Source of the DNA: Nemertoderma westbladi | Taxonomy: Eukaryota > Animalia > Xenacoelomorpha | NCBI GenBank assembly: GCA_032718475.1 | Contig: JAUCBJ010008829.1 | Coordinates: 102,464-166,463, forward strand | Direction: 5' to 3' | DNA length: 64,000 bases | Shown here: positions 1 to 64,000 of the stretch, piece by piece | How positions within the stretch are numbered: position 1 is the stretch's first letter | How the letters are laid out: each line of letters opens with the position of its first letter | Notes under the pieces: generated by a model | The model's input: only the letters and a program-made list of their open reading frames with translations | Told to the model about the DNA's origin: nothing | Databases searched by the model: none | Position numbers and translations under genes: made by a program

Positions 1-116
1 ACCCGGGATTAGAAATAAAGAGCGAGCGAGAGGGTCGATGGAAGGACGTTGATCGGAAGTGGACGATACACCAAAGATGGGAGAATCCCGATCGACGGAA
101 CTACGTTTACGTCGTT

Positions 117-1688
117 ATGGAATGCTACACCGTCGCTAAGTTTATCTGTAAAACTCTCGATAACCGTATTACGGCGGTCCCCCTTTCCTTCGTCGACTAC
201 GACTGGAACGAGGTTATAAACCACGCGTTTAAAGCAGTCGAGAACATTACACCGGGAGAATCGAAAACACCCGCCGTTATCGATTCCTGGGACGAGAGCG
301 GACCTTACGACATCCCTACGATTACCGAACTTCTCGGTGCGGAGGAGCCTCTGATCTCCTCGGAAGGGGAAGAGATATGGCTAAACGAGGGTGTTCTACT
401 CTCCACCCCGAAGCGACAACTCGAGCCGGAGGCCGCGTATGGACCAGCCGCCAAACGGGTTGCCTCGGCCGAACCGATGAAGAGAGCAGGCGTTTACACT
501 CCACGCGGCTCCGGTAGCCCCGCGAGGGAGGTGGCTACTACAGCTGCATTGAGCGACTTCGGCGACATATGCCAACGGTTATCCCCGTATCCTTTCCCGG
601 GTGGCGAAGATTGGTCGTCGGAGATTCCGAGTACCAGCCACCAACGGACCCGCGCAGCGATACTGATCGAGGAGGGCCCCAGCGACGCGCCGACCCCCGA
701 CGATCTCCTCGGTATCCCTCCGTCGAAAACCCCGGCACCTCTTCGCCGACCAGCGGTGGCTACTACACCCGCCGTTCCTCAGGAGCCTATGCGACTAACC
801 CGTTGGTACGCCAAGCAAACTGAATGGATCCACCGCCAGAAACGGTCATCCGAGTTGAGACCAACGGGACACAAAGAAGGTTATCGGAGCGAGAACCTAT
901 TACGCAAAAGCCTAGCATTCCGCGGGCTACCGACCACCGAGAATATTCCGAAGAGCGACCGACGACTTGAATACTACGTCGGCGTCCCGATTCCGATATT
1001 CCCCGGTCGAGAGATGCAGTTGGAGGTATGCGGCGACTGCGGCTCGGAGCAGTGCCCACGCGGCAGAAGGTATTGGGTTACCGATTCTTGCCTCCAGCTC
1101 CTCGGGATACTCTATTGCCCATACTGCGCGACATCGGGCCACGACGTTTCCGTCTGCCCAATCCTTTATAACCTCTGCACCACGTGCGGTTTCCGTGGAC
1201 ATTCCTCTAGCCCCCGCTGCTATATCAAATGTCCAACCAAAGACGTTACCGCTATGGGCAATATGGTCATGTTTGAAACATACGCAAACAGCCATTTAAA
1301 GACCAAGGTTCGGAGAAACGCTCGGAATATCGCGCAGGAGATGGCGTGCGGATATTTCTCCTTCCCGGAACGCCTCCACACGTCGGCCATGCTACCTTTC
1401 CATTACGTGGATCTACTACTGAGCGCCGGATTATTCGGTCCATTTGAAGTCATTAGACGATTATACTCGTATAAAGAGGAGTTCGGTGACGGAGAATGGT
1501 TCCTAGAGGCACGCAAATCTGAGTTGGAAAGACGAACCGACATGATCCCGATGCCTTCGAAAGGAAGAGCCGCCAGGAGACAAGCCGAAGCGTTACTCAC
1601 AATGGATGTTGACGCTCCTCTACCAGCCATAGCGATCGATGAGAGTCGACGGGCGAAGAGACGAAAGGCGTATCAGAGAAAGAAATAG
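117..1688 (+). CDS. 3' accessory ORF of LTR element A: zinc-knuckle-cluster protein (523+ aa; frame is open to the left edge)
   Basis: Contains CPYCATSGHDVSVC (CX2CX4HX4C), CTTCGFRGHSSSPRC and CGDCGSEQC, a Pro-rich linker and a basic C-terminus RRAKRRKAYQRKK. It ends about 160 bp before a PPT and an LTR start. No RT or integrase motifs. Confidence 0.7.
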   Translation: MECYTVAKFICKTLDNRITAVPLSFVDYDWNEVINHAFKAVENITPGESKTPAVIDSWDESGPYDIPTITELLGAEEPLISSEGEEIWLNEGVLLSTPKRQLEPEAAYGPAAKRVASAEPMKRAGVYTPRGSGSPAREVATTAALSDFGDICQRLSPYPFPGGEDWSSEIPSTSHQRTRAAILIEEGPSDAPTPDDLLGIPPSKTPAPLRRPAVATTPAVPQEPMRLTRWYAKQTEWIHRQKRSSELRPTGHKEGYRSENLLRKSLAFRGLPTTENIPKSDRRLEYYVGVPIPIFPGREMQLEVCGDCGSEQCPRGRRYWVTDSCLQLLGILYCPYCATSGHDVSVCPILYNLCTTCGFRGHSSSPRCYIKCPTKDVTAMGNMVMFETYANSHLKTKVRRNARNIAQEMACGYFSFPERLHTSAMLPFHYVDLLLSAGLFGPFEVIRRLYSYKEEFGDGEWFLEARKSELERRTDMIPMPSKGRAARRQAEALLTMDVDAPLPAIAIDESRRAKRRKAYQRKK

Positions 1689-1853
1689 TGGATCGGGATA
1701 TTCCAGGAACATTTATCGAACATTTATTTTTATACAAACTCTAGGCCAAATTAATTAAAAACTATGCAATATTAAATTTGGGTTTTTTATATTGGGAATG
1801 ACCTACGCAAACTCAATCGACCGACAGACTTCACGAAGGTCATTGGGGGGGAC

Positions 1854-3454
1854 TGTTCGCGGTATTTCAATTTTCCATAACGCGAGTTGAATATTTTTGT
1901 ATTTATTTAAAATTGATTATTCCGATATTACTACTGGGTGCGGGACCATGGGTTTTGGGCACATTCAATAAACTGGGGGCGATTTATGGGCGAACTTTGG
2001 GGCAACTTACAGGGTACGGGAATAATTTCATAGTTATAAGGGCCAGGGGGGGATGGAAAATGCAAGCAGTATTCAGGTTAGCCTGAGTACTATTAGGCCC
2101 TGGCCAACTTCCTGCTGCCTGTAGGGGTGGATTTGGTAATGCGCCAGGCCTAAAGGACAAGGACTGCCCTTAGCGGTCCCTGGCCAACAGCAGCCATTAC
2201 GAGACTGAAAAGAACTCGGACCGCTGACTGCTTGTGTCAGGGATTTGCGACGGGCACCGACGGCCCCTTAGTAGCCAAGCCGTTCTGGTTCTCGATGATC
2301 GAACCCCGGGGTTCGTGAGGGGTGGAGCGGACACGCGAACGGGTGGCCAACTAACGACTGCCCCCTGACCTAAGCCGTACTGGTTCTCGATGACCGATCC
2401 CTTCGGGGTTCGCGAGGGGTGGGACGGACATGCGAAAGGGCTGGCCACAGGACGGGTTTGACGAGAACTGCCCTTAGCGGTCTCTGGTCAACGGCAGCTA
2501 CTACGAGACTGAAAAGAACTCGGAACGCTGACTGCTTGTACTGGGATTTGCGACGGGAACCGACGACAGACCCCTTAGCCAAGCCGTACTGGTTCTCGAT
2601 GATCGTTCCCTTCGGGGTTCGTGAGGGGTGGAACGGACACGCGATGGGGTCGAAAGACAAAGGACTAGACTCGACTAGACTCTACTGGCCTACCGACTGT
2701 TCGGAGCAGTTTCTCGGCTGCCGAAGCGACTACGAGCCTGAAACGGACTCGGAAAGCCTAGGTGGTTGGGTTTCTGTGATGAACCGACGGACCCCTAGCC
2801 AAGCCGTTCTGGTTCTCGATGATCGAACCCTTCGGGGTTCGTGAGGGGTGGAACGGACACGCGAACGGGTCCACCGACACGACAGACTCCTAGCCAAGCC
2901 GTACTGGTTCTCGATGACCGAACCCTTCGGGGTTCGAGAGGGGTGGTACGGATACGCGACAGAGTCTACCGACTGGACCGACCCTTAGCCAAGCCGTGCT
3001 GGTTCTCGATGATCGTTCCCTTCGGGGTTCGTGAGGGGTGGAACGGACACGCGACAGGGTCGACCGACACCGACACTACGGCACTAAGACTGGGACCGAG
3101 GGAAAATCTGGGGAACATTAGGTAGGCTAAAATTCTGAGCGAATAGTGGGTTATTAAATAATATACCGTAGGGATTTCTATTATCGTGTATAATTATTTG
3201 GTGTATATTGATTTGGGGAAGCCCAAAATTATTCTTAATCAAGTTTCAATGATGTTGAACGGGTTTCAACTATAGGAAGTTACATTAAAGAGTATATCCA
3301 ACTAATGCAGCTTTTTATCAACCGCAAACTTGCATCTCAGAAAATATTCCCTCCCCACAATCAATATCCGGTGACTGGCCGGGGCTCGGTGGTCTGTTAA
3401 GTCACGTCTCCAGCATCGGCGTTTTTCCCCCCTGGTGTAGGGATAACGGCAACA
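1854..3454 (+). mobile_element. 3' LTR of element A (about 1.6 kb), inserted into the protease region of copy B1
   Basis: Polypurine tract GGGGGGGA (1845-1852) precedes TGTTCGC at 1854. The segment ends GGCAACA at 3454, and B-family coding sequence (NALLDSGSTG) resumes abruptly at 3455. Confidence 0.8.
2163..3075 (+). repeat. Array of structured hairpin repeats inside LTR A (six type I units of about 80 nt, two type II units of about 95 nt)
   Basis: Type I core TAGCCAAGCCGTWCTGGTTCTCGATGAYCGWWCCCTTCGGGGTTCGTGAGGGGTGGWACGGACACGCGA at about 2272, 2371, 2576, 2796, 2891 and 2986. Type II at about 2163 and 2468. ACCGAC-like linkers separate units. Confidence 0.9.
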
Positions 3455-6400
3455 AACGCCCTCCTGGACTCCGGTAGCACAGGAACATTCATCGATAAAG
3501 ATCTAGCCGAGGACATCTTTGCTGGACAACCCAAGTTCCGAACCAAGCTAAAAATGTCAGGAATCATGCAGGTTTGGAAATCTACTGTAGCTGCCGACTA
3601 TTATGTAGGTGCGTTGTCCACTCCACAGGATAAACTAGGAGAACACAGTATAAGGTCAGTAAAAATGGTAGCAATAAAGAACTTCGCTACCACCCAAGTG
3701 GAACCTTATAATTGGGATGAAGATGATCATGCCCAACAACTTAACATCCCTAGATTAGACACCGATTATCCTGGAGTACAAATATTAATCGGTCAAAACA
3801 CGCATGAGGCGCTGGAGACATTGGAGAAACGACCTGCTCAACCGCAACCACTTCAGACCTATGCGGTAAGAACTAGAGTAGGTTGGTACCTTACTGGACC
3901 TTCCCGTAGAACGCTCAGAGAAAGACTACCTCAAGATCGCGTCTGCCAAGTGAGTGAATGGGAAGATGATACTAGTGAGGGAGACGATCCAACTGAGGGA
4001 ACTCCATACTCCTCAGATAACGACGACGTCCACCAACTCTTCGACGAGGAGAATACCATTGATCTCCTTAAGGAAAACGAGACTTGGCAAAACCAAGTGA
4101 ACCTATGTCAACTCCTCCATCCATCAGAGCGAGAAGCGTATAATGACGAGCTAAATGACGTCATTGAACGTTATAATGCCAAGACTCGGGATGAACATGC
4201 CGTACGATTCTTTACGCAAGAGGCGGTAGAGCCCAATTCCTACGATAAGGCCTTAGCGGTGGAAGAGGAAAGGGCCAAGCAGATCCAAGAGACAACTACA
4301 CGTTTCCTCAAAGATCAAGGTAGGTATGAAATCGGTCTACCTTTCCGCAAGAGAGAACCGAAGTTCATCAATAACAGACCCTTGGCGGAGAAAAGAATCG
4401 CGCAACTCCATCGACGCCTTACGGCAAATTCTTCAGCTAAAGAAATGTATCAAACACAGCTGAAGAAATTTATCAGCAAGGGATATGCGGAGCGAGTACC
4501 GGAAGAAACACCTATAACTGAAAGAACGTATTACTTAACTCACCATTACGTTCCCAAACCCGGTAAACCACATGAAGTGAGAGTAGTGTTTGATGGCTCC
4601 GCTCTCTACATGGGCCAATCCCTTAATTCTGAATTGTTACCCGGACCCAACTTACTTCAATCCTTGTTGGGAATTCTTTTAAGATTGAGACAATACTCAA
4701 TCGCTTTCGCCTCAGATATAGAAGGCATGTTATTACAAGTCAAGGTGCTGGATAGGGATCGAGATAGCCTACGATTTCTGTGGTGGCCCGAAGGAGACCT
4801 CAACCAGAAACCGGTGGAGTACTGGATGACCATCCAGGCCTTTGGGATAATCTCAAGCCCTTCCAACGCCTGTTCAGTGGTGCGTACCACTGCGGATGAC
4901 AACCGTGAAGCCTTCTCTAAGGAAGTGATTGACAACATCAAGCGGGACATATACATGGACGATAATCTGAAGTCCCTTCCATCAGTTGAAGAAGCCATTG
5001 AGGTCAGTAAAGGAACGGTAGAGTGCTTAAAAAAGGGTGGATTTCGATTAACTAAATTCACCAGCAACTCCCGTGAGTTTCTGGAGTCAATCCCTGTAGA
5101 AGATCGAGGAGCGAAAGACCTAGATTTAATCAAGGATGATCTTCCAGAAACCAAGACACTCGGCTTGAAATAGGACACAGAGAGAGATATCCTGTTTTTC
5201 CAGCTAAAACAGCGAGATAATCCAGTTCGAACCAAACGGATTTGTTTAAGTATACTGAGCACTTATTTCGATCCATTGGGATTTATAAGCCCAGTTATAT
5301 TGATTGCTCGGAGTTTGGTACAACAAATGTGGCTTGAAAACCACTCATGGGACGATCCACTTAAGGGAGAATTATTAAAGAAGTGGATGAAATGGGAAGA
5401 TTCTCTGCCGGCCATCGAGGATTTTATAATTTCCCGTTCATATTTTGGTCATGTTCTCCCTACGTATTCCTATCAACTCCATGTGTTTGGAGATGCCAGC
5501 GATATGGGAATAGGTATAGTAGCCTACCTAAGAGTGGAAACTCCGGATGGAATCAAAGTCTCCTTGGTTACCTCTAAGGCATTAATCAACAATAAGTTGA
5601 AAGTTCCTCGAGCGGAGTTAAAGGCGGCTCTATACGCTACAGCCATCGGCCGGAATGTAACCGAACAGATCGATTATCCATTAGAGAAAACTGTCTATTG
5701 GACCGACGCTTTACTCGTGTTAGAGTATATAACCAATGAAGTCTGTCAGTTCAGCGTCTTCGTTACCAACAGAGTAGCCATCATACATAGTCGCACGACG
5801 ATGGATCAATGGAGACATTGCCCCGGAACGATTAATCCAGCAGACATCGCCTCCAGGGGAGCGACTCCACATGAATTGGTAAATACTCCAGAATGGTTAG
5901 GTGGACCCGACTTCCTCTACAAAGAAGAAGAAGAATGGCCTCCCCATCTTACAACCGCAGAGATTAGATAGGCCAAGGGAGCGGAGAAAGTTAAACCTAA
6001 AACTCGAGTGAGTAAATCGAAGTTATTTAAACCTACGGTCGATCTATCTGTATTACTTACTTCCGGAGATGACGCTTTGGATCAGAAGCCCACAGCCACA
6101 AATAAAGAGGTATTGGAAATCCGTGACAAGGATTGGAAATCTGGAATACCAGACATCTCGCAAGGACTCTCACCTCTACTTCAGAGAGCGATACATCACT
6201 ACAGTTCCTGGAATCGGCTCTGTAAGGCCGTCACATATTTAAAACGATGCTTTCATCATCATTACTCCAGGACGAAGACCAATAGTGATGCCGTTGTTAA
6301 AGATCTTCCCAAATACAAGATATCCGACAGGTTTCTAAAGGAGAAGATCAGTTACCAGGAGCATGAGGAAACCAACAAGCAGATACTGAGACTCCTACAA

Positions 6401-7810
6401 TGCTATGAAGATTCCGATAAGTATTTCCTGTTGTTGAGAAATCCGCAGATGCGCTTAAGGGATCGTTTCTCTAGTACAATGATAGATGGGTTAATACGCG
6501 TTGGAGGACGGCTAACTAACGCGCCATTATCCTTTGACACTAAGTTTCCCATACTCATTAGAAATCTTGACATACAAATCAAGATGATTGTAGACGTCCA
6601 TAGCAAACTGTACCATGCTGGTAGAGAACGAGTTCTTAGCGAAATTCGAACTCGCTACTATTTTTATAAACCCTGTAGAGCTCTGAACCAAGTTCTTAGG
6701 AACTGCATACCCTGTAGGAAAGCATTCAGTAGGCCTTTAACACAGCGAGAGGCAGAATTACCTAGGGAACGAGTAAGCTTCTATGAACCACCCTTTACTA
6801 ATACCGGTGTGGATTTATTTGGCCCCATTGAAGTATATCGTGCCAGGACTATAGTCAAGAGATGGTGTGTCATCTTCGTTTGTATGACTTGTAGAGCTAT
6901 CCATCTCGATATGGTGAACGATCTATCTACCAACAGCTTCGTGTTAAGTTTACGACGACAGATCGCTCGCTTCGGAACTAGTAACACGATGAGATCGGAT
7001 AAGGGAACGAACTTCATTGGCGCCAACAACGAAATTCAAGCTTACGTAAAGGACTGGAACCAAAGACAGGTGGACGACCAACTAAAGGTGACAGCGTCTA
7101 GCTGGACCTTCAACGCCGCCGACGCCCCTTGGTGGGGAGGAAGTTGGGAGAGATTGATTAGGAGCGTGAAGACTGCATTCCACTTTATAGTGCCGTGTCG
7201 CGCTTATCTCACCGACGAACTCTTGCGGACGTTAATGGAGGAAATCGCCGCCTATCTCAACGAAAGACCGCTTATGCCAGTCTCTTCGAGTCCTGATTCC
7301 CTGGAAGCGCTAACACCCGCGCACTTTCTACTGAAGAAACCCATAGCCATGCTCCCACGATCGGAGATCACAGACGGAGACGAGTACTGCCGTCAAACTT
7401 GGCAACTTATGCAGTTGCTATCCCGTCGTTTCGCTGACCATTTCGAGAAACATTATCTGCCCACTCTACAACTTCGAACTAAGTGGTTTGCGCAGCAAGA
7501 AAACGTCAGCGCTGGAGACATGGTGCTTATTGTGGACCCCGATCTTCCACGTAAGCGATGGCAAACAGGTCGTATCATTGAGACACATATCTCGAGCGAT
7601 GGTTTGGTGCGATCGGTAGAACTCGTCGTCATGCGGCGTAACTTCAAGAAACCGGGGATATTCTTTGAGACGCAACAGCTCAATCGCCCAGTGGGTCGTT
7701 TATGTTTACTGGAAAGAGACAGAGAACTCTCCGGAAACTATGGAAGGCAAGATACTCTTCCCACGACCACCTCCCTAATTCAACCAACATCTAGGGGCTC
7801 CCCAACATAA
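3455..7810 (+). pseudogene. pol: B1 pol (protease, RT, RNase H, integrase), single frame with two premature stops
   Basis: ORFs at 3554, 5276 and 6008 share one frame. Motifs ALLDSGS, YMDD, HVFGDAS, VPRAEL, YWTD, NPADIASRG, HHCC, GVDLFGP, SDKGTNF, GGSWERL. TAG stops at 5171 and 5969 correspond to Trp and Gln codons in B2/B3. Confidence 0.95.
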
Positions 7811-7828
7811 TATCGTTCGGAGTGGGCG

Positions 7829-8315
7829 TGTGACTATATTATTTTATATTCGTTTTCTTATTTTTATATTTATGTATGTATTACTATGTAATTTTGTTAT
7901 AATCGTTTTCTTTAATTTTTATTTTAAGTAGAATATTATTTAGTGATCATTTAGTAGAATAAGTGCAATATATTTGCGTTTATTACATACGTAATTACTT
8001 ATATTATATACTTAGTGTGACGGCAAGAAATATTTCTTTCTCTTTCCTTACTGTCCGTATTATATTATAAATACGTAACTACAGTAAGATGAAATGTCCG
8101 TACTTATTAAAGTACAATAAAGCCACTACTATATTCAAGTATTATTGGTAGGCAGAGTATTAGGAATGCAAAGTTCAGATCCTCGTGTCTCGGCTAAACC
8201 AAGCTCTGGGTAGACCTTGGAAACGACTTGCCTCTTCACACTGACATTGCTTTGTGCGATATTGCTCTCATACCATATATAATAATACATATAGTAGCGT
8301 GATGTCCCTACAACA
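7829..8315 (+). other. LTR-like segment inside the B1 3' region
   Basis: Purine-rich GGAGTGGGCG right after the pol stop, then TGTGAC...CAACA, AT-rich with an AATAAA. No second copy and no TSD seen. Confidence 0.35.
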
Positions 8316-8331
8316 GTAGCGTAAACCGCAA

Positions 8332-8660
8332 ATAAATCTGTTGAACCCTTTGACCATCTGTAATTCTAGTCGATTAAGATATCGTGGCACCCACCGATAT
8401 ACTTGAAAGACAAATTCTAGAATCAGTGGTTAACGTCCCCAGACAAGTTCTGGAATAAATTGGTGCCCATCTTAAATATTAATTATTTAATATTTACAAA
8501 TCTATATCTAAAAATCTGTAAAATTCAGATCCTTTAACAATTCTAGTCGATTAAGATATCGCAGCACTTACCGATACTCTTAAAAGACAATTTTCATAGA
8601 ATTAAGGATCCTATGTCCCCAGAAATGTTCTGGAATCAAATCGTGTCAATTTTACTATTA
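8332..8660 (+). repeat. Diverged direct duplication (period about 178 bp) in the B1 3' region
   Basis: AATTCTAGTCGATTAAGATATCG...GTCCCCAGA...TTCTGGAAT occurs at about 8362 and 8539. Confidence 0.8.
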
Positions 8661-10876
8661 AATAATAAAATTCACGGGAATAAATTTAAATTCATACCTT
8701 TCAATGAATTTAATAAATTGCCATTTTACGCAATTTATAACATTCCCAAAATTCCATTAATTAATAGATCACGGGAGCGGAGATTTATCCTATCAAGCGT
8801 ATTAGTGTGCGAGAATCTCCCAGACATAGTCAATAGCCGATAAAATTCATAAAGTCATGTATAAAAGGATATTGACCATTAAAGAATTACTATTAAATAA
8901 CATCCCAGATCTGTATGCATTGGAATTACCCTAATTCTACCGCTAGCTTTGCATAATGTCACCATAGCAACACCCACGCTAGAATTAGAAGCGAGTTAAA
9001 AGAACAATAGAAAGCTTGCCCATTGAATAGCATAGGGAATAAATAGCACACTGCTAGTATCCCAGGATACATAATAATAACGTGAAATTCTGGAAGGCAC
9101 TGACTAACGGACAAGTGGCCCGAGTGTGTGTAATTTGTGACAAGTTGTGTGTGTGGTATTTGTGAGTTTATAGGCGAATGTTACTACTAAGGTGTGTTTA
9201 CAGTAGCAAGTTGCAATTGTGAAAGTAACCCTAACTCTCCAGTAAAAACCTGAAGTGTATCTAAGCCTTTGGGACAGACAGTGGAGTGACTCGTGCTAGT
9301 GTCGTTGTCATTGTGTGGCTACAACGTTGGTGAGGGCACAGTGGCGACGATACGACGATACATCTGCGCTGAGGATCTTACACTTTCCGGGGGCTGATTG
9401 GGGTAGGCAGCGACGCTCGCTAGCCTAAATATAAACTCATTATAATATTAATAAACTCATATATAGCAGATATGACGGAGTTGATAGAAGATGGTCTTGG
9501 TATCAGGGAGCGATATACTCTACTTTCAAGCGTTTGTTGATAGCTTGATACGCGGTGATACTAGTCCAACTACTACGGAGGATGATGGTCGTTATATCGA
9601 ACCGACGATTTCCTGGAAGCAACTTACGCGTGAATTGGACTATGGAAAATTCACCACTCGCTACACACATCGTAATGGTATGTATATGGACTTCTTAACC
9701 ATTGGCCATTCTATCGATTTACACGATACGGACTATGTCGAACATATCCTACCCAGCGGAGTCGAAACGATAAACCGAAATTCGAATGCGAAAATCCTAT
9801 TCGAAATCGACTCGAAAGAAAGACATTAAAGAAACAAATAAACGCGGTAACTCCAACATATATTTGGAATTCTTGATAGAAGCATTGTAACAACAAATAA
9901 ATATCATCCGCGTTTCCCCTACCAGACGTGCGTCTTTGATATTATTACGATAAATGCCCTAGACCCAACTAATAAACGGAAAGACATAAACATCCACGGA
10001 AACGTTGTGCTAAACACAGTTGTACTTGTTATATTTACTGGAGTTTCGAACGAAGCTTATTCGACGTATCACCTACGCTCACTCGGCTCAAACAGTCCTT
10101 GAGTGAACCTTTGATCGGAGTTCCGGAATACTCGGTCAGACCACCTCGTTCTTGATTAGACCTCAGATTTTCGATTCTGATGGTATCACGGATCCTCACG
10201 GACTGTATTCACTGTTCCAAGATCTAGTGCTACCCTAACAATTAATCGGTAACACTCCGACAGTGATCTCTAGCTATCCGCCCATCTTACCTAGCCGGAT
10301 TGGGACGTGGACACCTAATATCACTATCCAACCGTATGGTCGTCCCCGTTTAACGCAATACAACCCTTCATCAAGGTGAAGGAGAGCGTTGTACGAAACG
10401 AGTTAAACGCTACTCTATAAAGATCAAAAAAGAAACCTGCGTTTGTTCAGATAAACGTAAGTTATAACAGCAAGTCCAATCGATAAACGAATTGGCTTTA
10501 TCTCAGTTCGATTGGGAAATCTCGAATCTCTAAGAAGATATCGAGCTTAGAAAACCCTATTCTCTGCGAGAGTTTTGGACGAACGTATCCCATGACAAGC
10601 GGAGGAAAATCAGCTCGAGGAGAAGCATATCGAAATGGACGAGACACCGACCGTAAACCCAAACCTTCTAATGCAATTGTATTGCACCTTTTACCCAGGA
10701 GTTATAGCCTTCCTAGTAAAGTGGCTCGCCCCAAAGAGAAAAGGACTCTTGCTGGCCTCGGGAAACTGCGTGAACGCCGTCCGCGCAAGAAAAACTAACT
10801 GTTTAGAGTATCTTTATGTTTTAGAAACTGTGATTTTTATATTTTATAGACTGAAAATCCCATTTTCTGGGAGCGG

Positions 10877-12085
10877 TGTAAAAGCTTTTGCGGAATTGCC
10901 CGGTTATTTTTCCTTATTTTTCCCGTAAAATACTTTGTAGTTGGTTTAGTAGGCGTAAGAGGCCATATTATTGCTGTATCGGTGTTTTTTAGAGGACCTA
11001 AGAGCTATTTCTTCCGTATGTGTACTTTGGAAGACATGGTTGGTGATTCTATGGCAATTCTATGACGCAAAATAGCTAGATCCTCTTGAAACAGTAGTTA
11101 CTATGACGACGGTTAACAGCTGAGCTGTATACGTGTCAATTTTCTTTGTTCTACGGTGTCTCTTAGTTCAGTCAACCAATCAGAGCGTTTTTACTGCTCT
11201 TGTACAGAAATTTCCTAGAAATCACGCAATGCTTTATGGGCAGTGTTTACATTCAGTCCTGAGCCCAAGAAAGAACGGCTTTTGGAATATCTGTGTTTTC
11301 AGCTCTTTAGCCCAACACTAGTAGGCTTAATTATAGGGACATATATCCGTTATCTTACTGACCTAACTCAACTGGGCAATGCATATATCTTATCGTACAT
11401 ACTTTTATATCGTTATACTGCTATTTACTGTCGGTTATTCACTATATATGGTTGATGAAATATTATATTTGGAATAACGAGAAATAATCACGAAACCCCA
11501 ATATTCTTGATATACCGAAGGTAAGAGAGACCGGTTACATATAACGATTGCGACTTATGTTAAAGTGGTTTGAAGTGAATCTAATGTTATTTGATAGACC
11601 CTACATGAGTCGGTCTGTGTTCCTTTTATATGTGACTAAAATTAGTGAAGATCGGCAGATTGGTGTGCAGTATTGTGCAGCATTGTTTATGAGTGAGACT
11701 GATAACGAAGCATTTCCTAAAGAATGCGCCATATATGTGAATTATAACTAAGCCATATCGTTGTGTGTAGTTTAAGTCATAACTCTGTTTATATAGATAG
11801 AACGCCACGTCCTAAAGGAACTGTTAATATTCCCCGAAGGTGAATAATATTTGTCAGAGATTATATAATACGATCAGTCGAATAATACAGTAGGCTTACA
11901 TAGCAATACGATTAAGCCGTCGAACCCAATCTCCCGGGTATATCAAGCGGGTGAATGATCACGCATAGATTGGTTTCGACTAGTGTAGTGAATCAAATAT
12001 TTGTCATAGGCTAAAAGCGATTTATTATCTAGAAGACATCCTAATTTGGCGGGTTAAACTGCCAAAGGTCTTAAAAGCGCGAACA
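10877..12085 (+). mobile_element. 3' LTR of B1
   Basis: TGTAAAAGC start after PPT GGGAGCGG and end AAAAGCGCGAACA. The 3' half aligns with the LTRs at 18070-19340 and 30022-31308; the U3 part is more diverged. Confidence 0.9.
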
Positions 12086-12159
12086 TACTGTATTATTGTA
12101 TATTGTGTAGTGGTGGTGGTTGTCTATTGTGTGTGCTATATATATATATATATGACCCT

Positions 12160-15100
12160 ACCTACCGGTACTGATATATTCCTTATTATACTGACCTGAG
12201 CCTACATCCAACTTCACAACAGCTACAAATGTCTTTAGTGCAATATTCTCGGCTGCAATATACACTAACACTAAGGATGCGTCCGTCCAATAAAATAATG
12301 TTAAGGTCGTGTCGAACTCCGCTATTATCTGCTTACTTACCTTGACCGAGACTACTGCCACCTGCAACTCTGCACGAGGGACAGTCATGTATTTGTTCTA
12401 CTAACGGTTGTTGTGTTATAGGCTGTAATTCGTCGTGTCTATCCTTTGGCTTGTCACCACCTGAAAACTCATAGGACATGGGTACTCGTGTATACCAACC
12501 TAATATAGTCCTATGGGCATGTGGTCCATTTACATGCGGTTCAGCTGGTCTCGTTTCCCATATCTGGTGTGTGATCAACTGTTCTGCACCAATCAACATA
12601 GAAACAATCCTATAACCTACCTGGTGTCTGGGTACTCTAAGCTTGTCAAAATACTCCTGTGCTATGGGACTCATCGGTGGCACCTTACCTAACTGCCTGC
12701 CGAACCCCTTCATAGCTAGACACTTAAATCCGTCCAATGGCAAAGCTCTTCGTTCTTGTTGAGTATGTTGGTCTCTTGGAAGTAAGGATTCTAATTCTAC
12801 CGAAATTATGTGTCCCTTGAGGTCCCCTACCCCGTGCATAGACTTCAACTCTATTTGGATCTCCTCGGCGTCCTGGAAGCTAGAAACAGCTCTCGCCACT
12901 TCCTCATCGATATAGGATAATGTGGACGCAGTGTCCAACATCACATATATTCTTTTCAATCCCTTATCCCCAGTAAGTTTCACCGGAATCACGCTAAATA
13001 TTTCCGACGTGGCCGATGATAAATACGTCCGCGCGCTTGTCGATGAACTATCCGCAGTGAAACCTTGGTAGGTCACTTCTCTTGCGCTCGACTCGCCATC
13101 CTCGTCCGACGAACCTGGTTGATAACCATCGTCCTGAATGCTGGTGTACATATTTCTCCTTATCGATACGGGTTCTCTGCTCCCCTTCCTTTGAGGATTT
13201 CGCTGTAAGTAACGGTCCGTTGGGGTGTGGAAATCCGCATGTAGCAACTTGTGATGTAGTCTGCCGCATTCCATGCATCCATCCTTGCTGTTTGGGCACT
13301 GCCGCCGTACATGGCCTGGCGCAAGACATGCCCAACAGGTGTCCAACGTCCGCACTTGAACTCTTCTATGTTCCGAATTTAATTCTTTGAACCGTCTGCA
13401 ACAATCTAACTTATGATCGTCAGATCTTACCTCCTTTAGCAAGCAGAATTGGCAACCTACAAATCCATCCGGCAACTCCTGTTGCTTTAACCTAGGTCTA
13501 TCTAACCGCTCACCTGGCCATACTCGCGAGTCTGATCTAAAGGCTGGGGTACTCGAATTATATCTGTCTACTGAGTTAAATGTCACAGTGGTCCTGTCAT
13601 TGTCAAAACTTACCATAGACTTACCGGTAACAGGTTTAGACTCCCTCATATTCTCCTCTGAGAAATTTGATTTCATCTCTGCTACTGCGTCTGTGGCTAT
13701 CATGTCATGAATGTGTTGAAGTGTCAACACTTTACCTTGGCTCTCCAACTTATTCTCTAATTTGTGCCATTTCTGTCTGTAACGCATATTTAAACGTCTT
13801 ATCACGCTCTTCAAAACTTCGGCGTGATCACCATGGTGAGGTAGATTCACCATCCTCAAGCTGCCCAATGCGTTCGAAATAGCGTTCGCTAAGTTCAACA
13901 GCTCTAACGGAGTTGTAATCCTTCTGCCCTTACCCAAGTCTTCCACTATCGACTGTGCCATCTTGGTTTTATTCCCATAGATGTTGCTAAGCGTCTTCAT
14001 TGCTAACTCGAATGCTCTTTCATTGCCGACGAAGTTGTCAGCAATTGCTCTAGGTTCTCGATGGAGCATTTGAAGCAAATAGTTGAATTTCTCGTTGGGA
14101 GTAAAGGTGCTGTTGGTCAGCTGTTTGTCGACATAGGTTTTGAACGTCCTCCAGTACTTATGGTTGCCCATAAACTTCTGGGGTTGTTGCGTCGGCAGTC
14201 CTTGCCTAGCGGCAAACTTACCTATGTCTCTAAGGGTTGCGTCGTTCCGGGTTAACAAATGGTTTAGTTCCGCAGGGTTATTAAGTCTGGTCCTTTCCCG
14301 GTGGTTAAACTTACCTGCTCTGCGTCCGTCCTTCTTTCTTTATAGTTTCGGGACTTCTGACGTCTCATGTCTTCTTCTTCATCGCTTGATTCAGTGTCAG
14401 TCCTTAGCGCTCGCGATGGTTTGCGCGCCGAAGCCCTGACCCAAGCATCCTGAATAAACCTTTCCGCCGAATTTTCGAAATTAGGATTATGTATAGTTGG
14501 GACAGATGCCCTTACCTGAGGTCTATGTGGTATAGTTGCCTCCGATATACGTACTCGTTGACTAGGTTGGACTTTATCTGACTCAGGCCTGCTAGGATTT
14601 GAATTACTTCTTACCTGGGCTGCTTCCTTTAACCATAGGTTGCTAAGCATGTCCGTTATAGGTTGGATGTGCGGCGATATAGCTTGCGCTAAACTAGCAC
14701 TTAACTCATCCCTCGTAATAAATTCCTGGCTAGGGTTCTGTTGTATAGTCGGCTCTATCTGAGTAATCCGCTGTCTCTCATATGATCCCTCTTTCGGTTT
14801 AACCCGTAAGTTATCCGTCAAACTGTGTCGGCGCTCCGTCCGCGTATTCCAAAAGCGCGGGTTCGGTTCGCCAAATACTCGTCCCGTTGGAGTTTCTCTA
14901 AACTCTTCGTTCTCGCGTTCGGTATGTAGTGGTGCGGTGTTCTGATGCCGTGGATTCTGCGCGATGGGTGGAGCACTAATACCAACTGGTGTGCGATATG
15001 TAGAGAACGGTTTAGCGATCCGAGTACTCGTAATAGCTGGACTGGGTATAGGAATTCCGGTCGTTGTCAACTCGCGTATAGTCGGAGTTCTCGCTTCCTG

Positions 15101-18024
15101 TTCGGCCTTCTGCAGTGCGAACAGTTCTCGCAACTCAGTCCCTACACTCGCCCCACATTCTTCGATCATTCGCATCCCCTTCTTGGAGATTTCATTCGCC
15201 TTCCTGGTCCATTCTTCACTCTCTAAATTTAATCTCGCACTTTCCAACTGCGCCAGTTTACGTTCTTCTTCTTCCCTCGCTCGTCTCGCTGCGCTCTCTT
15301 CTTCCACTCGCGCCTTATCTTCATACAACGCTTGTCGCTCTTTCTCGATCTCGAGTTCACGTTCCTTGCGTTCGCGTTCAAGTTCGAGTTCGCATTCCTT
15401 CTGTTCGCGTTCGAGCTGAAGTTCGCGTTCCTTCTGTTCGCGTTCAAGCTGGAGTTCGCATTCCTTGCGTTCGCGTTCAAGTCGGAGTTTGCGTTCCTTC
15501 TGTTTGCGTTCCGCTCGCTCACGCTTACCTTTATCTTCCAACTCTCGCAAATTCGTGTCTAACTTACGTGTGCGCTCCCGTTCCCGCTTGGCTTCCTTCC
15601 GTGCTTCCGATGCACGCAAAACTTCCGCCTGTTGTTCGTCCAGTCGGCGTCTTCTCCCCTCTGCCGAGTTGTGAGAAACAAGGGATCTAGCACATTCCCT
15701 CGCGCGTGACTAACCTGGGAATTGCCACTGCCTCTGGATGCGTCGTCGGGTGGAGTTAACGTTCTCTGTTGGATATTGTCTGTCGTCGGTAGCACCTGAC
15801 CCGGTACCACCACTCCACTCTGCATCAGCCAGCTGGTAACTTCCCGTTGATACCTGCGCTCCTCCTTATCCTGCATATCTTCTTGCTCCACTAAATTTCT
15901 CGACTCTGCGTCACTCACTTGAGTCGCCTGCGCTTGTGATGCCCATAGCAACCAGTTCTCCGTCCTAACTCGCCGAAATCGCTCAGATAACGCGTGGTGC
16001 TCTAGCAAGGCTGCTAAAACCCTGTCGTAAATCCTCGTCGCCACGTCGCTCGACTGAGACTCTACTGCCTTCGTTGCCAGGACTGCAAGCTCCTCTGTCT
16101 GCTAAAATAACGCTGAGTTGTATCTTCTTCTAATCTCTACTAACCCTTCTCTTCCAATGTTCGCTGAGTCGGCTAACATCTTCCTTACCTAGTCCGCCGT
16201 CCGGGTTATATGTCCGGCATGCGCGCGAAGTTTCTTCTTTATCGCGATATCAAGTTCTCTTTCGCTTACCTGACTCACACTTGGTGGACTTGAAGGATTA
16301 TTCCGGGAACTACGGGTACTCCTTACAGCCGCTGGGACCACAGCACTTACCATACCCACAGGTCTGGAAACCGGGCTCCGGGCTCTCGCTTTAGCTACAC
16401 TACCCTCCCTATCACTCACCTCTGGCCGGGTTGCTGTACAATCCTTCCTTACAGTAGCGGTAGGGGATCCTAATACTATTACCTCTGGTGGTTCTTCCTC
16501 ACTAGTTACTGTCTCGTCCTCCTGTTCACTTACGTCAGCGTAGCTCGCTGTGTCGTCATAGTCAGCATTGTCATCAACAGTAATATTAACGCTATCGTCA
16601 GTCGGCGGTCCTGCCGCCATATCATAGCTGTCCTCTAGTGCCTCCTTGTCTGAGACACTCAGTCTAAATAATATTTGCCTTCCGGCCAAAAAATCTCGCA
16701 AAATTCGAGATATATATAAAATTTAATCGAAATACGATTAAATTATTTGTCAAATAATTAGTTGTCCAAATGTCAAAATAAATTTGCATGCAATATTGTG
16801 AATTTAATAGGATACGGTTATAGCAAATACCAATACAATATTTAAACAAAAATATTATTCTTTAGCTATTATATAGCATTTAAATACTGGTATGACACAA
16901 AATAATTTTGAATCTAATACAAAATATTCAAAATGAACTTGCCACCCAAATATTTCTAATTTTGCATATATAGCTCTAATCAACGCAATTTTAATTACAA
17001 ATATTATATGTATCCACTAGAGCGTGGCTACATCTTTGGGCTGCGACTCTCTTTCTCTCTCTCTCTAACTCGAGCGATTCAAAAAACATGGTCGGCTAAA
17101 CCTAACTATCCTAACTAATAAATCGAGTTCAGCTTCGCAGTTAAACAACCGGTAATTTTTTACTGCTTCCACAAACACAATGGTGCCAACAGAACAACTA
17201 ACCTTGTTTGCTGTGAGATTCCACGTCCGCGTCCAAAGTTTCAGTCCTTTCGCTGATTGCAAAACAAACCCGCAGACCCACACAAACCCCAAACTCAGAA
17301 TCTCCGCCTTACCATGTATCTCCAGATGGTATAAAACAACTAAGCGGTTATCCAACATACCAGTGCAAAACTGTAGATTTTATTACAAAATTAATTTTTT
17401 GACCAAAACTGAATTCTCACAAACCTAGCTAAAATTTTCAAAAAACTAACTTACAGCTTGCCCTAACGGCCTAATGAACTGCTGTATTTGCGATTAGTAA
17501 ATGCACTACTGTACATCCACTGTACACAGTACAGTAAGTAAAATAGTACACTAACCTAACAGCCTAATGAATACTGTATGTAGTACAGCAAAACAAATGT
17601 CTTTTCTACCGTAAGCAGTACAGCAAAACCAAACGTGCCTTACTGTTACGAACAAACTACCCGGCCTAACCAATAAAGACACAAACTGCTCTATTTATTA
17701 AACAGGGCAATCAGGAGCGTATAATTGCTAATGTAGGGCTGCGGAGTACAAAAACCACTACTTACCGTTGGATGGCGCTAATCTGCCGTCCGCTAATATA
17801 TTTCCTAATTGTCTACGGCTCCTGCTAAATTCTCGTTCCTTTCTCTATCGATTACTCAATAGAGAGCTAACTGTTCGAATATATGAGCCAAACGGGAATA
17901 ACCAAAACAACAAACCCAAATCGGCTCCCTAAGCTTACTTAAAACGAGTGTGAGAGGCTCTACACTCCGAGTATATTCTTAAGGCCTAATTTGCTGTTAA
18001 AATGCGTTAACAATTATGTCTTTT
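12160..18024 (-). mobile_element. BEL/Pao element C, internally deleted and truncated at both ends
   Basis: Gag-protease remnants plus a 5' leader homologous to about 26960-27425 on the + strand. No LTR recognised. Confidence 0.8.
12222..16701 (-). pseudogene. gag: Element C gag-protease fused to an RNase H fragment (RT deleted); several stops and frameshifts
   Basis: Coiled-coil repeats (ELQLEREQKER), Pao gag core (KFMGNHKYW...EKFNYLLQML), knuckles CWACLAPGHVRRQC and CMECGRLHHKLLH, protease VMLDTAS. The sequence then jumps to MTVPRAEL...FYWTD near 12395. Confidence 0.85.
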
Positions 18025-18069
18025 CTAATCTAATCTAATCTAATCTAATCTAATCTAATCTAATCTAAT
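18025..18069. repeat. (CTAAT)9 microsatellite abutting the B2 LTR
   Basis: Nine perfect CTAAT units end at the base before TGTAAAAGC. Confidence 0.95.
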
Positions 18070-19340
18070 TGTAAAAGCTTCTGTGGGATATAACTAGTCC
18101 TTCGCTCCGCAATCCAGTTTTCCCCCGTGCGCTCAAATACTCTAAAACCTACTGTAAAAGCGTTTACGGATATAATCCGTTCCCTGGCCCGCAAAGTACC
18201 GTATAGGTGTTTTTAACGGACATAAAAGTAATTCTTCTGGATGTATACTTTAGCGGACATAGCAAGGTACAAAAACCCGCCATACGGCATTTTCTCTATC
18301 ACCATATCGTGGGAAGGATTCAGATTACGACATCTACCAGCTGACTACCAGCTGACGTGGAAGGGGCCATTGGACACATGGTTTCTTTGTTCCGCTTAAC
18401 AGCCAATCAGGGTGATGTTTACTTTTACCTGTGAAGACATTCTACGGATGTGGCGGATGTCAGTGTTGGTTTTATTCTAGGCCACAAGAACGGCTCTGGA
18501 ATCACTTGTTTTCAGACTTTATAAGAAACATTAGTAGGCTTAGATTATAGAGTGTATAACTGTTATCATACCATATCACAAGTCACACATATTAACAATC
18601 ATACCGGTCCAAATCATACCAATCATACGGGACATACTTATCATATCTTAACCTACCGTCTTACTGCTTTTACTGTTTGTAATTATTTGTGTCAGTTAGT
18701 TGGATGTTATTAGTTGAAGAATATCGAGAAATAACCCAAATTTCCCAATCTTCTTGATACACTACAGGTTAGAGAGACAGGTTACATAACGATTGCGACT
18801 TATATTATTGTGGTTTGTAATGAATCTAATGCTATTTGATAGCCACTACGAGTCAATTGCTGTTCTCTTTATGTGTGATCAAAGTCAGTAACTGTCGGCA
18901 AACCAGTGAGCAGTATTGTGCGGTACCGGTAGTGTGTATGATTGTGGTTGATAACTAAGCATTTCCTAAAGAATGCGTCTCATACGTGAATTCTAAGCCA
19001 TATCGTTGTGTTTAGTATAAGTCATAGCTTTGTTTACATAGATAGAGCGCCACGTCCTAAAGGAACTGCTAATATTTCCCGAAAGTGAATAATATTTGTC
19101 AGAGATTATATATTGGTGATCAATCGAATAATACATGTAGGCTTCACTGCAATAAATCTAAGCATACGAATCCAGTCTCCCGGGTGTAACCATCGGGTGA
19201 ATGAACGCGCACAGGCTGGCTTCGGCTAATGTTGTGTTTATTTTGTATTAAATCTTGTCATCTTATAAAGTCAATTTACCAACTAAAGACATATAAATTT
19301 TGGCAGGTTAAACTGCTAAAGGTCTCCAAAAGCGCGTACA
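18070..19340 (+). mobile_element. 5' LTR of B2
   Basis: TGTAAAAGC...GCGCGTACA termini, CCAAT box near 18400, homologous to three other LTR copies. Confidence 0.92.
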
Positions 19341-19351
19341 ATAACAGTTAT
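19341..19351 (+). promoter_or_regulatory. Non-tRNA primer-binding-site position in B2, complementary to LTR 18556-18566
   Basis: ATAACAGTTAT is the reverse complement of ATAACTGTTAT. No TGG follows the LTR. Confidence 0.75.
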
Positions 19352-19384
19352 TGATCTTATTGCAGTAAGCAATAAGGTTGCAAA

Positions 19385-19535
19385 GTACCGGTCGACCGGT
19401 AAACCGGTCGACTTCTGTAGGTCAGTAGGCCCAACTGCCAGAACCGGTACTGCTGTAGGTCCGTAGGTCCAACTGCCAGAACCGGTACTTCTGTAGGTCA
19501 GTAGGCCCAACTGTCATAACCGGTACTGCTGTATA
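19385..19535 (+). repeat. 38-bp tandem repeat (about 3.5 units) in the B leader; also at about 31350-31505
   Basis: Unit ACCGGTACTKCTGTAGGTCMGTAGGYCCAACTGCCAGA. Confidence 0.9.
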
Positions 19536-19699
19536 AGTACATTAGTATTATTCGATTTTGATTATTGTATACCGGTAGGTCTTGGTACTTAATCAGGGAA
19601 TGGCCGCCCTGGTTTTTTTTATTGAGATTTTACTTATTTCTGTCAGTTCTTATTTGCATGTAAGTTAATATTGAGCAGAAGACGTGTAAGTCTGCTCAG

Positions 19700-20260
19700 A
19701 TTGTTCAGATCATTGTAGGCTGGACTGTTGTCTGACTGTTGTTAGGCTTGAAGATTACAGCGTGTGTAGAGTTGGTCTGATAAAGTGCCAGTTAGTAAGT
19801 TGGGGCAACTCGTAGTTGTAAGGTCAACCCCCTTCTAAAGAATAAGTCGTACTACCGTGTTAGCACGCATACTAACTAACAATTTCGGAATCTGCATATA
19901 CTGTAGTTTATTTAGGCTTGATAGTAGTCCGTCAGCGTTTATCCTGTATTGTTTGTATAGTCTGTTCAGGTACCGTAATATTATTCAGATATTTTGTAGG
20001 CTGGATTGTTGTCTGGCTGTTGTTGGGTCTGAAGGAATTGCTGCGTGTGTAGAGTAAGTCTGATAAAGTGCCAGTTAGTAAGTTGGGGCAACTCGTAGTT
20101 GTAAGGTCAACCCCCTTCTAAAGAATAAGTCGTACTACCGTGTTAGCACGCATACTAACTAACAGTTTCGGAATCTGCACATACGGTAGTTTGTTTAGGC
20201 TTGATAGTAGTCTGCCAGCATTTGGTTTGTATTTTATTTGAGTATTCTGTACGGGTAGCG
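19700..20260 (+). repeat. About 282-bp tandem duplication in the B leader; also at about 31670-32250
   Basis: GATAAAGTGCCAGTTAGTAAGTTGGGGC...CATACTAACTAAC occurs twice per element. Confidence 0.9.
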
Positions 20261-21429
20261 TAATATTTATTATTCAGAGTTTATGCGATTACTCGCAACA
20301 TTCATGTCCCCAAGTTTATCCCTACAGTAATTGTGTTTGTTATACATACCGTTATAGTTAAATTAACCCCGGTACTACACGGGCTGCTTGGTGTAGGTAA
20401 AGACTGGTGACTTTGTGCCCCGGTCACTCCAGCAGATGCTGTGGTTCTTTTAACTGTTCAAGTATATTTAACTGCTGGTTATCTGTTTTTACAAGTACTT
20501 GTACCTAATTTAGGGTTTAGTGTACTAGTTGCTTTCCGAAAGTAATTAGTGTAGGCATTATATTTGTGTTGTAAAGTGGTTGATAGGCACGTTCGTTAGC
20601 TCTATTAACTTCTAGGTAGGAACACTCCGTGATACATAACGTAGTACCTATAGCGATACGGCTGTAGGTCGTCAAGCGGTGGTATTTTTCTATCTGGACA
20701 ATGCAGTATATTTACTTCTGCTTATTATTTTCAAATACCGTAGTATCCTATCCGTTGTAATAACCAGAAGTTCTAACCCTTTGTTAGACTGGTTCGTAGT
20801 TTCCCTGTTAAATTGCCCTAAAAATTCGTACGTATAGTTTTTTCGTGTGTTTATTAGAGATTGTAATCTCACCTATATTGTACGTAATTCGTAGATAAGT
20901 AACGTAGGCCAGTAGAATTATTCGTTTTAGTGTCCAATAAGTAGCACTCTCACTGAGAGCGCACAGCTTCTGTGTAGTGATTATTTCCCAGAAATAGTAA
21001 CATCTATTTCAATATTGTAACAAAACCCCTCATACGGGTACATATAAATCCACTAAATCTATTAATAAAATAGTAGGCCTGTCATACAACAATTAGGTCT
21101 CAATATCAGTTGGACTTACTGCTTGAATAACGGTAATAGTGTAAACTAAAGTAACTAAGTAAACCTATAATTTCAGAAATTTAATTATTCTAAATAATTG
21201 ATATACCGGTACCTATAATAGGCTTATTATATATTTGTATATATTTGCACTGAAATTATATACCGGTATTCTGTGACAAACCTAGTCTGCAATACTTATA
21301 TACTATAAGTGTATACCGGTATTCTAATATATTGTAATTAATTACCGGTACTAGGCCTACAGTCATACTGAATTACTAGACTTGCTTTAACTGTAATATA
21401 GCAGTAGGCATTCAACTGTACAAACAAAC

Positions 21430-23898
21430 ATGTCTGACACAACCCAAACACTGTCAGATAGTCTCTTAGAAAGTGCTAGAATGAGTGTTAGACAGGGTCT
21501 TAAAAAGATCTGGGACTCAGCTAAGAGTATAGAACGTCTGAGACCAAAGTCCAAGTCCCCTCCTACTGTAAGCAAGGTCATCCCTACAGTAGTAGTGTCA
21601 GACCCTAGGCTAGTAGAACAACGTAAGTCTATCCACGGCACTCAGTCCCAAATCGAGCGGGATCAAGAAGCAGCTGTCAAACAGCAGCAACATCCTAGCC
21701 AAGAACCTAGTTCTCAGCGGCCCGATAGCTCCAGTAGTTCGGATACTGTTGAGCGGATGCCCGAACGCGGAGCGAAGATGGCGGATACGGTTTATGATGA
21801 GCGGCCAACCTTTGAAGAATCAACCGACGCCACTTCTTCTCAAGTGGAAAGCAAAGTGGAAAGCGAAGTGGAAAGCGAAGTGGAAAGCGAAGTGGAAAGC
21901 GAAGTGGAAAGCGAAGTGGAAAGCGAATTAACAGCAGCAGAGAAGCCGCGAACTAGAGATGCCATTGACATCTATCTGTCAGACTATCAACGTTTTGTCG
22001 GAGACGAAGAGTTGAGGAGACGGCTAGATGGACTTAGCCCTAATAGTGAGGGTGCCAAGCTTGTTTTGGACGCAATCGATGTGGATAGGATAGCTGCGAA
22101 CCAAGCTAAATTTGAGGAACAACTCCGCATCACTAGAGCCCAAGAGGAGCAAGTAAAGAAAAGACGAATAGAAGATCGAAAAGCAGCAGCAGTGGCAGCG
22201 GCAGAAGCAGAAAAAAGGGCAGTGGAGGCAGAGGCAGAAAGAAAGGCTGCAGCGGCAGAAGCAGAAAGAAAAGCGGCAGAAGCAGAAAGAAAGGCAGCAG
22301 AGGCAGAGGCAGAAAGAAAGGCTGCAGTGTCAGAGGCAGAAAGAAAATCGGCAGAAGCAGAAAGAAAGGCAGCAGAGGCAGAGGCAGAAAGAAAGGCTGC
22401 AATGGCAGAGGCAGAAAGAAAATTGGCAGAAGCGGAACGGAGAGTGTCTGAAGAAATCACTCAACTAGAATTGGAAAAGATTCAGGAAAGTCAATTGAGT
22501 ATAAATAGACAGTTAACAGCCAGTAATATGCAGATGATGAATCGGTCTACTCCCAAGCGACAGGGATTTACCTCCTCTGATGAAGGCGACACCACTGATC
22601 CTGAAGGCGGAGGACATAGATCTCGTCTAAGTAGACGTAAAAGAACGTCTCCCCGTCAGAAATTGCCTGATTTGCCTCCAGCTGTTAGAAAACAGCTAGC
22701 TAGCACCGCCGTAGCGATTACAGAACACACAGACCGAATTGTTACTGTAAGTAGACTCCCTACTATAACAGATGAGCCTGAAATAATTAGGCCTGTTCTC
22801 GAAGCCACCACTTCGGTGCTAGAGACACCTGTATTCCAGGGAGCAACCTCCAAATTCCCTTTACACAGCACGAAACTATCTGTGCCTAGTAGAACAGCCC
22901 CTGAAATGGTTCCTGTCATGGACTCCGAGCGAATGGATTGGTCGCCCGTAGTTCCTCGCCCGCCCGCCACAACGTTTGCGACTCCTGCTTCGGCGGTCGA
23001 GTGGGTGGAGGAGGGACGGAGGGGGATGAATGTCCTGCTCGGACAGATGCAGGAGACGGTCCACCAGTTCAAGGGAACAGTCAGGGAAAGTAGGTTAGAG
23101 CTGCAAGAAGTGCAGCAAAGTATCGCGCTAGAACGCGATAAATTAGTAAATGTAAAAAGGGGCATACCAACACCCCCTGTAACAATGTGTCAACCTGTTT
23201 GGCCTGAAGTATTTCATGCGCAAGGTGTGGAGCCTACACGCATCTATACTGCTAGCGAAGTAGAAACTCCTATAGCAAACCCTATTAAGGGTGATTATAA
23301 ACCTGTTTGTAATGATATTCCCTATAGACCTGATAATAATCCGAGAAATTTATATACCGATAATTCGATATTAAATAACACGATGGCCCAAGAAAGTTTT
23401 ACGCGTCAGATGGCTAGAACAGAAGCCCGCCAAGCGGTCAAAGTGGGAGAAATCGTCAAATTCAATGGAGATGAGATGAAATGGTTACCGTTTAATGAAT
23501 ATTACGAAGATAGCATACAGAACTCTGTACTATCTAGCGGAGAGAAACTGAGATTCCTCATCAAATGTTTGGAAGGACCTCCCAAGTTAATGGCGTTGAA
23601 GTTTATTGGACATCCAAATGGATTAAGACAAGTTTGGGATACATTAAACACCAGGTATGGTAATAAGGATAACATAGCTAAGTATTTGTATGCAAAACTA
23701 GTAGCCCCCCGAAAGTTCCTTAGTAACGAGATTATAGAGTTTTCCGATGAGATTCAAGAGATCTGCCGACAATTGGATTGGTTAGGTAAGTCTCATGAAT
23801 ATCAGAGTTCTATGGTTATTGGAGCCATAGTCTCTACTTTACCAAAGGGTGGAGTATGTACTCGCTGGGACAAGAAAGTGTTGTATATGACAAGATGA
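21430..23898 (+). CDS. gag: B2 gag, truncated before the zinc knuckles (822 aa)
   Basis: Homologous to B3 gag, with Pao gag core KFNGDEMKW...EKLRFLIKCL and VESE and AEAERKA repeats. Homology to B3 stops at about 23890. Confidence 0.85.
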   Translation: MSDTTQTLSDSLLESARMSVRQGLKKIWDSAKSIERLRPKSKSPPTVSKVIPTVVVSDPRLVEQRKSIHGTQSQIERDQEAAVKQQQHPSQEPSSQRPDSSSSSDTVERMPERGAKMADTVYDERPTFEESTDATSSQVESKVESEVESEVESEVESEVESEVESELTAAEKPRTRDAIDIYLSDYQRFVGDEELRRRLDGLSPNSEGAKLVLDAIDVDRIAANQAKFEEQLRITRAQEEQVKKRRIEDRKAAAVAAAEAEKRAVEAEAERKAAAAEAERKAAEAERKAAEAEAERKAAVSEAERKSAEAERKAAEAEAERKAAMAEAERKLAEAERRVSEEITQLELEKIQESQLSINRQLTASNMQMMNRSTPKRQGFTSSDEGDTTDPEGGGHRSRLSRRKRTSPRQKLPDLPPAVRKQLASTAVAITEHTDRIVTVSRLPTITDEPEIIRPVLEATTSVLETPVFQGATSKFPLHSTKLSVPSRTAPEMVPVMDSERMDWSPVVPRPPATTFATPASAVEWVEEGRRGMNVLLGQMQETVHQFKGTVRESRLELQEVQQSIALERDKLVNVKRGIPTPPVTMCQPVWPEVFHAQGVEPTRIYTASEVETPIANPIKGDYKPVCNDIPYRPDNNPRNLYTDNSILNNTMAQESFTRQMARTEARQAVKVGEIVKFNGDEMKWLPFNEYYEDSIQNSVLSSGEKLRFLIKCLEGPPKLMALKFIGHPNGLRQVWDTLNTRYGNKDNIAKYLYAKLVAPRKFLSNEIIEFSDEIQEICRQLDWLGKSHEYQSSMVIGAIVSTLPKGGVCTRWDKKVLYMTR

Positions 23899-26800
23899 TT
23901 CCTTTCAAAACCATAGCGCTAACCTACTTCGGGAGATGTTAGATAAGTGGGAGAGTGTGGCTGATTACCATATTCAAGCGCAGATGCGTTGGTTACCATT
24001 TAAAGCGGGATATGGGTTTTGGGCGGTAGACCCATCGCATGTTGCGTACGAGCCATATCTACAATCGCTACCACAATATCAGGAACTCATCCTAACTGCT
24101 CAAGACCTTCCACAGAACACTGGAGTTATCGTAGTCCGAGAATACTTCAGACAATTGAATATGGACAATAAGTACACCTGGAACTTCGTTGCTATTTGCG
24201 ATCGCATCACGAAGGGTGTATTTACGGAGACTAGAAAAGTGGTACGCGCGCGAGGTGATTGGAGGATGGCGGCTATTCAATACCGCAACGAATTCTTGTT
24301 GACTCATGTGCCAGTGGGTTCATTGACCGCTGAGAGGATACAGGAGCAAAGGATCGCAGCAACCACAGCGACGACCGCTGGAGCTCAAGGCTCGCGGAAG
24401 GAACCAGGAGGAGGGGTCCAAGACAAGCGTCAAGTCAAGGACGATCACTATCATTCTATTATAGAAGCACAAAGATTGCAGCGCAAGGCGCAGGGAGCGT
24501 CTGAAAAAGCGCGAGTGCAACTGCAGAAGGAAGAGTTGGCGGAAGCGACCACGGGAGCACGACAATTGGGACGAGGCCGAGGGAGAAGTTCGAGCCGGGA
24601 ATCTGTTTCCGGTTCCGGGGAGTGACGCCTCACGGACGCCGTCAACGGAGTCAACTAGAGGACGATTGGTGTATCTGGGAAGAGGGCGAAAGAGAGGAGC
24701 GAGCCCAAAGAGCCCAGGAGCGGGTCAGTAATGCATCGTATCACGGGGCGACAGACTCTAGATATATACATCATCGTCGCTCTGATGTATATTGTAGCAT
24801 TTGGAAATCTTCGACTAGACTCATATACTCTAGTTGAGTTATTTTGAATTTATATTATGAGAGAGGCGAAGGAAGTGATTGGGGAGACAAACCTGCGGGT
24901 TTGGCTTACTCCTTTCGCTTGCCCTAGCAAAATTTTTTATATATTTGATTTGTATGTAGTAATCATTATGTAGTAAGAACGAACGAGAAACAATATTTTG
25001 TAAATTTAATTTGTATGTAATAATCGTTAAACAATGAGAGAGATAATATTTTGTAAATTTAATTTGTATGTAATTCATTATGCAATATGTCTATGGCAAT
25101 ATTTGTAAATAGTAGGATTTATAGTATCAAGTATTTAGATTATTTGGAAGAAATTTATTTGTTTGTGTACATCACCTTATACTCTTCTACAATTGGAGGG
25201 AAACATTGTATGATTTCCCTTGGAGCGGTGTTACGGTATATGGCGCTGTATCCACATTATTAGTTATTATGCAGTATGCAATATTAGTCGTTATACTGTA
25301 CGTAATATTAGTCCGTTGTGCAGCATAATATTTTAGATAAGGCATAATAACGCAACGATATTTAGATAGGGAAATCGAAACACCCATATATTTGAATCCA
25401 TCCATTTTGTATAAGTATGTAGCCCTACCTACGTAATTTTGTATTAGGATATATGTAGATAATCCCAGGGTAGCAAGTTTATTCGGACCCTGGATTTTTG
25501 TGCTTGCTGATATTAGCATCAATAGGGCTAGCATATAGGGACGCTGTCCTGGCCATTCAGCAGCCAGGGACGTGAACCATTACCATATATGGTAATAATT
25601 CGAGGTTTGGGCAAGCAATAAGGCTACAATCCGGCCTCCTTATTGGACTAACTGCTTCCAGGTTGGTCTAATGCTAGCACAAACTGGAGAGCCAATAGGA
25701 GAGCGATTGAGTCACCCTATTGCATCACCCCATCCGGATCACCTATAAATTGGCGGTGTGCCGGTAGAGCCTCATCTGTTAATTCTGTTATTCGTCACAT
25801 GATCTGCTATCACCTTTGTACTTGCTGAGCTGTCCCTATTTATTTTTTGACGGATATTTTAGCGTATTTTCTGCAATTTGCTAATTTTGATTAGTTTCTT
25901 GAAATGATTTGCTAGTGCGATTACTCTTGATTGTGTTTCTCAATTAATTCCTTCGATTACTGCTAAACACAACTGAACTATGATTTCTACCTTTTGATTA
26001 ATGGTTCTATGTGATTCTTTTCTGCGCAATAATCCTAAGGGATTTCTGAGACTGTCAGACTTTGTGATTTGCATGCGCCGCTATGGTAGCTATTAGCATA
26101 ATGGAGGGCTAAGGCGCCAGTGGGCGGTGGGCACATCGGGGGGGTTAGCGACGAAGGGAGAGCGGAGGATTCAAAAGCGGGCAACGCTGGCGGGAGGTCA
26201 CCGTTGCGGTCGGGTAGTTAACGCTGTGGTATGCAGACCAATCGCTGGTACAGTAATTAGGGGGCTGATGATCCAGGTTTCGTCTCTATTTAGTATTAGG
26301 GGGGCAGGAATCAGGAGAGTTAGGAGTCCTATATGTACCCGGGAGAGGCCTGCACGTATCACAACGTTGAGTGTGGAGTACGAGTAGTGAATCGCACAAT
26401 TGTGGGCTATACAGTAGTTAACTGCACAATTGTGAACTGTGATTTCTAACGCTGATTGGTGTGTTACTGAAGTGTGCCTATGATTGTGAATGTTTAGGTA
26501 GGCGCTCTTTTCTCTTTGATTGATTTCTATTTCTTAGTTACAACAATTAGTTACTGATTAGGTCAAAGTAATACGGCAATTTAGGCTATTACTAGCGAAA
26601 CCTGTTGCGTGATAAATTAGAATTACGTATTCTGGAACTCTTAGTAATTAGTACGCTGTTAAATATTTGTGACTGTAATTGATTAGTAAAAATTAAGAAT
26701 TAGTACGCAGCATAGCGGAGAGTAGCTAAGGTAATAATTAGAGTACTGTAAACTATTCACGCTGAGCGGTTATTTGCATTAGCGGGCAATCAGCTAGAAC

Positions 26801-27429
26801 GCACTATTCGGCACACACGAAACGCTAGTAATTTGCTGGCCTAAAGCCAGCTGCAGGCAAGTTTAGACCCAGAGCGGTACTATCCACGAGAGACAAATAC
26901 TGTACCATTTTGATATTTAAATATTCTCGCATTCACACATTACGTTAGGGAACCCCCAGTATTCGCGATTAGAAAAGACGTAGGCAATAGCGTGCTTTAA
27001 TAGTGATAAATTTAGGCGTAGGAATACTCTGAGTGCAAAGCCTCTCGCACTCATCTTAAGTAAGCTTAGGGAGCCGACTCGGGTTTATTGTTTTGGTTAT
27101 TCCCGCGTGGCTCATAGATTCGAACAGTTAGCTCTCTGTCGAGCGATCGGTAGAGAAAGGAACAAGCGATTTTGCAGGAGCTGTGTAAAATTAGTAAAAT
27201 ATATTAGCGGACGGCAGATTAGCGCCATCTAGCGGTAAGTAGCGGTTTTGTATTTAGCAACCTTTACAATTTAGTAATATCACGCTCCTGGTCCCCTTTA
27301 CTTAACAGTAGAGCAGTCTTTGTGTCTTATTGGTTAGGCGAGAGCTCATTAGGTTGGCAGAAGGATATTAACGGGTATTGGTCTGTTCAACAGTTCTGCT
27401 GTTAGTATAGAGGTCGCGGTTGTTTATCA
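23891..27429 (+). mobile_element. Fragment X: 3' ORF, PPT, LTR start and C-family 5' leader, embedded in B2
   Basis: GGAGCGG followed by TGTTACGG at 25229 (same PPT-LTR junction as at 10877), CCAAT motifs and TATAAA near 25744. About 26960-27425 is homologous to the element C leader. LTR end uncertain (CGTATCA near 26361 or CAACA near 26545). Confidence 0.65.
23936..24625 (+). CDS. C-terminal part of an unknown 3' accessory ORF of fragment X
   Basis: 229-aa frame open back to the 23891 junction, with a basic C-terminus (GRGRGRSSSR). It lies about 600 bp upstream of the PPT/LTR. No domain recognised. Confidence 0.5.
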   Translation: MLDKWESVADYHIQAQMRWLPFKAGYGFWAVDPSHVAYEPYLQSLPQYQELILTAQDLPQNTGVIVVREYFRQLNMDNKYTWNFVAICDRITKGVFTETRKVVRARGDWRMAAIQYRNEFLLTHVPVGSLTAERIQEQRIAATTATTAGAQGSRKEPGGGVQDKRQVKDDHYHSIIEAQRLQRKAQGASEKARVQLQKEELAEATTGARQLGRGRGRSSSRESVSGSGE

Positions 27430-30021
27430 CCTTCCATCGGTAGAAGAAGCCATTGATGTCGTGAAAGGAACGGTAGAGTGTTTGAAAAGAGGTGGATTTC
27501 GACTGACGAAATTCACCAGCAACTCCCGTGAGTTTCTGGAAGCGATACCGGTAGAAGACCGAGGAACGAAGGATCTCGACCTAATAAAAGACGATCTTCC
27601 AGAAACCAAGACGCTTGGCTTGAAGTGGGACACGGAGAGAGATATCCTGTTTTTTCAGCTAAAACAGCGAGAGAATCCAGTTCGGACCAAACGGATTTGT
27701 CTAAGTATCCTGAGCACTTATTTCGACCCATTGGGATTTATTAGCCCAGTCATATTGATTGCTCGGAGTTTAGTACAACAAATGTGGCTTGAAAACCACT
27801 CATGGGACGATCCACTTACGGGAGAACTGTTAAAGAAATGGATGAAATGGGAAGATTCTCTACCTGCCATCGAGAGTTTTATAATTTCCCGTTCATATTT
27901 TGGTCATGTTCTCCCTACGTATTCCTATCAACTCCATGTGTTTGGAGACGCTAGCGATATGGGAATAGGAATAGTAGCATACCTTCGAGTCGAAACCCCG
28001 GATGGAATCAAAGTCGCCTTGGTTACCTCTAAGGCATTGATTAACAACAAGTTGAAGGTTCCTCGAGCGGAGTTAAAAGCGGCTCTCTACGCTACAGCCA
28101 TCGGACGGAATGTCACGGAACAGATCGATTATCCACTGGAGAAAACTGTTTATTGGACTGACGCTTTGCTCGTGTTGGAGTATATAACCAATGAAGTCTG
28201 TCAGTTCAGCGTCTTTGTTACCAACAGAGTGGCCATTATCCTTAGTCGAACAACGATAGATCAATGGAGACACTGCCCTGGTACGATTAATCCAGCCGAC
28301 ATCGCCTCCAGAGGAGCAACTCCACAGGAACTGATAGATACTCCAGACTGGTTGGGTGGACCCGACTTCCTGAGCAAGGAAGAAGATGAATGGCCTCCTC
28401 ACCTTACTACAGCGGAGATCAGACAAGCCAAGGGAGCGGAAAAGGTCAAACCTAAAACCCGAGCGAGCAAATCGAAGTTATTTAAACCGACGATCGATCT
28501 ATCTGTATTACATGCTTCCGGAAATGATGCTTCGGATCCACAATCCCTCGTCACAAACAAGTCTGTTGTGGAAATTAAGGATAGAGATTGGAAATCTGGA
28601 ATACCAGACGTCTCGCAAGGAATCTCACCCCTGCTGCAGCGAGCAATACATCATTACAGTTCCTGGAATCGGCTCTGTAAGGCCGTCGCATATTTAAAGC
28701 GATGTTTTCATCATCGTTATTCCAGGACGAAGACCACTAATGATACTGCTCCATTAACATCGGTCCAAGTTCATGTTATTAAAGATTTACCTAAGTATAA
28801 AATATCCGATCGGTTTCTAAAAGAAAAGATCAGTTACCAGGAGCATGAAGAAGCCAATAAACAAATACTGCGACTCCTGCAATGCTACGAGGATTCCGAT
28901 AAGTATTTCCTGTTGTTAAGAAATCCACAGATGCGCTTAAGGGATCGCTTCTCTAGCACAATGATAGATGGATTAATACGTGTTGGAGGAAGGCTGACTA
29001 ATGCGCCATTATCCTTTGACACTAAATTCCCCATACTCATTAGAAATCTTGAAGTACAAATCAAGATGATTGTAGATGTTCACAGTAAACTTTATCATGC
29101 TGGTAGAGAACGAGTTCTTAGCGAAATTCGAACTCGCTATTATTTCTATAAACCCCGTAGAGCTCTGAACCAAGTTCTTAGGAACTGCATACCCTGTAGG
29201 AAAGCATTCAGTAGGCCTTTAACACAGCGAGAGGCAGAATTACCTAGGGAACGAGTAAGCTTTTATGAACCACCCTTCACTAATACTGGTGTGGATTTAT
29301 TTGGCCCTATTGAAGTATATCGTGCTAGGACTATAGTCAAGAGATGGTGTGTCATCTTCGTATGCATGACTTGTAGAGCCATCCATCTTGATATGGTGAA
29401 CGATCTATCTACTAACAGCTTTGTCTTAAGTTTACGACGACAGATCGCTCGCTTCGGAACTAGTAATACCATGCGATCGGACAAGGGAACGAACTTCATT
29501 GGTGCCAACAACGAAATCCAGGCTTACGTGAGGGACTGGAACCAAAGACAGGTGGACGATCAGCTAAGAATAACCGCGTCTAGCTGGACCTTCAACGCCG
29601 CCGACGCCCCTTGGTGGGGAGGAAGTTGGGAGAGATTAATCAGAAGTGTTAAGACCGCATTTCACTTTATAGTGCCGTGCCGTGCGTATCTCACCGACGA
29701 ACTTTTGCGGACGTTAATGGAGGAAATCGCTGCCTATCTCAACGAGAGACCGCTTATGCCAGTCTCATCGAGTCCCGATTCCCTGGAAGCGCTAACACCC
29801 GCGCACTTCCTACTAAAGAAACCTGTAGCCATGCTCCCACGATCAGAGATCGCCGACGGAGACGAATATTGCCGTCGAACTTGGCAACTTATGCAGTTGC
29901 TATCCCGTCGTTTCGCTGACCATTTTGAGAAGCATTATCTGCCCACGCTACAACTTCGAACTAAGTGGTTTGCGCAGCAAGAAAATGTCAGCGCCGGAGA
30001 CATGGTGCTTATTGTGGATCC
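27430..30021 (+). pseudogene. pol: B2 pol 3' half (end of RT, RNase H, integrase); no internal stops, both ends broken
   Basis: ORF 27461-30088 is near-identical to B1/B3 pol. Homology ends at MVLIVDP, where the B3 LTR begins. Confidence 0.92.
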
Positions 30022-33000
30022 TGTAAAAGCTTCTGTGGGATATAACTGGCCCCTTTGCTTCGCAATCCAGTTTCCCCCTAGGCGCTGAAATACTCTAAAG
30101 GGGTTCTCTAACTGTATATATATTCCCCTTGCCCGCAAGGTACCGTTACAGGTGTTTTTAACGGACATAAAAGTCATTCTTCTATATACGTGTTTTAGCG
30201 GACATGGTAAGGCAAAAAACCCGCAATACGGCAATACTTTTACACAGCTTAGCCGTGATGATTCAGATTACGACATCTAACAGCTGGTTGCTTAAATGGA
30301 AACAGCCATTGGACGCATGGTTCTTTGTTTGGCTTCAGCCAATCAGAGCGATTCTCTCTGTCGATGTGGAGCTTTGAGACGATGATACTGGGATTCTTCA
30401 GTCTTACAGTTTTTTACTGATACTTTGTTGTTATTGCTGTCTAAGCCAGAAACACCGGCTCTAGAGTTAATTGTTTTCATACTTTAGAAGAAACATTAGT
30501 AGGCTTAAGATTATAGAGCGTATGACTGTTATCAATTCAACTCAAGTCAATTCATATATCACATATCGGTTCATATCAGTACATTGTCATATCATATCTT
30601 AACCTACCGTCTTAATGTTTTTACTGTTGTCATATTTTATATCAGTTGATTGAATATTATCTGGAGAACATTTATAAAGAACCCAAATTTCCCAATTTTC
30701 TTGATACACTACAGGTTAGAAAGACGGGTTATATATAGCGATTGCGACTTATATTATTGTGGTGTGTATTGAATTTAATGCTATTTGATATGCACTACAT
30801 TGGTCTGTTGCTATTTTCTTTATATATGATAAAATTCATTGACGGTCGGCAAGTTAGTGAGCAGTATTGTGTGTTACCGGTAGCGTGCATGATTGTGGCT
30901 GATAACTAAGCATTTCCTAAAGAATACGCCTCATACGTGAATCATAAGCCTTACCGACTTACCGTTGTGATTAGTGTAAGTCATATCTCTGTCTATCTAG
31001 ATAGAGCGCCACGTCCTAAAGGAACTGTTAATATTTCCCGAAAGTGAATAATATTAGTCAGAAATTATTTATTAACGATAAATCGAATAATACAATACAG
31101 TAAGCTTCACTGCAATAATAATCTAAGCCGACAGAATCCAGTCTCCCGGGATTATCCAGCGGGTGAATGGACGCGCACTGGGCTGGCTTCTGCTAATGTT
31201 GTGTTTATTGGTATTAAATATTGTCATCTTCTAGAGTCGATTTATAAACCAAAAGACATATAAATTTTGGCAGGTTAAACTGCTAAAGGTCTTCCAAAAG
31301 CGCGTACAATAACAGTCATTGACTTTATTGCAGTAAGCAATAAAGTTGAAAGTACCGATCGACCGGTAAACCTGAACCGGTACTTCTGTAGGTCAGTAGG
31401 CCCAACTGCCAGAACCGGTACTGCTGTAGGTCCGTAGGTCCAACTGCCAGAACCGGCACTTCTGTAGGTCCGTAGGCCCAACTGTCCTAACCGGTACTTC
31501 CAGTATAAGTACATTAGTATTATTCGATTTTGATTATAGTATACCGGTAGGTCTTAGTATTTAATCAGGGAACGGCCGCCCTGGTTTTTATTGAGATTTT
31601 ACTTATTTCTGTCGGTTTTATTTCCTAGTAAGTAAATATTGAGCTGAAGACGTGTAAGTCTGCTCAGATTGTTCAGATAACTGTAGGCCAGACTGTTGTC
31701 GGATTGTTGTTGGGTTTGGAGAAATTACGGCGTGTGTGGAGTTTGTCCGATAGAGTGCCAGTTAGTAAGTTGGGGCAACTTGAGTGTAAGGTCAACCCCC
31801 TCTTAAAGAATAAGTCGTACTACCGTGTTAGAACGCATACTAACTAACAATTTTGGAATCTGCACATACTGTAGTTTATTTAGGCTTGACAGTATTCTGC
31901 CAGCGTTTTGGCTTGTGTTTGTTTGTGTGATCTGTTCAGGTACCGTAATAGTTATTACTCAGATATTTTGTAGGCTGGATTGTTGTCTAGCTATTATTAG
32001 GTCTGAAGAGATTGCTGCTTGTGTAGAGTTTGTCTGATAAAGTGCCAGTTAGTAAGTTGGGGCAGTCATAACTGTAAGGTCAATCCCCTCTTAAAGAATA
32101 AGTCGTACTACCGTGTTAGAACGCATACTAACTAACCGTTTTGGAATCTGCACATACAGTAGTTTATTTAGGCTTGGTGGTAGTCTGCCAGCGTTTGGTT
32201 TGTATTTTGTTTGAGTATTCTGTACGGGTAGCGTAATATTTATTATTCAGAGTTTATGCGATTATTCGCAACATTCATGTCCCCAAGTTTATTCCTACAG
32301 TAATTGTGTTTGTTACACATACCGTTATAGTTAAATTAACCTCGGTACTACACGGGCTGCTTGGCGTAGGACAAGACTGGTGACTTTGTGCTTCGGTCAC
32401 TCCAGCAGATGCCGTGGTTCTTTTAACTGTTCAAGTATATTTAACTGCTGATTATTTGTTATACCAGTACTTGTACCTAATTTAGGGTTTAGTGTACAGT
32501 GCTTTCCGAAGTAATTAGTGTGTAGGCAGTATATTTGTGTTGTAAAGTGGTTAATAGGCACGCTGGATCTGGTAGTCCGCGGTAATTAACTTCTAGGTAG
32601 GAACAATCCGTGATACATAACGTAGTACCTATAGCGATACGGTTATAGGTCGTCAGGCGGTGGTATTTTCCTATCTGGACAGTACAGTATATTTACTACT
32701 ACTTATTATTTTCAAATACCGTAGTACCCTGTCCATTGTAATAACCAGAATTCTAACCCTTTGTTAGGCTGGTTTGTAGACTTCCTGTAAAATTACCCTA
32801 AAAAATTCGTACGTAATATTTTTGTTGTGTTTAACTAGAGATTTAATCTCACCCGTATCGTAAGTAATTTGTAGTATTAAGTAACTTAGGTAAATTAGAA
32901 TTATCAGTTTTAGTGTCCCATAAATAGCACTTCACTGAGAGCGCACAGCTTCTGTGTAGTGACCCCCCAGAAATAATAACATTTATTTCAAATATTGACA

Positions 33001-36000
33001 TAACCCTTTTAAACGGGTATATATATATATTATAAATCAACTCAAACGATTTATAAGTAGTAGGCCTGCCATACAACAACTAGGTCTCAAAATCAGTTGG
33101 ACTACTGCTTAAATAACGGTAACAAAGTAAGTTAGAGTAACCAAGTAACCTAAATATTCAGAGGTTCGATTATTCTAAAATAATTGACATACCGGTATTT
33201 ACCATAGGCTTATTATATTTATTCCTATAAATTTGAGCTGAAATCATACCGGTACTCTGTAATTAATTCTAGTTCATAATTATACTTATATATACTATAA
33301 GTGTAAGCTGTATACCGTTATTCACGATAAGCCTATTATATATTTATATATATTTGTGCTAAATTTATATACCGGTACTCTGTGACAAACCTAGTTTACA
33401 ATACTTATATATACTATAAGTGTATACCGGTATTCTAATATACTGCAATAAATTACCGGTACTAGGCCAACGGTCATACTGAATTACTAGACTTGCTTTA
33501 ACTGTAACTATAGCAGTAAGCATTCAACTGTATAGCTAAACATGTCTGACACTCAGAAAAACCTGTCAGACAGTCTAATCGATACAACCATCTGTGACAC
33601 AGATAGGAGTGTAGAGCGATTAAGAAAGGAGTTCAGTTCACCTCCTACTGCAAGAAAGGTCATCCCTCCAGTAGTATCAGACCCTAGGCTAATCCACCAT
33701 AGGTCCATCATAGGTACTCGGGCCCAGGTCAAACGGAACCAAGAGGCAGCTGTCCTATCGCAGCAACATCTTGGTCAAGAACCTAGTTCCCAGCGATCCG
33801 ATAGCTCCAGTAGTTCGGATACTGTCGAGCTGACCCCCGAACGCGGATTGCAGATGGCGGCTACAGCCTACTCGGACCCTCTTCTCACCCTTCCTGCCGC
33901 AGTGCTAACCACTATATTGATTGCGGTGGAGGAACATCAAGCAGATTGGGCGAGGAATAAGAAAGCGACCCAAGATAATTATGCGGGATACGCCAGGGAA
34001 GAATTGATGTCTATTGTCGAGTCACAATGGAACTTTCCCGGACCTGGACTCCCGTTAGATCTGTCCGAAGCTACTTGGGAAGATATACACCGGATGGGAG
34101 TGACTAAAGATACAATGGATCCAGCTGTTTGGAAGAGGTCGGCAGCAGGATATGTGCAAGGGTTCTTCGGCTCCTTAGAGTGATTAGAAGAACAACTGTT
34201 TCGACAACCCCAAGGACCTCAAGAGCAGGAAGAGCTGCTATATCAAGTGCGCGAAAGAACCCTACGCATTAGACTAATTCTGTCAGCCTTTGAGGAAACT
34301 TCCAAAAGAAGACAGGACACGTCGCTGCAGGTTTCTGTTAAGACTTGGTTCCAGAGGGTAGGTCGCAAAGTGCAAGAAACGGACCAGTGGAAATCCCAGC
34401 TGTCTGAGAGACTAACTTATGAAAAACCAACCGATGCCACCCTTTCTGAAGTGGAAAGCGAAGAGACTGCAGAAAGACCACGAACGAGAGACGCCATCGA
34501 CATTTACCTATCCGACTATCAGCGATTCCTAGGAGACGAAGAGTTGAGGAGACGACTGTCTGGACTTTCCCCTAATAGTGAAGGAACCCAGCGGGTGTTA
34601 GACTCAATCGACGCTGAAATGTTGGCGGCTAATCAAGCTGAATTTGATGAAAAACTCCGCCTCACTAGAGTTCAAGAAGAACGAGTAAAGAAAAGGAGGA
34701 TAGAGGACCAAAGGGCAGCGGCAATCGCAGAAGCCGAAGCAGAAAGAAAGGAGGCAGCGGCAAGGGCAGAAGCAGAAATACAAAGAAAGGCGGCCATGGC
34801 AGAAGCAGAAATACAAAGAAGGGCGGCGGCGGCAGAAGCAAAGGCGGCCATGGCAGAAACAGAAGCAAGGGCGGAAAAGGCAGTAGCGGAAGCAGAACGG
34901 AGAGCGTCTGAGCAGACTACCCAACTGGAGTTGGAGAAGCTGCAAGAGACGCAAGACAACATAAATAAACAGTTAACTGCTAGTCACATGCAAATGATGA
35001 GAAAATCTACTCCCAAACGCCAGGGCTATACTTCATCGGAGGAAAGCGAAACCACCGATCCTGAAGGCGGAGGAAATAGATCTCGTCTAAGCAGGCGTAG
35101 AAAAACATCTTACCGTCACAAATTGCCTGATTTGCCCCCAGCTGTTAAAAGACAACTAACTAGCACAGACTTAGGTAGTGCAGAACCCGTAGAACAATTT
35201 ATCCAGGTCAAAAGACTCCCTACTATAGTCGATGAACCTGAAATAATTAGGCCTGTCGTTCCCAAAGTCACTTCTGTGCTAGAGACCCCTGCACTTCCAG
35301 AGCTTAACTCTAAATTCCCTTTGCATAGTACCACACTGCCTGTACCCGGTGGAACAGTCCATGCAAATACCCCTGTCCTGAGCATTGAGAGAGGAATCAA
35401 AGATTTGTCTCCCGTCGTCCCGCGTCAACCCGCTAAAATGTTGGCGACTCCCGCTTCGGCGGTTGAGTGGGTAGAGGAGGGACGGCGGGGGATGAACCTC
35501 CTGCTCGGACAGATGCAGGAGACTGTCCACCAGCTTAAGGGAACAGTAAGGGAAAGTAGGGCAGAATTACAAGAAGTGCAGCAAAGTATCGCACTAGAAC
35601 GCGATAAATTAGTCAATATACAAAAGGGCATACCAATACCCCCTGTAACATTGTGTCAACCTGTTAGGTCTGAAGTATTACATGCGCAAGGTGTGGAGCC
35701 TACACGCATCTATACTGCTAGTGAAGTTGAAACTCCTATAACAAACCCTATTAAGGGTGATTATAGACCTGTTATTAATGATATTCCCTATAGACCTGAT
35801 AATGATCCGAGAAATTTATATGCCGATAATTCTATATTAAATAACACGATGGCCCAAGAAAGCTTTACGCGGCAGATGGCTAGAACAGAAGCCCGCCAAG
35901 CGGTCAAAGTGGGAGAGATCGTCAAATTCAATGGAGACGAAATGAAATGGTTACCTTTCAACGAATATTACAAAGACAGCATACAGAACTCTGTGCTATC

Positions 36001-39000
36001 TAACGGAGAGAAACTTAGGTTCCTCATCAAGTGCTTGGAAGGACCTCCCAAGTTAATGGCGTTAAAGTTTATTGGACATCCAGAAGGATTAAGACAAGTT
36101 TGGGATACATTAAACATCAGGTATGGTAACAAGGACAACATAGCTAAGTATTTGTATGCGAAATTAGTAGCCCCTCGACACTTCCTTAGTAGCGGGATTA
36201 TAGAGTTTTCTGATGAAATTCAGGAAATCTGTAGACAACTGGACTGGTTAGGTAAGTCTCATGAATATCAGAGTTCCATGGTTATTGGAGCTGTAGTCTC
36301 TACTTTACCAAAGGGTGGAGTATGTACACGCTGATACAAGAAAGTGTTGTACATGAATGAACAACAACGACGAAGTCCTACCATGGCTGATCTCATGTCC
36401 TTCTTAGATGGTGAGGTAAAACTACAACTCATCAAGCAGTCCAGAGAGAAAACATCGGAAAATAAGGTAAGTGAGAAACCCGCTTCTAGGAGAAGAGTAA
36501 CACCGGTGTGTTACACTGACGACGGCGAAAGCCAAGCTTCTCAAGAAGAAGACAGCGGGAAAGACACCGAACGATCTTACTATGTTGACAAAACCTCTAA
36601 GGACGTAAGTAAATACAAGGCTCGAACCAACAATAGGAGAGAACAGGTTGCTAAGACCCCTCCTCAGTCTCCTAGCAGAATGCGCGGAAGAAAGCCCGAA
36701 GAAAGAACGAGAGTGCATCAGATTACCCAAGGTAAAGTAAGTAACATAAAACCTAACTGTGCGCTGTGCGACGGGACCCACCGTTTGAGTGCGTGTGCGG
36801 AATTTCTAAAGAAATCCCTTGTAGACAGATGTACAGTTGTGTGGGACAAGCGGTTATGCTATAATTGCCTCAGACCAGGACACCAACGGCGAACCTGTTA
36901 CTCCGACATAAAGTGTGAAAAGTGTGGTGCGAAACATCACATCTTGTTACATAGTGAGTTCGAACGAGACAAGCAGAGTCAGGTAAGTGAGTCCGAACTA
37001 CATGTCCAATTCAGTGATGTAAATGACACTGATCAGGAGTCTGAGATGGAAGGATTCTATACTGACGAATTCTCCGACGCCAACGAATCCTGTTATCTAA
37101 TCAATACCGCAGTGTATCGAGCACTTACTTATGAAAAGGACACCAACAATGAGTTTCCCCTAACTACTTTTGCCAAACAACCATCTTGGAAAACGCCAAC
37201 TTCCAACGTAGGAATCAGAGAATTTCCTGTAGTGCAAGTAAGAATTCATGGTACTCACCACAGTTACATAGTGAACGCACTCCTTGATTCCGGCAGCACA
37301 GGAACATTCATAGATCAAGAATTAGCCGAAGACATCTTTGCTGGACAACCCAAATTCCAGACAAAATTGAACATGTCAGGAATTATGCAGGTTTGGAAAT
37401 CTACCCTAACGGCAGATTACTACGTAGGTGTGTTGTCCACTCCCCAGGATAAGTTAGGAACACAAGGTATAAGGTCGGTAAAAATGGTGGCTATAAAGAA
37501 CTTCGCTACTACTCAAGCAGACCTTTATAATTGGGATGAAGATGAGAGCATCCAACATCTTAAGATACCTCGGTTCCAGACAGATTATCCTGGAGTGCAA
37601 ATCCTCATCGGCCAAAACGCGCATGAGGCGCTTGAAACATTAGAGAAACGACCTGCTCAACCGCAGCCACTGCAAACCTATGCGGTAAGAACTAGAGTAG
37701 GTTGGTACTTTACTGGCCCTTCCCGCAGGACTCTCGAAGAGAGAATGCCACAAGAACGAGTAGATCATGTGAGCGATTGGAGCGAGGAGAGCAGTGAGGT
37801 GGACGAACTAACTGAGGGAACACCATACTCCTCAGATAACGATGACACTTATCAACTCTTCGATGAGGAGAACACCATAGACTTACTTACAGAAAACCAA
37901 ACTTGGAAAGATCAGGTGAACCTATGTCAACTGATTCACCCATCGGAACCCATCGCTTACAATGACGAACTCAACGATGAGATAGAGCGCTGCAACGCTA
38001 GAACTCGGGACGAACTAGCCGTACGATTCTTTACTCAGGAACTTGTAGAGCCCAATTCGTATGATAAAGAAGAAGAAAGAGCCAAGCAAATCCAGGAAAC
38101 AACTACACGTTTTTTAAAAGACCAAGGTAGGTATGAAATCGGCCTGCCATTTCGAAAACAAGAACCTAAATTTACAAATAACAGACCCTTGGCCGAGAAA
38201 AGAATCGCTCAATTGCATCGACGCCTTACAGCTAATGCTTCAGCGAAAGAAATGTACCAAACTCAGCTGAAGAAATTTATAACAAAGGGATACGCGGAGC
38301 GAGTACCGGAAGGAACACCAGTGACTGAGAGAACGTATTACTTAACACATCATTACGTTCCCAAACCCGGTAAGCCCCATGAAGTACGAGTCGTATTCGA
38401 TGGCTCTGCTCTATATATGGGCCAATCCCTTAATTCCGAGTTGTTACCAGGACCCAATTTACTCCAATCTTTGTTGGGAATACTTTTGAGATTAAGACAA
38501 TATTCCATCGCGTTCGCTTCCGATATCGAAGGAATGTTCTTACAAGTCAAGGCGCTGGAGAGAGATAGAGACAGCCTGAGATTTCTGTGGTGGCCTGAAG
38601 GAGACCTCAACCAGAAACCGGTGGAGTACTGGATGACCATCCAGGCTTTTGGGATCATATCTAGCCCTTCCAACGCCTGCTCCGTGGTGCGAACCACTGC
38701 GAATGACAACCGAGACTCCTTCTCCAAAGTGGTGATAGACAACATAAAACGCAATATATACATGGACGACAATTTAAGGTCCCTTCCATCAGTAGAAGAA
38801 GCCATAGCTGTCGCGAAAGGAACGGTAGAGTGTTTGAAAAGAGGTGGATTTCGACTGACGAAATTCACTAGTAACTCCCGTGAGTTTCTGGAAGCCATAC
38901 CGGTAGAGGATCGCGGAGCGAAAGACCTAGACTTAATAAAGGACAATCTTCCTGAAACCAAGACGCTAGGCTTGAAGTGGGACACTGAAAGAGACATCCT

Positions 39001-41494
39001 GTTTTTTCAGTTAAAACAGCGAGATAATCCAGTCCGGACCAAACGGATTTGTTTAAGTATCCTGAGCACTTATTTCGACCCATTGGGATTTATTAGCCCA
39101 GTTATATTGATTGCTCGGAGTTTAGTACAACAGATGTGGCTTGAAAACCACTCATGGGATGATCCGCTTAAGGGAGAACTGTTGAAGAAATGGATGAAAT
39201 GGGAAGATTCTCTACCTGCCATCGAGAACTTTATAATTTCCCGTGCATATTTTGGACATGTTCTTCCGACGTATTCCTATCAACTCCATGTGTTTGGAGA
39301 CGCCAGCGACATGGGAATAGGTATAGTAGCATATCTGCGAGTCGAAACTCCGGATGGGATCAAAGTCGCCTTGGTTACCTCTAAGGCACTGATTAACAAC
39401 AAGTTAAAGGTTCCTCGAGCGGAGTTAAAGGCGGCTTTATACGCTACAGCCATCGGCCGGAACGTAACGGAACAAATCGACTATCCACTGGAGAAAACGG
39501 TTTATTAGACCGACGCTTTACTCGTGTTGGAGTATCTAACCAATGAAGTCTGTCAGTTCAGCGTTTTTGTTACTAACAGGGTAGCTATTATTCTTAGTCG
39601 CACGAAGATAGATCAATGGAGACATTGCCCTGGTACGATTAATCCCGCCGATATCGCCTCCAGGGGAGCAACTCCACAAGAACTGATAGATACTCCAGAT
39701 TGGTTGGGTGGACCCGACTTCCTGAGCAAGGAAGAGGACGAATGGCCTCCTCACCTTACTACGGCGGAAATTAGACAAGCCAAGGGAGCGGAGACCGTCA
39801 AACCTAAAACCCGGGCGAGTAAATCGAAGTTATTTAAACCGACTATCGATCTATCCGTATTACATGTTTCCGGAAACGATGATTCGGATCCACAATCCCT
39901 CGCTATAAATAAGTCTGTTGCGGAAATTCGAGATAGAGATTGGAAATCTGGAATACCAGACGTCTCGCAAGGAATCTCACCCCTGCTGCAGAGAGCGATG
40001 CATCACTACAGTTCCTGGAATCGGCTCTGTAAAGCCGTTACATATTTAAAGAGATGCTTTCATCATCAATACTCCAGGGCGAAGACCACTAGTGATAACG
40101 CTCCATTGACATCTGCACAAGTTCATGTTATTAAAAACTTACCTAAATATAAGGTATCTGACAGTTTTCTAAAGGAGAAAATTAGTCACCAGGAGCATGA
40201 AGAGACCAATAAACAGATACTGAGACTCCTGCAATGCTATGAGGATTCCGAAAAGTATTTCCTGTTGTTGAGAAATCCGCAGATGCGCTTAAGGGATCGA
40301 TTCTCTAGCACAATGATAGATGGGTTAATACGTGTTGGAGGAAGGCTCACCAATGCACCCTTATCCTTTGACACTAAATTCCCCATACTCATTAGAAATC
40401 TTGAAGTACAAATCAAGATGATTGTAGATGTTCACAGTAAGCTTTATCATGCTGGAAGAGAACGAGTTCTTAGCGAAATTCGAACTCGCTATTATTTTGA
40501 TAAACCCCGTAGAGCTCTGAACCAAGTTCTTAGGAACTGCATACCCTGTAGGAAAGCATTCAGTAGGCCTTTAACACAGCGAGAGGCAGAATTACCTAGG
40601 GAACGAGTAAGCTTCTATGAACCACCTTTTACTAATACTGGTGTAGATTTATTTGGCCCTATTGAAGTATATCGTGCGAGGACTATAGTCAAGAGATGGT
40701 GTGTCATCTTCGTGTGCATGACTTGCACAGCCATCCATCTCGATATGGTGAATGATCTATCTACCAACAGTTTCGTCTTAAGTTTACGACGACAGATCGC
40801 TCGCTTCGGTACGAGTAATACCATGAGATCGGACAAGGGAACGAACTTCATTGGTGCCAACAACGAAATACAGGCTTACGTAAAGGACTGGAACCAAAGA
40901 CAGGTGGATGACCAGCTAAAGATAACAGCGTCTAGCTGGACCTTCAACGCCGCCGACGCCCCTTGGTGGGGAGGAAGTTGGGAGAGATTAATTAGAAGTG
41001 TTAAGACCGCATTTCACTTTATAGTGCCATGCCGTGCGTATCTCACCGACGAACTTTTGTGGACGTTAATGGAGGAAATAGCTGCCTATCTTAACGAGAG
41101 ACCGCTTATGCCAGTCTCATCGAGTCCCGATTCCCTGGAAGCGCTAACACCTGCGCACTTCCTACTGAAGAAACCGGTAGCCATGCTCCCACGATCGGAG
41201 ATTGCCGACGGAGACGAATACTGCCGTCGAACTTGGCAACTTATGCAGTTGCTATCCCGTCGTTTCGCTGACCATTTCGAGAAACATTACCTGCCCACGC
41301 TACAACTTCGAACTAAGTGGTTTGCGCAGCAGGAAAATGTCAGCGCCGGAGACATGGTACTTATTGTAGATCCAGACCTCCCACGTAAACGGTGGCAGAC
41401 AGGTCGTATCATCGAGACCCATATCTCGGAGGATGGTTTAGTGCGTTCAGTAGAACTCATCGTTATGCGGCGTAACTTCAAGAAGCCCGGCATA
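30022..41494 (+). mobile_element. BEL/Pao copy B3 (5' LTR 30022-31308, 2.2-kb leader, gag-pol; 3' end lost)
   Basis: LTR termini as in B2. Inserted in the B2 integrase tail and truncated at RRNFKKPGI. Confidence 0.92.
31309..31319 (+). promoter_or_regulatory. Non-tRNA primer-binding-site position in B3, complementary to LTR 30522-30532
   Basis: ATAACAGTCAT is the reverse complement of ATGACTGTTAT. Confidence 0.75.
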
Positions 41495-41500
41495 ATGTAG
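33542..41500 (+). pseudogene. gag-pol: B3 single-frame gag-pol polyprotein with three premature stops
   Basis: ORFs at 33542, 34247, 36344 and 39524 share one frame. Three Cys/His motifs (CALCDGTHRLSAC, CYNCLRPGHQRRTC, CEKCGAKHHILLH) typical of BEL gag, plus ALLDSGS, YMDD, RNase H and DDE integrase motifs. Confidence 0.95.
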
Positions 41501-42768
41501 ACTTGCTGTGGTGTGATTAATATGGGTTTAACAAGCCAGTGGGTTGATAAAACTAGCGTAAAACAATACTGCTGACAGAAAAAGCAGTCAAAAAAAGGGT
41601 AATATCAGTAGAATAAGAATCATATAATAAGAATAAGAATCATTGAGTTGTGTAATCAATAATCGTAATAAAAACGTACAGTATAATAGATAGCACGCAG
41701 TACACAGTGTGGTGGGCGATTGCGTGCGACACAGATGGGTGTTAGGATAGGGTTAGGATAGGTAACTGGGGAAATGCAACGTGTCTACGTGTAGTCGAAT
41801 TTCAAATCCCATGACACACTGGCGGTCGAATGGCAGGAAATCATTAAGTTGGCAATCATTAACCCCAAAAAATATATTGAGTTTAAAAATTCAACAATTT
41901 TCATAGATATAAGCACAATCTTGAAGTTGATACCACCAGTACCATATCTATTATACATTTCTGCATTACCAAATAGAAGTTGTATGACTAAAAAAAAGAA
42001 AAAATTGAGTAGCGAATAATTTCCAATTAAACAAAAAGAGAGAACATCCTAACTTTTTTGTGATAAAAAAAGGAGGGGCCTAAACAGAGAAAAAAAAAAG
42101 TTGTTCATTGAAGGAAAGTAGTATAGCATAGACTTGAGTTAATGATAAAGTTAAGGGCAACTTAATGAGATCAACTGCAATACTCGTCTACACTAGCCAA
42201 ACATTCCCAAGTTAGTTCAGGCTGCACCATTGTTGCCACCAGAACCACTAGGGACAATTACCCTTTCGAGATCATGTAGATTTGAAATCACCGTACAGCA
42301 GTGCTCTGTAGTACATACGACATCACCGTACAGCAGTGCTCTGTAGTACAGAGTCATGCAGTAGTAAAATCGAGGTATCAGATATTGAGGTAGTCATGGT
42401 CGAGTGAAAAGCTGGGTCAAAACAAGGGTGGATATCAAGGTAGTCATGGTGGATTGAAAAGCCGGGTCAAAACGTGGGTGGATATCGAGGTAGTCGCGGT
42501 TGTGTGAAGGAAAACAAGGTCTAATTAAGGGTGGGTGGAAGAAGTAATCGTGGTAAGTGGAGAACAGTGTCGTAAAAGTATAATACATGCAAAATAATAA
42601 TACAAAATTCAAATCAAAAGAAATACAAATGCGAACAAAATACTAAAAGAACAGGGAACTCTTTAAAATATTGTTCCTTCTTTTATACTCATTCAACAGC
42701 TGATATTGATAATCAGCTGTGTCAAAGCCACTTAACCAGTCAACCAAAACCTTCATTTCAAATTGGTT

Positions 42769-44330
42769 TCAGCCGATTAAAACATGGTCACCGCGTCTCA
42801 GACATCGGGTATTAAGATACCAAGAGGTTCTGGCCGAAATAGAGGGCAAATAGTACTTCTGCCATATTTCCCAGAATTTGTTGGCTAATAATTGAGTGAT
42901 TTTCCAAGCTTTGTTGCCGTATCTGTCACTATCGACAGGTACCGAAGTGGGCAACAATGTCGTCAGCGCCTGCATAAGCAGGTGCGCTGGTGTCAAGGCT
43001 AACTGTGAGTCATTGTTGTCTGGGATCAAAGCGATGGGTCTGGTGTTCAGAACCGCTTAGATTTCTATTAACAACGTCGTCAGTTGGTCGTCTGTGAAGA
43101 TGCGTTGCGTTGGTATTACTTTCGCCATAGCCGTTTTGATTGATCAATCTTTCCCAAACTCCGCCTCTCCACGGACTGTCAGAAGTGTTAAAGCTCCAGA
43201 CAATGTTGTGAGGACGTAGCTCATCGGAAATTTGATTTTGGTCCAACCTCCTTAAGGCTCTGGAGATTTCATTCTGTGCACCCACAAAGTTAGTCCCTTG
43301 GTCGCAATAAATGGATTTGACCAATCCACATCTAGCGATAAATCGCCGTAAGGCTAGGATAAAGGCGTTGGTGGTTAAATCTGTCACACATTCAATATGG
43401 ACAGCTCTGCTGGCCATGCAAGTGAAGATTAATCTCCTGCGTTTTACCTGTACCCTTCCGTGTTTCGCGATTATGGGTCCAAAACAGTCTATCCCTGTCT
43501 CAGTGAAAGGGGGTCTAAAGGCCTGTAACCTTGCTAATGGTAGTTCACTCATCTATTGGTGTCCTATCCTCGCATGCACCTTCTTACAAATAATACAGTT
43601 ATGTGTCACTTAACTCAATGCCTTACTGGGCCTAATTAGTACAAACCTCAAGCGTAAGTGTGATAGACAGTGGTGTCTACCTACGTGTTTGAGTCGTACA
43701 TGTGCGTCCAGTATCATAGTGTGCTGTAACTCATGGTGTTGCGGTATGATGATAGGATACCTAAAGTCTAATGCGAAGTCAATGTTTTGGAGTCGGGACT
43801 TGTGACAAAGTAAACCCTTGTAAATTATTGGACTCCAACTCAAGATCGGTGAAGACTTGATCTGTTTACCCTGATTGATTGCTGTGAACTCTCATGCGAA
43901 ATATCGCAATTGATAATGTTTAATAAAATCAACTTCACAACTCCCAATTTCATCCAAGGTAAGTCTTCTAGGAAAGTCGCGTTTGCCTCTGATATATTGT
44001 CTCAAACGTTTGAGCCATGCTAACTTGCGGCACGCATCCGTCCATGATCTAGTTAGGTTAACTATCCTGTCAACGTAAGTGTTGGTGACGTCATCAGGTA
44101 AGGTATAGTCAAAGTGTGGATATTTGTTTGGACTTGGTAGGCCCATGGGCCTTCTGGTGAGTGTCTCCCTTTCTACAATAGGTTTGTCTGAGTCCTTAAG
44201 TACTTCAATCTCCATGGTCTTACCTTTACCGTCTGCACTCAGTGAATCGACTGGTAGTAACGGTTTCAACTCTACGGTATCAGTGTGTTCCTGTGGGCTC
44301 GTAAGCCTCACACGTTTAGCCGTAGGCTGT
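42769..44330 (-). pseudogene. pol: Degenerate integrase region of a different BEL/Pao family (E)
   Basis: RPPFTETGIDCFGP, CDQGTNFVGA, PWRGGVWERL, ALTPAHLL and AHVRLKHVG motifs, split by stops and frameshifts. Confidence 0.9.
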
Positions 44331-44374
44331 AAGTGAAGTATTTTTGTAAATTTTGTGAATTAGGTGAAGTATTA

Positions 44375-44955
44375 AAGTTATACATGTGGTTCAGTAAGTT
44401 ACATACTGTATTTGGTATGGTACATTAAGTTACACAAATGGTAAAGAAAGTTACACACACGGTTCAGTAAGTTACAAACATGATTGAGTAAGTCACTCAC
44501 GTGGTACAGTAAGTTACATATGTGGTCCAGTAAGCTACACATGATTGAGTACGTTACACAGACACGTGGTACAGTGCTCACGTATATGGTGTAAACCAAG
44601 GACTTTCGCGTAGTACATTACCCGCGAACCGAGGACTTGTAATGAACTGAGGACGTCCTCGGTTCGCAGTGACGGCAGAAATGAAATCAGCAACCCCAAA
44701 TTACCCCAGATCTGTATTTTTATTGAATTCCTCTGTGGTCCTCGTTTTGAATGCATTTTCCTACACTGCTGTGTATGTGTTTCTGAGTATGAAGGTCCTC
44801 AGTTTGTTTGTATTCTACGCAAAGTCCTCGGTTTCCGGTGCCAAAATAAACACTTTCGTTTTCAACCAACCGAGGACCCGAATACAAACCGAGGACCCGA
44901 ATACAAACCGAGGAGCCGAATGCAAAGCTAGGGGCCGAATACAAACCGTACAAAC
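44375..44955. repeat. Degenerate 21-bp tandem repeat followed by a cluster of AACCGAGGAC direct and inverted motifs (possible DNA-transposon end)
   Basis: CAGTAAGTTACACATGTGG-like units to about 44590. AACCGAGGAC/GTCCTCGGTT motifs at 44625-44955 include three 19-bp units. Confidence 0.6.
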
Positions 44956-45378
44956 TTGAACAAGGTGATGGTATAATAATGCTTAAGCGGCTCAATAAAA
45001 TCAATGAAGAATGAAAAAATGACAGATATTCTGAATTTGGTAATAGAGAAATAACTTTTAACAGCATTTATTTATTCAACTATGTATATTTTAGACTTTA
45101 TTAATGTTAACGAAGGCCAATATCAATAAAATTGATTATCCAAATGACAGTAATTCAGTTTCCGATAAAATATTAAGTAATCAGATAACCATAGAAAAAT
45201 TATGTTATTATTATACTGTATGTCAGAATGTACCCAAAAAACCTAAAAATTACTGTACTGTAATAAAATAGCACATATTAACCGGATGATAATAGTAGGC
45301 CTAATACTAAATTTTTTGTTAAAAATGTGAATAATTTGTATAAAAGTACAAATTAGTTATGCTATGCATATGTCTTAA

Positions 45379-46930
45379 CCCTATTAAACCCGGGGGGGGG
45401 TCAATATGACCCCTCCCGTGGTTTTTTTATTATAAATCTGAAACAAACTCAGTTGGGAATCTGAAATTTTATGACTTTTCCTAAAAATCTATTGTCTTCC
45501 TAGTAGTGAAAACCGTTTTTAAAAATATTGGGTACTTTTCGAGTTATAGCACCATTTTTTAACCCTACTTTTGGCACTTTTTTTGAGACGTTTTTTGAAA
45601 ATTACATTTCATTAAATATGAATTGTAACATCTCTATTTATTATTTACACCGGTTTTTTGGTGTTAGAAATTTGATGGAATTCATATAAATTGATTTAGA
45701 AATTTCAAACTTGTTTTTTTCGGTGGGTGCCAAATTTTGGTGCCAGCACCAAATTTTGAAATAAGTCAATTTTGTAAATTGATCGTTTGAAACTTGTTTT
45801 TTACGCAATTGCGGTTTTTTGGGTTTCTAGATTCGATGAAATATATACGAGTTGCACCAAGCGTATCAAACTTGTATTTTTCGGTGCTGTGTGCAAATTT
45901 TGGTGCAAGCACGAAATTTTGAAAATCCATTCAATAGATAAAATTGCTTGTGACAACTTATTTCTTGGGTTTTAGAAGTTTATGGCTGTTCTGAATTCAA
46001 TGGAAAATATAATTATCGAACTAGACATCTCAAACTTGTATTTTTCGGATGTGGGTGCAAAATGTGGTGCTAGCACCAAATTTTGAAAACCATCAAATAT
46101 ATCAATTGATTGTGTCACCTTGTTTCTTGCGTTATATGGGTTTGTGATGGTTCTGAATTCAATGGAATCAGTAAAAATTTCATATGTGTTCTCAAAATGG
46201 TATTTTTCGCCGGTGGGTGAAAATTGTTGTGCCAGCACCAAATTTTGGAAAATATGCAAATTGATAAGTAGATAGTAACACCTTGTTTCTTGCGTTATAC
46301 GGGTTTATGAGGGTCCTGAATCCGATGGAATCAATAAAAACAGCACTGGACATCGCAAACTTGTACTTTTTGGTGATGGGTACGAAATTTGGTGCTAGCA
46401 CCAAAATTTGCCAAAAAACGCCGAAAAATACAAGTAGCAATGATCTGGCATATTAGAAATGTATTCCATTAGAATCAGCGCCCTCGAAAACCTGAAAATG
46501 TGAATTTATAGCATCGTATAAGTGAATTAAAAATTTTGTGTTCTAACTGAAAAGTGCTGGTTACTTGTTTTTTTCATTTTTTTCCTACGCAGAGAGGACT
46601 AAACAGCCATTTATAGTAATCATATCATTTTTTAATATTTTCCAATGTATTTTGCACCCCAGAAAACCTGTATTGAAAAATAATTAGCCGAAAATGTAAC
46701 TTTCAAATTTGGTGAAAATTGTGCACTACTTGTAATTTTGGTGCTGCAATATAACCACCCCAGTACATTTTTTTCGAAATTTTTTTTTTCGGTCGGATCC
46801 AGACAAGTGATACCTACGTACAAACAAAAAATCAGACGTTTTCGTAAATATTTGTAGATTTTAGAGGGGGGGGTCAATATGACCCCCTCCCGGTATTTGT
46901 ACAACATTTTATAGCCCGGTACTAATAGGG
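45379..46930. mobile_element. Non-autonomous piggyBac-type element
   Basis: TTAA on both sides (45375-45378, 46931-46934), termini CCCTATTA...TAATAGGG, subterminal palindrome GGGGTCAATATGACCCC at both ends, five internal repeats of about 162 bp, no transposase ORF. Confidence 0.85.
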
Positions 46931-47836
46931 TTAAGTCTATGCATATGTCTCTAATGCATATGTCATATGTCTAGTTATGCTATGTCATAAATTCTATTTT
47001 ATCTACTATATACAGCGCACTATAATGATTGTTTGTGAAAATTTACATTCTTTTTCAGACTCCAAGATAACATCACCTAACAACAATAACATCGGGTATT
47101 ATACTGTATGTAGGCTATTATACGGAAGAAATTATAAAAATTACTAGAGGAATTATCGGTATTATACTGTATATTACAAAAAAAATTTGTCAAAAAAAAT
47201 GTTAGAAAAAAACTAAAACTACTGTATGAACATATGTTTCAGCTGCAAAGGTTAGGCTATAATTGACCTGTAAAATGGTCAAACTTAGGGCCGTACTCTA
47301 CTGTAGGTATACTGCAATATATACAGTCCCTCTTTCCATTGTACATAATCAATAAATCAATCTAATCTCAGTTAACTTGAATTAATTTAATGTCAACGCC
47401 TAACTATATTATTAGTAAAAACTATTTCCTATTATTTAAAATATTTATATATAGTGTATAGCTACAGTACATATTGAGTAAACAATATGTGGCAGTGAAA
47501 GCGAAAAGGTACCTTAAGGTGAAAATGAGGTTTTTGAGTTAGATATTGCATGTGATTGGCCAATATCTCAGCTCTCTAATGAGCTATAAATCATCCTGAT
47601 TGGATGAGTACATCAAGAGTTATTAGAATTTAAGTATTGGCAAGACAACCAGATGGAAAATATACTATTATGAGTAAATCGCGTTTAAAGTTTTTGTTGT
47701 ATTTTAATAGTAGTAGGGATTACTTACAAAGTATCTTGAAAGTGAGTTTGCTAAATCGGAGTGGGGAGGGGGTTGTGTTGTGATCTTGAGGCTTGAGGGG
47801 CAAAATGTGCAATAGGAATGTACATTAGCAAACTAA

Positions 47837-48968
47837 TGAACAACTATGCTGCCTTTTTTGTCTAGCCAGGACTTCGAGCAGCACGTGAACAACTATGCTG
47901 GGTTTTTATCTAGTCTGGGACTCCGAGCACCACATGAACAACTAAGGTAGCTAGTTATCTAGTTTGAGACTACGAGCAGTACGTGAATAACTAAGGTAGC
48001 TAGTTATCTAGTCTGGGACTTCGAGCAGCACGTGAACAACAAAGCTAGCTAGTTATCTAGTCTGGGACTTCGAGCAGCACGTGAACAACTAAGGTAGCTA
48101 GTTATCTAGTTTGAGACTACGAGCAGTACGTGAATAACTAAGGTAGCTAGTTATCTAGTCTGGGACTTCCAGCAGCACGTGAACAACTATGCTGGGTTTT
48201 TATCTAGTCTGGGACTTCGAGCAGCACGTGAACAACTATGCTGGGTTTTTATCTAGTCTGGGACTCCGAGCAGCACGTGAACAACAAAGGTAGCTTTTTA
48301 TCTAGTTTGAGACTACGAGCAGTACGTGAATAACTAAGGTAGCTAGTTATCTAGTCTGGGACTTCGAGCAGCACGTGAACAACAAAGCTAGATAATTATC
48401 TAGTTTGAGACTTCGAGCAGCATGCAAACAACTAAGGTAGCTTTTTATCTAGTCTGGGACTTCGAGCAGCACGTGAACAACAAAGCTAGATATTTTTCTA
48501 GTTTGAGACTTCGAGCAGCACGTGAACAACAAAGCTAGCTAGTTATCTAGTTTGAGACTTCGAGCAGCACGTGAACAACAAAGCTAGCTAGTTATCTAGT
48601 CTGGGACTTCGAGCAGCACGTGAACAACAAAGCTAGATATTTTTCTAGTTTGAGACTTCGAGCAGCACGTGAACAACAAAGCTAGCTAGTTATCTAGTTT
48701 GAGACTTCGAGCAGCACGTGAACAACAAAGCTAGCTAGTTATCTAGTCTGGGACTTCGAGCAGCACGTGAACAACAAAGCTAGCTAGTTATCTAGTCTGG
48801 GACTTCGAGCAGCACGTGAACAACAAAGCTAGATATTTTTCTAGTTTGAGACTTCGAGCAGCACGTGAACAACAAAGCTAGCTAGTTATCTAGTTTGAGA
48901 CTTCGAGCAGCACGTGAACAACAAAGCTAGATATTTTTCTAGTTTGAGATTTCGAGGGAGCACGTGTA
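47837..48968 (+). repeat. 49-bp minisatellite (about 23 units) upstream of the transposase
   Basis: Unit GAACAACAAAGCTAGCTAGTTATCTAGTYTGRGACTTCGAGCAGCACGT with a few recurring variants. Confidence 0.95.
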
Positions 48969-49096
48969 CATTTTAATAACACGGTCAGGTTGTTCTTTTT
49001 AGTTAGTTTGAGATTGTAGAGCACAACTCAGTAATACAGTAATCCTCTTAGTATAATACAATGTTTCTGTCATGTAGAATCTAGAATATATTTCTA

Positions 49097-51109
49097 ATGG
49101 CAAATGAATTTGAAACAATTGATCTATCATTCTTCAATATTGATAAAAATCATGATATTTTTCGTGATTACCCTATCCGCAATAGTGAAGAGCAACCTCA
49201 GCAGGATCGTGTTGGAGAACTATCTGACCAAACATCAGAGAGTTCTTCAGATTCTTGCGAAGATATTGAAGACAGTATAGTTGAACCTGATCCTACGGAA
49301 CATGAGCAAGCCGAATTTCAGTGTGGATGTAATAAAGAATGCGCAAACCAGTTCACTCTGAAGGAATGGACCAATTATAGAAATAGCTTTGCTGAACTAA
49401 GGAAAGCCGAGCTAGATACGTTTTTATGTGGTGAAATCTCATCCAGTAAGATACCTGTTGAAACGCATTCAGTTGCCGGCAGTTCTAAATGCAGAAAACG
49501 GGAGAGATACGATTTCAATTTTATGGGATATGGGATTTGTCGCACAACATTTTTACATATTCATGGGATTGGGTTGCGCAAATATAAGAATTTACTACAA
49601 CATATGAACAAGTGGCGTGGGGAGGAAGGGCAATTAATAAGAGTACACAAGTCATTGGGGCGCTCTCCCCATAATGTCACCTCTTTCCAACGAATCGAGG
49701 AGTTAGTATGTTTTCTAGATTCATATGTCGAGATTAATGCATTACCCCTCCCAGGGCGATTGCCTAGTTATAGGGATTTTCGGATCATGTTATTACCTTC
49801 AAGTACATCTAAAAAGGGGATTCATTTGTTGTATGTGAAATCCTGCCATATTGCTAAGACCAAACCAATAACGCGCCGTGTATTTTATAGATTGTGGAAT
49901 GAACTTAGACCATATTACCGTATGATGACTCCGGATACAGATTTATGTGATACATGTGCTGATAATACTCAGGCCCTAATGAACACTACTGATGATCAGC
50001 TGAAAACTGAACGATATGAGATTGCACTAAAACATCTAAATTCGGCGAAAATGGAGCGTCATCTCTATCGTCAGTTATGTGCTGATTCAGAAATAGAAGC
50101 AAACAAAATGAAAGTAGATTTAACCTACAAACCTGAAACGATGCATCTTAGCTGGGATATGGCCCAACAGGTACACTACCCTTCGCTAGCTCAACAACCT
50201 GGACCTATGTTTTTTAAAACTGCGCGTAAGTGTGGGATATTTGGTATTGTGAGTGAAGGTCAACGTATAGCCAGATTATATTTAATAGATGAGAAATATA
50301 CAACCAGTTATGGAAAGGGGGCTAACTTTATAATCAGCCTTCTTCATCACTACCTGAACTCTATAACAATACGTCCGATTACCTGGCATTTCCATGCAGA
50401 TAATACTGTTGGTCAAAACAAAAATAACAGTTTTGTGCAATACTTACAGTGGCGAATAGATACTGGACTGGATAAGAATATTCATTACCATTTTATGCTT
50501 GTGGGTCATACAAAGTTTCGGCCGGATCAATTTTTTGGACTTTTTAAGTCAAAGTTTAGAAAGGCAACAGTTTCAACGATGGTCGAGATGGCTGATGTTG
50601 TTCAAGAGTCGGCCACAGGAAGTTTTCCATTTGTTGTTGATGATAGTTATCTATTCTACGACTGGGATACATTCCTAGATAGGTTTTACCGTGATGTGCC
50701 ACACATTACGAATTACCAGCATTTCAAACTGGGCTCCGACTGTGCGGATGGAATAGTGGAATGTTTTCCCAGTTGCTCATTCTTGACATCATCTAAAGTT
50801 GATATTTATAAGAAGCGCACAGGAAGACCAGTCACTTCGTCCATAGATATGCCAAATAGTCTTCCTTTGTCAGATTTAAGTGCCACAAGACAGTGGTACC
50901 TATACGACAACATTCGTAAGTACTGTATAAGAAATCCAGATCAGGTAGCGTCATTGCCGCAAGTGCCTAGACCGATAGCAGCAAATAAGACTGAATCGCA
51001 GGCTGAGACAAAGGTTCGGAAACGAATAGCGAAGTGGCCCATTGCAGTGAGTACTCCAAAACTAACGAGCACTACAGGATCTAAGAAACTTAAAAAGCGC
51101 AAATTGTAG
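49097..51109 (+). CDS. Sola-type DDD transposase (670 aa)
   Basis: Putative catalytic segments SWDMAQQ, HADNTVGQNKN and LVGHTKFRPDQFFG, Cys motif TDLCDTC, C-terminal NLS-like KKLKKRKL. Uninterrupted and located inside the TIRs. Confidence 0.88.
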   Translation: MANEFETIDLSFFNIDKNHDIFRDYPIRNSEEQPQQDRVGELSDQTSESSSDSCEDIEDSIVEPDPTEHEQAEFQCGCNKECANQFTLKEWTNYRNSFAELRKAELDTFLCGEISSSKIPVETHSVAGSSKCRKRERYDFNFMGYGICRTTFLHIHGIGLRKYKNLLQHMNKWRGEEGQLIRVHKSLGRSPHNVTSFQRIEELVCFLDSYVEINALPLPGRLPSYRDFRIMLLPSSTSKKGIHLLYVKSCHIAKTKPITRRVFYRLWNELRPYYRMMTPDTDLCDTCADNTQALMNTTDDQLKTERYEIALKHLNSAKMERHLYRQLCADSEIEANKMKVDLTYKPETMHLSWDMAQQVHYPSLAQQPGPMFFKTARKCGIFGIVSEGQRIARLYLIDEKYTTSYGKGANFIISLLHHYLNSITIRPITWHFHADNTVGQNKNNSFVQYLQWRIDTGLDKNIHYHFMLVGHTKFRPDQFFGLFKSKFRKATVSTMVEMADVVQESATGSFPFVVDDSYLFYDWDTFLDRFYRDVPHITNYQHFKLGSDCADGIVECFPSCSFLTSSKVDIYKKRTGRPVTSSIDMPNSLPLSDLSATRQWYLYDNIRKYCIRNPDQVASLPQVPRPIAANKTESQAETKVRKRIAKWPIAVSTPKLTSTTGSKKLKKRKL

Positions 51110-51469
51110 ACCTTCAGACTTATTGGTTCATTTATCAGACATATCAGACATATCAGACTCATTTATTTCATGTTCATTAATTTCAAGAGTCAAACTTAAA
51201 TAAAAATTTAAATTAAAAGTTTAAATTTGAAAATGGCAAGTTTTAAATTTTTCACCGACAAGAGAGGCAGACAAAGAGACAGACAGACATTCACACCACA
51301 TCACTCTTTTTCTGGGATGCTGATCACGAATATGACACTCAAAAATATTGTATTATCCAACCAAATTGGATTTTTGGAGTTATAAATTTTTTGCAACTTG
51401 TTTTTTTCGTCAAGAGCTGACAAGCTCCAAAAATTATAGTTGTTTTTCCCACGAATGATTTTTAATGAG

Positions 51470-52170
51470 TTGTATCGTTATCAGCAACCTTGAAAACCAG
51501 TATAGCTTCAGAATTACCAAACCAAAGGCAAAATTTAACTTTTTTTATAATTTTTGTGCTAGTGTACTTTCCGTTCTGGGGCATCAGAATAGCACCACAA
51601 TTGGGTTTGAATTTACCAGAAATATTTATAACTAGTTTCATCGTGATCAGCGACCTCATAAACCCATATACGTTCAGAATTATCAATCGAAACAGAACAT
51701 TTTTTAATTTGACATTTTTTACTTGTATTTTTCGTCCTGGGGGACCAAAATAGCACCAAAAATGATGGTTGTATTACCAGAAAATATTTTTAACAAGTTT
51801 TATCGTGATCAGCGACCTCAAAAACCCGCATACATTCAGAATTATCAAACAAAATACAAAATTTATTAATTTGACATTTTTTACTTGTATTTTTTGTCCT
51901 GGGGGTCCAAAATAGCACCAAAAATGATGGTTACATTGCCAAAAAATATTTTTAACAAGTTTTATCGTGATCAGCGACCTCAAAAACCCGCATACATTCA
52001 GAATTATCAAACAAAATACAAAATTTTTTTAATTTGACATTTTTTACTTGTATTTTTCGTCCTGGGGGACCAAAATAGCACCAAAAATGATGGTTGTATT
52101 ACCAGAAAATATTTTTAAGATGTTTTATAGTGTTCAACGACCTCGAAAACCCTTATACCATAAAAATTAT
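51470..52170 (+). repeat. About 162-bp tandem repeat (4-5 units) in the Sola 3' region, flanked by GACA-type microsatellite patches
   Basis: TCGTGATCAGCGACCTCA at about 51641, 51803 and 51965, with degenerate copies at about 51475 and 52128. GACA-rich runs near 51270 and 52225. Confidence 0.85.
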
Positions 52171-52814
52171 AATTTTTGAGCCAAGATCTAAAAAATTTAT
52201 AAAATGACTGACAACACTTGACAGACAAACAGACGGACAGACAGACCGATTGACAAGCAAACATATTGAAAATAACTGGAAGATAGTTTTCTATTGGAAT
52301 AATAAGGCATATAAATTAATTTATAAAAGTAAATATACATAGAACAACATAATATCTATCGGGAATGAGATTTAAATTTCAAAACTTCTGACTACCCTCA
52401 ATCAAAGCTGAATATCTCCAAAACTAAGCTAGCTGTTAACATACCGTTAACAGATTTGGATTCCTCATTAAAAACTGCATATATTACATTGAAAATAAAA
52501 AAATTGAAAATTTTGACTTGAAAATTTAATTTTTCTTTAAGTGCGATTTTCTCAAAACGACATTTTCACCTTAAGGTACCTTTTCGCTTTCACTGCCACA
52601 TATGTAATAATATGCAATAATTTAATATTTAATTTATAATTTATCTACTATACAGCACACTACACTACAAGATAACATCACCCAACATATAACAATAACA
52701 TCGGGTACTGTATGTAGGCTACTATACGGAAGAAAATATAAAAATTACTAGAGGAAGTACCGGTATTAAATGTTACAAAATTATGTCAAAATTTCGTATA
52801 AAAAAACTAAAACT

Positions 52815-53060
52815 ACCAGTCGGTCGGATGTCCCTGTCACCAGTCTGTCGGATGTCCCTGTCACCGGTCTGTCAGGTGTCCCTGTCACCGCCACAAGTCT
52901 GTCGGATGCCCCTGTCACCAGTCTGTCGGGTGGCAACCATTGTTGTAGCTGCAGCGCATCTGGGGGGCGTTGCACCAGGTGTGTATGCGCAAAGGAAGGG
53001 CGTCAGTCACTGCACTATATGTGGTCCGCTGTTGGTGGGGAGATGTGAGAATTTCATTGG
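52815..53060 (+). pseudogene. Fragment with 24-bp repeats (TSLSDVPV) and a frameshifted Cys-rich CXC-like motif
   Basis: CCSCSASGGRCTRCVCAKEGR continues in another frame as HCTICGPLLVGRCEN. Confidence 0.45.
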
Positions 53061-53334
53061 TCCCATTAACCCTAAACCCATTCCTGACCTTCCCCGGGTT
53101 TGTCCAGTAGTCCGTCAAAGGCCTTCTTCAATGTTGAAATGTCCTTCTTCAAATGTCCTCCAAATGAGACCAAATGTATCTCATTAAGATTTGTAAAAGA
53201 AAATTATAGGGATGAGAGGGTTTCCGAAAGAATTACTTTTCAGTAGCAGTTAGAAACATGAATTAATATAATATAATAGTAATAATAATCATACAATATG
53301 TAGTTAATTTCTTCAAACTTACTTCCATATAAAT

Positions 53335-55045
53335 TGAAGTTTAGTTGTCAGTAGTGCAGGTCCGGCCAATAAACTACTACGATCTGTAATCGGTGGGTTA
53401 CTTACCTTGACTTTCAGAATAGGCGACGACGTTGCTCTTGGCGGTATGAACTTGTCCGGAATAACAAACCTGTGTTCCATCGCACCATGGATAGGAGAAA
53501 TATTACTACTACCCGCAATCGAAACAGGTTCCTTACTCGTAATCGGTGCAAACATAGGAGTTCTTGAGGGAATCGTTGACATAAATCTTTAACTAATTGT
53601 CGCTCTCGTCCAGGTGCTCCTACACTTCCTTCCTTCATTCGTTCCTGAATTTGGCGGTGCCTTACCTCTATCCGGTCTAAATCGTGTCCGTCTCGAGATC
53701 TCATCGATCGATCGCGGGCTTTAAGATCCAGATCTTCCTTGGCATTCTCTAATTCTCTCGCCTTCCTTTCAAGTTCGAAATGAAGTTTAGCTTCCTTTTC
53801 TCGTTGTTCCGTCTGTTGTTGTTGCGCCTCGAACTCCGCTTGTCGTCTAGCTGATTGAGCCTTTATTTGCCGTGTTTTCATCTCGACTCTCGCTTCTGAA
53901 ACTAACCTTTGTTCTTCCAACTCCGCTGCTCGTCGCTCCAATTCTGCTGCTGCTGCTTGTCACTCTAGTTCGGCTGCTGCCGCTTGTCGCTCCAACTCAG
54001 CTGTTGCTGCTTGTTGCGCTAACTTGGCTGTCGCTGTTCGTTGTGCTATTTCTAGCTCTAACCTTTCCATCTCAGCCGCTTCTAATTGAGCCGCTTCTTG
54101 TAGATGAGAGATTCGCGCAACATTCGCTACACGTAGTTTCTCTTCCTCTACTGCTGCTTGTATCATTAGCAGTTGAGTTTGTTCCTCCATTTCTTGGCGT
54201 TGTCTGTAGAACTGTTGCTGTTGTCGAGCAACTTCTAACGTGACCATACTTACCTCGCCAATTTCGCTGCGAATACTTACTAACGATTGATCCAGTATTC
54301 CCGGTGCCAGTTCGATTTGTGCGAGTGAAGTTTCCGTCGTAGCCTCCGGCACGGTTTCCCAATCTCCGACGTCTTCGCCGCACATGCGTAAGTGATCCGT
54401 CAGGTGTTTCAATTGTCCATCCAGCCTATACAATTCCTGTTCTTCCTCGGGCTGTAATAACTCGTCGGAAACTGACTCACCTAGCAACTGATCCGCTTGC
54501 TCTTGTTGTATCTGCCTAATCGTCGTCTTAAACTTAATCAGTTTTTCCCTAGCGATTATTAATTTCTCCAGGATTCGAAATTGAGTGTCCGCATCCTGTC
54601 TTTGTCTAGCTAAATCTTGTAGACTGATTAGGTTATCTACGGACTTAAGTACTCTACTTTGTACTCTAACCTGTAGGGTGTAGAACTCAAACCGAGACAT
54701 CGGAGCGGTCAACTCGTCTAATATGCGTTGGCCTTCTCCAATACTCCTGGTAATGTGCGCCATGTATCCTCCGACGCTTCTAACAACGCTCTCCTGGCTT
54801 CCTACTGAACTTACCATGTCCGTTTCCCTGTGTCTAGGTTGCGGAACAGTTAGAAAATCCTCGGTCCTGCCGTCGCCTCGTACTACGGCATCCGGTACTC
54901 CCGTTGGATGTACTGGTGACGCACACGGTGTAGGTTCGGTAGGCTCGCGAGTCTTCCCCTGTGGTTCTTCCGCTACTGACTTATCCGCGTCACATGAGTC
55001 ATAGTCGGTTTGTGTATTCTTCGTATAGTCTTGTTTGTCACTCAT
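53335..55045 (-). pseudogene. gag: N-terminal gag of BEL/Pao element D, truncated
   Basis: GGYMAHITRS resembles element C RAHAGHITRT. Long coiled coil with AAAELE repeats, an in-frame stop near 53960 and a later frameshift. A long non-coding leader extends to about 57400. Confidence 0.65.
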
Positions 55046-57415
55046 TTTGGTAGTTATAAGTCAAGTAAAGTGAGTGTCAAAGTATCAAATTTACAGTATT
55101 TATCTAAACGGAACTAATTACAGTCATATAAAATTAGCCTACTAGCCGATTTTATAGCAAATGGATAAAATTAGCCTAGCGGCCAATTTTACAGCAAATA
55201 ATGTCACGGAATAAGTATATAATAAAATTAGCCTATCGGCCAATTTTATAACAATAGGTCGGATAACGATATACGTTATCAAATATAAATTAAACACAAA
55301 TAATTACGGACTAATTCAGCAATAAACAAAGAAATCATACGGAATGCATAAATACTTGAGACAGTGGAACCCACAATAATTTTAACTAATACGGTAATGC
55401 CTAACTGATTTATGCAACTTTTCGAACTTACCCACTCCAATAATTCTCCAGAAAAACAGATTCCCAGATACAAACCGGACGTGAACCTTTCCGTTTCCAG
55501 CGTTGCGGACGAAGTGCGATTTTTCCCAACCAAAGTTGTTGAGTTATCTATCTCCCAAACTTGCTAAATACGGTCTTGCTCTCGTTACAGTCTAGAAATG
55601 AGCTCTGAATCCTGAAAAACAAAAGAGTTTGGTTTTACTTTTACGAAAATTTTGTACCGGTACAATATGGTATTTAAACCCTTTTAAACACCGGTATTCA
55701 ATTCCAAATATTTTACAAGCGATTCAAATCAAATTTTATTTCAAAAAATTAGCACTTAGCTAATCAAATACAAATTTTACCTCAAAATATAAAATTTTCA
55801 AACAACTTTGTCCTACTGAACCGTAGTTCAGTAAAACACATTCCTACTATTTGAAGAGACAGTAACAAAGTACCCTGCAATATCCTACTGTAAAGTCTGT
55901 GAATCAAAACGTAATCCGACCCTTCTCACCAAAACAGTAAACTCTAAGTAGGCAAATCTATTGCAGTATCGGTCTCTTATAACCGGTGAGGCAGAAAACA
56001 GTCTACGAACGGACAAACTTCGATAAAACAAAATCCCGCGCAGCGAATCCTAAAATCGGGCTGACTTACTGACGGACTAAAGAGCGCTCGTGTACTTTGC
56101 CGCAGTGTGATTTATATGGGTTGAGAGATAGAGAGGGGCTAGCTAGGTGTCTAACTAGCGGGCAAAGTGCAGTGCGGACAAAAATTATTTTATATATTTT
56201 GAGGTGTAAATAATTTCTAACGCGTGTGCTTTGATTCTAACGGTCAAAATCGGTTTTAGATCCTTCACATATATAATTACTGGGTCCGGTATACATTTTA
56301 TTCTAATTTTGTAACTTGTAGGTACAATACTCATGAATGATAAGGCTCCTTCCCCTTTTGTGTATTTCCAGGACTCAAATTCAGGCATAAGGTTAATACT
56401 ACGCCCAGAATTTGGCAATTTAATTTACCAGGTCCCTAATACTAAGAAGAAATGTGTTAGTTTACTACAGTAGGCGTACAGTTACAAATATCTGGCCTGG
56501 CTTCCTATCTAGAATTTTGGTTACCTAGGTGGGCTTGGTAACTTCTTATCAGGACGTCAGCGGGGACACGGTAGATTTTAGTATCCCTAATAGCCTCAAT
56601 TTATTTGCGCCTAGCAGTAAACTGCCCTACCGCCTGAACGGCACAATCCTAATTCAGGTGAAAACACAGTAACCCTCCCTGGCCTACAAGTTCTAATGCA
56701 AATGGAGACCGTTGTACTACAAACAGTCACCGACGCACCTATACTTAGCAAATGAGTTAGGCGTACAGCTTACTCTGCACCCTACCAATGTGTATGCCTT
56801 GTACTGGTGAGCCTGCATCCTATCTGTGTACTAGTATCTATCTGCCTGTTCTATTCCTCCCCTCCCCATAGGAATGTGTAGGTCCACTGCGGGTTTTCTC
56901 TGAATTAAGACAGTACAGTCCCTAAATGTAATTTTAGCGCACAGCGTGTCAATACCTCTACCTTCGATCTTAGGTCTTACACTTAGGTAGCAAGGCATCG
57001 AACGCTGTCTAACCTTTCAGGCGATGGGCGAATAACTGAGAATGGGTATTGTAGGTTGTCTCCTCCTACATTCCTCCGATGTTCCCGTCTATCGCTGCGG
57101 TCCGCTATCTAGCCCGCCATCCGTCTTTCAGTTGGGTTCACCGTGGTGAAACATGATAAAAGAGAAGGCAGATAGAGCGATAATTCTGAATTTATTACAG
57201 ATAACCAACAATGATATTAATACTAACAATGTAATCTGAAATATATACAAGAAGAAGATAGTAAAGTAATGTGTAGATATAAGTGAGTGATTGATTGATT
57301 GATAACTAATAAACGAAACTGCACCTTTTATAGCAAATTTGTGCTGCAAACAATCGAGAATATTCTATGAGTTATATTGGGTTTTAAAGATAATCATTGG
57401 TCCAGCAAACACATA

Positions 57416-59525
57416 CAGTCGGGGTCTCAAAGTGCATCTGTTCTTTGAGATTTTCTCAAAGTTTTTCTAAAAGTGTCTAAAAGTCAGTACATTACTCCCA
57501 ACGGCCGCTTTGAATTCTTGTAGACACTTTTAGTTGGGAATCTCAAAGTGATTTCCTGCTTTTAGGCACTTTGAATTCTTTGAGAAATGTCACTTTGAGG
57601 TAGTTTGCGGCACTTTTAATTCTTTGAGAAAATAAACTCCGAGGTATTCCTGATTGACAGCTCGTGGTAAGTTAACTGAGAGGCAGAGGCATTCTCGGGG
57701 AACAATATTATGCGGGCAACAAAGTGATACTTGTGTGCTGGCCAGTTGTTGCATATAAGCTATATTCCCATTAATTTATCAAAATAAATTGAGGTTCCTG
57801 AGGTCATTACGGGATGGGTTTTCGGTCGTTTCGTTTCGGTACAAATTGAATAAACGGCACCCTAAAGTCTTTCTAAAAAACATTCATTCAAATAATACAT
57901 GAAACATAATTAGTGAAACTAGATTAATGCTTGACAAGATTGATTATTTTAATAACATAATACAATATCAGGTTAACAATTAATATAAGAGAAACTGCAC
58001 TGTAGTAGTATCTCTGTGTATACGCAGTTTCATTATAATGACCTAAAGAAGCCCTGTTGGGAGAGAGCTTGTAATAACATTTGTTATTCATTTCATTAGT
58101 CGCCTCAGGTCAAACCGTACTACCTTAACTGTATGTTATAACTATGTTGACGAGAGCGCGAGAATTCCATCTTAAAAACTAAGAAAGGCTTTCGGCTTTC
58201 AAGTATGATAGAACGGCTACAATCTTGTGTTGTTTTAGCTTAATAGAGATATTAAAATATCCCCTGCCGCTGGCGTTTATATTTGAGAATATTTTAAATG
58301 TTTGCCTCATATTCAATTGATGTGTACCGCCTTCTGGCAAAGCGGCACCCAGTTTAAACTATCAATTAACTTTAAGGTAAACACTAGAGTCTTACACCCT
58401 TTAACTACAAAAATATATATACATCACAACCCCCTGTTAGTCAGTATGTCGGTACATTCAATTATAAACTATCAATCACAGCTAGTGAGTAGCGACCCAC
58501 GGACGGCGACCTTCAAACAAACAGGTGCAGAGTCGGAAAGAACTGTCACATGCTTTGATTGGCTTGTGGTACCATTTGATTACATAATAGATTTTGGCAG
58601 ACTGGGCGGTCGCTCTGACCATATGCATTGCGCACCAACAATGCCTAAAACATCTATGGGAACAGCCAATTAGTGCGCTTGAATCATTTATCTTTCCTGC
58701 CTCTATCTTTATTCTTTACTTTGTACAACACAATTTACAGTGCGGCAAAGTATGGCTGGTTGACCATTGAAATGCATTGGTAAAGGTATTCAGCGTTCAC
58801 GTGGGCTAAACAAATTTAAACAGTACAGTACAGCACTAAATTACAGTACACAAACAGCACTATACATTAATATAGATAGGGCAACAGACAAACTGTCTAT
58901 GACACAAATACCAACACATTCCGATAGCCCGCAATTATGGCGTCTCTAAAGAGTCAAAATATAAATTAATAAAATCGTCTATGAAACAATAAAAATACCT
59001 ACAAAAAATACTGCTGTATTAAATATTAGTTACTGCAGTAACATATAATAATTACTGCAGTAACAAATATTTATTACTGCAGTAACAAATATTTATTACT
59101 GCAGTAACAAATATTTATTACTGCAATAATCAATATTAATAAATTATTAAATAATTGAATAAAAATTTCTACTGCAGTGACAAATTATTTGTTACTGCAG
59201 AAAAATACAATTTTTTATTACTGCAGTAAGATTAATTCTTACTTTCAGTAACAAATATTTATTACTGCAGTATTTTTTGGAGGCAGTCTTATTGTTTCAT
59301 AGAGGTTTTTATTACTTATATTTTACCCTATAGTCAAAATCAATATACCCCATACCATAGCCAGCTTCAGGCAGGACTGTATGAAATGACTGACAGTACT
59401 ACTTTGAAATCTTTGAAATCTTTGAGGACACTTTGTCATTTTCTTGGACCACTTTTAGAAATTTGAGACACTTTTAGTTCTTTGAGAAAATCTCAAAGAA
59501 CAGATGCACTTTGAGACCCCGACTG
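57416..59525. mobile_element. Non-autonomous Tc1/mariner-type element
   Basis: 46-bp perfect TIR CAGTCGGGGTCTCAAAGTGCATCTGTTCTTTGAGATTTTCTCAAAG, TA on both sides, subterminal CTTTGAG repeats, no transposase. Confidence 0.85.
58946..59333. mobile_element. Foldback MITE nested in the Tc1-type element
   Basis: The two halves are imperfect inverted repeats (TCTATGAAACAATAA / TTATTGTTTCATAGA), with internal 22-bp TTACTGCAGTAACAAATATTTA units. Confidence 0.75.
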
Positions 59526-59644
59526 TAGGTTAAAATTATCAATTAAGGGAAATGAGCAGGTTAAAGTTACATTTATTCTAACCAAAACAATAAACTAATG
59601 TCAATAGAACAGGTTACAGTTTTATTTTTGGGAGTAATCAGATG

Positions 59645-60180
59645 TTATTGCGTCGATTTCCACTGGAGAGGGATGAATTTTGATTGCATCAAAAGCACCA
59701 CAGAGTTGAATTTTGGAACACGGGCATAACATTCTCCTTTAGTTAGAAACGTTTTTAATGTTTCCTTAAGGCGCCGCCCACCAATTTCCCCAATGTTGGT
59801 AAATTGCGAAGACAATTCACAACCCCCTATCCCACTCAGTACGTCCATTGTCAGTTCGGGCATGCAGGGAGGAGATGATGCAACAACCGTTTGCCATTCC
59901 TTAAGGTAATCAGTCATATGCCTGACATGGGCGCAGTGTCACTATGTTCAGGCATTGCCCTGTTACTCCCCAACCGTAAACATAAACCCTTCAGTTCGCT
60001 TATGGTGTCCACAAGTCCGTACATCTCATCCCACTTATTAATATCCCGTGGGATGCCGTTAGGGAAAAGAAGTTTCAGGAGTTTATTAATTCCTTTGAGA
60101 ACATAGTCCGCCCCTTCAGAAGAAGGGGTTCTTTTAAACGCAAGGTTGGCTTTTCGCAGGAGCATTCGTTCTGCAATATA
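59645..60180 (-). pseudogene. Frameshifted coding fragment of unknown origin
   Basis: Two overlapping frames read as plausible globular protein. The upstream end is bounded by a G/C-run insertion at about 60181-60232. Confidence 0.35.
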
Positions 60181-62266
60181 CAGAGGAGGATCCAGAGGGG
60201 GGGCACGGGGGCACGTGCCCCCCCCCCCCCCTTGAGAGAAACGGTCACTATACTTAATAACTGATGCAAAATATTGAATTTTTAATTTTGATTTAATTTT
60301 ATCAAAATAATAACGAACACAAGCAAATAATAAGTAAATAATTAAAAACATGTGACCCCCCTCCCAAAGATCCCATTTCTATGACATTTATACACATTTT
60401 ACATTTTATTGTATATTCACTTTAATGGTCTGGCTGCCAGTGGAGAGCCAAAGGCTCGACAGAGTCTTATTAGGAATAAATAATGCAGCCTTTTTAACGG
60501 AACATGAGAACCAACATAAACACCAAAGTAAAACCTAATACGACAACACTATCTAGCAGTGGTCAGAAGTAGGCACTCTCCTTTGATCTTTTTTAGGTCG
60601 ATTTTTAAAGGATTTTTCCAGGAGAACGGCGAAAGCTAGAACGATTCTGTTTGCGCGATCTGGTAGATGGCCCTAGCGCGATAGCTAGGAGTTTTTGTGG
60701 AAAAAATCTGTTAATTAATTAATTAGTAATTAGCGATTAAAGATTTCTAATTGATTTTTCTCGAAAAGTATTTGGTTTTTCCCCTAGCAACGGTGTTTTT
60801 TTTTGTTCATCTCGGTAAGATCTAAAAAAAGTTCAGTCATCGCTATGGCCCTCCTATTACTGTTAATTAGTACTAATTAGCCGAAAACTAATTAGCGTCG
60901 TAACTCGAAAACACTAAGAGCTATGAAAAAACGTAACATCACAAAGTTGTTCGGAATTTTATTCTACACAAAAAAGTCTCTGGCGCCGATGCCGTATCTC
61001 CTACCGTTAATTAGTAATTAACTAATTACTTAATTACCTAATTGGCGGGGGGGCTTTGCCCCCCCGCTCCCCAAATCCTTATTCACAAGGTGTACCAAAG
61101 CGGTTTACTATTTTACAAATGATAATTACTCTAAAATCTTTTGAATCGAACTAATTAACGATTTTACTAATTAGTAAAGTTCCCCAAATTAATTAATAAT
61201 TTATCCAATCCGGCTGCAATTAATTAAACAGCTGAGTCGTCAGCCTGGTTTGATGAACTTGATGAAATCATAAAGTCAGTAGTTGCTGTATGCCATTACT
61301 GACTAAAACTATATACCAAACACCTCTTGCCGGTAGCTATCTCCACAGTCTGTAGTGAGCACCGGTGCAGGTATGGTAGGCCTACATGTATGGCATATAT
61401 AGTGGAGGTTCTTTTGGCAGATAGGCCTAGTCAAAACGTTACATCAGATGCCGTATTTTAGTCAAAACGTACCCTATCTTCATATAGTTGAGTATTGTCA
61501 ATACAGGAATATCCAAGTACCGGGTACTCCTGTACTTAGTATACCCATCTGCCCATGTACAGTAACTGGCTGACAGTTACCCTTAGTTTGTAGGCTATAG
61601 ATGATTGACGTTTCTAGCAATGTTCTTAACGTTGGGATTTTACTGGAAGTTATTAATACCATAGTTTACCCCAAAAAAACTAAAATTACCCAAATCGCAC
61701 CAAATCAAAATAAATCTTATAACAGCAACACGGGCTATCTGACGATATGGATTAGATCAATGTAGCGGATAGTGACCATTGAAGGGCTTCTTATGCATGC
61801 AAAGGAAAATATGATCAGACCCAAATCACACAGTCAGACCTGATCTTTTGCTGATCAAATACCGGTAGGTGACTTTGCTGATATGCAGTAACATTTTACG
61901 GTACAATTTGATGCGAAAATGTTTTGGCCAGTACTCTGAACCTTCCATTGGGGTCTCAGGTCACGCGCGTACCGTGGTCACTGTATCTGGCACCTGATTG
62001 GCTCAAATATTCAAACGCTGAAAACTTACCTAGGCCTTGACAATTAGTGATAAGATTTTATGCGAATATGTTTTGGATGGTGTTCTGAATCTCGCGTTGA
62101 GGTCCCAAGTCACCCCCATACCGTGGTCATCAGATACGGCGCCTGATTGACTAATTCTTTGAACGACGATAACTCGAGTTTGCTTCACTTTGGGATGAAG
62201 TTTGAAGGCTAGGAATATTCTCTGGATGATGCCCCAACTCACTGATGATGTTTCATAGCTGTGACG

Positions 62267-62715
62267 ATGAGTTTAACTGGTGCATCGACTCTGCATACGA
62301 ACTATCGAGCATGGCAATGAGTTTAACCACTGCGTCAACTCAGCGTACGAATTATCCTCCGTGTCAATGAGTTTAACCACTGCATCGACGCCGCGTACGA
62401 ATTATCCTCCGTGGAAATGAGTTTAACCGCTGCGTCGATGCCGCGTACGAATTATCCTCCGTGAAAATGAGTTTAACCACTGCGACGACACCGCGTACAA
62501 ACTATCCTCCGCGGCAATGAGTTTAACCGATGCGACGACGCCGCGTTTGAATTATTAATCGTGGCAATGAGTTTAACCACTGCGACGACGCCGCATACGA
62601 ATTATTGATCGTGGAAATGAGTTTAACCGCTGCGACGACGCGCGTACGAATTATTGATCGTGGAAATGAGTTTAACCACTGCATCGACTACACGACACAT
62701 ACAAATTATTGACTG
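62267..62715. repeat. 50-bp minisatellite, nine diverged units
   Basis: Unit ATGAGTTTAACCACTGCGTCGACGCCGCGTACGAATTATCCTCCGTGGMA. Confidence 0.9.
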
Positions 62716-63951
62716 CGCCTACGAATTTTATTGCTGGGACAACTTTACGAATGAAATATTATCCTCGGCCACTAATGCAATAAATTAATATATAGTAATA
62801 ATTTTTGCAATTTACGTAATTTACGTTTTGTAATTTTCAACAAATTTAAATTAAATTTATAGTACTGTAATGTTTTTGTTTTGTAATAATTTATTGTAAT
62901 AAATGCCAATTAATCTCAATTTACTTCTTAGTTCAACCTCTTACCTAGATATAACTACTAAAGTTAAATAAGAAACACAATTATGTGCTTATCAACCCCG
63001 CGGGATATATGTATTGGTTTTTTTTTATAGGTATTATTGGTATTGTTTACACAAATATTTTTTGGTAATTTTTTATTACCGGTATATATATAATTGTTCA
63101 TTGATATAATTGTGTGTAAACGCTACGCCGACAACCACTGCTAACAATGGGAAGTATGAAAATGTATCCTGAGTTCGCGACTCTTGTTTATTGTTTTGGT
63201 TAGAATAACCTTCCACTGTAACCCGATCCGATTAATTTGTTTTAACAATGGTTGTCGGTTGTCGGCACTTTTACACCCTATAATTTTGCAGTTGTATATT
63301 AACAATGGTTGTCGGTGTTTGTTGTCAATTGTCGGCGTTTTTACACCCTTTAATTTTGCAGTTGTGTATATTACAACAGGGCGATACCCATTCATTTTAA
63401 TTTTTTTGTTATAAAACAGTTTTAATTAATGCAAAGTAGCAAATGCCACGCTGTTATCCAACAACCACAGCTGAATATGAAACTGAAACCTGTGCTAATG
63501 ACTCTCGTTTATTGTTTCGGTTAAAATGACGTTCCGCTGTAACCTGTTCATTTACACTCATTTATAATTACCATTAATTAGTGCTAATAATGGTTGTTGG
63601 TTTTCAGCCTAGCGTTTACACCTTTGTAACCTTTGCAACCTTTGTATTTAAGTAATAGCGATTTCTTGCACGACGCCACTCATTATTTTGTAATTCCAAA
63701 AATTTTGTATAAAATATCATATACATATACATATTATATATATATATATATTAGCAGGGTTGGCCTATCGAAACGAAACTAAAGAAATTTCAATTTCGTT
63801 TCATGTATATAGTAATTTACTATCAGTACCGGTATTGCCTTACAGTATTATTGTGGAATGGGCAGCCTGGCACCAAGCTATTGCATTACAATAGTACCGG
63901 TACCAACCCCCCCCCCCCGTACGTGTACAACCCCCCACCCCCCCCCCCCCC

Positions 63952-64000
63952 TGTACGCGCCTTTATAGACCTTCAGCAGTTTAACCTGCCGAAATTTATA
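63952..64000 (-). mobile_element. 3' terminus of a fourth family-B LTR (continues beyond the window)
   Basis: The reverse complement TATAAATTTCGGCAGGTTAAACTGCTGAAGGTCTATAAAGGCGCGTACA matches the other LTR ends and fixes the LTR boundary. Confidence 0.85.

Follow-up and report, generated by a model that had tools for sequence, protein, structure and literature searches.

The window, by which we mean the whole 64-kb stretch of DNA analysed here, contains a nest of decayed BEL/Pao elements. One family, designated family B, is represented by three full LTRs, those of B1, B2, and B3, and by the terminal 49 nt of a fourth LTR (63952..64000, minus strand). The full LTRs start with TGTAAAAGC at 10877, 18070, and 30022, and all four copies end in GCGCG(T/A)ACA, at 12085, 19340, 31308, and 63952 (minus strand). 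The 5' LTR of B2 (18070..19340, plus strand, 1271 nt) has TG...CA ends, and that of B3 (30022..31308, plus strand, 1287 nt) is inserted into the integrase region of B2; each leads through a 2-kb leader into a DUF1759 gag. The B1 feature (10869..12085, plus strand) comprises the polypurine tract GGGAGCGG and an LTR (10877-12085), which, judging from the tract that precedes it, is a 3' LTR. The B2 and B3 LTRs are 84% identical, and that of B1 is 76-77% identical to either of them; the corresponding values for pol are 93% between B2 and B3 and 86-89% between B1 and the other two. Public contigs covered the B1 LTR at high depth and the sequence beyond it at near single-copy depth. Among the variants and loose ends listed for these contigs, none lay at 11343-11353 or past 12085, a listing that has no bearing on the B1 site described below or on the B1 PBS. 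No metagenome, viral, or genome contig matched a degenerate pattern of the LTR end.

A CCAAT box (18403..18407, plus strand, in B2) is present in all three full LTRs, 153, 183, and 166 nt upstream of the candidate primer site described below in B2, B3, and B1, respectively. The motif TAGTAGGCTTA-n-ATTATAG (18532..18550, plus strand), which is kept in 3/3 full LTRs and lies 6-24 nt 5' of that site, is likely to be a core-promoter element. Neither a conserved TATA box at -30 nor a conserved AATAAA was found in the family-B LTRs. Nine tandem CTAAT copies (18025-18069) run directly up to the B2 LTR; the unit is as long as a target-site duplication, and the second host-LTR copy has a single one at the matching position. 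Long G runs follow the end of the fourth LTR (63951-63910, minus strand).

Coding regions and affiliation of family B

The gag frame of B2 (21397..23898, plus strand), which carries DUF1759, is disrupted near 23890 by another element, and a B2 pol fragment (27430..30021, plus strand) with Peptidase_A17, integrase, and part of DUF5641 is interrupted by B3. The gag-pol of B3 (33536..41500, plus strand) encodes DUF1759, two zinc knuckles, protease, RT with the motif YMDD, Peptidase_A17, integrase, and DUF5641; it contains stop codons and its 3' end is cut off. The B1 pol (3401..7810, plus strand) has two internal stops. The assignment of family B to BEL/Pao, which had been made from the letters alone, was borne out by Pfam domains (Peptidase_A17, integrase zinc domain, DUF5641), by homologs, and by the tree described below: Peptidase_A17 or DUF1759 occurred in every one of the 120 pol homologs listed, the best of which was approximately 42% identical. 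Family B thus has a related pol, the order protease-RT-RNase H-integrase, and the domains Peptidase_A17, DUF1759, and DUF5641, together with LTRs that have TG...CA ends and a polypurine tract 5' of the 3' LTR. Protein scans of viral contigs detected no relative.

Several other elements share the window. A second BEL/Pao family was recognized at 17643-17620 (minus strand), 12333-15709 (minus strand), and 25229-27340 (plus strand). The letters CGTAACA close its 5' LTR at 17644, and the site that follows again lacks TGG. B2 contains a 2.1-kb LTR of this family that is 80% identical and carries CCAAT as well as TATA boxes. For the PBS of this second family (17643 downward, minus strand), neither the 80%-identical LTR nor its own LTR remnant yielded a primer partner. 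The interval 23891-27429, between the break in the B2 gag and pol, contains a 244-aa frame without a Pfam match in addition to a second-family purine tract and LTR. Between the B1 pol stop and the 3' LTR, 3 kb (7811-10876) contain decayed coding-like stretches, with a second purine-rich tract and then TG near 7820-7830, after the stop. Outside these elements, an open frame of 561 aa at 3-1688 has no Pfam match and carries motifs rich in Cys/His that resemble zinc knuckles, and a 674-aa frame with DUF7869 (49085-51109) lies beside tandem arrays at 47836-48970 and 51386-52170. Coding-like fragments at 43010-44359 (minus strand) resemble by eye another BEL/Pao integrase region, and had no Pfam match in the one frame scanned.

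Complementarity between the PBS and the LTR

The PBS of B2 (19341..19351, plus strand) lies immediately 3' of the LTR CA, lacks TGG, and is the exact complement of 18556..18566 (plus strand) in its own LTR, the candidate self-primer. In B3, the candidate self-primer (30522..30532, plus strand) differs from that of B2 by A>G at position 3, and the PBS (31309..31319, plus strand) shows the mirrored change, T>C at position 9. The two LTR sites, 18556 and 30522, are orthologous in the LTR alignment, and in each copy the post-LTR sequence has its longest exact reverse complement there, 11 nt long and beginning at offset 0. These observations agree with the earlier note, in which all five 11-mers had been placed correctly and which had described the four LTR ends, the exact complementarity to an orthologous LTR site in both copies, and the compensatory change between them. 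Its statement that a tRNA-type TGG is lacking was confirmed by a scan of 120 nt 3' of either 5' LTR, in which no TGG was present.

The complement was contained in 39/20000 and 18/20000 dinucleotide-shuffled LTRs for B2 and B3, respectively, and 51/60191 and 45/60191 11-mers of the window outside the LTRs had a complement in the respective LTR; the chance of an 11-nt match is, therefore, approximately 1-2 in 1000 per copy. Given the divergence between B2 and B3, and with independence assumed, the rough probability of an exactly mirrored change is 0.012 (approximately 1 in 80). The B2 11-mer is palindromic at 10/11 positions. This does not explain the match because the two B3 sites agree only when read inverted, with 0 differences as inverted repeats and 3/11 as direct repeats.

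Immediately 3' of the B1 3' LTR, 12 nt (12086-12097) form the exact reverse complement of 11881-11892 in that LTR, at a position where no pairing is expected and against a background of 5/60187 window positions. This match, which the earlier note does not mention, may be due to chance or to a templated repair insertion. Since it occurs without an expected function, a match of approximately 11-12 nt is weak evidence by itself, and the case for self-priming therefore rests on repetition, position, covariation, and context, the phased part of which comprises two copies and one mirrored change.

Variation of the PBS in public contigs

Public contigs over 19280-19395 numbered 810, 507, 286, and 9 from X1, X2, X3, and X4, respectively (1612 in total). 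The variant figures given here are shares of summed contig depth among the rows listed, with a threshold of 1%, and are not copy numbers. At PBS positions 2-8, no other letter reached 1% of summed depth, and positions 1, 9, 10, and 11 varied. The B3 letter (19349 T>C) accounted for 15% in X1, 4% in X2, and 0 in X3; it is a family allele and not merely a private change. A third allele, with changes at 19341 (6-14%), 19350 (12-35%), 19351 (22-43%), and 19353, was seen in two single contigs, behind an LTR end type that B1 also carries. Family B accordingly has at least three PBS alleles, a variety that would not be expected from a single tRNA template.

The orthologous site of B1 (11343-11353) has two mismatches to the invariant PBS core and pairs with only 5 bases of the B2 PBS (-2.4 kcal/mol). 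The PBS that the earlier note had predicted for B1 was not seen: the changes it entails (19346 A>G and 19348 T>A) remained below 1% of summed depth in the 1612 contigs. Because the LTR-end letter of B1 at 19317 was also absent, B1-type ends may be rare or unsampled, and the contigs may be blind to B1.

Predicted RNA folds

Among all partners along the LTR, the 18556/30522 site was predicted to form the best duplex with the PBS, at -10.4 kcal/mol in B2 (-8.1 for the next partner) and -12.7 kcal/mol in B3 (-8.4 for the next partner). A hairpin-loop site was rejected as a PBS partner, being weak (-4.8 and -3.6 kcal/mol) and without covariation. When the RNA was started at the 11-mer, the mean pair probability of the duplex was 0.90 in both copies, in folds that are equilibrium models of 900 nt and unreliable at such length. 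With starts up to 15 nt upstream, the duplex probability was at least 0.81 in B3 and was 0.23 at 15 nt in B2; with starts 20 nt or more upstream, it was 0 in both copies because the conserved TAGGCTTA motif was then included. On these models, a transcription start near the 11-mer would be favoured, and the start at 18556 that had been proposed from the letters thus draws computational support from the folds. When the transcript was modelled with splicing at an upstream donor-like site, the mean duplex probability was at most 0.05.

Two local hairpins were predicted beside the PBS. Every pair of an 8-bp hairpin near the LTR end (19299..19320, plus strand) is kept in 4/4 LTR ends, with one two-sided and two one-sided changes, a conservation that is not significant on four sequences (124/500 shuffles were as high). 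An 11-bp leader hairpin (19353..19379, plus strand) lies directly 3' of the B2 PBS, and its B3 version has 12 bp with altered letters. Regarding the "pretzel" of Tf1, the central duplex was predicted in both copies and the side duplexes were not predicted in both.

PBS types among related elements

An alignment of 33 pol proteins led to 97 loci. In 20 of these, the two repeats together defined an LTR end; the remaining 77 were excluded because their LTR end could not be fixed. TGG adjoined the LTR in 3 of the 20 and was lacking in 17. A quick tree of RT/RNase H sequences (43 rows), built without named reference elements, placed 16 of the 17 non-TGG loci in one clade (support 100). Family B fell outside this clade on a branch of 1.61, at an unresolved fork with the TGG loci and L027.

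In none of the 17 non-TGG relatives did the PBS have a contiguous 11-nt Watson-Crick match to its own LTR. Complementarity appeared when GT-AG introns were removed from the LTR in a junction test with strong donors and acceptors; lax sites were dropped because flank controls scored up to 12.5 with them. At offsets 0-2, 11/17 loci, L084 included, stood at 11 or fewer of 300 shuffled PBSs. With the offset limit raised from 2 to 3 after this first result, the junction score was at least 10 in 13/17 loci, or 10/14 distinct families (L084 excluded), in comparison with 0/3 TGG loci and 11/374 cross-family pairings, at least 6 of these 11 matches being among three related families. In these loci (L002, L005, L020, L026, L027, L030, L057, L068, L073, L075, L082, L083, and L086), 10-15 nt of the PBS pair with the exon-exon junction that arises on removal of an LTR intron of 67-475 nt. 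In L082 and L083, two letters before the orthologous donor differ, with mirrored differences at two PBS letters. The four others (L018, L037, L056, and L084) had no convincing self-complement, contiguous or at a junction, the best score being 8.5 (L084). Spliced models had a duplex probability of at least 0.7 in 4 of the 7 relatives folded, and the distance from primer end to LTR end was 44-214 nt in the seven relatives measured and would be approximately 774 nt in family B. As judged from these sequences, a self-complementary PBS is the rule among the non-TGG relatives. Relaxing the sites and allowing offsets 0-4 still brought out no junction complement common to B2 and B3, the top scores being 9.5 and 3.5, respectively.

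Discussion

The present analysis suggests that family B probably primes minus-strand synthesis with 11 nt of its own RNA, and not with a tRNA, in the manner of Tf1. Transcription would begin at, or within approximately 15 nt upstream of, 18556/30522, so that the 11-mer at the 5' end of the RNA could fold back over approximately 780 nt onto the PBS; the RT/RNase H of the element would then cut after the 11th paired base, and the new 3' end would prime a strong-stop DNA of approximately 770 nt. Of these steps, we hold transcription from the 11-mer to be less secure, and about as likely as not. Plus-strand synthesis would copy the attached primer and thereby move changes in the LTR site into the PBS. 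In Tf1, the primer is copied into the PBS during plus-strand synthesis, and such recopying would by itself produce covariation. The self-priming reading of the earlier note stands in part: complementarity, covariation, and the lack of a tRNA PBS support it, and the PBS that it predicted for B1 did not appear. Other points that weigh against a Tf1-like primer are the misfit of the B1 site to the invariant PBS core, the missing TATA box and AATAAA, the pretzel side duplexes that were not predicted in both copies, and the long distance from the presumed primer end to the LTR end. Since family B has a high copy number, the claim is directly testable by phasing the LTR site and the PBS.

The 11-nt match might have arisen by chance, aided by an AT-rich, near-palindromic motif. 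The palindromy of the B2 11-mer, the poor fit of the B1 site to the PBS core, and particularly the exact 12-nt match between the unique 3' flank of B1 and its own LTR speak in favour of such a coincidence; however, chance would have to place a match of 1-2 in 1000 exactly at offset 0, keep it in two LTRs that are 84% identical, and add the mirrored change, all in an element that lacks any other primer site and whose relatives are self-complementary as a rule. We regard this explanation as quite unlikely. We consider it very unlikely that the primer is a host RNA fragment (for example, half of a tRNA that was cleaved in its anticodon loop) annealed to the invariant 7-nt core of the PBS, with the LTR match being secondary. 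The invariance of positions 2-8 beside variable positions 1, 9, 10, and 11 speaks for such a primer, and six bases of the core are, we presume, complementary to the anticodon loop of tRNA-Asn(GUU), which we count in its favour. Priming by half-tRNAs is also known in Ty1/copia lineages, although among plant elements it is confined to Ty1/copia in the sections of that source available (PMC6317226). A fragment of this kind would form approximately six Watson-Crick pairs as opposed to 11 for the LTR site of the element itself, and would not account for the way in which the B3 LTR site changed in step with the PBS. No tRNA genes were found in the 64-kb window or in 48 loci.

It is also conceivable, although unlikely, that the duplex is real and serves a structural or regulatory role, shielding the PBS or forming dimers, and that the primer comes from elsewhere, for example from a splice junction. 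Relatives use complements made at junctions, the PBS sits between two conserved hairpins, and the LTR alignment brings together donor-like sites (18262/30207) and acceptor-like sites (18515/18550). Against this, B2 and B3 share no junction complement, and splicing at the upstream donor removes the duplex in the transcript models. We also rejected the acceptor-like AG at 19305-19306 as part of a spliced primer: the donor is weak, and B1 has GG in place of the AG. Because this GG retains the hairpin pair, the conservation of the AG reads as structure.

Taking the contiguous self-primer of family B together with the junction complements of its relatives, we lean slightly towards the view that a broad branch of BEL/Pao in aquatic invertebrates dropped tRNA priming and adopted two designs, a primer spliced from an LTR intron in most elements and an unspliced, Tf1-like primer in family B. 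On this reading, host splicing would gate reverse transcription in the spliced-primer elements, and the primer of family B would depend on transcription starting at the right place. The three superfamilies of LTR retrotransposons would then all have acquired self-priming, BEL/Pao possibly on two occasions. If family B is self-primed, the mechanism of Tf1 would reach a third superfamily and a second lineage of RT/RNase H, the element would be independent of the host tRNA supply and, presumably, of silencing by tRNA fragments at the PBS, and the failure of TGG-based PBS searches to find such elements would be explained.

Priming by tRNA-Arg or tRNA-Gly in BEL/Pao has so far been assumed and not demonstrated. 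The classification of BEL/Pao in PMC3118150 is, in the portion available, based on protease, RT, and integrase, and the words primer, PBS, and tRNA are absent from its main text. PBS and tRNA are absent from PMC554778, "self-prim" is absent from PMC13524379, and the term self-priming occurs once in PMC3601003. No report of self-priming in BEL/Pao was found in the literature covered, outside which lie subscription journals, Repbase reports, and GyDB.

Among known systems, the ICTV profile of Belpaoviridae/Semotivirus describes tRNA-primed elements with an 18-nt PBS for tRNA-Arg or tRNA-Gly (PMC8742986). Family B resembles them in its gag-pol, the order protease-RT-RNase H-integrase, the LTRs, and the polypurine tract, and differs in lacking the 18-nt PBS (PMC8742986). 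The junction relatives and family B both lack TGG and have a PBS complementary to their own LTR RNA; however, the complement is contiguous in family B, whereas that of the relatives arises only after splicing, inside the transcript. Self-priming has also been predicted for Tcn1 and the TAR lineage of Ty1/copia, for which the criterion, in the excerpt available, was a complement of at least 10 nt that starts 0-5 nt after the 5' LTR (PMC6317226). As far as the excerpt describes them, the TAR lineage (Houba and Osr-1) and the Tcn1 clade share a complement of this kind with family B, and differ from it in belonging to other superfamilies and in plant hosts.

The closest parallel is Tf1, for which self-priming was shown and from which it was proposed to extend across Tf1/sushi, with the complementary segment located at the 5' end of the RNA in the portions of these sources available (10.1101/2022.12.06.519325, PMC5341516, PMC4600332). 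Tf1, Tf2, Tj1, and Tf1/sushi elements, to the extent that the same portions describe them, resemble family B in having no tRNA PBS and in carrying, after the LTR CA, a PBS complementary to their own 5' LTR. Tf1/sushi elements are Ty3/gypsy chromoviruses, whereas the pol of family B is of the BEL/Pao type and has no chromodomain match in Pfam. Family B is, therefore, not a member of Tf1/sushi but probably works like Tf1, and its predicted architecture, in which a loop of approximately 780 nt is closed by the duplex and local hairpins flank the PBS, takes the place of the three-duplex pretzel described, in the accessible text, for Tf1.
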